A DNA stretch of 64,000 nucleotides from Macrostomum lignano (lineage: Eukaryota): the NCBI GenBank assembly GCA_002269645.1, contig NIVC01001115.1, positions 249,403 to 313,402 of the forward strand. Direction: 5' to 3'. The notes beneath the pieces were generated by a model, which was not told the origin of the DNA, searched no databases, and saw only the letters and a program-made list of their open reading frames with translations. Both the position numbers and the translations under genes were made by a program. This document shows positions 1 through 64,000 of the stretch, piece after piece (within the stretch, counting starts at the first letter, position 1; each line of letters begins with the position of its first letter).

Positions 1-931
1 TTAGTTTATCCAAAACTGATTTATATTTTATATAGGCCTATTCCAATATAATCAATATTACTAATACTAGGCACATTGATCATGCCAAAAAATAGGCCTA
101 TGCCACATCCCATAGGTCCTATCCAAATCTATTATTAGGGGCCACCGGGCTCCGCGCGCCTCCGCCTAGGACGACTAGGCCTAATCTACTAGGCCTAGGC
201 CAATGCCCTACTCAAAAAAACTTTAAAAGGTAAAAAAATCGGTCCGGGGTCCTAGCTACATAAACTTGAGATGAGAACAACAACAAAACTTATGAGGCTA
301 AAGGAGAAATGCCACAACAATTCTAAACTTCGGAGTAAGTCAGAAATGGAAAATTCGGAAAACTAGTCGTGCCCTCGATATTTGTTTTCGTTTAAATTTG
401 TATTCGTTGCATTAAATTTAACTTTTTTAAACAAAGATATATATATATATATAGGATGCAAAGTCTGCAAATTATTTACATACAGAAAGCTGCAGTCACA
501 GGAGTTTTTAATAGAAAGTTTTCATATTTGTATAGATACCACTTTATCTAAGTCTTAACAGTTAAAGATTTTTGCACTTAAAATCGCTGATCTTACATGG
601 ATTGAAGTGCAAGTATTGCTGATATAGATATATGTAAATTATGCATGCAAATATAACATTAGATAGATAATAATCCAGGTACGGCTACTGCTTAACTTTA
701 TTTTTTCAACTGTCAAATATTCCATGGTCGTAAGTTTCAGTTAATACAGCGTGATAAACTGACGTGGGTTACTTCTTGCTATTGTTTTATTTAAAATGCA
801 TGTTTACACACTTATGTAACATGTATGACGAATAAGCGAAAAGACGTGGTGTAGCGGTGAATCAGATTAAGTTAAAGTCTATAATTCTAAACAGCAGCCG
901 ACTTCACACTAAGGCCGGTCGGGACATTACA

Positions 932-1253
932 TGTAATTTTATGTTTATTTATTGGCAACTAAAAGTCGGCAAGAGCCGAGCTGTAGATAGGCGGTGGTAG
1001 GCAGAGGCCAAGGAGGCCAGACGGCTAAGGGTCCGAGAGTAGAGAAGGTCGAGAAAGGGGGAGCACGCGCAAGAGTGCGAAGGCGGCCGCGCTGACTGCA
1101 AGCGTTATATTTAAGGTAAACAAGGATAACAATTGGAGACAAGCCTAATCCGATAATGAGACGAAAATCAATCGATAAAAATATCGTGCCAGAATACTGT
1201 AAGTCAATGGACATAGATGGAAACTATACTTTACGGAAAGTACATGTAATACA
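932..1253 (-). mobile_element. Possible solo-LTR-like segment
   Basis: About 320 bp bounded by TG...CA. On the minus strand a TATA-like ttaaatataa is followed by AATAAA about 20 nt before the terminal aattaca. No target-site duplication found. Confidence 0.25.
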
Positions 1254-4052
1254 CACATGTAGCTTTCGTATGAAATTAAAATATAGAATAACTATACTTA
1301 CATCAAGGTGACAAATAACAACAAATACAAAAGTAAACATTTAGCGCTTAATTAATACGAATAGAATTGTTAAAATGGAACGAAGGAATATGTACAATAT
1401 ACAAGTATAGTACGGTATGCGTGCGAAATAAGGATATAGCATATACATAACCACACTGTCACACACATGTATTTTCGCTTGTGATGGGTTTCGGCCTTTT
1501 CGGTCCCTTTCGGGAAGCCTTCGGGCCTCTGTCTCAGAAATAAATCAATTAAAGCCCTGCCCCCCACTCCTGTCAGATGGTCAGCCCCATGGTAGCTTGA
1601 TCTGTGGCGAGCAGTCTAGGTCCTATAGCTAAGAGAGGGACAGCGAGAGACAAGCAGTGAGAATTTTGAAGGTAGAGATCAGCTAATCCGCAGATTAACT
1701 AACCCGCTGCCACCAGCTCGTGCGTCCTGGCTCACCAAACCGGAACTTTCGAAATCGGGCTTCCGACTAGAGGGGGCTTAGCACTTACCTTCCAACTAGT
1801 GTCTTTTTGCTGTCTATCTCGAAGTCATAGCCGATGATAAGGGACACTGCTAACACTTGATCGCATTGGCCATGCAGGTACAGAGGGGACTTGTGCAGGG
1901 GATTCTTGCAGTGGCGAGTCTATGGGGTAGCTACATGTACTATTACATTGCTAAATACGAAGATATGTACTTTTGGCCTTCAACGCGCCAACTAGCCTCT
2001 CATAGCGCTGATGATAGACTAACTCGAACTTCAGAGACCGCATGATTCATCACCCGAGCCGCTTGGCGAACCTAGAGTGCACAAAGTACATCTCTGGCGC
2101 CGATTTTGAACGATTGGCAATTTTGCTCACTGATTTGATTGATTGATCGACTGAGAACTGCCTTGCCATTGGTCCACTGTGACCGGCGCCTACTAGCTTA
2201 GCTACTCATCTGAGCCATCGGCGAACAAAGAAATAAACCGATAAAAATAACTGTCAGATTTAACCTTCTCACTGAATCACTTCACACCTCAGATTGAATT
2301 GGAGTATCAGACTACTAGCAGTATAATTAAGTGATTTCTGCCTCAATAACAACACCGCTGAACAAAATTGGATTAGCTGGATTAGCAAAAGTGTGCGCCT
2401 AATCCAGCTACTGAAATAGGGGACAGACAAAGGGATCACCCAATCAAGCAAGTCTGGGTAGCCTCTCACCCAACCAATCAGAAACTCAACAGCCGGAGAC
2501 CAGGTAATCCACAGTGACCGAATCGGCTTAGTGCTTCGCAGCTGTAGACCCTTCGCAGTCGGAGGATCTCATTCCTCTTTTCTGGCTCCTCTGGTTTCCG
2601 CCATCTCGGCCGTTTTGCCATCTGCGAGTCTGAGAGTAGGCTTTGAGATTAGGCCAGTGGTGTTTAGGGAGCTCTCCGTTAGTTCTGTGTTCCGGTTTCA
2701 TCTTTTCTCTTTTTCCAGAGCTGAGATCCGCTCACCAATTTGCGTTAATAATTATTTGTCAAGCGTTGTATTGCGAATCGCGATATCTAATCTGTGTAAT
2801 TCTGAGTTAATTACAATAAACCATCCGAGTCTTAGTCAGCATCATTTTCAAGATAGGATTACCACTCAATCTAAATTTATCTGGAATTGTATTCAACCGT
2901 GTTATTCATTTTCCAGTACCGTATCTGCGGCTATTGGAGAAAGCTTGGTAGGACTCGCCGACCGGCGATAGGCAAATAGGACTTAATAGCTTTATAAAAT
3001 CTTTAATCGCTCCTGTTAGGTTTGTCTAGTAGGGCCTAAACTATTTGCCGTATCGCAATATATCAAATATTACACTTGGTAAAATAATTTTTATTAGTTT
3101 AAGCAGTACTCAAGTTGCATATATTTATACTCGGCATGGTGTATGTACATGTACCAGACTCGCTACAGCTAACTATTTTAGTAGAATTCAGCACACGTGC
3201 CGGTGACTGAGTTTCACATAGTAGAGTACATACGTACGTCACGCATTTTTGCATGTACGTATAACTGCAGACGCGATCGCAGTACCTCAAGTTAAAGCAT
3301 TCCAATGGACAAACAATTTGAGCGGACACAAAAGCCAAGATCGCAACAAGTAAAAAGTTCCAGTGAATTCTGCACTGTTGTGTGCTGATGAAAAAAGTAT
3401 ATATTAATGCTTCTAAACAATCATTTCAACAAGATAGGGAAGAAAGCGTGTTATAAAATGCACATTAGTGTAACGTGCATGTAAATTTAGTAGCTGTAGT
3501 TTACCGCGTCTGAATAAAGTACAGCATGGCGCTTATAGGACAAAAATGAATACTCATATTGTAGTGACATTTTTACTGAGCGCTTTTGTTTCAATAGAGC
3601 CAGCTTGTAAAGAGCACTTGTGCTGTACATTAATGGAACTCACTGATAAAAGGTTAATAAACAGACACAAAAAGAATACGAAGGTTTTAAAGGCTAAAAT
3701 TAGTTCTGATTTGTTTGTACATGTGTAGGGGGGAGCACTGATACTATGTATGTAAACAACGCACATCCGAGTGAACAGTCGACCCGCAGTTAACTGAATT
3801 TCAATCTTAACTGGACTGGATCTCAAGGACATTAGGACGCGCGGTATCCATGGTCCTAGGCATCGCTACATCTAGCTCGTAGAGGGAATCAGCAGTAAGG
3901 AATGCACTCATTCCGCCTCTCTTGGTGTTGCGAATGCGGAACACTTTATCTGTGAATGCCTCACTTTAAGGACAGGCTCATCTACCTACACCTTGTACCT
4001 TTACCCTCAGTAGCTCCTTCCCCCTTTGTACCTTCACACTTAGTGATTTCAG

Positions 4053-4733
4053 TCAACCCTTGTATGAGTACACCCTGTATGAGTACACCCTGTGTGAGTA
4101 CACCCTGTGTGAGTACACCCTGTATGAGTACACCCTGTGTGAGTACACCCTGTGTGAGTACACCCTGTGTGAGTACACCCTGTGTGAGTACACCCTGTAT
4201 GAGTACACCCTGTGTGAGTACACCCTGTGTGAGTACACCCTGTGTGAGTACACCCTGTATGAGTACACCCTGTATGAGTACACCCTGTATGAGTACACCC
4301 TGTATGAGTACACCCTGTGTGAGTACACCCTGTGTGAGTACACCCTGTGTGAGTACACCCTGTGTGAGTACACCCTGTGTGAGTACACCCTGTATGAGTA
4401 CACCCTGTGTGAGTACACCCTGTGTGAGTACACCCTGTATGAGTACACCCTGTATGAGTACACCCTGTATGAGTACACCCTGTATGAGTACACCCTGTAT
4501 GAGTACACCCTGTATGAGTACACCCTGTATGAGTACACCCTGTATGAATACACCCTGTATGAGTACACCCTGTGTGAGTACACCCTGTATGAGTACACCC
4601 TGTATGAGTACACCCTGTGTGAGTACACCCTGTGTGAGTACACCCTGTATGAGTACACCCTGTATGAGTACACCCTGTGTGAGTACACCCTGTATGAGTA
4701 CACCCTGTGTGAGTACACCCTGTATGAGTACCC
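4053..4733. repeat. 15-bp minisatellite GAGTACACCCTGT(A/G)T, about 45 copies
   Basis: Directly visible tandem array just 3' of the PHKG stop. It explains the STPCM/HTGCT/EYTLY/YSHRV repeat ORFs. Confidence 0.98.
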
Positions 4734-4814
4734 CTATTCTCCGGCTGCAGGCGGACTGTCGTCTTGATTCGCATCAGTGCTCACAGTGCCTGGTTAAAAA
4801 AACAAGAGAATTGT

Positions 4815-7800
4815 CTAAGCCAAGACCGTCTCCTCCTTGCGCAGAGACGTCTCAAACAGAGCAGCCCGGTTCTGACTCTCCGCCTTCTTCACCCAGTGCC
4901 CGTAGACCAGGAAGGCGGTGGAGTCCACCAGGCCGCGCAGTCCGCGCACTCCGTACGGGTCCTGACGAAGTCGACTGGCTGGTAGGCGACGCGGCGTCTG
5001 CGAAGCGGTGCGGCAGCATCGGTGCAGGCGGGCCAGGCAGCGGACCGCCAGGACGGCAGAGCGGAACCTGACTCGCGCAGCTTCGGCTGATGAAGATTGC
5101 TGGCTTGTGCGGGCTGGGCAGTCCTGAGCGGTTGCCGGTAAATAAGGCCAAGATGCGGAAGCGTATGAGGGTGCTGGAGCAGTGGAAGCTGATGGCGCTG
5201 GAGCAGTGGAAGCGGAGGGCGCTGGAGCAGTGGAAGTGGAGGGGGAGGCGGCTAGAACAGTGGAAGTGGAGGGGGCTGAAGATACAGAAGCAGAGAGTGC
5301 TGGAGATGCAAGTGGAGGGTGCTGATTCAGTGGAAGCAGAGGGTGCTGGTGCAGTGGAAGCAGAGGAGTGCTGATGCAGTGGAAGCAGAGGGTGCTGATG
5401 CAGTGGAAGCAGAGGGTGCTGGTGCAGTGGAAGCAGAGGAGTGCTGATGCAGTGGAAGCAGAGGGTGCTGATGCAGTGGAAACAGAGGGTGCTGATGCAG
5501 TGGAAACGGGAGGGTGCTGATGCAGTGGAAACGGGAGGGTGCTGATGCAGTGGAAACGGGAGGGTGCTGATGCAGTGGAAACAGGAGGGTGCTGATGCAG
5601 TGGAAACGGGAGGGTGCTGGTGCAGTGGAAGCAGAGGGTGCTGATGCAGTGGAAGCAGAGGGTGCTGATGCAGTGGAAACGGGAGGGTGCTGATGCAGTG
5701 GAAACGGGAGGGTGCTGGTGCAGTGGAAACGGGAGGGTGCTGAATCAGTGGAAGCAGAGGGTGCTGGTGCAGTGGAAACGGGAAGGTGCTGATGCAGTGG
5801 AAGTTGAGGCTGCTGATGCAGTGGAAGTTGAGGCTGCTGATGCAGTGGAAGCAGAAGGTGCTGAAACCAACGATAGCCAATGCTAGTTGAACCCACCAGT
5901 CAAACGCGGGCCTTACATTTCTGGACAGAAACGGATGCATGAGGGCCTCAGCAGCGGTGAGGCGAATCGCGGGCTTCGGCCGCAGCAGCAGCCTGATGAG
6001 GTCCTTGGCGTGGTCGGAGGACTCCTCCCAGTCGGGCGAGTCCAGACTGAAGCGCGCCTCCATGATCATCCTGAGCATGGTCATCTGGCGACGGTGCCAG
6101 AACGGAGGCGACCCGCTGAGCATGGTGTACATGAGCACGCCGCTAGCCCATAGGTCTACGGGCCTGCGTGAGGGGTGCCAACAGTAGCAGATTTTATCAA
6201 TCAAGTGACATTAATTATATATGGTAGGCTTGATTAAAGAACGACTTTTTTTAGGATGACTGGAAACTTATTTTCTTAGAATCTCAAAATCTGGCTGAAC
6301 ACGAAAAATACACCAGCGACATGAAAGTTGCCTTGGATTTCTATTGGAACGGATTTTGTCAATTCGGCCTTCAAATATTTTCCAAGAAACGAAGCTAACA
6401 AAGCTTGATGTACATCAGCAACAAGTCACTTCACCTGCCGTAGCCGCGAATGTCGCGATCCTCGAACATGTTCACCACGAGAATCTCGGGGCTCAGGTAG
6501 CTGGGAGTGCCGCACAAATCTGTCAGCATGTCATCGCTGTCAATCACAATGGCGAAGCCAAAGTCCGTCAGCTTGATGTTCATATCGGAGTCTAGAAGAA
6601 TGTTCTCTGCTTTCACGTCTCTGTGCACGATATTGCGACTGTGCAGAAAGTCGAGAGCGCTCAGCAGCTGCTTCAACACAGCTCTGGTGCGCTTCTCGGA
6701 CATTCGAACCACTCGGTTCAAGTGCTCGAATAGCTCGCCGTTTGGACAGCTGTGAAGTGGAATTGGGTGACCCCTGACTAGAATTGGGTCGCCCCTGACT
6801 AGAATTGGGTGACCCTGACTAGAATTGGGTGGCCCTGACTAGAATTGGGTGGCCCCTGACTAGAATTGGGTGGCCCCTGACTATAACTGGGTGACCCATG
6901 ACTAGAATTGGGTGACCCTGACTAGAATTGGGTGGCCCCTGACTAGAATTGGGTGGCCCCTGACTAGAATTGGGTGGCCCTGACTAGAATTGGGTGGCCC
7001 CTGACTAGAATTGGGTGGCCCTGACTAGAATTGGGTGGCCCTGACTAGAATTGGGTGGCCCTGACTAGAATTGGGTGACCCCTGACTAGAATTGGGTGAG
7101 ACATGAATAGAATTGGGTGACCTCTGACTAGAATTCGGTGACCCACGACTAGAATTCGGTGACCCACGACTAGAACTCGGTGACCCATGACTAGAATTCG
7201 GTGACCCACGACTAGAATTCGGTGACCCACGACTAGAATTCGGTGACCAACGACTAGAATTGGGCAAACCCATGAGAACTGGGTGACGCATGACTAGAAT
7301 CAGGTGACCCATGACTAGAATTGGGTGACCCATGACTAGAATTGGGTGACCCATGACTAGAATAAGAATTGGGTGACCCTGACTAGAATTGGGTGACCCC
7401 TGACTAGAATTGGGTGACTCCTGACTAGATGAGATATTGTTTACAAAGTGCTCACATTTCAAAAACGAAAAAGATGTAGGCCTCCGTCTCAAAGTTGTCG
7501 TGCAGGCGGATGATGCTGGGGTGACCCTGCACCGTTCGCAGGATTTTCAACTCTCTGATAACCTCCTGACGGTCGGTATTCAGGTTGTTGAGGTCGATGA
7601 TCTTCACAGCGAAGGAGTTGTTGGTGGCGCGCTCCTGGCACCGACGGACCACACTGCTGAGACCGCTGTGCATCCGGATTCGGGCAGAAATAAGTCTGCA
7701 TTATGAAAAACTGATTTCTAGAAATAGAAAACAGCTGTCTACTTACCGGCCAAGAATCTCTTTTGGCTCATACTGGCCATTGAATTTATTATAATATTGT

Positions 7801-7859
7801 TGCTGCTCCTGCTGCTGCTCTGGCTCCCCAGTTGAGCTGTCTTCTCCCAATACCGTCAT
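4815..7859 (-). CDS. PHKG: Phosphorylase kinase gamma (catalytic) subunit. Exons 7747-7859, 7456-7665, 6435-6749, 5917-6163, 4815-5123 (397 aa)
   Basis: Spliced product contains [49 protein letters not shown] and [32 protein letters not shown]. It ends in the PHKG calmodulin-binding tail [38 protein letters not shown]. All four introns are GT..AG and phase-compatible. The exon 5 acceptor (5124) is the least certain. Confidence 0.93.
5168..5865. repeat. 24-bp minisatellite (GCTGATGCAGTGGAAGCAGAGGGT-like) filling PHKG intron 4
   Basis: Tandem degenerate units occupy most of intron 5124-5916. Confidence 0.95.
6762..7425. repeat. 20-22-bp minisatellite (GACTAGAATTGGGTGGCCCCT-like) filling PHKG intron 2
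   Basis: About 30 tandem units within intron 6750-7455. Confidence 0.96.
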
Positions 7860-9241
7860 TCTAGGTCTGGAATGTTGTGTTAGCAGGTTATTTTGGATAA
7901 TTTTATTGTCAGTGTCTCTGAAGGGAATATATTATAGATTTCATAAGGAATTTAGTGAACTACTAGAGCGTTATGGACAAGCAAGCATTCATTCAAGCAT
8001 ACAAACCTCAGAGATTTAGTATATTTAGATTATGGACAAGCATTCAAGCATACAAATCTTAAAGATTTAGTATATTTGGATTTTGATTATTACATATAGA
8101 AAAATTTAAAATAAAAAGTTATTTTAAGATAACAGTCATATATAAAAATGTTTGCTTCAAATTTGTTGTGGGATTTTAAATTATCTAGCTTAGCTATGTA
8201 TACAACTAGTTAAATTGCAATTTGAATAGCAGCTTCCAAACTGTCAAAAACACTTTGAACTGACTGATCATCAGAGCACACAAGAAATTAACCATAACAA
8301 ATAAAATCAATTAAAATGGCAATAAAATACATGAAATAGTATTATAGTAATTAAAATATAAAAATTTTGCGTTTAGCTACTGAGTTTTGGCTTTTGAGGA
8401 CACCGGTTTTCAGGTTTAGCATATTTAGTTTTCAGCAACAAAAATTATGATATCAGGTTGTAACAAATCCATCATACTTTAATGCATACAAAAGATGATC
8501 TTTCGTTTAGTGGTGTAAATCAGTAACTTTTTATCAAAATTATCAAAGTAAAAAAGTAAGCATATTCTATTACTTTATGTCGGTGTTGAAATGGTCAATC
8601 GAGAATGTACACAATTTTATAAAGTTATAAACTCGCTGTTAAGGAAGAACTTCAAAAAATAATAATTTTAACGAAAAAATAAATCGCTTTTTTCTCTATT
8701 CAGTCTATAAAAAGTATCATCAATCTAGTTTTGTTTAAATAAATATTTTTTAAATTTCCATGCGGCACATGCTACTGAGACTGAGCCATTCAGTAGAATT
8801 ATCGCGCGAAGGCACTGCTGGCTTTATGGTTGCTTTTTACATACCTTTAACCATCACTTGATGCTCACTTGAATTAAATACTCTGTAAGATATGCTTTCT
8901 AATGCATGCAGCCTTCTATACACCGAGCAAATTCTTCGTGAGAAGTTGTACACGTTTATTTCCTAAAACCCATATATGAATGAGCATTTCAATACACGCA
9001 CACTGTACGTATGTGGGTTAGTAAAATGATATGCAAATATTAATTCGCGTACCCTATGCCTACACTGTACACCTGTGCACTGTTAGAGTTGCTTAACATA
9101 AAAAGGAAAATGCACAGCAAGAAGTCGTCCCAACTGCTACAGCTGTTTTACATGTACTTGTGCAGTAAAGTACATGCAACTCTGGGAATGCAGGAGTAAT
9201 TATAGTGACTGCACAATCTTCAGTCAGCATCGCTGCAGTCC

Positions 9242-10757
9242 TCACGACGCTCTCTCGTACACGGACACGTAGCCGAGACCACCGCACGGCTCCTTGGCCT
9301 GCGCCTCCTCGTCCGGGCAGCGATTAGCGCAGTTGAATTCTGACGAGCTGGGCAGCCTGGTGAAGCTGTGCCCGCACCAGCACTCCACTATGCCGCGCTC
9401 TGTCGGACTCGAACGAAGGCCGAATAATTCGGTGCCAAGTTCGGCGCACTTTGAGCTGCACTTTGCTTTGTTCATCCTACGACCGGAGCCGCCTGTCAGA
9501 AAATTAATGATTAAAAACAATTACTCTACATGACTAATGGCACTGTCAATGGGGTTTCAACAAAAAAGATTAAAAAGTTGAAATTATCAATTTTTTATCT
9601 TCGTTTCTTAGAAAGCATGTTCTACATGCAGATGACATGTTACGCACGTGCCCTGTAAATGTCGAGAAGGTTTTAGCCTAGAGGTCAGAGCGTCGGACTC
9701 ACGATTTGAAGGTCGGGGGTTCGATCCCGGTCTCACTGGAACAATTGTGTCCTTGAGCAAGACAACTCTCATTGCTTCGCAGTTTACCCAGCCGTAAAAT
9801 GGGTGCCAGCATTAGCTGGGGTAATTGAGGGTGTGTGTGGCGACCCCCTCCCCCAGTCCTTGGACTGAACAGCCGTACGCAGCCTTCAGATGCGCCGTGC
9901 AATAGCTGCGACTGAGCTGTCGGTTGCACATCTGGCCATTTACCAAAAAGGGTCAAATAACCAAAACGGTCCTTCACCAAAATGATTATTCACCAAAACG
10001 GTCATTCAACAAAACGGTCATTCACCAAAATGTTCTTGCATGTAATCTGCAGCAGGTACAGTACAGGTAAAACCAATAGGAGAAACAAATCTGCAGATTC
10101 ACCCTGCTGAAACAGCTTCGATGTTTTATCCGGGATGTCCTCGAAGCAGCCCAGAGGTTTGTGGCCGCTCTTCTGCGCTTCGGCTGGCGAGCTGCTGCCG
10201 TCTGACGCAGGCGAGCCGGTGGGCCTGACGAGTCGGTACGCGGACTGAGTCAGGCCAGCCGCCCCGCTCACCACGGTTTTCATTCCGGAAGCGGCCGATT
10301 TCACACCGGAAGCCGCGGTTTTCACGCCGGAAGCGGCCGTTTTGACGCCAGACCAGGCCCAGCGGAATGGGGTCAGGGCCGTGCCTGCAGTGCGGATTAG
10401 GATGACTGGCTATCTGTCTGTAAGTCTGTCTGTCTGTCTGTCTATCTGCCTGCCTGTCTGTCTGTCTGCCTGCCTGCCTGCCTGTCTGTCTTAGTGTCTG
10501 TCTGTCTGTCTGTCTATCTGCCTGTCTGTCTGTCTTTCTGTCTGCCTTAGTGTCTGTCTGTCTGTCTGTCTGGATCTGTCTTAGTGTCTGTAAGGACGGC
10601 ACTTAATCTCAATTTACATGCACAGGTATTCCATCAATCAAAAATGCACCTTACTGAACTCGAAGGCGTAGCAGCAGTTGTGTTGCGAGCTTCCACAGAG
10701 TATGAGCAGCAGCAGAGTCAGGGAGGCGCTGAGCCTGGACAATCGACAAGTGACCAT
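9242..10757 (-). CDS. Secreted protein with 7-aa repeats and a C-terminal WSC domain. Exons 10655-10757, 10103-10384, 9242-9492 (211 aa)
   Basis: Signal-peptide-like start MVTCRLSRLSASLTLLLLILCGSS, then SGVKTAA-type repeats x4 and a Ser-rich linker. WSC pattern follows: PLGCFED...MNKAKCSSKC...FGL...ECWCG...CANRCP...CGG...VSVY. Both introns are phase 1, GT..AG. Confidence 0.8.
9674..9938 (+). mobile_element. tRNA-derived SINE with CORE-like central domain (copy 1, in WSC gene intron 2)
   Basis: A-box-like tagcctagaggtcagagcg and B-box ggttcgatccc, followed by gtgtccttgagcaagac...cccagccgtaaaatgggt resembling the CORE-SINE domain. A second copy lies in inverse orientation at about 34.3-34.6 kb. 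Confidence 0.75.
9958..10032. repeat. Short tandem repeat CACCAAAACGGTCATT-like, about 4 copies
   Basis: Visible tandem units next to the SINE 3' end. Confidence 0.75.
10405..10590. repeat. (CTGT)n/(CTGC)n microsatellite in WSC gene intron 1
   Basis: Directly visible. It explains the RQTD-repeat ORF. Confidence 0.95.
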
Positions 10758-10856
10758 GGATTCGAGAGCCGGTAAAATCACTAACTTTGCATGAATATTT
10801 TTCTGCAGGCAGCTGGCAGTGAGGGTGCATGTATGTCTATTTTTGGCGTAGAGATC

Positions 10857-11267
10857 TGGTTTGCTTCACTGCTACTGGCCATAGACACTGGGTGCATTTG
10901 CTTCACTGCTACTGGCCATAGACACTGGGTGCATTTGCTTCACTGCTACTGGCCATAGACACTGGGTGCATTTGCTTCACTGCTACTGGCCATAGACACT
11001 GGGTGCATTTGCTTCACTGCTACTGGCCATAGACACTGGGTGCATTTGCTTCACTGCTACTGGCCATAGACACTGGGTGCATTTGCTTCACTGCTACTGG
11101 CCATAGACACTGGGTGCATTTGCTTCACTGCTACTGGGCATAGACACTGGGTGCATTTGCTTCACTGCTACTGGCCATAGACACTGGGTGCATTTGCTTC
11201 ACTGCTACTGGCCATAGACACTGGGTGCATTTGCTTCACTGCTACTGGCCATAGACACTGGGTGCAT
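10857..11267. repeat. 37-bp minisatellite TTTGCTTCACTGCTACTGGCCATAGACACTGGGTGCA, about 11 copies
   Basis: Near-perfect tandem array about 100 bp upstream of the WSC gene ATG. Confidence 0.97.
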
Positions 11268-11726
11268 GGCACTGGTGTCTGGCTTTGTTTTACTTTTAAC
11301 AAATTGCTGAATTCATTGCATTACTCCAAATTGGTTAGATTAGCAATCCATTGTATTCTTCTCACGGAAAACTGAAGCAGGAGGACGTTACAGTGGATTT
11401 TCATGGAAATGATATGCTGGGGAATGCATTCTGGCGTCTTTCTATTGCAGCAGTCCATGGATATTTTATTGACGTAAAAATCAACTAGATTAATCAGTCA
11501 ACTCGAATATAAATAAAGTCTAATGAAAAAAACTTGTTAAAAGGTTTAAGACCAATTCAAATTTTCAGTCTATTGAAGGTCGAATATTAAAGCAATTTTC
11601 TCAAAACTTTAAATTTATAGTTGAAAAATATATTGCAGACAAAACTCTAATAAGATGCAGTAGTAGTTTGTGCGCATTTTATACATAAAACAAAAATAAA
11701 ATCGAGAAAGCATTCGCTATTAAAAA

Positions 11727-12400
11727 TGTTGCAGAAAAAAGACTACAATGTTTAACAAGGCTATAACAAATAGGATCAGAACTGATGATAGAAGTCTTTT
11801 CTGACTAGACTTGACCAGAGTTGTAAAAATAAACAGATAGAGCGCATCCGCGATTTACAATTACAATGGACTCAACAAACCTCACAACTGCTACCTACTC
11901 GTAGAAGTAAAGAGACAATAGAAATCTGGACAACACGCCACCTATAGAAAAGGCACGGAGATCGCAACTGAGGAATTACCCAGCTGCCCACAGCCAATGA
12001 GAATGAGAGCAAAAAATATCAACTAATTGGATCACAGAAGGACGCCGAAAACGAATAATTGATAACGCATTGGCTAATAAAATATTGCAGAAAAAGCTAA
12101 AGATTTTAAACAAGGCTATAGCAAATAGAAACAAGACTGAAGATAAAAATAAATTCTGACTAGACTGAGTTGGAAAGATAAACAGATAGAGTGCTTTTTA
12201 CAACTAAATTTAACAATTTAAGCAATAAAAATATTTCAAACAGCTTCACGCCCGCTAACTAGAATTTGAGGGACAGAAAACTTTAAATTTTACCGCGAGA
12301 AATTACTTGCATGTAGTAAGGCACGGAGAAAAAATAGATCACAACTGGCGATGTCCAGGTGCCCACAGCCAATGAGAATAAGAGCGAAAAATATCGCACA
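11727..12400. repeat. Diverged direct duplication (about 355-bp period)
   Basis: Segments about 11727-12020 and 12083-12400 share ttgcaga...aacaaggctata..caaatag...ctgactagact...taaacagatagag...aaggcacggaga...gcccacagccaatgaga. Confidence 0.8.
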
Positions 12401-12409
12401 GAAAGACGG

Positions 12410-12830
12410 GACAGGAGTCAGCGGAATGGCAGCCAATCAGAATCCGAGAGATAGAATCAGCCAATAGGGTTACACAGACGGGATAGGGGGTCAGCGGAAT
12501 GGCAGGCAATCAGAATCCGAGAGACATTATCAGCCAATAGGGTTACACAGACGGGATATAGGGGTCAGCGGAATGGCAGCCAATCAGAACCCGAGAGACA
12601 TTATCAGCCAATAGGGTTACACAGACGGGATAGGGGTCAGCGGAATGGCAGCCAATCAGAACCCGAGAGACATTATCAGCCAATAGGGTTACACAGACGG
12701 GATAGGGGTCAGCGGAATGGCAGCCAATCAGAGTCCGAAATATAGCATCAGCCAATAGGATTACACAAACGGGATAGGAGTCAACGGAGTGGCAGCCAAT
12801 CAGATTCTGAGAGATAGCATCAGTCAATCA
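12410..12830. repeat. About 72-bp tandem repeat, about 6 copies, two CCAAT boxes per unit
   Basis: Unit gcggaatggcagccaatcagaacccgagagacattatcagccaatagggttacacagacgggataggggtca. Confidence 0.92.
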
Positions 12831-12958
12831 GATGACAGAAGTGAGGAAAGGGGGATAGGGACTGAATGACAGCCAATGAGAAACGAAGAAGAAGCACAAT
12901 AAAGAAGACAGCCAATCAGTTGTTTTCTAAGAAAGCCCCCAGTCAAGATCTGAGCTGC

Positions 12959-14376
12959 TCAGGAGAGCGTGCTCGAATGCTGCCTGTGCTTGTCGAGTTT
13001 CTCTGCACCGGCGCCGTCCCTCGGCAGCTGCAGCGACCGTCGGAATTCTTCAACATCCCCGGTCTCGTCGATGGTCTGCAGCGCTTTAAAAGCGTTCGAA
13101 TACAACTCGGCAGCTTTCAAATGCCAGGCCAGCTCGCTGAAAACATAGTTGACCAGCACAGAGCGCAGGCCTGTCACTCGGCGGGTCTCGAACTCGAGCA
13201 GCTGCCGGCTGAACTGCTGCCGCTGGCCCTCCGACCCGGCCGAGGCTGCCTTGCGTGTCCGAGAGCGCTGGCTCTGGCCGAATGACTTCCGCAGGTCGGT
13301 CTAGGCGTGGATGATGTTGGTGTGGTGGGGACTGTGTGGGGCAAGCACATTAAGTACATGAAGTACTTTATAAAATGTACTATAGACAAGCCTAACCTGC
13401 GAGCCTCTGTGCTGATTGCCAAACCTGGCCAGCTCGTACAGCACGTGATCCTCCAGGTTGCGCACGTGACTGTCCCGGTATTCTTCAACATTAGCCAGAA
13501 TGGTAGCCGCTTGCGTCAGCGCCAGTTTTGTAGTTTTCTCGTGCTTTTCAGAGCTGGCGCAGGCGCTCAGGGTGGCGGCGATGGCTTCGGCATTGTCCCG
13601 CTGCTTACTGGAGTGAAGCTTGTCCTGCTCTGGAATAGTCTTGTCCACGTATTCTTTGGTGGGCGCTCTAGGATTGGGTGGGTGAATGCAGTCGATGTTA
13701 CATGCTTTGAAACATTTATAATAATTTTTAGGTTCCAAGATAAACTGAATTTTTGGCTATAGGCTTGAACTAAACTTTAACTATTTCAAGAAATGTTTAT
13801 TAAGGTTAAAAAAAATCTGCTAAACAAAACTTAAATTATAAGATTGATAGAATATATATATTAGGAAAGTTCAGATAAGCAACAGAAATTTCAAATAATA
13901 AAACAATTTATAATGAAAAATAGGCTAGAAATCATTCTTCTTTTTTAAAGATGAATTAAAATTAATTTTTAGAGAACTTTATAGAATAATTAGAGATAAA
14001 ATAATTATTCATCAGTAAAAATTTTGGTGAGGCCCATGCTATCTGTAAAAGAAGATTATAAAATACAAATTTAACAAAAATTATTTTTATTTTCTCTAAA
14101 CTGTTTTTTAAAACATCAAAGAAACTTAATTCTCCAATTAGATTTTGTAAATAATACTAATAAATCAATTATTTAATTCATCAAATATTATTTTCTTTCT
14201 ACTTTTATGTAAATGTAACTCAATAACTACACTGTACTGAATGTACTGTAATCTGTAAACAATTTGTTAACTTGTACATTGCTTGCTTAGAAAAGCAATA
14301 AAACAGTTTTGGTAAAGCAGAGAAAATGGAATTCGTATTCCGATATCTTTAATAAATCTTACCCAGTGCCAGCCAT
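12959..14376 (-). CDS. FAM92: FAM92/CIBAR-like BAR-domain protein. Exons 14363-14376 (tentative), 13397-13667, 12959-13300
   Basis: KQRDNAEAIA...LANVEEYRDSHVRNLEDHVLYELARFG resembles FAM92 RLRDKADLL...[81 protein letters not shown] resembles the FAM92 C-terminal helix. The 96-nt intron is phase 0 GT..AG. The 14-nt first coding exon is inferred from a phase match only. Confidence 0.7.
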
Positions 14377-16578
14377 TCCACTTCTACTAGGAAGAAAGAA
14401 TTAAAAGCACCCAAAAGCAGAGAGTGGGTATCATAGGTATAACGATACGATACGATAAAATGGTATGAATTATAGCTGTTAAACAACAATGCCATCGCAA
14501 AATAAAGAGTGCCTAGATACCAAAAAAATGTTGGATAGTTTTTATAATGTTTAATGGAGCAAGAAAAATGCACCCATTCTTCTATAATTTAGCGGGTTGA
14601 CTTTAAATTGGTTTTTCTTGTTATAATACGCACGTATAAGAACCGTAAAAAACGCAAAACTCCCAAGCAATTAAGACAAGTGTACGCCGTTTTACATAAA
14701 TATAACTCGACGATTGATTCTGAATTATCGTTTAAATCTACATTCTAATAAAAAAGCTGCTGCTTCTGTACATCTTTTGTCGTGTTATATTGGTTCCACC
14801 CCTGAGAACGATGCCTACTACAAAGTATATGAATCTGACCTGCAGCTTTTTTGAGAAAATACACTAACTTAAACTAAGGCTTTCAAAATTGTGTTATGTG
14901 TTTGTACATGTATAGAAAGCAATTAAAAGATACATGTAAATGTAATTTCTTGCGCTGGTACGCTCAAAGCACTAATAAATTTACATTTAACTTCATGAAT
15001 TGTAAAACTGCACAGATTAACATTTATTCCCCAGACAGAATTTCCCACAATCATCGTTATCTAGCCAGCATTACCCTAGTTAGGTCTTTTCAGCATCTTG
15101 AAAAAATATTCGGTAGGTCTCTAAGCTACACCTTGTGTAAAATCTTATTTAAAAAATCAAAGAACGTCCTTAACAATGTCGAAATCAACACCCAATTTTG
15201 ACAGGTGATAACACACAAGTCTCAACCGCGCGTGAACTACGAGCTAAAAAGATTAAAAGTGAACAAATCAAACTAAATTTATATTTACGAACTATACTAT
15301 GAATATTTATGCATAGATTCCAAAATAATTCAATTAGTTATAATATGCTGTTTTATTATCTAATGTCAGACTGAAGACAGGAAAGTTGAGAATAAAACTC
15401 AGTTGAAAATTAAGACGGAAATTAGGAAATTATTATTAAAATAGCAATTTCTTTTCTTATTGCCATGTGCGCAGGTATTATCCAAGCTAATAGTTGAGAG
15501 GCCTGACAAACTCGTAAATTGAAGGATTAACTGATGCAGAACACGACAGCTTTACTAGTCCGTGCCTAGATTTATATAATCAAATAAAATACTTCAAGAG
15601 GCTGAGAGTAACTACTGAATATATTTGTGAATGCGGATTTAAATCACACATTCAGATACTAAACAAAAAAATAGCATAGATAACAGGAATAAAATTTTCT
15701 GCTTTCAGAGAACACTTCGCAACAAATTTTCGAAAATTGAGGTATAAAGTGACTCTGTAAAGATTAGAGAAAAATAACCCATGTACTTAACCAATCCAGA
15801 ATCCAGATATAGTGATGAGGAACAGTAAACTATGCTTGGATCAGGTAATTAAAAATCCTCATTTTATTTTCAAGAAAAAGAAAACTCTTAACCAAATAAG
15901 CAATTCAACCGAGAATTCGTCACAACTTCAGTTCAGGAGTTCAAATACTCGCAAATATATGGGGGTTACATTGTTCAATGCTTGCAAATAGTAGATGGAG
16001 GAATGAATGGCCATGGCAAGTGCCAATTTTATCGAGCAGGTTATTTTTGTCTTGCATAATCTTGATTGTTTCCTAGGAGAGGAGGAGACAGTAGACATTT
16101 TCCCATATTAAATATATAATGACAAAAATAGTTTAACCTATCACTCATTAACAGGCAATCATCTAAAATTTAGTCCCCACCACCCCAACAATTATAAATG
16201 TTATAGTTTTAAAGCTTTGTTTTAACGATTGACAATTATAAGTATCTAGCCCACGTTAAGGCTCATTTATCTTCATAGTGAGACTCTTAATTAGGACATA
16301 CATGCGCAACCCCTCTGATTTACACCAGCCTATCTATGAAATGCGACTTACCTATAAAAAAAACCTTCAAAAAATTATTACGGTTTTGGGTAAACGGTGG
16401 GAGTAACTATGACTGTATTATTAAGGCTTAATGCATCGGCATCTAACTAGTACTCAGCGAATCAGCCGGGTTTCGCGCATGTATGATTCAGGATACAAAT
16501 TTTGAGAAACAATAAAATAAATACACCCAAACAGAAACAACCTGCTCAGATAAGCAACTCCATACGAATTCGACCAAT

Positions 16579-19500
16579 TCACACGGACAAGATCAGGGCC
16601 ACAATGAAGCCGTACAGGCCCAGCACTTCGGCGAAGATCAGGATGAGGATCATGCCGACAAACAGACGAGGCTGCTGGGCGGTGCCGCGTACGCCGGCGT
16701 CGCCAACAATGCCGATGGCGTAGCCAGAAGCCAGGCCGCTAAGGCCGACAGCCAGGCCGGCGCCAAGATGACGCAGCGACTTCTCAACTGTGTAATCTGG
16801 CGTCATGTTCTGCGAGATAAGCACAGCAACTACTAAGCCATAGATGGCAATGATACCGGCCATGACTACTGGCACTACGGACTTCATGATGAGCTCGGGC
16901 CTGAGCACTGCCATGTTGGCGATGCCGGTGCCAGATTTGGCTGTGCCGTAGGCCGCGCCCAGGGCTGGCATGTGTGTTAACAGGATGAAGGGGTGGAATC
17001 GAGTTAATGCTCATTTCTTTAGGATGAAATCTTGATATTACAGTTTTGCTTTTAGGCTACTATTAGTAGTTTTGTTCAGGAAAATATTTTAGATGGATAT
17101 AATAGAATGTAAGACAATAATGCATATATTGTAAAATTCAAAATGAATTCTAATGTATTAATTATTTTGTTTCTATACATTTCAAAAACTCAATCTACAA
17201 ATATACAATTAACATAATAGCTTTTTATTTTAAGCTAATGCGCTATCACTTATCAAAATGAAAAATAGTTCTAATGTGTCAATTATTGTTAAAGCTTTAA
17301 TGCTTCTATACATACAGTGCAGCAAAAAGTTTAGGAACACTTAGTGGTGGAGCTGAAAGATTATTTCACAAAAAAGTATATGTACATTCTAAGATGCTGT
17401 AAGCTCATTCCAAGACAGATTACTGTGGCAAACATCACCTAATTAATACCTGTGTTGTGTAAAACTATGCATGATTTTGATCATAACAAAGTATTGTAAA
17501 AATCTAATGAAAAAAGACAGGAAAATGTTGAAGAAGGCATGGTGTGCATTGAATTGTTCACTATAAGCATCAGCTTTATCTATCAACAGAGAACAGAACT
17601 CTGTAAGATGGAAGGAGGGAGACAGATTTAACAGTTGCATCAGATCTAGCAAGCCACAAGCTACCATGGAGAAATAATATCAATTGGCTGATTGTGAATG
17701 CATTATTGGCAGATAGAAAGCTGACTGCAAATGCAATATTGTTGAGGCTGCCAAAGAATGCATGTTGTGAAGATATTCAATCAAGATTTTTTAAATAATT
17801 TGTTCAAATCAAAATCAATTTTACATAAGACATTCTTACCAGAATAATCTATCTTGAAATGAGCTTATAGCATCTCAGTTTGTATACTTTCTTTTTTGAA
17901 AGAATATAGTTCTAACAATCTATTGCTAAACCTGTTTGCTAGCACTTGTACTTTGATTTGATATATATTTTTCATTTAAAATCAATCACATACAATTCAA
18001 AGCTTGCATTAATATCTGCTATATAGACAATATCTTTATAAGCAAAAGCATTTTATTGTCAATTGTACTTTCTTATGTCAGTTTTTATTTGACACTAATA
18101 CATTTATAAAATAAGCCCTAAGTATTGAAACTTCAATTGCAAATTTCGATCAAATGGATAATGTCCATTGCAGATTTCAAGTATACTTTACAAACAATTA
18201 GTAAAAAATCCATTTTTATATTTTCCAATATGCATATGCCAAGCCTATTATTCTATTTAAGATATTAGACTAATGCTATTACTACTGTCTAATATGTCTA
18301 TTACTATCTACCTATATTTATATACTGAAATCTAGATTAGGTAACCCATCTCTTGGGATAAACAGTAGTTTTTTCTTATTAGACATGGTATCATCTTTAC
18401 TATTGTATATAGTTTGACTAAAAAAATTCTATGTATAAGAAACATGAACAAAAATAAGTTAATTTCATTTGAATGATTCTCAATTTTCTATCCTAAGAAG
18501 AGCCAAAACATTTGTCTAGCCTAAGCTAGGGCCTTTTAAGACAAATTGTACCTTTCTAAATTCTTTATGTAAGTCAAAAACTATTTTACAGACATATTAT
18601 AATTATTATAAAAAAGGTTCAAGACTTTTAGACAAGGCTAAGATCTATGAAGTCTATAAAACCACAGGTTTTTTACTTTGGGATAAAAACTTTTTTGTGG
18701 TGGCCGCATAGGAACATTTTTGGCTACTACCAAAAAGGACTTCTTCAAGTTTACATTGATACGCTCGTAAATTAGTTACAATTTTAACAGTTATCATGAT
18801 TTTGTCTCTAAAGAGGTTTTTGATGGTGATTGGTGCTAATATCAAATTTGAGCTTTATTTTTGGTAGCTTCAACCCAACTATATATAGCTTAAAACCAAC
18901 AACTGGGACATAGGGAATAGGGGTTTTAAGGTTGGGAGATTCTTTATGGGGATTGATTTTATCAACATGAACTTGAATAGAAGCATGGAGACCTATTTAA
19001 GATAGTGTTGATAAATTCCAGATATTTCTTAATTTCCATTTCTAATTCCATATTCTATTTGACTAAAAAAACCACTACAATTTGCAGTAACTGCATTTAA
19101 CTCTCATTTATGCCAAATCAGTGAAGGTGAAGTAGTAATACAACACAAGCATTTTCTTAAGGGAAGACAGGCATACATACACTCAGCAACAGTCGAAACT
19201 GCCACCCTACCAAGAGAGGCGACTTCTCTCTCACCTCAACTGCAAGTGACGTAACTTGCACCATGGCGTGGCTAAAGCTGGGTGAGAGTGAATTCCAGGG
19301 TGAGAGTACAAAAGGGACTGGGGTTGGGGTTGGGGGTACAACAGTACATGTGACAATGGTTAGGCATATGATAGACGCTGAATGATGGCGCGCTGTTGGC
19401 ATGCTAGAAGCTGGTGCATCCATCAGCACAGTTGCTTGCCAATTTGGCCGATCACGTTCAACAATTCGAGCTCTGTTAACAAAGTCCCAAGATACTGGTA

Positions 19501-22500
19501 GTGTTCAGCATGCAGCCACAGGCAGCCAGCGCCATGATCTCTGCAGCTTAACAGCCAGGGCAAATCGACGTCTGCTGTGGATTGTCAGGCAAACTCCGAC
19601 CGCGCCAGTCACCCTGCTCCGTCTAATGTGGGGTGAAAGAAGCAGATAGGGCATCCCCTGCATCCCCTGATTGCCCTCTCCTGCATGTATGCAATAATAA
19701 AAGTTATTGCCTGAAGTTCCTAATAATAAATTAATAACAAATATTCTGTTATCTGGCCAATTAGTTCAAGGCAACCATTTAATCTTGTGTGTAAAATGGC
19801 GTCTTAGCCTTTGTGACCTTGGAAGCACTTTATTTGACCCTTGGTCTCTCAAGAGAAGTTCTAGGGCAAATTAGAGCAATTTTGAGCTTTAGAGCTTTTC
19901 CTGCAAATAACTGTGGTGGTGACAGCAAACTAGGCCCTACTACTTACAATAACACACTCAACAAAGTAGTTTATTTTAAGTTTCTTCCATATTGGCTACA
20001 ACTTCTGCATTTGGCATTCTGATTGATAGCAAACTAGACCACTCAGCCGCAACCATACTGGTAGCTAACCTCCAGCCTCCCCCTGAGCCTGAGGAACTCA
20101 GCAGACGGAGCTCCCCTTTATTGGCATCCGAGATCTTCGCCCAACTTTGTTTAAATCATCAGGAATGGCACTAGTGATGGACCAAATATAGATTTTTTCA
20201 AGTTTCCGAAACCAAATCCAAATGTACAAAAAAATTGAAATCCAAATCTGAATATCCGAATGTGTTTCTGAATGTAAAAAAAGGAAAGGTAAATAGCGGG
20301 AATAACTATAACACTTTTCAGTGACAAAAATGCTTTGTCATCTTATTAGTAATCATATTAGTGGTGTATATTAATTTACTAAAAAGATTCTATCTATCTT
20401 GGGCTTATAATACTATATCTATCTAGTATCTGAATTGAATTGAACTTAGAATTAAACTTAATTCTTATATATCTAATCTAACTAATTCCAATTACTAATC
20501 CAAGAACTGGCATTACATTTGTGCAATTTGATAACTTTACTGTATACAAGCATGTTCAAAAGTCCATTGCATTTGCATTTGCAACTTTAAGTTAAATGCC
20601 TCAAAGGTCTCGAAGTAAAGTAACTTTATTTAATAGGCCTAACACTTTTTAAAAAATATGTTACTGCAAAAAATATACTCAAAATGAACAATATAATGTT
20701 AAATTTTGTGTTCTCATTTTTTTAATTTACTTTCTTTTTTTCAAAAGCTATATTTCTTTTATGTTTGCATATTTTTTTAGTTTTTTTACTTTTTCATATT
20801 TGAAAGCACATTTGGAAATTCAGAAAATAAAATTTCTGAATCTGCAACATTTAGATTTCTAAAAAAGTGAGACTTTTTTGGATTCAGATTCTAAATCCAA
20901 ATATTTGGATCTATCACTAAATGGCATTGATTTGAATGGCGTGAAAGCAAACAAACTTGACTAACTACTTAGCAAGAAGGCCCAAACCCTCCTCATCCTC
21001 ATATTCATTTTATTTGTACAAAAAACTTGCATAATACTATTTAAATATGTTGTATGTTGCACTTATTATAATAAAACAAACTTATTGGATTTAAAAGCAT
21101 AGCCACTGAGCACTATATTTACATTAAAAAGGAATTATATAATTTATTTTTAAGTATTTATTCAAACTTTATATGGAAAAAGCTATAAATTATTGTTCAT
21201 AAAATTAGAGTACCAAAATCTTGTGCAAAAACTTTATATAACTTTCCAGGCCTATTCCAAAATTGGGCAATTGTCAGGTTTTGTTCATTAAATTAATTAG
21301 ACTCTAAAAAAGTAATCTACAAACTATTTTAAGTACAAATACATATTTTTAAGAGACTTAAGCCTGATTAAGCACTAATTCTATGCTTCAAAACTTGTTA
21401 TAATGTATCTGAAACTGGAAGCTGCAATAGGCCTAGTCTATGGCCAGAATGTTTGAACATTTTTTGACTTGAAAAAATGTCTATGGTCAAGTCTAAACAT
21501 CAATGATCTTTTATAAGTTGACATATAACAAATAACTAAAATTAAAGTCCTAAATTTACAAGGCTATGCCGCATGCCATGCATGGGACTTCACAAGCCCT
21601 ATTTGAAACATACTTAGAGGAATTGTGGCGTCAACTGAACCTAGTGAAGCCATTTGAGAATATCCTATTATGGATTTTTTACTACAATACTATAGTGTAT
21701 AAAGCTTTTGCTATTTGTTGGTAGTTTGACCAAAGACAATAATAGTACAAACACAACTTTTTATTTGTTTCTATTAAAACTTGTTTACTTGTTAACATTT
21801 TGGCCATAGACTATTGTAGCTTTTTGGTGTTAGATACATTATAACAAGTTTTGAAGCATAAAATTAGTGCCTGATTAAGCTTAGGTCTCTTAAAAATAGC
21901 TATTTGCACTTAAAAATTAAAATAGTTTGCATAATACTTTTCTAGAGTCAAAATAATTCAATGAAAGGAACTTGACAATTGCCCAAAATTGTCATGCAAA
22001 GATTTTTTCCTAGGCTAGCCTAGTGTTATAATTAGGATAATAACACATTTCCCAAAATATTTAAGACCAAAAAACTTTCTATCCCTATCCTAATCAGCTA
22101 GGCCCTAATGCACTGATTCCCTACAACTTAGACTTAAATTAAAATCTACCTTGCCAGACTTTGGAAGGTTAGGCCTAAATGCATGCTGGAAAATTCTAGC
22201 ATACAATGTCAAATGACCCTTTTCAAAATTGGCATACATTTTAGGGAAAATTTTATGTTTTTGGCATATATTGGCATACATTTAGCTAAGTCCTAAGATA
22301 GGATTCTTGTTCTGCCATACACTACTACACAATCTGGACCTTGGTTACCTTGATAGGAGCCTAACTTGTCAAAATAGTCCTAATTTTTGTCCCAAGGTCC
22401 ATATTTATCATTTAGTTATTTTATCTAGATCCTAGTTCTGGATAATCTAGATTTATTTAGATTTTATCTAGTAGTAGTAGGTAGGGCCTAGGGGCTAGGG

Positions 22501-22803
22501 CTAGGTTGTCTAGATTAGATAGGCTATAGTTTTATAGGCCTAGGCCTAATGTCAATGAACAATACTAAATACTAAATTAATAAAAATACTTTACTCTTAT
22601 GCACTTTACTCATTCATAGGCCTAATGGTAGTAGGCCTAGGCTTAATAGGGCCTCTTTACATGTCTAGCCCACTACAGCCTAGGCCTATAACAAATACCA
22701 CTATAACAAATGCCACTTCCAGTAACTTACCACAAAAAACCATGGCTGCAGATGCTCCCATGACACCAAAGAAGGGTGTGTAAAGAGGATCGTTGATAGG
22801 CAT
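16579..22803 (-). CDS. ATP6V0C: V-type H+-ATPase 16 kDa proteolipid subunit c. Exons 22731-22803 and 16579-16964 (152 aa)
   Basis: [24 protein letters not shown] spliced (phase 1, gtaag..ag) to [16 protein letters not shown]...[23 protein letters not shown]...[23 protein letters not shown]. The proton-binding Glu is present. Confidence 0.96.
17313..17340 (+). mobile_element. Tc1/mariner-like terminal repeat remnant
   Basis: TA followed by CAGTGCAGCAAAAAGTTTAGGAACAC, a typical Tc1 TIR start. No intact partner TIR found. Confidence 0.35.
19360..19650 (+). pseudogene. Tc1-like transposase N-terminal (paired-type HTH) remnant inside the V-ATPase intron
   Basis: [39 protein letters not shown] resembles the Tc1 N-terminus (GML.AG.S...VA..FG.S..TI..L...Y..TGSV). 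Truncated, no DDE domain visible. Confidence 0.65.
20172..20919. mobile_element. Non-autonomous hAT-type element (MITE), 748 bp
   Basis: TIRs TAGTGATGGACCAAATAT and ATATTTGGATCTATCACTA. Flanked by a near-perfect 8-bp TSD, AATGGCAC (20164-20171) and AATGGCAT (20920-20927). Confidence 0.75.
21260..21990. repeat. Foldback / long imperfect inverted repeat (arms about 21260-21458 and 21791-21990)
   Basis: For example gcactaattctatgcttcaaaacttgttataatgtatct versus agatacattataacaagttttgaagcataaaattagtgc, and aattgggcaattgtca versus tgacaattgcccaaaatt. Confidence 0.85.
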
Positions 22804-25247
22804 TTCGATAGCTTAAATGATCTATTAAAGTTGCTTAAAATGCTTGTCTGAACAGATATTTGGAAGTATATGGAAGTAATGCCTGATTGCCTGTCTGCGT
22901 GAGTAGGCTACAAAGTTTAGGTCGTCGACCATTTCTTAGAAGAGAAATATTCCGTCGTTACAATATTACTCATTTCGTAACGAATAGATTCCGGAATATT
23001 GTAACATTTTAAAATTTTGCAATTTTGCATCTGAAGCGGTTAAAGTCAAAACTGGGGAGTCAGAAAATGTAGAAAAAAAATTGTTGTTTAAATTGGTAAT
23101 TTTTTATACAATTTTTAATACTTCTGTTAAGTGGTCTCAAAAAAACATTTTTAAAGCACAAAATACACCTCTTAATAAATTTCCTACCCATTTGTTAATC
23201 TTCACTTTTACGGAACTGTACGGACGCAGAATCAGAAACTAAATATAGTATTCTAAAAATAAATGCTTTATACAAACCAGTAAAAGTAGTTTTTATCTAA
23301 AAAAAATAGGTAAATATTGCAATAGATATTTTTTAAATAAATATTAAGCTGGATTTTGTTAAACTGCTTACTTTGTTTACGTCGCGCCTGTTTGTGTTCT
23401 GAAATACTCTCGTTAATTTAGTTATCAGTTTCATGTTAATAAGTACTTTATTATTGATGTTTGGCCTGGTTCTTCTTACGGATGTGAAATATCAGCAAAC
23501 TTTTTTGGATTGAATTAAATATGAGATTTAGATATTGATTACTGACTTCTGTATTTCAAGCATTGCAAACGTCTAGCATCAATTTTCTGCTTATCTAATT
23601 TATGAACAATAATCGATCGAGGATTCTAGATATATGCTTTATCTTATAAGCCACGGCTTATGAATAGGCAAATGACTCATGAGACTGAGGTTTAAATAAT
23701 TTTACTGAATAGAATGACAAATAAAGGTGTCTATCAAGTTTTTTTATAAAATAGCTTTATCCACCCTCGCTCTTGTTTAACTATATTTTTGTTCTGAGGC
23801 ATAATTTGTAGTCTAGTTCAGATTGCTATTTATATTTAACTGTCCGTGTCTTAGGCCTATTTGATTTTTTGCTAATGACGTAGTAATAAAAAATATAATG
23901 TAAATATAAAATTTTGTACAGCTTTACAGCTTAGAATTACTTCGAAACTGATATATGCTTTTTTACAAAAGCCATTGGGCCTTAGCTAAGTGATAATCTA
24001 CCTTATGATTACTGATAATGATACTGTTTATTATAGCCATCACTATGCACTTTTAAGTATATATATAATTTAAATTGCTAAATAATTAACAAGTAGCAAG
24101 TAAAACAGGTAATAACTTTTTTAAACTTAAACTTTCTAGTTTCATATAATTTGCAATGTAAAAAGCTATATAAAATGTGACTTGCACTATTCTTTAAAAT
24201 GTATAATTGCAATATGTTTTCATTTGCATTATTTGTTACATTTATTTCATTTAAAGCTCACATTATGAGCTTTAAGAACTAAGAACATGTTAAAAGTTAA
24301 AAATGCAAAACCTGATATATTTGCTTTTTAAAAAATTAGAATATAGCATTATTTTATTATATATTTTATTGTTTACAAACTGGCTTTAAATGCCTAGCAG
24401 GATTGTTTCCTTTTATACTATTGTATATTTAATATACCAATAAATTCTTAACTTGCTTTAGTAGAAGTTTTTTAGACTTAAATGTAAGTAAAATATGTTA
24501 AATGTTTTTCACTTTAATTCATGCCATGCCAGAACTTCTTTGGGAGATCTTCTCAGCTGCATTTTATGATATGCCTTTCATTCTGAGCTCTAAACCTGAG
24601 GCCTTACTTAAACAATGAAACTGGTGGACTTGCTGTATGTTACCTTTACATTTGGTTGAGTGAGTCTAGTGCTTTCTCCATGAACCAACCTGATCTGTCT
24701 GAGCAACCTGTTGCAATGTTGGCGACTCCTGCACCTAGCAGGCCACTTCTGCCCACAACTGGTTCAGGTGCTGCGCTGCTACTTTTGGATTCTGGCACCC
24801 AAGATTCTGGTGGCTATGTGGCCTACATTTTCTCTCAGACCACAAGACACACCTTTTTAGAACCTTATGTTTTATAGTGTGTTTTATTGTATGGGCCTAG
24901 TGGCTATACCAAAAATCTTGTTTTGCATTTAAGTTAATAAAACTTCTGCTTCAGGAATTTATTACTTGTGCCTAAAAATTCTAAAACCTATTTCTGTTGC
25001 CTGTTCATCTTTTTCACTAAATCAAGAGGCATTAAGAGCTTCATTTAGAGCTCTGTGAGATTCACATTTGTATTGAAACTGTTTGGATAGGAGCATAACC
25101 ATGCCCCCCACCCAGATATCTTTTTTACCCTTCTTGAGGTAGCCATATTGATTTTCTGTTCAGGTCTGTGCAGACTGCTCTATACGTCCATGGCCATAGA
25201 TTAAAATATTTGAGCTGATGCTGCTTTATTAATAAAACTTTTTATTA

Positions 25248-25830
25248 TCAGATCAATATGTTTGGGAAGTCGTGTTTTAAATCGTAGGCTCGTTTACTCG
25301 TATATTTGTTGAAATTAAGCAAGAGCTCATCAATCGTTTCGCGCTTGTTCCTGCAGTCTATCAATTGTGGGTCTGTAAGCCAAGCATATACCCATAAACT
25401 AATACGTGGCTGCTGGCAGCCACACATCACAGGTACATAGCTGGTTGAGCTTAAAAAGCACTTATTAATTATATAAGGAGTATGCTATAGTCAAAATAAA
25501 AGCATCCTAGCTTTCAAAGCTAGAACGTTACAACGCTACCACGCTGAAGAGGGCTCGTACTCTCATGCCAGAGCGAACGCAGAAAAGTCAATACAAAAGA
25601 GGCCAAATTGCAACGTCAAAGTGAAAATAAGGCAGCACATACTGCCAGTGTTCTCAAACTCTGCTCGAGCAGCTCAGATTGGCCCTGCTGAAACTGAAGT
25701 GCAGCATACTGCCAGACTGTGCTCAAAATCTGCTTGTGTCGAACAAAGCTGAGTGACAGAGTCCAACTTGCAGCGATGCGCCAGACTGGATTCTGATCGA
25801 CCACCCGCCGAACATAAGAGGTGGGGTTCT
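25248..25830 (-). other. Possible exons of an unidentified gene or pseudogene
   Basis: Two coding-like stretches (NPTSYVRRVVDQNPVWRIAASW...QYAALQFQQGQSELLEQSLRTLA and PQLIDCRNKRETIDELLLNF...NILI-stop) with AATAAA right after the stop. I could not join them in phase. Confidence 0.25.
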
Positions 25831-27309
25831 CTACAATGGTTGTCAATTATGTCGACACAAGTTGTTGCTGCGTGTAGCGATTTGTAGCGATTTTTATTTT
25901 CATTCCGTTTCCGAACAGCTGAAAGGTACATCTGTGGAGATGAACATTTTATTATTAGAGAGATAATGAGTGAACGCTTTGTCTGTATTTTTTGCTGTCT
26001 TCTTTCTATTCCAATAGGATTCTAGCACCATGCAGATTTCAAGATATTAAATTATGAGTTCCAAGTTATTTAAGCATGATTACATAGTCTGTTACAATGC
26101 TATAACCTTCATGATGCCCCAAAATTATTGATCCTAGGTAAATCTGATGTCAGTTAAGCAGACCAATGAATTTAAAGTAAATTTAAAGTCAATTAGACCT
26201 GATTATTTGGTGTTAGTAAGTGAAATCTGATTAATCTAGTGATCTTAGACTAGAATTGCTAGTCATAAAAAATTTTAAGTGATGGTCAATAAAAAGATGT
26301 TCAAAGTAATTTTTACAAAATTTACCTCAACTTATTCAGTATGAAATAAGCATAATAACTATCATTAAAAATAACTAAAGCCTAATTCATTACAAATTAT
26401 ACATTAAATGGCAATAAAATTATATTAGGTTGTCCCTGCTGCAAAGCCAAAAAAATGCTTCTTTATAGGGTTCTTTGCAGTGCCTTGATGAAATATCTAA
26501 GCTTTTCATTGTACATGCTCCACACAGTGGGCTTCCGGAGAAAAAAATCATGACAAAAACTAACATTTATGGCATTTAAGAGCCAACAAAGAGTACCATT
26601 TAGTAAAGAAAAAAAATGCTTCAAGCTTGATAGGTGTGTAATAACATATTTCAATTCTAAAAGCTGGCAATTATTCATTTTGATGCAACAGACTACTGGA
26701 GAAAATCACTTTGTGCTCTCTAACTATTAAAAAGTATTTTTATATTGTTATAGAATGTTATACAATAAGTAATATATTAGGCTTTTTCAATAAAAAGCAT
26801 CGATTTTATGCTAAATTATTTTCTAAAATGTAAAAGTGAATAATCCAATTGGATACATCAATTTAGATTAGTTTTTAACATATTCTCATATGAGCATATA
26901 GGTGGGATGTCATAATCAATGTTTACTACCAAAACGAAGAATATTCGAACTACAGTAAGGTTTATACAAATAAAGCATTACTCATGCATGCATTTAATGC
27001 AAATTAACTCAAAACTTTCACCATCTATATTAATTCCTACATTTTTAGCCCTTATTTGTAAATTATATAGAATTTTTTTCACACGTGTTCAACGTGGTTG
27101 AATTTCCGCCAAAAAAATTATCGCTGAAAAGGACATATTTTGTCTTTTAGAGGAGCGAAAAAGACTAATTTTACTTAGATTATAGTAAAATTATTTATAA
27201 TTCACAGTTTAATGCAAGATTTAACCGGCCATACTCATTAGAAAACAGATACAATTTGGTATTACAAAGTTTGAATGGTGTAAACTCGCGATGCCCTCGT
27301 TTTGACTTT

Positions 27310-29071
27310 GCCCCGAAGAGGGTGTGGTGACTCTGCGAATCCCGCGGAGGGGCCAACATCTAACGAGGAGGCGGGCCCTGCATGCCGATCGGAAGCGTCA
27401 GGTGTCGCCGAAGCTCCGGCCTGATGCGGCTGGCTCCTCGTGTGGAGGGGACCTCGGAAACTCCCATGGCCGCTCCCAGCGCACCTATGCGGCTATGGCC
27501 AAGAGACAACCGGCCCTGATCATCCAAGGCCAGGAGAAGCCTCTAATGGCTGAAAAGCTCGACCAAATCTGGCGCAAGTTGGACTCCCACTTGGTCAAAG
27601 ATGGCCTTGACCGAGTAATCTAAGTCCTAAAGACGAATTAAGTCGAGGACCACGCCCTTCGACAGCCCTTCGACAGTCGCCCGCCGATAGCCAGTTTAGG
27701 CAGCAGCTCCTAGAGATGCTGAAGGCCTTCGACTGGGATACGGAGCTGGAAAACCTGTTTATCTACAGGAAGGACGAGCGACCCCGGACTCACCGGCACC
27801 GTGCCTGGATTCCGGCTCGCAGTTCCATCACCAAGGCCGACGAGCTGCGTCGCCTGCTAGTTAGTGGCTACCAATCCGGAGCTGCCGGCAAATGGCGTCG
27901 TAGTTCACGAGACTATCTCCAAGCCGGGCGGAGACGGTTTCACGGTAATCCTCGGACTGTCGGATAGCTGGATCTTTGGACTATCCGGACATGTCCCTCA
28001 TCTCTGTCGGGCTGTTCAGATCTTCAGCATTGAGTCTGACGCCACCCGCCCACCGCCCCAGAGAAGCGTAAACGGGCGAGTGGAATTGCTCTGACGGGCG
28101 GAAACGCTTAGGAAAAGAATTGCTTCCGTTCGTCACGACCCCTCCGAGGACGTGGACCCCGTCAGGGGGAAAGCCGCGAAAGCTGCAGCAACAGGCGGAC
28201 GTGGAAAGGGCCGGAAACCCGCCCGGAACACTATCCGCTCTGGTCTGACTCAGCGCTCGAAGCAGCTGCTGGACACCGCCAGGGCCCACAACCGCAGCAA
28301 CGGCCCCAGCCCAGTGTCACCACTGCGGCCCCCCGGAAAACCGGGCCGAGAGCGAGAATGCCGCCCTGGTGGAGGCATCGCCCTAGACCATGGAGACAAT
28401 CCGGGAGGAGCCCATGGTACTGAAGCCTGGAGCTATCGGCGAGGCAGAAGATTCGGCTCTCCTGCACAACTGCCTTGAGCCGGCAGGAAGCTGCGCGGAC
28501 CACTCGTGGATTCCCCAGAGTGGATCCCTGGCGATGGCCCCGCGGTTCCACCCAACCTCATCTAGGTTCGAGCTGCTGGTGGCGGGTGACGTCAACGCTC
28601 ACCACACCAACTGGGGCAGTAATACTTCCAACAGCAGAGGCGAGGAACTCCTTGCTTACATCTGCACCACCAATACTGAGTTTTGCAACATTGGTGGAAC
28701 CCCCACCTTTGACAACGGGCGATGGACGGAGGCCCTCGACGTTACCCTCGTCTTCCATGGCTTGGCTCCTTTAGTCAAGGACTGGGAGGTTTGGGACGAA
28801 GAGGAATCTCTGTTTGACCATCGCTTCGTTCGTTTTCGGTTGCAATACTCTTTCCCCAAACCTAGCATCCTGTGGAAAAGGAACGTCCAGAACACTGACT
28901 GGACGGCTTTCGCAGAAACCCTGAAATGCCAGACAGATCAGCTCACCACCGTCGCTCCAACCACCTGTTAGGTAGTGGATGACTTTGCCGACCTGCTTAG
29001 CAAGACCGTCCTGGCAGCACACAAGGCCTTCTGTCCTCTCAGGGCCTACTAAGGCACAAAATCCGCCCCTT
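27310..29071 (+). mobile_element. Degenerate non-LTR retrotransposon (LOA/I-group-like), 5' part: ORF1 remnants plus APE endonuclease
   Basis: Endonuclease motifs AGDVNAHHTNWGS..NSRGEELL..NIGGTPTF...LDVTL...DHRFVRF (28390-28971). Upstream fragments (RAWIP, TNPELPANGVVVH...VILGLSD) resemble DUF4780-type LINE ORF1. Stops and frameshifts present. Confidence 0.85.
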
Positions 29072-32735
<3,664 letters not shown>

Positions 32736-33990
32736 CCCTTGGTGGCACCCGGCGCTTGGATCCCTCCGACACAAGGCAAAGTGCCTTCAACGAAAAGCTC
32801 GCACGAGCAAGGACCCAGCTGACCTGGCCGCTTATCTGGATGCAATTCGCGACTTTAAGTGTGAAACCAGGAAAGCCAAGTCCGACAAATGGCGCTAATA
32901 CTGCGCGGAGTTAGAAGGCACCCGCCCTACTTCACGCGTGGTCAAGGCTCTCACCCTCAACAAAATGTCTAAGCTCTCAGTCATTAAAAGACTGGACGGC
33001 CAGCTCGCTGAGAACCCTGGGGAATCGCTGGACATCATGCTCACCAGCTCTTTCCCACGTGCCGCACCGCAGCTAGGCCCATCGGACCACTCTCGGGCGG
33101 ACAGATCCTGGCTTCGACCATCATTACCAGGGAGAGGACGTCTCGCACTTCCTTCAATCCTTCTCTCCATTCAAGTCACTGGGACCTGACAAAATTTATC
33201 CTGACAAAAAATGACAGGTTTCCCGGGCTCCTCTGCAACTTTTTCAAGGCCAGCATTACCATCGGGTACGTGCCTAAAGCTTGGCAAGAGGCCACGGTAG
33301 TCTTCATACCCAAACCAGGGAAGGGAGACTATCATTCTTCCATTCTTCATTTTTCATTCTTCAATCTTCATTCTTCAAAGCTTACCGCCTCATCAGTCTG
33401 ACGTCTTTCTTCCTCAAACTGATGGAACCGCTGGTGGTCTGGCGTCTCCTTCTCGTGGAGCTGAGGAACTCCCCGCACTCCCCAACCAGTACGCCTTTCG
33501 TCCTGGACGCTCCGTCGAAAGTCGAAAGTCGAAAATCAAAACGTCGGCTATGCGGACGATGTTACCGCCACATGTTACCGATGCAGCGATGGCTGGACCA
33601 TCACCCGCGGTCCTCAGAGACCTCCTTCAAGCCTTCATCCATCGTGCCGAACGCTGGGCACACGTCCGCGGCCTCAGGTTTTCTGAGTCTAAAACCGTGG
33701 CTATCATGTTCACCAGCCGCCAAAACTGCATGTAGGATCAAACCGCTCCCCCTCTATGGCAAACCCGTTGCCATGGAGAAACAAACCATATTACTGGGCG
33801 TCACCTTCGACCACAGGTTGAGCTGGACCCCACACGTCTGAACCAAAGCCCGCAAAGCTCTCTCGACTCTCAAGCAGATCCGCATAGCTTTCGACGCTAC
33901 CTGGGCCTCACCCCCACCGCCTCTGGTGGATTTACACTACCATCGTGAGACCGCGGCCATCTCCTTCGCCGGCTTCATCTGAAACAGCTG
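32736..33990 (+). mobile_element. 3' continuation of the host LINE (RT remnants with internal deletion)
   Basis: Resumes in frame as (SAP)[10 protein letters not shown], then LEGTRPTSRVVKAL, VVFIPKPGKGDY, LISLTSFFLKLME, NQYAFRPGRS, F.ESKTVAIMFT and LLGVTFDHRLSWTPHV. The RT catalytic core is missing. Confidence 0.85.
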
Positions 33991-34292
33991 CATATAAGCC
34001 TCTGATTTCCTTTGCCTACGCGAGAGGTGGGTAAAGAGCGCGAGAGCGCAACTTTGCAGCACCAAAGCTGGCGCCCTAAGCTGCGCCGCGCCCTGTCCTT
34101 CTGAACACCTAACTTTGTACATGTAATGATATGCACATTGTATACATCTGCATGTAGTAACTAGTGTATTTTTATATCCAATCGAATTACATGTACAGCT
34201 AGTATACCCAATAATGCAACCAAACGGCATTGAAAGTGTGCATATGCACATGTAGATGAAAATTTATTTTACCCGGCGACTTACGTTTCTTT

Positions 34293-34590
34293 GTATAATA
34301 ATAACAATAATAATAATTTATTACACCTGCCCCAATTGGGCCAGATGTGCAACCGACAGCTCAGCTGCAGCTATTGCTCGGCGCATCTGAAGGCTGCGTT
34401 CGGCTGTTCAGTCCAAGTACTGGGGGGTCGCCACACCCACCCTCAATTACCCCAGCTAATGCTGGCACCCATTTTATAGCTGGGTGAACTGAAGCATCGC
34501 AGAGTGTCTTGCTCAAGGACACAAATTGTTCCAGTGGGATCGGGAATCGAACCCCCGACCTTCGAGTCGTGAGTCCGACGCTCTAACCGC
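34293..34590 (-). mobile_element. tRNA-derived CORE-like SINE (copy 2) with (TTA)n tail
   Basis: Reverse complement aligns by eye with 9674-9938 throughout, includes B-box ggttcgattccc and ends in an (ATT/TTA)n tail at about 34293-34322. Confidence 0.8.
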
Positions 34591-35748
34591 TGAAAAGTAG
34601 CGAAATTCCCTTAAATTCGTCATGCAAATTTTATATAATTTCATGTGCGTAAATGTACAGTAACGTACAATAAAACAACCCTCTACTGAAGTTATCACGA
34701 GCGAGGACGAATGAGACTTCCAGTTTAGTTTTGATGATTAAGTTGAGTCCTTTCAATCTGAAGCATAGATGAGCTCTTATTTTATTATATTGTAGATAGC
34801 AATACATTTAAGCATGTAAAACAATCAAAATGACGAGCTAAATATGGACGCATCCTCAGCGAATATCAAATATACAGTAAACGTAACACGCATCAAAACA
34901 AATAAAAATCAATTGAGGTCGGAATGGCATGGAGCCTGCAATTCATGCAAGAATCGCAATAATTTTCCAGTTACATGTAGACAGCCGATTCTACTCGTTT
35001 TCAATCAGTTTATGACAGCGAAAAAGCAAGTGAGATTCGAAAATATTAGGACGATACGAGCCGTAATTACAAACAAAGGACAACTGAAAAGGGAATTTAC
35101 CAGTAATTTAAAAAAATATGCACAACATTTCTAGTAAACACAAGCGTATGGCTCGTGGTTTAACATAAAAACCAATAATCTTATTAAAAGTATATAGAAG
35201 AACAGGACTAATGAAAGGCGTACTAATACTCCTCGAACTGAAGTGTTTCGTTCATCCATTCTTCTGCAGCGTTAACTTAAAACTGAATGACCGAAACGAT
35301 TATGAAAATAGATTATTATTGCATAATCAAACTGAGACGAAATCTCTCTGCACACAAAACCTTAGCATGCAGCTATTAGCGGTTAAAGCGGACAGACTAA
35401 AACAAATTAAGGCACTTTAATTGCTTCGTACTTTACGCTGTATAACCCAAATCAGCATTCTCGTTAACTTTTATGTTCAAACAGCTTCCGAACAGAAATA
35501 GCCTTGAGCGCGCCTTTATCATGCATAGGTGGCGGAAGAAAAATAATATTTTATAGCTCATAGTAGCTTAAGTAAATTGCATAGAAATGCAAAAGCACTG
35601 CATCAGCGTTCAAAAACTGCTTGGATTGACTAAAGTTGGTCCAGACAAAGCCATATTTTGTTTAAATACGACTTCAATCAAGATTAACAAGAATTCACTT
35701 AATTAATATCGCTTTCTAAGCACACTTGGGGCATGGGTTTTGACTATC

Positions 35749-35935
35749 TACACTGAGGGGTTAGGGCTGGCTGGGTGTGTGTACATTGAGGGGTTAGGGC
35801 TGGCTGGGTGTGTGTACATTGAGGGGTTAGGGCTGGCTGGGTGTGTGTACATTGAGGGGTTAGGGCTGGCTGGGTGTGTGTACATTGAGGGGTTAGGGCT
35901 GGCTGGGTGTGTGTACACTGAGGGGTTAGGGCTGA
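35749..35935. repeat. 33-bp G-rich minisatellite containing GGGGTTAGGG, about 6 copies
   Basis: Unit tgaggggttagggctggctgggtgtgtgtacat. Confidence 0.95.
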
Positions 35936-36166
35936 CAGGGAGTACTGCATACACAGAAGAAATGGCAAGGAAATGTACGAACTTGCGTGTACAAGTTAAC
36001 ACTGGTGGAGCAAGTATGCAGTGAAAAAATGGGGATTAAGTTTGCACGAGTTTAACTAGTTAAATTGGATTTGCAAAGCCGCTGAATTAATGTAGAAGTT
36101 CCATTCCTCTAGGTTGCCAAGCTATTGTGCTCAAAACCGAAGCTGAAACCGATAAGCGCTACTGCA

Positions 36167-39100
36167 TCAAGCGAAGTACTCTTGAGTAGCGGCTTGCGTA
36201 TAAATCACCTTCTTTCCGCCGTTGCTACCGTTAGAGAAACCGACTGAGCCGCCGCCGCCGGCGCCGACGCCAGGGCGACCAGTGGAAACGCCGTTCGTTT
36301 TGTAGGATCCACCGCTGGCTTTCCGAGACCGATAGATGCAGAACATGGCCAGCAGGGCCACCAGCAGGAGGCAGCCGACTCCGCCAGCGATCGCGGCGGC
36401 TAGGACCCCTGGCGAGGACAGCAGGCTGGCCGCTGACAGCTGTTGCTGTTGCTGCTGCTGGTTGTCAGTGCCAGAGTTGGCGCCGTCAGACTCGTTCTGT
36501 TGATGCTGCTGCTGACCGTTCCGATCTGACGGGCTCTCTGTTGGTTTAGTGTTTATGAAAATATGTGTTTGATGTCCATAGTATGAAGTGTTTCTTGTAG
36601 GTTTTTTAGTCACTATATTCGCAGGAGGGCTGCGGGCAACCCAGCGCAACGCTTTCATCGATATTCTGCCCATTCCGCTGACTCCTGGGCACATACAACC
36701 GTGACAATTCTGTACGCAGGCACGCACTCATGCACACGCTCACATAGGGTGCACAGTGGCCCTGACTTTCTAATCGTCAGGCATGTGCACTCTCTGTGCC
36801 TTGAGAATCTCAGTTTGATTGTCTATGGCCCACAGATGTCAAGGGCTTTCAAGCTATGGAGAAGAGCGCATGGTTTATAGCAGATTCTCAGTTTGATTGT
36901 CTATGGCCCACAGATGTCAAGGGCTTTCAAGCTATGGAGAAGAGCGCATGGTTTATAGCAGATTCTCAGTTTGATTGTCTATGGCCCAGAGATGTCAAGG
37001 GCATTCAAGCCAAGGAGAAGAGCACATAGCCTATAGCAGATTCTCAGTTTGATTGTCTATGGCCCACAGATGTCAAGGGCTTTCAAGCTATGGAGAAGAG
37101 CGAATGGTTTATAGCAGATTCTCAGTTTGATTGTCTATGGCCCACAGATGTCAAGGGCTTTCAAGCTATGGAGAAGAGCGCATGGTTTATAGCAGATTCT
37201 CAGTTTGATTGTCTATGGCCCACAGATGTCAAGGGCATTCAAGCTATGGAGAAGAGCGCATGGTTTATAGCAGATTCTCAGTTTGATTGTCTATGGCCCA
37301 CAGATGTCAAGGGCTTTCAAGCTATGGAGAAGAGCGCATGGTTTATAGCAGATTCTCAGTTTGATTGTCTATGGCCCACAGATGTCAAGGGCATTCAAGC
37401 TATGGAGAAGAGCGCATGGTTTATAGCAGATTCTCAGTTTGATTGTCTATGGCCCACAGATGTCAAGGGCTTTCAAGCTATGGAGAAGAGCGCATGGTTT
37501 ATAGCAGATTCTCAGTTTGATTGTCTATGGCCCACAGATGTCAAGGGCTTTCAAGCTATGGAGAAGAGCGCATGGTTTATAGCAGATTCTCAGTTTGATT
37601 GTCTATGGCCCAGAGATGTCAAGGGCATTCAAGCCAAGGAGAAGAGCACATAGCCTATAGCAGATTCTCAGTTTGATTGTCTATGGCCCACAGATGTCAA
37701 GGGCTTTCAAGCTATGGAGAAGAGCGAATGGTTTATAGCAGATTCTCAGTTTGATTGTCTATGGCCCACAGATGTCAAGGGCTTTCAAGCTATGGAGAAG
37801 AGCGCATGGTTTATAGCAGATTCTCAGTTTGATTGTCTATGGCCCACAGATGTCAAGGGCATTCAAGCTATGGAGAAGAGCGCATGGTTTATAGCAGATT
37901 CTCAGTTTGATTGTCTATGGCCCACAGATGTCAAGGGCTTTCAAGCTATGGAGAAGAGCGCATGGTTTATAGCAGATTCTCAGTTTGATTGTCTATGGCC
38001 CACAGATGTCAAGGGCATTCAAGCTATGGAGAAGAGCGCATGGTTTATAGCAGATTCTCAGTTTGATTGTCTATGGCCCACAGATGTCAAGGGCTTTCAA
38101 GCTATGGAGAAGAGCGCATGGTTTATAGCAGATTCTCAGTTTGATTGTCTATGGCCCACAGATGTCAAGGGCTTTCAAGCTATGGAGAAGAGCGCATGGT
38201 TTATAGCAGATTCTCAGTTTGATTGTCTATGGCCCACAGATGTCAAGGGCTTTCAAGCTATGGAGAAGAGCGCATGGTTTATAGCAGATTCTCAGTTTGA
38301 TTGTCTATGGCCCACAGATGTCAAGGGCTTTCAAGCTATGGAGAAGAGCGCATGGTTTATAGCAGATTCTCAGTTTGATTGTCTATGGCCCACAGATGTC
38401 AAGGGCTTTCAAGCTATGGAGAAGAGCGCATGGTTTATAGCAGATTCTCAGTTTGATTGTCTATGGCCCACAGATGTCAAGGGCTTTCAAGCTATGGAGA
38501 AGAGCGCATGGTTTATAGCAGATTCTCAGTTTGATTGTCTATGGCCCACAGATGTCAAGGGCTTTCAAGCTATGGAGAAGAGCGCATGGTTTATAGCAGA
38601 TTCTCAGTTTGATTGTCTATGGCCCTGAGATGTCAAGGGCATTCAAGCCAAGGAGAAGAGCACATAGCCTATAGCAGATTCTCAGTTTGATTGTCTATGG
38701 CCCACAGATGTCAAGGGCTTTCAAGCTATGGAGAAGAGCGCATGGTTTATAGCAGATTCTCAGTTTGATTGTCTATGGCCCACAGATGTCAAGGGCTTTC
38801 AAGCTATGGAGAAGAGCGAATGGTTTATAGCAGATTCTCAGTTTGATTGTCTATGGCCCACAGATGTCAAGGGCATTCAAGCTATGGAGAAGAGCGCATG
38901 GTTTATAGCAGATTCTCAGTTTGATTGTCTATGGCCCACAGATGTCAAGGGCTTTCAAGCTATGGAGAAGAGCGCATGGTTTATAGCAGATTCTCAGTTT
39001 GATTGTCTATGGCCCAGAGATGTCAAGGGCTTTCAAGCTATGGAGAAGAGCGCATGGTTTATAGCAGATTCTCAGTTTGATTGTCTATGGCCCACAGATG

Positions 39101-42100
39101 TCAAGGGCTTTCAAGCTATGGAGAAGAGCGCATGGTTTATAGCAGATTCTCAGTTTGATTGTCTATGGCCCACAGATGTCAAGGGCTTTCAAGCTATGGA
39201 GAAGAGCGCATGGTTTATAGCAGATTCTCAGTTTGATTGTCTATGGCCCACAGATGTCAAGGGCTTTCAAGCTATGGAGAAGAGCGCATGGTTTATAGCA
39301 GATTCTCAGTTTGATTGTCTATGGCCCACAGATGTCAAGGGCTTTCAAGCTATGGAGAAGAGCGCATGGTTTATAGCAGATTCTCAGTTTGATTGTCTAT
39401 GGCCCACAGATGTCAAGGGCTTTCAAGCTATGGAGAAGAGCGCATGGTTTATAGCAGATTCTCAGTTTGATTGTCTATGGCCCTGAGATGTCAAGGGCAT
39501 TCAAGCCAAGGAGAAGAGCACATAGCCTATAGCAGATTCTCAGTTTGATTGTCTATGGCCCACAGATGTCAAGGGCTTTCAAGCTATGGAGAAGAGCGCA
39601 TGGTTTATAGCAGATTCTCAGTTTGATTGTCTATGGCCCACAGATGTCAAGGGCTTTCAAGCTATGGAGAAGAGCGCATGGTTTATAGCAGATTCTCAGT
39701 TTGATTGTCTATGGCCCACAGATGTCAAGGGCATTCAAGCTATGGAGAAGAGCGCATGGTTTATAGCAGATTCTCAGTTTGATTGTCTATGGCCCACAGA
39801 TGTCAAGGGCTTTCAAGCTATGGAGAAGAGCGAATGGTTTATAGCAGATTCTCAGTTTGATTGTCTATGGCCCACAGATGTCAAGGGCTTTCAAGCTATG
39901 GAGAAGAGCGCATGGTTTATAGCAGATTCTCAGTTTGATTGTCTATGGCCCACAGATGTCAAGGGCATTCAAGCTATGGAGAAGAGCGCATGGTTTATAG
40001 CAGATTCTCAGTTTGATTGTCTATGGCCCACAGATGTCAAGGGCTTTCAAGCTATGGAGAAGAGCGCATGGTTTATAGCAGATTCTCAGTTTGATTGTCT
40101 ATGGCCCACAGATGTCAAGGGCTTTCAAGCTATGGAGAAGAGCGCATGGTTTATAGCAGATTCTCAGTTTGATTGTCTATGGCCCACAGATGTCAAGGGC
40201 TTTCAAGCTATGGAGAAGAGCGCATGGTTTATAGCAGATTCTCAGTTTGATTGTCTATGGCCCACAGATGTCAAGGGCTTTCAAGCTATGGAGAAGAGCG
40301 CATGGTTTATAGCAGATTCTCAGTTTGATTGTCTATGGCCCACAGATGTCAAGGGCTTTCAAGCTATGGAGAAGAGCGCATGGTTTATAGCAGATTCTCA
40401 GTTTGATTGTCTATGGCCCACAGATGTCAAGGGCTTTCAAGCTATGGAGAAGAGCGCATGGTTTATAGCAGATTCTCAGTTTGATTGTCTATGGCCCACA
40501 GATGTCAAGGGCATTCAAGCCAAGGAGAAGAGCACATAGCCTATAGCAGATTCTCAGTTTGATTGTCTATGGCCCACAGATGTCAAGGGCTTTCAAGCTA
40601 TGGAGAAGAGCGAATGGTTTATAGCAGATTCTCAGTTTGATTGTCTATGGCCCACAGATGTCAAGGGCTTTCAAGCTATGGAGAAGAGCGCATGGTTTAT
40701 AGCAGATTCTCAGTTTGATTGTCTATGGCCCACAGATGTCAAGGGCATTCAAGCTATGGAGAAGAGCGCATGGTTTATAGCAGATTCTCAGTTTGATTGT
40801 CTATGGCCCACAGATGTCAAGGGCTTTCAAGCTATGGAGAAGAGCGCATGGTTTATAGCAGATTCTCAGTTTGATTGTCTATGGCCCACAGATGTCAAGG
40901 GCTTTCAAGCTATGGAGAAGAGCGCATGGTTTATAGCAGATTCTCAGTTTGATTGTCTATGGCCCACAGATGTCAAGGGCTTTCAAGCTATGGAGAAGAG
41001 CGCATGGTTTATAGCAGATTCTCAGTTTGATTGTCTATGGCCCACAGATGTCAAGGGCTTTCAAGCTATGGAGAAGAGCGCATGGTTTATAGCAGATTCT
41101 CAGTTTGATTGTCTATGGCCCACAGATGTCAAGGGCTTTCAAGCTATGGAGAAGAGCGCATGGTTTATAGCAGATTCTCAGTTTGATTGTCTATGGCCCA
41201 CAGATGTCAAGGGCATTCAGGCCACGGAGAAGAGCGCATGATTGATTGCAGATTCTCAGTTTGATTGTCTATGGCCCAGAGATGTCAAGGGCATTCAAGC
41301 CACGGAAAAGAGCGCATGGTTGATTGCAGATTCTTAGTTTGATTCTCAGAGGCAAGACTTCTGGGGAATTTCTATTATAGGTGCATCGATTACTTAAAAA
41401 ATAAATAATACAGCTAGCTATCTTACCGTTTGAACCTTGCCAACCTCCTTGTCCGCTGCCCTGTGTGCGATGAAAACAAAATATCAGGGTTTATTTTAAC
41501 TTAATGAAATCATCAACCCACCTCACTCTACTGTACTCTGATTGGCTGTCCAATAGATGTGAAATTAAAACGCAAATGACAATTTGAATTTCTTTCGAAC
41601 CAAAGTCTCAAATACGACCACCCCACTCCACTTTCTCACCCCTTACTCTGCGCTGATTAGCTAAGCAATAATATACTAAAAAAACTGCTTACAGCGGCTC
41701 TGCCAGGCTGGTCCGGTGCGTTGGAATCTACTGAACGATTCAGTTGATCTGAAAAGGATATATTGAGCATGGGTAGTTCTCACAGCATGTTTAATAGGTT
41801 AATTAGTGCATTTCGAATTGATATTGAACAGACATGGAGAGAATGGCTGATGGAGTGAGTAAGGAAGAGTGGTCGGGATATAGAGGGGGGAGGGGGCAGG
41901 GAGGGAAGAGGCAAAGAAGGAGAGAAGAGGAAAGAGGGAGAGCTGAAAGAGGGAGATGAGAGAGAGAGAGAGAGGGGAGAGGGAGGGATGAGAGGGAGAG
42001 ATGAGAGGGAGAGATGAGAGGGAGAGATGAGAGGGAGAGATGAGAGGGAGAGATGAGAGGGAGAGATGAGAGGGAGAGATGAGAGGGAGAGATGAGATGA

Positions 42101-45100
42101 GAGAGATGAGAGGGAGAGATGAGAGAGGGGAGAGGGGATGTGGAAGGGAGAGATGAGAGAGAGATGGGAGAGATGAGAAGGAGAAATGAGAGGCAGAGAT
42201 AAGAGAGAGATGAGAGAGGAGAGAGGGGTATGTGGGAGGGAGAGATGAGATAGATGAGAGGGAGAGATGAGAGGGAGAGATGAGAGGGAGAGATGAGAGA
42301 GGGGAGAGGGGATGTGGAAGGGAGAGATGAGAGAGAGATGGGAGAGATGAGAAGGAGAAATGAGAGGCAGAGATAAGAGAGAGATGAGAGAGGAGAGAGG
42401 GGTATGTGGGAGGGAGAGATGAGAGAGATGAGAGGGAGAGATGAGAGGGAGAGATGAGAGGGAGAGATGAGAGGGAGAGATGAGAGGGAGAGATGAGATG
42501 AGAGAGATGAGAGGGAGAGATGAGAGAGGGGAGAGGGGATGTGGAAGGGAGAGATGAGAGAGAGATGGGAGAGATGAGAGGGAGAGATGAGAGGGAGAGA
42601 TGAGAGGGAGAGATGAGAGGGAGAGATGAGAGGGAGAGATGAGAGGGAGAGATGTGAGGGAGAGATGGGAGGGAGAGATGGGAGAGATGAGAGGGAGAGA
42701 TGAGAGGGAGAGATGAGAGGGAGAGATGAGAGGGGGAGATGAGAGGGAGAGATGAGAGGGAGAAGAAAAGGAGAGGAGAGGAGAGAGGGAGAGAAGAGGG
42801 ATAAGGTGGAAAGGGATGCAATACCTTAAAGTGAACATAAGCGAAAAGACTGAAGCACAGAAAGGAGCAGAAGTCGGACAGAAGACACACCTTACTGGAA
42901 GGAATCGGATGGTACAGATGGTACAGATGGTACAGAAAAGGTCAATCTACAGAAAGCTCGCACAGTCAGCAGTCTCACCTTCTCTCCTAAACGCGTAGTG
43001 CCTGAGCGCCACTGGCATGCCCGCAAACTTCCGCGAGGCCACCCTGCTGTCCAGCAGCTGCTTGAGCTCCTGCACATCCCTGTCCAGGCTGGGCACGTGA
43101 CCGATTGAAGTGAGGCGAATGTCCGCAATCACCGAGCCGGGCCTGCATTGATTGGAGGATGTTGGGGATGTTGTTTTAACGAGTGACGCCTAATTGGATG
43201 CAAGTGACGCCTAATTGGATGCAAGTGACGCCTAATTGGGTGCAAGTGACGCCTAATTGGATGCAAGTGACGCCTAATTGGATGCAAGTGACGCCTAATT
43301 GGATGCAAGTGACGCTTAATTGAATGCAAGTGACGCCTAATTGGATGCAAGTGACGCCTAATTGGATGCAAGTGACGCCTAATTGGATGCAAGTGACGCC
43401 TAATTGGATGCAAGTGACGCCTAATTGGATGCAAGTGACGCCTAATTGGATGCAAGAGACGCCTAATTGGATGCAAGTGACGCCTAATTGGATGCAAGTG
43501 ACGCCTAATTGGATGCAAGTGACGCCTAATTGGATGCAAGTGACGCCTAATTGGATGCAAGTGACGCCTAATTGGATGCAAGAGACGCCTAATTGGATGC
43601 AAGTGACGCCTAGTTGGATGCAAGTGACGCCTAATTGGATGCAAGTGACGCCTAATTGGGTGCAAGTGACGCCTAATTGGGTGCAAGTGACGCCTAATTG
43701 GGTGCAAGTGACGCCTAATTGGATGCAAGTGACGCCTAATTGGATGCAGGCGTAGCCTATGCACATGGTGCAACGGTTCCTCTAGTCAAATAAAATTGGC
43801 ACCAACGCGTTTCAGAGCATCATTAGTAATCCAATTTTCGCTCATTTTACTATTAGTAGCATCATCAGCAGTACTATTCGAGTAGAAACCGTGTTTACTT
43901 AAAAAACTCATCTCCCGGAAAATTTATAGGCACAAAAATTTCTAAAAGCAAGTAGTAAAACTAATAGAAAGCCATGCAGCTATAATACAAAGAAAGGCGC
44001 AGTCAAAGCTCAAGCACAAAATACGCTAAGCGATATACATATATAGAGTTCACAATGTTCCCATTTGTAATTCTCCCAGTTAATTGCATACGGGGATTAA
44101 GAGAAGGGAAGAGGGAGAGGCAGAGAATGGGTCGAAACCGGAGACCTGCCGGGGCGACGATGAGGCAGAGCGCCAGCTTCCTCTAAATCCTCTTCATCCA
44201 GCCCTAGACAGGACCGGCAGCCCCCTAAACCACACCGCTCTTTACCAAAACGCGCAAACAAGCCCTTCTATTTAATTGAAGATTAGCACAACTGCACTCA
44301 TGTTGGGGAAGAGCGCTCTTGAGTGTGGCCCACCAGCCCTAAGCATTCGCTTCAATGATTGAAGAGCATGCAATTTGATTTCTTTGTGCGCGCCTTTTCT
44401 TCAAGCTCATGGCGTGAAGCAACGTATGGCAAACAATGTGGCGCCCCTGACACCCAGTGCGGCGCCCCTGACATCACAATGTGGCGCCCCTGACATCCCA
44501 ATGTGGCACCCATGACATCCCAATGTGGCACCCCTGACATCCCAATGTGGCACCCCTGACATCACAATGTGGCGCCCCTGACATCCCAATGTGGCGCTCC
44601 TGACATCCCAATGTGGCGCCCCTGACATCCCAATGTGGCGCCCCTGACATCCCAATGTGGCGCCCCTGACATCCCAATGTGGCGCCCTTGACATCCCAAT
44701 GTGGCGCCCCTGAAATCCCAATGTGGCGCCCCTGATACCCAGTGTGGCGCCCCTGACAACCCAATGTGGCGCCCCTGACAACCCAATGTGGCGCCCCTGA
44801 CGCCCAAGCTGGTACTCCTGATACCCAAGTTGGAACTCCTAAAACCTAAGTTGGCACTGCTGACACTCAAGCTGGCTCTCATGACACTTAAGCTGGCACT
44901 CCTGACACCCAAGCTGGCACTCCTGACACCCAAGCTGGCACTCCTGACACCCAAGCTGGCACTCCTGACACCCAAGCTGGCACTCCTGACATATTTGGCA
45001 CTCCTGACACCCAAGCTGGCACTCCTGACATATTTGGCACTCCTGACACCCAAGCTGGCACTCCTGACATATTTGGCACTCCTGACACCCAAGCTGGAAC

Positions 45101-47148
45101 TCCTGACGGTCGAATTTAGCCGAATTGTATTTGTATCACAAATTACAACCTTACTAATTCATAAAACCGGTTCCCATAACCGGGACACAATTAGAACTCC
45201 CACTCAAGGCAACGGAGACATGCGCCCCCCTCCAATGACCTTCTTTGTGCAGACAGACGCGCCATAGTATCATATAATCTATATCACCTCTTTCTATCCC
45301 TGAATCGATTCCAACCCTGAGATTTTGAATGCCATCTCGGATTAGCGTTGATCCCCCACCGCGCCCAGGCACCCCTGTTCCTTGACTCCGCAGACTCCGC
45401 ATCCGCATCCGCATCGGGACTCAGGGTGCTCCCCCTCCCCCTCTCTCTACTGTTCTGCCCACCGCCCACCCAAATCCCCTCTGCCTCAGCCTCACTGGAG
45501 CCACGCAGGAAGTCACTCACGCCTTCTCCTTCTTCAGCCTCCCGACCCCCCCCCGCGAGGAGTTTTGAGATCTGGGCATCGCAGGCGGACTCCATCGCTC
45601 TCCCTACAGGCAGCCAGCAATCCATCACAACAAGCACAATGGGAAAAGACTTTAGGCAGAGCCCCATCCATCCATCCATTCAGTTTCTTCTGCCAGTCTA
45701 AAGTCCCAATTCAATATGCACCAGCCCTCTTCCCTCACCCCTAACTACAGATTTGCTTGGGTTCAACGGCTATGAAATCAGCTTTTAGAAGCAGTTTTTG
45801 GATTGGCAGAATCCAGTAATGCTAGTGTTATTGTTAAGCAATGGCCTGCAAAACAGCTCCACCACTCTCGTGTAAGATAAGAAGTTGAATTTTTTTCACA
45901 AAAGCAATTTTGGAATTTCAGAAAGAGTTTCGTTACGATACGAGCGTGAACTCTGTGAACTCACTTGTAGCTGAGTCAGTATAGCTGACGTTGTAAGCAG
46001 TCTCTGACTATTGATGAACCATCTGACAGCCCGTGAAACAACTATCTGACACCCCGTGAAACAACTATCTGACACCCCGTGAAACAACTATTTGACACCC
46101 CATGAAACCATCTGACACCCCATGAAACCATCTGACACCCCATGAAACCATTTGACACCCCATGAAACCATCTGACACCCCATGAAACCATCTGACACCC
46201 AATGAAACCATCTGACACCGTATCTGTCTGAAACTAAGATAGAAGAGTCTGACATTCAAAAATCAGCTTTGCACCTGATTCCACCCTGCCTGACACCCCC
46301 AAGCACTCTTGACACTCCAAGAAACCGCATCACGCCCTACAACCTCGCTTACCATACCAATACCCCTGACACCCTAAAAACCTACCTGACCTGCAAAAGC
46401 TAGCCTGACACCCCTACCAACACGTGACATCCTATGAATTCATTTGACATCCCTATTGATACTGACTGACACCCCTATTGATACTGACTGACACCCCTTT
46501 TGATACTGACTGACAAGCCTATCGATACTGACTTACACCCCTTTTGATACTGACTGACACCCCTTTTGATACTGACTGACACCCCTGTTGATACTGACTG
46601 ACACCCCTGTTGATACTGACTGACACCCCTGTTGATACTGACTGACACCCCTGTTGATACTGACTGACACCTCTGTTGATACTGACTGACACCCCATTTG
46701 ATACTGACTGACACCCCTGTTGATGCTGACTGACACCCCTGTTGATGCTGACTGACACCCTCACCGACACGGCAGACTCACCGCAGCCGCAGAACTCTCG
46801 CCATCTGCCGGCCCTGGAACTCCCTAAACAGGCCATCCAGTTCTGCCTCGATTTTCTGAGCGAACTCGTGAAAACTCGCCGAGGACTGCCGCGCCATGGA
46901 CTCCTGCCAGTTCACCTCGAAGCCCAGGCTGACAGAGAAGGCGGCCGAGCTGCAGGACATTTTCTGACTGACGGACACCGCCGTGGCTTCAATCATTTCA
47001 CCTGTCAGAACGTCGACGCAGAAGCAGGCGCCGCTGCCGCACTGCAGGTCACGGTAGAGCTCCGGGCGTTGGGACTGGCAGATTGGGCGGTAGCGGAGAC
47101 CCTGCATGGTCTGGATGACCTGGTTGGGCTGATTGGAGCAGTTGCGAC
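36167..47148 (-). CDS. Sdc: Syndecan-like type I membrane proteoglycan with thyroglobulin type-1 and SEA domains. Exons 46782-47148, 42979-43142, 41693-41748, 41427-41460, 36167-36537
   Basis: Last exon: VLAAAIAGGVGCLLLVALLAMFCIYRSRKASGGSY...KKVIYTQAATQEYFA, matching the syndecan TM GxxxG, C1 RxxKxxxGSY and C2 EFYA pattern. Upstream exons are joined by phase-consistent GT..AG introns and encode six-Cys TY (RNC..YRPIC..LQC..ACFCVD..TG..SC) and SEA (..LRLR|PGSVIADIRL..) domains. Confidence 0.8.
36806..41340. repeat. 78-bp minisatellite, about 58 copies, filling the last intron of the syndecan-like gene
   Basis: Unit attctcagtttgattgtctatggcccacagatgtcaagggctttcaagctatggagaagagcgcatggtttatagcag. 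Source of the MEKSAWFIADSQFDCLWPTDVKGFQA ORFs. Confidence 0.99.
41880..42800. repeat. GA-rich (GATGAGAGGGAGA-like) repeat with an internal about 170-bp duplication
   Basis: Almost pure purine on the plus strand. The block ggggatgtggaaggg...gggtatgtgggaggg occurs twice. Confidence 0.95.
43183..43750. repeat. 21-bp minisatellite GTGACGCCTAATTGGATGCAA, about 27 copies
   Basis: Tandem array beginning about 40 nt from the acceptor at 43143. Confidence 0.97.
44437..45105. repeat. Two abutting minisatellites: 22-bp AATGTGGCGCCCCTGACATCCC grading into 21-bp GCACTCCTGACACCCAAGCTG
   Basis: Directly visible, with the transition at about 44790. Confidence 0.95.
46015..46760. repeat. CTGACACCC-core minisatellites: 20-bp CATCTGACACCCCATGAAAC (about 46015-46220) and 22-bp TGATACTGACTGACACCCCTGT (about 46450-46760)
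   Basis: Two arrays with a degenerate spacer that retains ctgacaccc words. Confidence 0.93.
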
Positions 47149-47206
47149 CTTTGGCGGGCGGTGGGGGAGTGATTGTTGAGTTTTTGGCTCAGAAGAAGCT
47201 CAGTCT

Positions 47207-48190
47207 GGCGCCATCAACATCCTAGATTTGGCGCCATCAATATACTAGATTTGGCGCCATCAATACATTAGCTCATAGATTTGGCTACATCAATATACTA
47301 GATTGGGCGCCATCAATAAACTAGATTTAGCGCCATCACTATCCTAGATTTGGCGCCATCACTATCCTAGATTTGGCGCCATCAATATCCTAGATTTAGC
47401 GCCATCACTATCCTAGATTTGGCGCCATCAATATCCTAGATTTGGCGCCATCAATATCCTAGATTTGGCGCTATCAACATCCTAGATTTGGCGCCATCAA
47501 TATACTAGATTTGGCGCCATCAATATACTAGATTTGGCGCCATCAATATACTAGATTTGGCGCCATCAATATACTAGATTGGGCGCCATCAATAAACTAG
47601 ATTTAGCGCCATCACTATCCTAGATTTGGCGCCATCAATATCCTAGATTTGGCGCCATCAATATCCTAGATTTGGCGCTATCAACATCCTAGATTTGGCG
47701 CCATCAATATACTAGATTTGGCGCCATCAATATACTAGATTTGGTGCCATCAATATCCTAGATTTGGCGCCATCAATATCCTAGATTTGGCGCTATCAAC
47801 ATCCTAGATTTGGCGCCATCAATATACTAGATTTGGCGCCATCAATATACTAGATTTGGTGCCATCAATATACTAGATATGGCGTCATCAATACATTAGC
47901 TCATAGATATGGCGTCATCAATACATTAGCTCATAGATTTGGCGCTATCAACATCCTAGATTTGGCGCCATCAATATACTAGATTTGGTGCCATCAATAT
48001 ACTAGATTTGGCGCCATCAATATACTAGATTTGGTGCCATCAATATACTAGATTTGGCGCCATCAATATACTAGATTTGGTGCCATCAATATACTAGATT
48101 TGGTGCCATCAATATACTAGATATGGCGTCATCAATACATTAGCTCATAGATTTGGCGCCATCAATATCCTAGATTTGGCGCCATCAGTA
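47207..48190. repeat. 23-bp minisatellite CTAGATTTGGCGCCATCAATATA, about 42 copies
   Basis: Directly visible tandem array. Confidence 0.97.
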
Positions 48191-48879
48191 TCCAAGATAC
48201 AGTATTCAATGTGACAAATTCCCAGAATCATATGCCTCATCAGCCGCAGCATCAATACAGCACCGAACAGTAGCCTGTTTTAGTGTCTGCATGCTTAGCC
48301 CCAAAGCCAACCCTATTGTGAGCCCCTCTATCTACTCTACTGAGTCCGTTGCCAAAAAGGCAGAAAAATAGCCATCAAAACCCCCCTCAGCCACTCCACT
48401 TCTAAGGCCCGACACCCACACGCAGCTGTCCACCCACCCGCCTACCAAGGGCTTCTACAGTGGCCCCCTGCATGCAGTTGATGCTTGAGTCCTAACCCTC
48501 TAGCTGTAACCCCCCCAGCACTCCGCGCCCCTCACAATCAGCGGGCTATGTCAACACAAAAGAGACTCTGCATGGCCTAAACTCAAAGTTCGTTGCAACT
48601 CAACACTGCAATGACCGACCAAAGGCCAAGCAAAACAAAAAAATGTTCTACGCAATTAATAAATATAGCGATGATGGGCCCAGACAAGAATTGATTCAGT
48701 TCGGTCTTAGCAGGAGACGAAAGTCTGCGTGCACCAGCAAGTCGAGGAGAGACCGACTGACTGCACAAGGGTGCGCCTGCGCATGGACGACTAATAGTCT
48801 AGTAGAAGCCTGGTTTGGAAAGCCGAGTTTGAGTTTCACGGGACTTTTATTTAACACAGGACAAGATTTTCCACTTAGA

Positions 48880-49298
48880 GGGGGCGCTATTTTTATTTTG
48901 AGACGGGCGCCATTTCATTTTGAGACGGGCGCCATTTCATTTTGAGACGGGCGCCATTTCATTTTGAGACGGGCGCCATTTCATTTTGAGACGGGCGCCA
49001 TTTCATTTTGAGACGGGCGCCATTTCATTTTGAGACGGGCGCCATTTCACTTTGAGACGGGCGCTATTTTCATTTTGAGACGGGCGCCATTTCATTTTGA
49101 GACGGGCGCCATTTCATTTTGAGACGGGCGCCATTTCATTTTGAGACGGGCGCCATTTCATTTTGAGACGGGCGCCATTTCATTTTGAGACGGGCGCTAT
49201 TTTCATTTTGAGACGGGCGCCATTTCATTTTGAGACGGGCGCTATTTTCATTTTGAGACGGGCGCCATTTCATTTTGAGACGGGCGCCATTTCATTTT
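48880..49298. repeat. 22-bp minisatellite TTTTGAGACGGGCGCCATTTCA, about 18 copies
   Basis: Directly visible tandem array. Confidence 0.97.
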
Positions 49299-49729
49299 AA
49301 GGGTCGATAGTTTTAATTTAAAACCAAATATTACTTCTGTAGTTGAGATGAGACTAATAAAAATCTTGATCATTATATATCTCCAGTTAACTAAACAGTC
49401 GTCTATCAATGAGCTTTCAAATCCAGATTCTATCCTAAGCAGTCCTTGGCTGTGTCAGGCAGTCAAAGCAATATGCTCCAGCTTAATAAGGCGAATGGGT
49501 TAAACAGCCGTGCCCCCGCGGGTGTGAGCCTGCCCTCTGACTCGCTCATTTTACTCGGAGTTCATTGTGCGGTTTAAATGAAGAACGAAATTTAAAAATG
49601 CAAAACAAAACTTGTGAGCCTTGGAAACTTCGCAACTTGGCTTGACTGTGTAATGGAAATGATTTGTTGGAAATTTAATCTTTTCGTTAACGCATTGGTG
49701 GTGGCTGTTCTGCTTTGGACTCATTTAAT

Positions 49730-50235
49730 CCTAATTTGGCACTGCATTCAATTTTTTTTGCGCCCATTTCAATCTTAATTTGGTGCCACTTTTATATCGT
49801 AATTTGGCGCCTTTTTCAATCTTAATTTAGCGATACTTTCAATCTTAATTTGGCGCCTCTTTCAATCTTAATTTAGCATCAATGTTAAGACTTAATTTGG
49901 TGCCACTTTTATATCGTAATTTGGCGCCTATTTCAATCATAATTTGTCGCCACCTTCAAACTTAATTTAGCGCTATGTTAAGACTTAATTTGGCGCCACT
50001 TTTATATCGTAATTTGGCGGCCATTTCAATCTTAATTTGGCGCCACTTTTAAACTCAATTTAGCGCTACTTTCAATCTTAATTTGGCGCCTTTTTCAATC
50101 CCTATTTGGCGCCTCTTTCAATCTTAATTTGGCGCCCATTTCAATCTTAATTTGGTGCCCATTTCAATCTTAGTTTGGCGCCACTTTTATATTTTAATAT
50201 CTTATATCTTTAATTTTATCGGCGCCACTTTAGCG
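49730..50235. repeat. Degenerate 22-24-bp array AATCTTAATTTGGCGCCACTTTC-like
   Basis: About 20 diverged units sharing taatttggcgcc. Confidence 0.88.
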
Positions 50236-50482
50236 CCACTTTCAGATCTGATTTGTCCAACCCTTATAATAATAATTTCGACACCCTATAGTCTAATTTG
50301 ACACCATAAACTTGAATGCTGCGCCATTGAAATCAATATTGGCGCCTATCTATCCAGTTTGGCGCCACCTCCCATCCCACCCGCTTTTCTTGGCTTCATC
50401 TCCCAGCCGATCCGCTGCCAAAACAGCCTTGGTGCAGGGGTGCGCTATCAGCTTGCCAATCAGAGTGCAACCGGGGCCTTAC

Positions 50483-53119
50483 TGTTCCCGAAGCCGACAG
50501 CCTCCCACGCTGATTAGGGAAGGCCAGGGAGATGGGCGCATCTTTGGCCCAGCCAGCCAGCTTTAATACCCTGTGAATGCCGCGGAGAGAAATCTCTCAG
50601 ACCGTCAGCAGAATTTCTGTGTTTTTTCTCTCTCTCACAACTGTTTCGCTAACTAATTCACTGCGGTGAGGCTATAGGCTGCACATTGGTCAGGTCAACC
50701 TCTACTATCTCGCCCGAGAGCTGAACTTGCTCTGAGGAATAGGCAGACACAGACGGGCAGACAGGTTAGGCAGCCGAAGCTATTACAATATTTTTATCAG
50801 AGAGGCTCAATGTAGCTGGTATTTTTTTAACGCTACAGCTCCAACAACGCAGAAGGTTTTATAGTCCCTACATGTAGGGCCTGGTGCGCGATAATGCAGT
50901 TAAAAATTTTCAGTATATATTATACTGTCTCACAGAGGCCTGCTGATTGCTACTTCAACAAATTCTTTTAGCTTATAGCTATCAATTTTCTGTCTACCCT
51001 CTCCCACTGTAAACTCTGTATCCCCCCCCTGCCGCAGCGGAATAATGTGCCGACAAATTAATTGACATTGGCAACGGTGCCGCGCTACCCCCGGCTAAAC
51101 TCCTATACAATCTTATTCTATTGCTTTGGCAAAGGCAAGCCGCCGCCACGGCCCACCTCCCCTAATCCTCCTTGACAGCATCATTCTGGATGCCTGACAG
51201 GTGGAGAGAGGCTGGGCATCCCGACCCATTCAGCCCACCCGCCTCTCTGCACAGTGATAAATCAATTATTAGATTTTTTTATATAGATCCATTGCTAACA
51301 AACTGCTGGGGTATTTATTGGCTCGGAGCCTCTACATCAATATATATCCTTATACATAGGAAGCAAGTATTTCCTTGTTGTTCCCAGAAACATTCAATTT
51401 GCCATGAGGACATAACTAAATTTTCTATATGCACTGTTTTATTGAATAGCTAATAAAATAATTTTGTTTTTCCAACAATTTTACGACCTCCAATAGAAAT
51501 ATTATTGATCTCGGCATCAATGCGAATGGGGAGATATCTAGCTGATAATGGTTGTAGAATTTGGCAATTCGATTCTATGGCCACACCTCACTTTACCCGA
51601 TGATGTTTTCACTGTCTATGGCCACAATTCACTTTACCCGATGGAGTTTTTACTGTCTATGGCAACACTTCACTTTACCCGATGATGTTTTCACTGTCTA
51701 TGGCCACACTTCACTTTACCCGATGATTTTTTCACTGTCTATGGCCACACTTCACTTTACCCGATGAAGTTTCACTGTTTATGGCCACAATTCATTTTAA
51801 TCGATGGAGTTTCATTGTCTATGGCCACACATCACTTTACCCAATGGAGTTTTACTGTCTATGGCCACGCATCACTTTACCCGATAGAGTTTCACTGTTT
51901 ATGGCCATAATTCATTTTACCCGATGGAGTTTCACTGTCTATGGCCACACCTCACTTTACCCGATGGAGTTTCATTGTCTATTGTCACACCTCACTTTAC
52001 CCAATGGAGTTTTACTGTCTATGGCTACACCTCACTTTACCCAATGGTGTTTCACTGTCTATGGCTACACCTCACTTTACCCAACAGAGATTAACTCAAA
52101 AGCTACGCACCATTGTTGGCCGGCGTCGGCCTAGGCTGCCACGGCTGCCAGGGCTTTGCCGTCGACGTACGGGCAACAGGCAGTTCTATGCGTACAGTCG
52201 GCCGCTGGGTCCAAGGACCCCCCACGGTGGCATTCGGCTGGTGCGGCGCGGGCGGCCAGGCATCGCCGGACGAGGCGCCACCGAGGGGCCCCAATGGCCA
52301 AGGCCGGTCACCGCTTGCACCGCCGGCTTTGGCCACCGCCAGGTCCTCGTCGTCGCTGGTTGACGCGTCCGGTGGGCGAGGCGGCGGCTGCGGCGGCGGC
52401 GCCAAGCCTGACGTGGCGCCTCCGCCAGGTCCGGGGCTCTTGAAATTGTTTTCGTCAGTCAAATTGCGTTAAATTGGTAATTTTTTGGCTTCTTAGAAAA
52501 TATCTATTTTGCATGTAAGGCTAATTATGGTGAAAGATAATACACTGGATGTTAATTGGAAGAAAAGTGAATTAAGTACGAGTAAGTAAAAATCATATTT
52601 TATTAATGTATTAATTCAAAGCTAAGCTTAAAAATGCTAAATACTTTTTGTTTCTTTTTTAGTACTTTAGCTAAGCCACTATACACTGAAGCTATGCTAA
52701 TAAACTAAGGCAAAAGCTTTAGTCCATATCGAGGATCAGTCAGTCGTATGTTCATTCTTTACCCCAGACGTAATGCTAGGATATATATTTTTGTTTTAAG
52801 CCAACGACAATAAAATTTATTGAAGCAGACTTTAACAGTAATAGTTAAAAACCTGCCTGAATTTTTTAGAAAATAAAATAATATTTTATTTATTAAAAGA
52901 CTAAGGGAAAAGTATTATTTTTTTACCGAAATACATTTTAATGTTTAATGACATTATAAGATTGTTGCGTTCAATTAAAACTGCTACTTTTTAATAAAAC
53001 TTATGCAAGCTTAAGCTTATACATTTTTTGAACATTTTTTGAACACTTAAATAATTTTCAACTCATTTATTAACTTACCAGCTTGGGTAGCATTCGCAGT
53101 GGTGGCAGCGTGGCAGGTC
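50483..53119 (-). CDS. Probable N-terminal ectodomain exons of the syndecan-like gene: 53079-53119, 52111-52438, 50483-50509
   Basis: Phases chain 1>0, 0>1 and 1>1 into the TY exon (phase 1). The 52.1-52.4 kb exon is Pro/Gly-rich with Ser-Gly sites near acidic residues (ATSG, DASTSDDEDL, ASGD, SSGD), as in glycosaminoglycan attachment regions. The 27-nt exon has a strong ctaatcag acceptor and gtaagg donor. The signal-peptide exon is not securely identified. Confidence 0.5.
51570..52085. repeat. About 40-bp minisatellite CTATGGCCACACCTCACTTTACCCGATGGAGTTTCACTGT-like, about 13 copies
   Basis: Diverged tandem array starting about 25 nt from the proposed donor at 52110. Confidence 0.93.
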
Positions 53120-53337
53120 CTAAACTACCAACAACGAATTGAAAGACAGTGACAAAAACCAGAAAAATAGGCGCTGCTAAATACATTTTTATTAAGAGTG
53201 GTAAAGTAAAATATTATATGTTAAAAACTGAGCTTCCTCTAAGTCTGGGTGTATTTATACTTGCTTATTTTCTCAAAGATCCTATAAACCAAAAATGAAA
53301 ATCTTGCTTGCTTGTGCCTTCACGCTTCTTAGTTTGA

Positions 53338-53349
53338 TTTCGCGCCAAA
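53338..53349. promoter_or_regulatory. Overlapping double E2F-type site TTTCGCGCCAAA
   Basis: Matches TTTSSCGC on both strands, in a CpG-containing island between the glycosyltransferase 3' end and exon 53079-53119. Motif match only. Confidence 0.3.
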
Positions 53350-53537
53350 ATTTTAGAATTGCGTGCAAATTGGTCAAAATGAACGCGAAAACAGTCTGCG
53401 GAAACTGTCGTTATTTATCGTTAATCTTTCTGCTTTCAGCTTTGGCAATTTTATGGATTGCGTATTTAGAATAGTCCGCTACTCCGCTTAATAATGTTTT
53501 ACCATACTTCAAAAACTTCATGCAGTATTACTTGATA

Positions 53538-53543
53538 TTTATT
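53538..53543 (-). terminator. Candidate polyadenylation signal of the glycosyltransferase gene
   Basis: AATAAA on the minus strand about 200 nt after the stop at 53743. Confidence 0.35.
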
Positions 53544-53742
53544 TTCAACAAAATTCTACACGGCCATGACTACTAATATAAAATTGGACAGGTGTGGATC
53601 AATGGTCAAATGAGAGTTTTCTTCTCATTGCTCAAAATATATAATAGTTAGTGGTGTTTTCACTTTTGAAAATATAGAAAATATCAAATGGCTGATTATC
53701 TAGCTATATTTATATGTTGTTACCTTAGGAAGTAACTTATTA

Positions 53743-56700
53743 TCAACACTTTTCTCCAAAAAAATTCAATTGAGGAAATTCTTTCCTGGCATTGAAATAC
53801 AAGCTAGAGACATTCCGTTGTCGGGTCGCGAAACTACCGGAGGTTATGTGACGAAACTGATGAATGGCAAGAGTTGAGTTTTTGAGAAGTGATTGCTGAT
53901 AATTTCGCCCGGCCAGTGCTTCACAAATTGCTTTCAACGTGCTGTCAATCGGGTTCCGCATGCTCATGCTTTTCAAGCAAGCACTTTGAAAAGTTCCCGT
54001 CTGAACAATGTCAAAGCGAGGACTAAAAACATCTGGCTCAAACAAATGAACTTTACAAGTAAAGTTTTTGCTGCAAAGCTGACCACTTCTTTGTTGATTT
54101 CGATTCAATACTCGCTGCATTAGAAGCGGTCCAGTCACCTCTGGGGCATCCGAATTTTTTCGATGTATCCGTCCTCGTCCTGCAATTATCGATCGAAAAC
54201 GCCGGTGGCGAAGCGGATTGAAATACATGATAGATGGTCTGCCAGCCCTTCTCATAGCCGCAGTCTTCTCGGTTCCCGCCAGTAGACTATCGGCAATCGC
54301 GTGCACGGTGGCGTCAAAAAACGGATGACCGGGCGTGCTGAACATGACGGCGTTGGACACCAGCGAGTTGCGGCCGAACAGCAGTTTAGCGTGCTCAAGC
54401 GGCTCAGCGGCTAGCATGGCACCAGCGATCGGCTCGTCGAACAGATGCTCCAAGTTTCGAACCGGCTCGGTGTCCAGGTCCAGGTAAAGGCCGCCGAAGC
54501 TGCGCAGTGCCAGAACCCGAACAAGGTCGGAGCGTTCCAGCGACGTCTGCGCGGTCTGCAAGGCGGTAGCCAGCCGACTGCCGGGCCAGTAGAGCAGCCG
54601 CGTCAGGCAGGCGGCGTCTTCGTTGCGCCACAGCCAGAACGACATCGACGGATGCGTCGACAACCAGCGCCGCAGCAAAGGTCGATACTCGAGGCGCAGG
54701 TGCTCACTTCGAGCGGTGAAATGAATCAGACGCGGGAGCTTGTTGGCGATCTGCAGCTGCTCGTCAGCTGGCGACAAAAAACTTACGGCCGTTGCAGGTG
54801 TCAATGCGACTCTGGATTCTCTAAAATGATGAAAGACAATCGATCGTGACATCAACTGCGACTATATGACTCTGACTATGACTATGACTATGACTGACTA
54901 TGACTATGACTGACTATGACTATGACTTTGACTATGACTGACTATGACTGACTATGACTTTGACTATGACTGACTATGGCTATATGACTATGACTATGAC
55001 TGACTATGACTTTGACTATGACTGACTATGACTATGATGACTTTGACCATGACTGACTATGGCTATATGACTATGACTATGACTGACTATGACTTTGACT
55101 ATGACTGACTATTGACTATAACTGACTATGACTATATGACTATGAGTATGACTGACTATGACTATATGACTTTGACTATGACTGATTATGACTTTGACTA
55201 TGACTGACTATGAGTATGACTATGACTTTGACTATGACTGACTATGACTGACTATGACTTTGACTATGACTGACTATGGCTATATGACTATGACTATGAC
55301 TGACTATGACTTTGACTATGACTGACTATGACTATGATGACTTTGACCATGACTGACTATGGCTATATGACTATGACTATGACTGACTATGACTTTGAAT
55401 ATGACTGACTATGACTATGATGACTTTGACCATGACTGACTATGGCTATATGACTATGACTATGACTGACTATGACTTTGACTATGACTGACTGATTGAC
55501 TATAACTGACCATGACTAAATGACTATGAGTATGACTGACTATGACTATATGACTTTGACTATGACTGACTATGACTTTGACTATGACTTTGACTATGAC
55601 TGACTATGACTTTGACTATGACTGACTATGACTATGACTGACTATGGCTATATGACTATGAGTATGACTATGACTTTGACTATGACTGACTATGACTATG
55701 ACTTTGACTGTGACTGACTATGACTGACTATGACTGACTATGACTGACCATGACTTTGACAATGACTGACTATGGCTATATGACTATGACTATGACTGAC
55801 TATGACTTTGAATATGACTGACTATGACTATGATGACTTTGACCATGACTGACTATGGCTATATGACTATGACTATGACTGACTATGACTTTGACTATGA
55901 CTGACTATTGACTATAACTGACTATGACTATATGACTATGAGTATGACTGACTATGACTATATGACTTTGACTATGACTGACTATGACTTTGACTATGAC
56001 TGACTATGAGTATGACTATGACTTTGACTATGACTGACTATGACTATGACTTTGACTATGACTGACTATGACTGACTATGACTGACTATGACTGACTATG
56101 ACTGACTATGACTTTGACTATGACTGACTATGGCTATATGACTATGACTATGACTGACTATGACTTTGAATATGACTGACTATGACTATGATGACTTTGA
56201 CCATGACTGACTATGGCTATATGACTATGACTATGACTGACTATGACTTTGACTATGACTGACTATTGACATAACTGACTGAGACTATATGACTTTGATT
56301 ATGACTGACTATGACTTTGACTATGACTGACTATGACTTTGACTATGACTGACTATGGCTATGACTATGACTGACTATGGCTATATGACTATGAGTATGA
56401 CTATGACTTTGACTATGACTGACTATGACTATGACTTTGACTATGACTGACTATGACTATGACTTTGACTATGACTGACTATGACTGACTATGACTTTGA
56501 CTATGACTGACTATGACTGACTATGACTGACTATGACTGACTATGACTATGACTGACTATATGACTATGACTTTGACTATGACTATGACTTTGACTATGA
56601 CTGACTATGACTATGACTGACTATGGCTATATGACTATGAGTATGATTGACTATGACTATGACTATGACTATGACTATGACAATGACTGACTATGACTGA

Positions 56701-57299
56701 CTATGACTGACTATGGCTGTATGACTATGAGTATGACTGACCATGACTATGACTATGACTATGACTGACTATGACTGACTATGGCTATATGACTATGAGT
56801 ATGACTGTCTATGACTATGACTATGACTATGACTGACTATGACTGACTATGACTATGACTGACTATGACTATGACTGACTATGACTATGACTATGACTAT
56901 GACTATGATTATGACTGTGACTATGACTGGCTATGGCTATGACTATGAATATGATTATATTTATTACTATGACTATGACTGAATATGACTATGAATATGA
57001 TTATGACTATGACTATGACTTAGAATATGAGTATGACTTACTTTGACTAGCTATGACTGTGACTATGACTGTGACTATGAAAACGACTACACTACTACTG
57101 CTACTACTACAAACCGGTGATCTGAAGCCTTGTGGCACCAAAGCCGGATTTGTCCCGCAGCTTCAGTCGCCGCCGTCCAGACGCACATGAGAGCGCAGGC
57201 CGCCGCCGCCAGCAGCAGCAGGAAGTACAGCAGCCGAAGCCGGCAATTCAGAATGCTCCAAAGAATCCTTCGGGACCAGCAGAGACAGGCCGCTGCCAT
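53743..57299 (-). CDS. GT32 family (DXD, Gly_transf_sug/PF04488-type) glycosyltransferase, type II membrane. Exons 57115-57299 and 53743-54820 (420 aa)
   Basis: PRLIHFT, WLWRNED, RSDLVRVLALRSFGGLYLDLD (DXD), SNAVMFSTPGHPFF and VTGP. Exon 1 encodes a basic segment plus hydrophobic LLYFLLLLAAAACALMCVW anchor. Phase-2 GTTTGT..TTTTAG intron. Confidence 0.85.
54860..57090. repeat. Compound (GACTAT)n/(GACT)n/(GACTTT) microsatellite, about 2.2 kb, filling the glycosyltransferase intron
   Basis: Directly visible, with recurring higher-order blocks such as gatgactttgaccatgactgactatggctatat. Confidence 0.99.
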
Positions 57300-57489
57300 C
57301 GGGTTCGCTCTGAAGCCTACAGCTCGCTCTCTCCCGGTAGGAAACTAAAATGGACTAAAAATCCTGTTGCATAAATACTTTGTCAATTGCCAACTTCCAG
57401 ACCATAGCGACTGCAGATTAGAGGGATTAAAAGTTTGTCAAAGCTATTGAAGATTAAAACAAAATTAGAGAAAAAGGAGTTAATCGGAT

Positions 57490-58400
57490 TTACTGTTGAC
57501 CTTGACTGAAAGGGCCCATGCATGCAGATGCCATGTTAAATGTACTGTAGAGACAGGAATTTATAAAGAACGTGACCGAATTAACTATGGGATTACTGCC
57601 CACTGACAGACACGTTGAAGAGGCCGGCTGGCTATTACTTGAGGATTTGTCGGGGAGGGGGGGGGTTGACGCGCGGGGCTCCTCCTCTAGAATAACTTTC
57701 TCATAGCTTTGATTTGTAAGAAAGAACTTTAAATTCAAATTTGTTCGAATTGAATTGGCATGATGGCAAAGTGATTAACATCATAATTAATTAGCTATGG
57801 TAATTATGATTGTGTAGATACTATATGATACTATGATACTATGATTATGATAATAATGTTGATTATGATGATATGACTACGATGACTTTGACGATTTATG
57901 TATTTATTTTATACTTAGGCGCATTGTTACAACCGGCGAGAGGCATTGCTGCCCATTCCGCCGACTCCCCTGAGCAGGCACACAAGCGCGCGGATACGTA
58001 CGCAGTCATACGCACAGGCACACACTCACACAGGAGTGTACAGCGGCCCTAACTTTATTTATCGTTAGGCATGTACACTTCACTGTGCTGGTGGGGGTTT
58101 TGGCTCTCAAGGCCGTTAATTGCACGAGCAGAGCCAAGCCGAGATTCCGATTTAGTCCGCTGTTGTGTCCCGAGACGGACCAGCCAGCTTCGTCTCGCGC
58201 TCTGTACGAGCAGGGAGACTCAGCCCAGTCCTGCTGCTTGCCAACCCACTGTCGCACAAACGCGCAGGCAGAAGCCCGGCAACCAGGGTCGCAGCGAACG
58301 CACAGGCCCTGGTGACGATGACCTAATGGAGCTAGAGCCCAAATAACAAAAGCAGAACGATACTTACTGGGGCGTAGGTTGCTCACTCGGTGCTCAAAGC
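57490..58400 (-). other. Cluster of exon-like GC-rich segments, gene not resolved
   Basis: Splice-like signals at 58363 (gtaagt) and about 57915, and a terminal-exon-like ORF YEKVILEEEPRASTPPLPDKSSS. No recognisable family. Confidence 0.25.
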
Positions 58401-58937
58401 GTCTATGTTGAATACGATTGCTAGCACGATTGTATATTGTTTTTATTGGTTATGGTCGGAGCGGCGAAGGAGCCAGAGGAGAAACGATCAAAAGGGTCAG
58501 CGAGGGGGAGGAGACAGGAGCGCACACCAATAAATATGTCAGTACAACATGGGGTGGGGCAAAAGCTGCAGGGTAAGAGAAAAGGCGGGGTGGGCAGAGA
58601 GAGCGAGCGGGGATTGGTTGCAGCCACACAGAACGCGACTGGGGTAGAAAACATGAATTGCAGATAACAGCGATAGCCAATGAGAGTGTGACGTTGCTGT
58701 TTAGAGTGGTCCCGCAAAAGGGCCGTTGGACTACAATTTCCCTTACAATTTCTCATTTAAAATTTCCAATTGTGTATTCTCACGTTTACTTGTAGTAGCG
58801 CGCAACTAATCTGTACCAATTGCTAAATCATTGCGTACTTTGTAAGCTTTGCGTACGTCTGTAGAATCTCGCGCGATCGATAATTTCTGTTTCTTGTTTT
58901 TCCCTCGCCAGCCAATGATAACTCTCCGCATATATTA

Positions 58938-59262
58938 TGTTAACCCTTCTGCGCTCCTTTATTAACCCCCCGCCTGGCGGCGGGCTGGGGGCCTCCTCAC
59001 TTCGTGGCCTCTTGTTTTCCTTCTCTCTCCTGTCTGCCTCGTGCCGCCTTATCTCTCGCCACGGCCCCCTCTGTCTCGGCCAGCCTGTTTACGCACTCTT
59101 ACTCCACCGTGTACTGCCACGGGCTAACGCCCAATCTCGCCACTACTTGTCTGCCTGTCTACTTGCTACTCACTGCCATCACTGTGCTCACCGCCATCAT
59201 TTACCACGTTGCGTCGCCACTGCACCTTTCGTCAACTACTTGACTTCATAACTCCAATTACA
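58938..59262 (-). mobile_element. Possible solo-LTR-like segment
   Basis: TGTAA...TAACA termini on the minus strand with AATAAA about 20 nt before the end. No TSD found. Confidence 0.3.
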
Positions 59263-59770
59263 TTCAAAACCATTGTTGCAGCCGCCAGTGCCCCAGAACG
59301 CTATAAGTTTTGTATTGACATTAATCAATTATCATATTAATAACGATAATAAATTAGCTTACGGCAGTCCCCTGCCTTTATACGCCAAGTGCTCCGCTAC
59401 ACAATCCGCTTCGCAAGAATTGACTTCGCAATTACTTTTGGACTACAACGACTTAGCGACAATTCTCGTCAAAACGGCCCTTTTAAGGGTTGTAGTCACC
59501 ACGCCAATAACGTGACAAGAGGGCACGGAGGGGGAGGGATAATAATAATCAGGGGTGAGAAAATCGCAGACAAAGGCTAAACAACTACAATAATAATTCA
59601 TCAATTGATTAGGTCTAGTGCAGTGGCACCAAAATTAAGTAAGTACTTTATGAAAATAGCTCACAACAAGTTGCTAGCATGGAAGGGGTGGGGAGGGTTG
59701 GCAGAGGGAGAGAGAGAGCTACCGTATGGGCAAGTACTGAGTTACAAATTCACAACAGTCCCAAATTAAT

Positions 59771-59842
59771 GCGACTGCGCTTGGAATCGAGCCTGGGCCG
59801 CTGGCACATCAGAGCGCCGCGCTGCACCACTGAGCTACGGCC
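59771..59842 (-). mobile_element. tRNA-like head (probable SINE or tRNA pseudogene)
   Basis: ggccgTAGCTCAGTGGTgcagcgcgg...GGCTCGATTCC gives A and B boxes, but the acceptor stem does not pair. Confidence 0.5.
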
Positions 59843-59849
59843 TCCGACT

Positions 59850-60055
59850 AGGAGGATGATTCTCTGATGATTATGGTGATTATGATGGTTATGATGACTA
59901 TGATGACTATGATGACTATGATGATTATGACGACTATGATAATAATGATGATGATAATGATTATTATGATAATTATAATGATTATGATAATCAGGATGAT
60001 TACGATGATTATAATGATCATGACGATTATGAATAATATGATGATTATGATGGTA
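59850..60055. repeat. (GAT/TAT/AAT)n trinucleotide microsatellite
   Basis: Directly visible. Explains the M/I/T-rich ORF. Confidence 0.95.
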
Positions 60056-60679
60056 CGCTAATGGTTAGAAATACGATATGGCCGATGATGATCACAGATA
60101 AAAGTGATAAGGATTAATGATTATCCCAATGTGAAAATGATTATGAATTAAATAAAACATTCAGTATGTTAAGAAAGCATATTCGAGCTCTGGTTTGCAC
60201 CGCGAACTGCTTGACTGTGACGGGACTTCACACTTAATCAGGATTCCCGACACTGCTCAAGGTCACTGCTTGCAGTCAGAGCATTAGCTCATATAATAGC
60301 ATATATTTTTTTCTTTACATTTAATAAACTCAAAAGAGCATTTACCTTGATATCGACTACTTTAGTAGACACGTTAGTATATTTCCTACGAACTTTAGCA
60401 GTTTTTGCACCACGAATTACAACAAAATATATAGGCCAAAACAGGTGCAAAAGTACTTTTTATGTACTCGCATAATGACGGCAGAAGTTCCAACAAATAA
60501 TTATTTGGTGCTTTTTGAGCAAAAATTAAATAGGAAGCACCCGGGCTCTTTTGAGCGGAATAAAAGGAATATGATCTTCTCAGGGTGGGAGTCTGACGAG
60601 GAAATCAGTTATTAATAACGCCATGCATATGTGGCCATTAGAATAACACTGGTGATTTAAAGCAAATGGGAATTACAAG

Positions 60680-61360
60680 GAGATGAGAGGCAAGTGAGAG
60701 TGAGAGAGAGGCAGTGAAAGTGAGAGAGAGGAAGGGAGAGTGAGAGAGAGGCAGTGAGAGTGAGAGAGAGGAAGTGAGAGTGAGAGAGAGGAAGTGAGAG
60801 TGAGAGAGAGAGGAAGTGAGAGTGAGAGAGAGAGAGGAAGTGAGAGTGAGAGAGATGAAGTGAGCGTGAGTGAGAGAGAGGAAGTGAGAGTGAGAGAGAG
60901 GAAATGAGAGTGAGAGAGAGGAAATGAGAGTGAGAGAGAGGAAATGAGAGTGAGAGAGAGGAAGGGAGAGTAAGAGAGAGGAAATGAGAGTGAGAGAGAG
61001 AGAGAGAGGAAGTGAGAGTGAGAGAGAGGAAATGAGAGTGAGAGTGAGGAAGTGAGAGTGAGAGAGAGGAAGTGAGAGTGAAAGAGAGGAAGTGAGAGTG
61101 AGAGAGAGGAAGTGAGAGTGAGAGAGAGGAAGGGAGAGTGAGAGAGAGGAAATGAGAGTGAGAGAGAGGAAGTGAGAGTGAGAGAGAGGAAGGGAGAGTG
61201 AGATAGAGGAAGGGAGAGTGAGAGAGAGGAAGTGAGAGTGAGAGAGAGGAAGGGAGAGTGAGAGAGAGGAAGTGAGAGTGAGAGAGAGGAAGTGAGAGTG
61301 AGAGAGAGGAAGGGAGAGTGAGAGAGAGGAAGTGAGAGTGAGAGAGAGGAAGTGAGAGTG
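60680..61360. repeat. GA-rich 20-bp repeat GAGAGAGAGGAAGTGAGAGT
   Basis: Directly visible polypurine array. Confidence 0.96.
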
Positions 61361-61710
61361 CCAAGTTGGGAAAGTTGCGGAGAGGGAGAGCTGCAGCTCT
61401 GTAAGCAAACATGTCTGCTACATAAGTCATCCATATTGTTGCTGGTGCAGAAAATCAGTCAGAGATGAAATCATGCCGCAGACAGTCAGTCTCTCGCAGA
61501 AATTGTATGCTCAAGTCTAGTTGGGCGATGAGTCCCCCCCCCCCAAACACTTGCAGCGAATTCCGCAAATAAACGCATTCCCCAGAAAGCTTTGGTCGCA
61601 CATCAAAAGTTCGCTAGCTGGTAAGTGCGAGCCGGACTGAGCTCCGGCCTCTTGGGAATCGAGAGAGTCCAGAGTCACCCACTGTACTTCTTCTGTGTGC
61701 CTCTCTGCAG

Positions 61711-61836
61711 CGACAAATCCTGTTTCTCAGGCTCAGCCCAGCTCAAGAGTCCTGGCTATGCGGCTAATCAAGTGGAATTCCGCATTGAAGCTGAAAGTGG
61801 AATTCGCTCGCCTATTCAAGTCCAGGCCATCCAGGG
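61711..61836 (+). other. Possible plus-strand exon of an unidentified gene
   Basis: Pyrimidine-rich acceptor cctctctgcag and donor gtaggc, with an upstream donor gtaagt at 61621. Two frames are open and no family is recognised. Confidence 0.25.
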
Positions 61837-62394
61837 TAGGCGACACTCTTTATAGTTGTAGAAACTGCGGTGCCAATGGGTAATCCCTCTGGGATGCAAA
61901 TCTTCGTTGTTTTATTGTTATCCAATGTTTAGATATCTTTTCTAGAAAAACATCCGGCTCGCGTCACGTGATCTCTAGTTCGTACGGGTTTAAATAAAAC
62001 TGTGAACGTGTGTAGCAGATTTTGCAATCGAAAATTTATTGATGAAGCCAAATTGTTGCGTTTCCGATTGCAACTTTTCAACATTTATTAGTTTCTTTTA
62101 CTCTTAAGCGATGTTGTATTGAATTGAATTCAATTTTCTCAGACTGCGCGCAAACCCGGAATGATACAAATTGATACAGATAAACAAAATGTCTGACTAA
62201 CGGCATGATGGAGATGGCCGGTGCATTTAGCATGCTCTAAAGAAGCATAGCGCCGAATGTGGTTCGGCCTCAGGTGCATTTCTAAGAAAATAGACTGAAG
62301 CGTCCTTGTACTTTAGTTGTCCATGTAAATCCGCTGCAGCATGGCAAAAAACTATATTCACTACTTCAGATAGAATTCAAATTAACTTTAGGTT

Positions 62395-64000
62395 TGAAGC
62401 AGATTAGCTTCAGGTAGGATTCAGATTAGCTTCAGGTAGGATTCAGATTAGCTTCAGGTAGGATTCAGATTAGCTTCAGATTAGCTTCAGGTAGGATTCA
62501 GATTAGCTTCAGATAGGATTCAGATTAGCTTCAGGTAGGATTCAGATTAGCTTCAGATTAGCTTCAGGTAGGATTCAGATTAGCTTCAGGTAGGATTCAG
62601 ATTAGCTTCAGGTAGGATTCCGATTAGCTTCAGTTAGGATTTAGATTAGCTTCAGGTAGGATTCCGATTAGCTTCAGGTAGGATTCAGATTAGCTTCAGG
62701 TAGGATTCAGATTAGCTTCAGATTAGCTTCAGGTAGGATTCAGATTAGCTTCAGGTAGGATTCAGATTAGCTTCAGGTAGGATTCCGATTAGCTTCAGTT
62801 AGGATTTAGATTAGCTTCAGGTAGGATTCCGATTAGCTTCAGGTAGGATTCAGATTAGCTTCAGATAGGATTCAGATTAGCTTCAGGTAGGTTTCAGATT
62901 AGCTTCAGGTAGGATTCCGATTAGCTTCAGGTAGGATTCAGATTAGCTTCAGATTAGCTTCAGGTAGGATTCAGATTAGCTTCAGGTAGGATTCAGATTA
63001 GCTTCAGATTAGCTTCAGGTAGGATTCAGATTAGCTTCAGATAGGATTCAGATTAGCTTCAGGTAGGATTCAGATTAGCTTCAGATTAGCTTCAGGTAGG
63101 ATTCAGATTAGCTTCAGGTAGGATTCAGATTAGCTTCAGATTAGCTTCAGGTAGGATTCCGATTAGCTTCAGTTAAGATTTAGATTAGCTTCAGGTAGGA
63201 TTCCGATTAGCTTCAGGTAGGATTCAGATTAGCTTCAGGTAGGATTCAGATTAGCTTCAGGTAGGATTCAGATTAGCTTCAGATTAGCTTCAGGTAGGAT
63301 TCAGATTAGCTTCAGGTAGGATTCAGATTAGCTTCAGATTAGCTTCAGGTAGGATTCAGATTAGCTTCAGGTAGGATTCAGATTAGCTTCAGATTAGCTT
63401 CAGGTAGGATTCAGATTAGCTTCAGATTAGCTTCAGGTAGGATTCAGATTAGCTTCAGGTAGGATTCAGATTAGCTTCAGGTAGGATTCCGATTAGCTTC
63501 AGGTAGGATTCAGATTAGCTTCAGGTAGGATTCAGATTAGCTTCAGATTAGCTTCAGGTAGGATTCAGATTAGCTTCAGGTAGGATTCAGATTAGCTTCA
63601 GGTAGGATTCCGATTAGCTTCAGTTAGGATTTAGATTAGCTTCAGGTAGGATTCCGATTAGCTTCAGGTAGGATTCAGATTAGCTTCAGATAGGATTCAG
63701 ATTAGCTTCAGGTAGGATTCAGATTAGCTTCAGGTAGGATTCAGATTAGCTTCAGGTAGGATTCAGATTAGCTTCAGATTAGCTTCAGGTAGGATTCAGA
63801 TTAGCTTCAGGTAGGATTCAGATTAGCTTCAGATTAGCTTCAGGTAGGATTCAGATTAGCTTCAGATTAGCTTCAGGTAGGATTCAGATTAGCTTCAGAT
63901 TAGCTTCAGGTAGGATTCAGATTAGCTTCAGGTAGGATTCAGATTAGCTTCAGGTAGGATTCCGATTAGCTTCAGATTAGCTTCAGTTAGGATTCAGATT
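62395..64000. repeat. Minisatellite of two 11-mers, A=CAGATTAGCTT and B=CAGGTAGGATT, running off the window end
   Basis: Mostly AB 22-mers with interspersed AAB and point variants. Confidence 0.98.

Follow-up and report, generated by a model that had tools for sequence, protein, structure and literature searches.

We found that the minus strand of the window, a 64,000-nucleotide stretch of Macrostomum lignano DNA, holds a real seven-exon gene, Mlig009419.g1, which encodes a flatworm syndecan paralog that has diverged (tail SGGSY...EYFA). Its ectodomain contains a thyroglobulin type-1 (TY) module followed by a SEA domain, and sequence comparison suggests that the TY module is an inheritance from ancestral lophotrochozoan syndecans.

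Gene model and copies of the gene

Hand splicing and translation placed the locus at 53186-36167, where seven minus-strand exons, every intron of which is GT-AG, join in frame into an ORF of 475 aa.

53079..53186, minus strand: exon 1, ATG at 53186-53184, aa 1-36, donor gtaagt
52111..52438, minus strand: exon 2, aa 37-146, phase 1 at its 3' end, spliced straight to 47148
46782..47148, minus strand: exon 3, TY module and N-terminal half of SEA
46952..47146, minus strand: TY module, aa 147-211, within exon 3, with QC and CFCV (CWCV-type) motifs
46782..46951, minus strand: SEA N-terminal half (beta1-alpha1-beta2), aa 212-268, remainder of exon 3
42979..43142, minus strand: exon 4, aa 268-323, SEA C-terminal half (beta3-alpha2-beta4)
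41693..41748, minus strand: exon 5, aa 323-341, stalk DQLNRSVDSNAPDQPGRAA, GT-AG sites kept in homeolog L005
41427..41460, minus strand: exon 6, aa 342-353, stalk micro-exon GSGQGGWQGSN with one SG site
36167..36537, minus strand: exon 7, juxtamembrane stalk, TM helix and tail, stop TGA at 36169-36167
36413..36537, minus strand: juxtamembrane stalk, aa 353-394, Gln-rich, SG site in the acidic context ESDGANSGTD
36332..36412, minus strand: TM helix from hydropathy, aa 395-421, PGVLAAAIAGGVGCLLLVALLAMFCIY, syndecan-type (A/G)xxxGG dimerisation motif
36167..36331, minus strand: cytoplasmic tail, aa 422-475 and TGA, C1 RSRKASGGSY, Gly-rich V region, C2-like KKVIYTQAATQEYFA
36804..41344, no strand: 58 tandem copies of a 78-bp unit (97% matches), taking up most of the last intron
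41936-42798, 43182-43748, 44434-45107, 46445-46760: further intronic tandem repeats
47206-48198, 48882-49298, 49727-50189, 51574-52082: further intronic tandem repeats

The product is 100% identical to, and of the same length as, both GenBank PAA72080.1 ('hypothetical protein BOX15_Mlig009419g1', Macrostomum lignano) and UniRef A0A267FE73. The continuous minus-strand frame across repeat-filled introns that the preliminary description had proposed was thus borne out; its comment that the protein is nowhere whole in the ORF track holds for the raw ORF list, but the spliced protein is already public as an annotated GenBank entry. Four of its junctions (46782/43142, 42979/41748, 41693/41460 and 41427/36537) are in frame with canonical GT-AG sites. 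Its fifth, 50483/47148, introduces a stop codon and a frameshift, and the true junction is 52111/47148; the corresponding 88-nt candidate exon (50483..50570, minus strand) was rejected, as it reads '...NNGY*', throws the TY exon out of frame and is absent from PAA72080.1. Exon 1, where translation starts and the signal peptide is encoded, had been overlooked together with junction 53079/52438, so that the CDS boundary lies at 53186 and not at 53119. Long ORFs within the intronic arrays are repeat artefacts and not coding. In UniProt, the earlier model A0A1I8GC35 (789 aa) mistakenly fuses this gene to the upstream glycosyltransferase, and mis-joined gene models therefore do occur in the Macrostomum lignano genome.

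A second genomic copy, L005 (Mlig006431g1), is 97% identical and retains all seven exons and their splice sites. The two copies differ by 15 synonymous and 10 non-synonymous changes (dN/dS 0.22); the selection between them, measured over these 25 differences only, and the deposited annotation suggest that the locus is expressed. Each of the three paralog types in M. lignano contains SEA. In paralog P0003 the tail is canonical (Syndecan 61.5 bits, SEA 24 bits), and the paralog Mlig001759 retains the canonical DEGSY and EFYA, both of which were lost in the window gene. P0041, which joins TY, an RPGSVIVD SEA-like region and syndecan, is a single ORF on a contig of 1499 nt, and P0016 (SEA, TM and tail) sits on one contig of 1398 nt; both short contigs are probably transcript-derived.

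Ectodomain modules and predicted self-cleavage

The order set out in the preliminary description, from a Ser-Gly/acidic Pro-rich region through a six-Cys TY, a SEA domain and a GSG linker to a syndecan TM and tail, agrees with the spliced protein, whose stalk between SEA and TM is rich in Ser, Gly and Gln. Exon 1, whose translation is identical to the N-terminus of PAA72080.1, encodes a hydrophobic signal peptide, MYLAAPIFLVFVTVFQFVVGSLG, with Kyte-Doolittle values above 1.6 across positions 1-27. The Pro-rich product of exon 2 is probably disordered and contains an acidic stretch, TSDDEDL, as well as two SGD sites, at S78 and S93, which are candidates for glycosaminoglycan (GAG) attachment; perlecan-type SGD is an accepted context for HS attachment. 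Its DDED and SG layout aligns with GSGSGSG...LDDEDL...ASGD of paralog P0003. The SGSGSG cluster of P0003 is replaced by GGGATSG, leaving two SGD and two stalk SG sites, and with this cluster missing the protein may carry little GAG or none.

All six cysteines of the ectodomain lie in the TY module (C149, C169, C182, C187, C189, C211). When the protein was searched against Pfam, Syndecan and SEA scored over their thresholds, but Thyroglobulin_1 (PF00086; 18.8 bits, E=1.1e-3) fell just under its GA of 20.6; the TY modules of flatworm orthologs score 21-29 bits, over GA. A TY+SEA profile run against PDB sequences matched the TY domains of saxiphilin, IGFBP2 and thyroglobulin (best E 3.5e-6) as well as thyropin TYs. 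By score comparison, the window TY is nearest to those of flatworm syndecans, followed by TY2, the membrane-proximal module of two-TY syndecans.

For the SEA domain, the 475-aa product scored 30.0 bits (GA 26.4, E=5.9e-7). The AF2 model of the fragment (pLDDT 75.9, pTM 0.65) shows a SEA fold, beta-alpha-beta-beta-alpha-beta (its N-terminal half being E68-79, H93-110 and E116-125 in fragment numbering), against which the TY module packs directly; pLDDT is below 50 over the first 21 residues, the first TY cysteine among them. Foldseek matched SEA domains to this model, among them those of MUC16 and TMPRSS6; the matched structures include 2e7v (TMt 0.62, rmsd 2.4 A), 7sa9 and 8gkl_E. In the beta2-beta3 hairpin, the place at which other SEA domains undergo autoproteolysis, lies G270-S271 (43138-43133), in the motif RPG|SVIAD. 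The segment RVLRLRPGSVIA aligned to the ADGRF1 SEA sequence QVTQFRNGSIVA, and PDB chain 8hc0_B terminates ...FRNG at the aligned Gly. Downstream follows a flatworm-conserved S-x-G-H motif, whose S280 and G282 are invariant (10/10 flatworm sequences). The juxtamembrane SEA domains of MUC1, matriptase and ADGRF1/GPR110 likewise have G|S[VI][VI]x in their beta2-beta3 hairpin, although the domains flanking them differ. The GS[VI][VI] motif is needed for SEA cleavage but is not enough alone. From these analogies, the SEA domain of the flatworm protein is probably self-cleaving. Autoproteolysis of SEA domains at Gly-Ser is documented, and the cleaved halves remain associated (PMC5567652, PMC7349879).

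Place among syndecans

The Pfam Syndecan match (34.1 bits against a GA of 25.2, E=2.7e-8) covers profile positions 1-44 only, and the TM helix aligns to the syndecan-2 TM structure 6ith. By alignment, the tail differs from the canonical flatworm form R(L/I)RK(K/A)DEGSY...REFYA: C1 is without the acidic DE pair, C2 reads EYFA instead of EFYA, and the protein ends QEYFA. With the canonical DEGSY and EFYA lost, intracellular partners may differ.

A domain-architecture listing contains PF00086 together with PF01034 in at least 100 lophotrochozoan syndecans, and this is how mollusc, annelid, brachiopod and nemertean proteins named 'Syndecan' or 'syndecan-like' in NCBI/UniProt are usually built. Lophotrochozoan syndecans with TY include Fasciola hepatica THD22510.1, Taenia solium KAL5971890.1, Magallana gigas K1PIE7, Lingula anatina 'syndecan-4' XP_013402199.1 and the M. 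lignano paralog PAA65095.1. Like the window protein, lophotrochozoan syndecans have a signal peptide, an acidic/SG N-terminal region, one or more ectodomain TYs and a syndecan TM and tail, whereas C1 SGGSY, C2 EYFA, the Gly-rich V insert and the missing SGSG cluster set the window protein apart. In molluscs and annelids the proteins contain a single TY or two, and SEA is absent. The 'Syndecan' proteins of Fasciola, Paragonimus, Schistosoma and Taenia combine TY and Syndecan in collinear alignment with the window protein; these parasitic flatworms also share with it the region after the TY, including S-x-G-H, but have lost the GS motif, with an insertion at that place.

The preliminary description had stated that canonical syndecan ectodomains lack folded domains, which is true of vertebrate and ecdysozoan syndecans only, since lophotrochozoan ones contain TY and echinoderm ones SEA. 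SDC1-4, Drosophila Sdc and C. elegans SDN-1 share the TM GG motif, a basic juxtamembrane C1 and a terminal aromatic-aromatic-Ala PDZ ligand with the window protein, but have no Pfam-detectable folded ectodomain module and keep the exact DEGSY and EFYA; arthropod syndecans matched PF01034 only. SEA-containing syndecans have been published for the echinoderms Eupentacta fraudatrix and Apostichopus japonicus (PMC10381214), and upon re-testing the E. fraudatrix protein scored 51.9 bits for SEA and 63.6 bits for Syndecan. They resemble the window protein in a mid-ectodomain SEA with a G-S-[VIL] motif and differ in being without a TY module. A phmmer search with the window SEA alone gave no significant match to them, and common descent of the SEA domains is thus only a possibility. 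Collectively, the spread of TY+Syndecan across lophotrochozoans, the flatworm orthologs and SEA in echinoderm syndecans point to an inherited lineage feature and not a fresh domain shuffle.

Proposed function and alternative explanations

In our judgement, the locus probably encodes a diverged flatworm syndecan paralog, a type I membrane protein working as follows. The protein would enter the secretory pathway, where heparan or chondroitin sulfate is perhaps added at SG sites, and SEA would cut itself between G270 and S271 while folding, in the manner of MUC1, matriptase and ADGRF1. The N-terminal piece bearing GAG and TY would stay non-covalently on the membrane stub until freed by force or further proteolysis. 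The TM helix would dimerise, the C-terminal Y-F-A could be bound by class II PDZ domains of the syntenin/CASK type, and TY, like such domains elsewhere, could serve in ligand binding or as a cysteine protease inhibitor.

Alternatively, with gene and architecture unchanged, the product may have given up its role as a proteoglycan syndecan and, after neofunctionalisation, serve at the cell surface as a TY-SEA receptor or adhesion protein that carries hardly any GAG chains, or none, and has new partners in the cytoplasm. The replaced SGSGSG cluster with its few remaining SG sites, the changes to SGGSY and EYFA, the Gly-rich V-region insert and a Syndecan score of 34 bits, where relatives reach 61-97 bits, would fit this reading. 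However, the DDED and SGD surroundings look like those of accepted HS attachment sites, and the TM dimerisation motif and terminal aromatic-aromatic-Ala are still there; both homeologs keep all of this at the dN/dS given above, and we consider it possible but rather unlikely. A model that wrongly joins two neighbouring genes, one for a secreted protein with TY and SEA and another for the syndecan tail, has a precedent in the fused A0A1I8GC35. Against such a chimera, the collinear architecture recurs in the paralog, the homeolog (with conserved splice sites) and parasitic flatworms, P0041 and P0016 each sit on a single short contig, and the exons from SEA to TM contain no stop codon or alternative start, which makes it highly improbable.

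The preliminary description had offered two further origins, a domain-shuffled syndecan or a relic linking syndecan and EpCAM. TY and SEA do lie on their own exons, with long repeat-rich introns before the tail exon, as if recently inserted into an unstructured syndecan in Macrostomum. This reading is already contradicted by the distribution of TY+Syndecan in molluscs, annelids, brachiopods, nemerteans and parasitic flatworms; the affinity of the window TY to flatworm and then TY2 modules, the S-x-G-H region common to all flatworm sequences and SEA in all three paralog types also oppose it, and we give it hardly any credence. As for a TY-SEA-TM cassette homologous to vertebrate EpCAM/Trop2, the EpCAM ectodomain 4mzv was the top Foldseek PDB match (E 4.5e-4, probability 0.99, 190 aligned columns over both domains), albeit with TM-scores of 0.36/0.28, an rmsd of 14 A and 12% identity; 6i07 was also matched. 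In the GA733 family, too, a type-1A TY adjoins a SEA-type alpha/beta domain, after which come one TM and a brief tail (PMC7349879). The EpCAM-like layout is supported by Pfam, AF2 and Foldseek, and the relic idea at the level of architecture only. At the sequence level, the TY+SEA profile found other TYs in PDB but neither EpCAM nor Trop2 at E<=10. EpCAM moreover has an extra Cys-rich N-domain, absent from the window protein, has no GAG region and an unrelated TM and tail, and its SEA is without the GS self-cleavage motif (PMC7349879). Both modules are widespread and mobile, so that convergence is plausible, and a relic appears quite improbable.

In summary, the reading that we favour is a diverged member of a syndecan lineage in which TY was inherited. 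While reviews of the syndecan family make no mention of TY domains in mollusc, worm or flatworm members, the known database sequences indicate that such a domain is normal in the syndecans of these animals.

Gene structure, second copy and neighbouring features

Exon ends were set at canonical AG/GT sites on the minus strand, and reading phases were checked at each junction. Splicing of seven exons gave a 1428-nt ORF encoding 475 aa:

53186-53079, minus strand, exon 1, start codon and signal peptide
52438-52111, minus strand, exon 2, ending in phase 1, a Gly codon being formed on joining 47148
47148-46782, minus strand, exon 3, including the thyroglobulin type-1 (TY) module
43142-42979, minus strand, exon 4, part of the spliced ORF
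41748-41693, minus strand, exon 5, part of the spliced ORF
41460-41427, minus strand, exon 6, part of the spliced ORF
36537-36167, minus strand, exon 7, part of the spliced ORF

The product matches GenBank PAA72080.1 ('hypothetical protein BOX15_Mlig009419g1', from the free-living flatworm Macrostomum lignano) at 100% identity and the same length, and is named 'Thyroglobulin type-1 domain-containing protein' in UniRef. The preliminary description had placed the four downstream junctions correctly but had overlooked exon 1 with the start codon and signal peptide. Its additional exon at 50570-50483, joined to 47148, was rejected, because inclusion produces a stop ('...PANNGY*') and puts the TY exon out of frame; 52111 joins 47148 instead.

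A second genomic copy, Mlig006431g1 (locus L005, 3001-16279), is 97% identical and keeps all seven exons with their GT-AG sites, while intron lengths differ. The two copies are separated by 15 synonymous and 10 non-synonymous differences, and the resulting dN/dS of 0.22, although based on small counts, fits purifying selection.

The introns of the window gene are filled with tandem arrays, and nearly each of them has its own 13-44-bp satellite. The bulk of the last intron is a 78-bp unit present in 58 copies with 97% matches (36804-41344), which generates artefactual plus-strand ORFs of 180-320 aa. Long intronic ORFs were accordingly rejected as genes, being translated tandem repeats. Other features of the window are as follows:

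53743-54855, minus strand, DXD glycosyltransferase in a single ORF directly upstream of the window gene (Pfam Gly_transf_sug, 35 bits)
28390-33841, degraded non-LTR retrotransposon, with minus-strand segments for endonuclease, reverse transcriptase and RNase H in different frames
16579-16971, minus strand, V-ATPase proteolipid subunit c ORF (ATP-synt_C, 118 bits)
13301-13738, minus strand, FAM92-like fragment (23.4 bits against a Pfam gathering score, GA, of 23.6)
4852-6204, minus strand, protein kinase domain, C-terminal portion (profile positions 175-263 of Pkinase, 51.8 bits)

An older UniProt model of 789 aa, A0A1I8GC35 ('Gb3_synth domain-containing'), appears to fuse the glycosyltransferase with the syndecan-like gene, since both the model and the syndecan-like protein belong to one 90% cluster. 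The plus strand of 28390-33841 has additional RT-like ORFs, the kinase ORF runs on into translated tandem repeat, and the FAM92-like fragment may belong to a different gene as one of its exons. An ATP-synt_C gene also adjoins the locus of the paralog Mlig001759 (L002, 2-385), and this shared neighbour may reflect duplication of a segment or of the whole genome.

Domain architecture of the window protein

The TM region and tail of the protein are of syndecan type. Pfam PF01034 (Syndecan) scored 34.1 bits against a GA of 25.2 at aa 390-433, covering only positions 1-44 of the 64 in the profile. There are just two hydrophobic segments, the signal peptide (aa 1-27) and a TM helix (aa 395-421), followed by a cytoplasmic tail of 54 aa, which gives the type I topology of a syndecan. 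The TM helix carries the (A/G)xxxGG dimerisation motif, with VLAAAIAGGVG aligned to VLAAVIAGGVIG in 6ith, a structure of the syndecan-2 TM, and this motif is conserved across A1, our alignment of flatworm syndecans. The C1 region reads RSRKASGGSY against the syndecan consensus R(M/L)(K/R)KKDEGSY; R422, R424, K425, G429, S430 and Y431 are retained, and SG stands in place of the acidic DE pair. The exact C2 motif EFYA is absent from the protein, which terminates in QEYFA; relatives end in EFYA, EYYA or EFFA, and the aromatic-aromatic-Ala character is thus retained. Candidate glycosaminoglycan-site motifs near acidic residues are DDED...ASGD, SSGD, GSGQ and ANSGTD.

The ectodomain contains exactly six cysteines, all in the pattern of a type 1A TY module (C149, C169, C182 in LQC, C187 and C189 in CFCVD, and C211), with both the QC and the CWCV-type motifs present. 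Pfam PF00086 reached 18.8 bits in the window protein, just below the GA of 20.6, as compared with 21-29 bits in flatworm orthologs and 70-128 bits in those of molluscs. A profile built from the TY and SEA region of flatworm relatives (A2) matched solved TY structures, namely saxiphilin, IGFBP2, thyroglobulin and a thyropin, with E-values down to 3.5e-6. Pfam PF01390 (SEA) scored 30.0 bits against a GA of 26.4. In the AF2 model of aa 144-321 (pLDDT 75.9, pTM 0.65) the SEA part shows the beta-alpha-beta-beta-alpha-beta order, and Foldseek matched it to the SEA domain 2e7v (TMt 0.62, rmsd 2.4 A) as well as to those of MUC16 and TMPRSS6. Of the three domains named in the preliminary description, Syndecan and SEA were thus recovered above GA, the latter by AF2 and Foldseek as well; the TY call was upheld by the six-Cys pattern and the solved-TY matches but not by the Pfam score.

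The SEA Gly-Ser bond cleaves spontaneously in matriptase and MUC1, the halves staying associated (PMC5567652, PMC7349879). In the window protein, RPG|SVIA is located in the beta2-beta3 turn of the modelled SEA domain and was aligned to FRNG-SIVA in the SEA domain of ADGRF1, where the N-terminal chain 8hc0_B stops precisely at that Gly.

The top Foldseek match was the EpCAM ectodomain (4mzv, E 4.5e-4), over 190 columns spanning TY and SEA, with TM-scores of 0.36/0.28, an rmsd of 14 A and 12% identity. The C-domain of EpCAM, which comes right after TY, is recognised as having a SEA-type fold (PMC7349879), and the layout of EpCAM is therefore like that of the window protein. This likeness had been put forward in the preliminary description; several observations speak against family membership or homology. 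Neither the profile nor the single-sequence search of PDB sequences turned up EpCAM or Trop2 at E<=10. EpCAM has a Cys-rich N-domain, whereas none precedes the TY module here, the upstream region being Pro-rich, low-complexity and without Cys; the EpCAM SEA domain is missing the GS motif that the window SEA has; and the TM and tail are of syndecan type, unlike those of EpCAM. None of the tests run showed the window gene to be a relative of EpCAM.

Relatives in flatworms and other phyla

An exhaustive phmmer search for relatives returned 75 matches. A word-indexed search for homologs, with the stretch from TY to tail as query, returned only the window protein itself, and the A2 search found cestode and trematode fragments only, with no wider distribution of the SEA part. 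'Syndecan'-named proteins of Fasciola, Paragonimus and Taenia and one Schistosoma protein scored 21-29 bits for Thyroglobulin_1 and 69-77 bits for Syndecan. These parasitic flatworm syndecans are collinear with the window protein, and an S-x-G-(H) after the SEA hairpin is invariant. In all four genera the SEA Gly-Ser turn is gone and a variable-length insertion stands there (A1 columns about 350-410). Neodermata have probably lost self-cleavage of the SEA domain.

Within M. lignano, a second paralog type, Mlig001759g1/g2, encodes 445 aa with GSGSGSG, a TY-like module, a SEA domain (24 bits) and the canonical tail DEGSY...REFYA (Syndecan, 61.5 bits), in a gene about 89 kb long (L002, 10001-99198). 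A third type is split across two older fragment models. The species thus has three or more types of syndecan paralog: Mlig009419/006431, Mlig001759g1/g2 and the split third.

P0041, a protein encoded in a single ORF (L001, 86-1324), has the order SG, TY, a SEA-like part with RPGSVIVD, and syndecan. Its TY scored 59 bits and its canonical syndecan tail 97 bits, and its collinear match to the window protein covers aa 147-282 (E 2e-7). The contig (1499 nt, without taxon label) is probably derived from a transcript, and among the sequences found P0041 is the only one from outside the flatworms to show the TY-SEA-syndecan order in full. With P0041 as query, more than 100 proteins were among the matches listed, in which PF00086 with PF01034 was usual in molluscs, annelids, nemerteans and one brachiopod, many already bearing the name syndecan; arthropod matches had PF01034 alone. 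The window TY scored best against flatworm syndecan TYs and, consistently, next best against TY number two, the one nearer the membrane, in syndecans with two TYs.

Some echinoderm syndecans have SEA domains, according to a 2023 review (PMC10381214); that of Eupentacta fraudatrix, from its supplement, scored 51.9 bits for SEA and 63.6 bits for Syndecan. Unlike the window protein, these are without TY. A phmmer search with the window SEA alone found no significant similarity to echinoderm syndecan SEAs or to parasitic flatworm orthologs, both of which were outscored by generic multi-SEA proteins.

Interpretation and significance

Taken together, the results identify the window gene as a flatworm syndecan paralog that has diverged. 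The domain shuffle suggested in the preliminary description does not hold as a fresh event, as TY with Syndecan is widespread in molluscs, annelids, brachiopods, nemerteans and parasitic flatworms. It is very improbable, in our estimate, that the TY-SEA-TM cassette of flatworm syndecans and P0041 is ancestral, that is, an early bilaterian (or at least spiralian) folded, self-cleaving juxtamembrane ectodomain that was lost in vertebrates and ecdysozoans, with EpCAM/Trop2 descended from it or having captured the same cassette.

In its most likely mode of action, the protein would pass through the secretory pathway as a type I protein, possibly glycanated at SGD and the stalk SG sites. It would cleave itself at G270/S271, the outer piece then being held non-covalently, would dimerise via the helix with the GG motif, and would bind class II PDZ proteins through its Y-F-A end. 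Both C1 and C2 are altered and SG content is sparse, which leaves room for a changed function of the window protein.

According to reviews, syndecans are recognisable only through the TM and the C1/C2 regions, and there is just one syndecan in invertebrate bilaterians (PMC8061687), a statement with which the three or more paralog types of M. lignano contrast. The syndecan papers and reviews searched made no mention of a thyroglobulin domain, and literature searches on syndecans of Macrostomum, flatworms or molluscs, or with thyroglobulin, gave no description of a TY+SEA architecture. Public databases already contain the sequence with its automatic domain labels, and syndecans bearing TY are frequent in them; echinoderm syndecans with SEA have been published. 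New to the literature, because reviews omit TY modules and state a single invertebrate syndecan, are flatworm TY+SEA syndecans, together with the intact self-cleavage motif and the multiple M. lignano paralogs. TY modules occur in syndecans of a whole superphylum, and in flatworms they are joined by a SEA domain whose self-cleavage motif is intact.

Vertebrate syndecans are shed by metalloprotease. M. lignano is amenable to RNAi and transgenesis, and the idea of SEA-based release is therefore testable: if the SEA domain cleaves, ectodomain release from these syndecans would be like that of mucins and matriptase rather than metalloprotease shedding.
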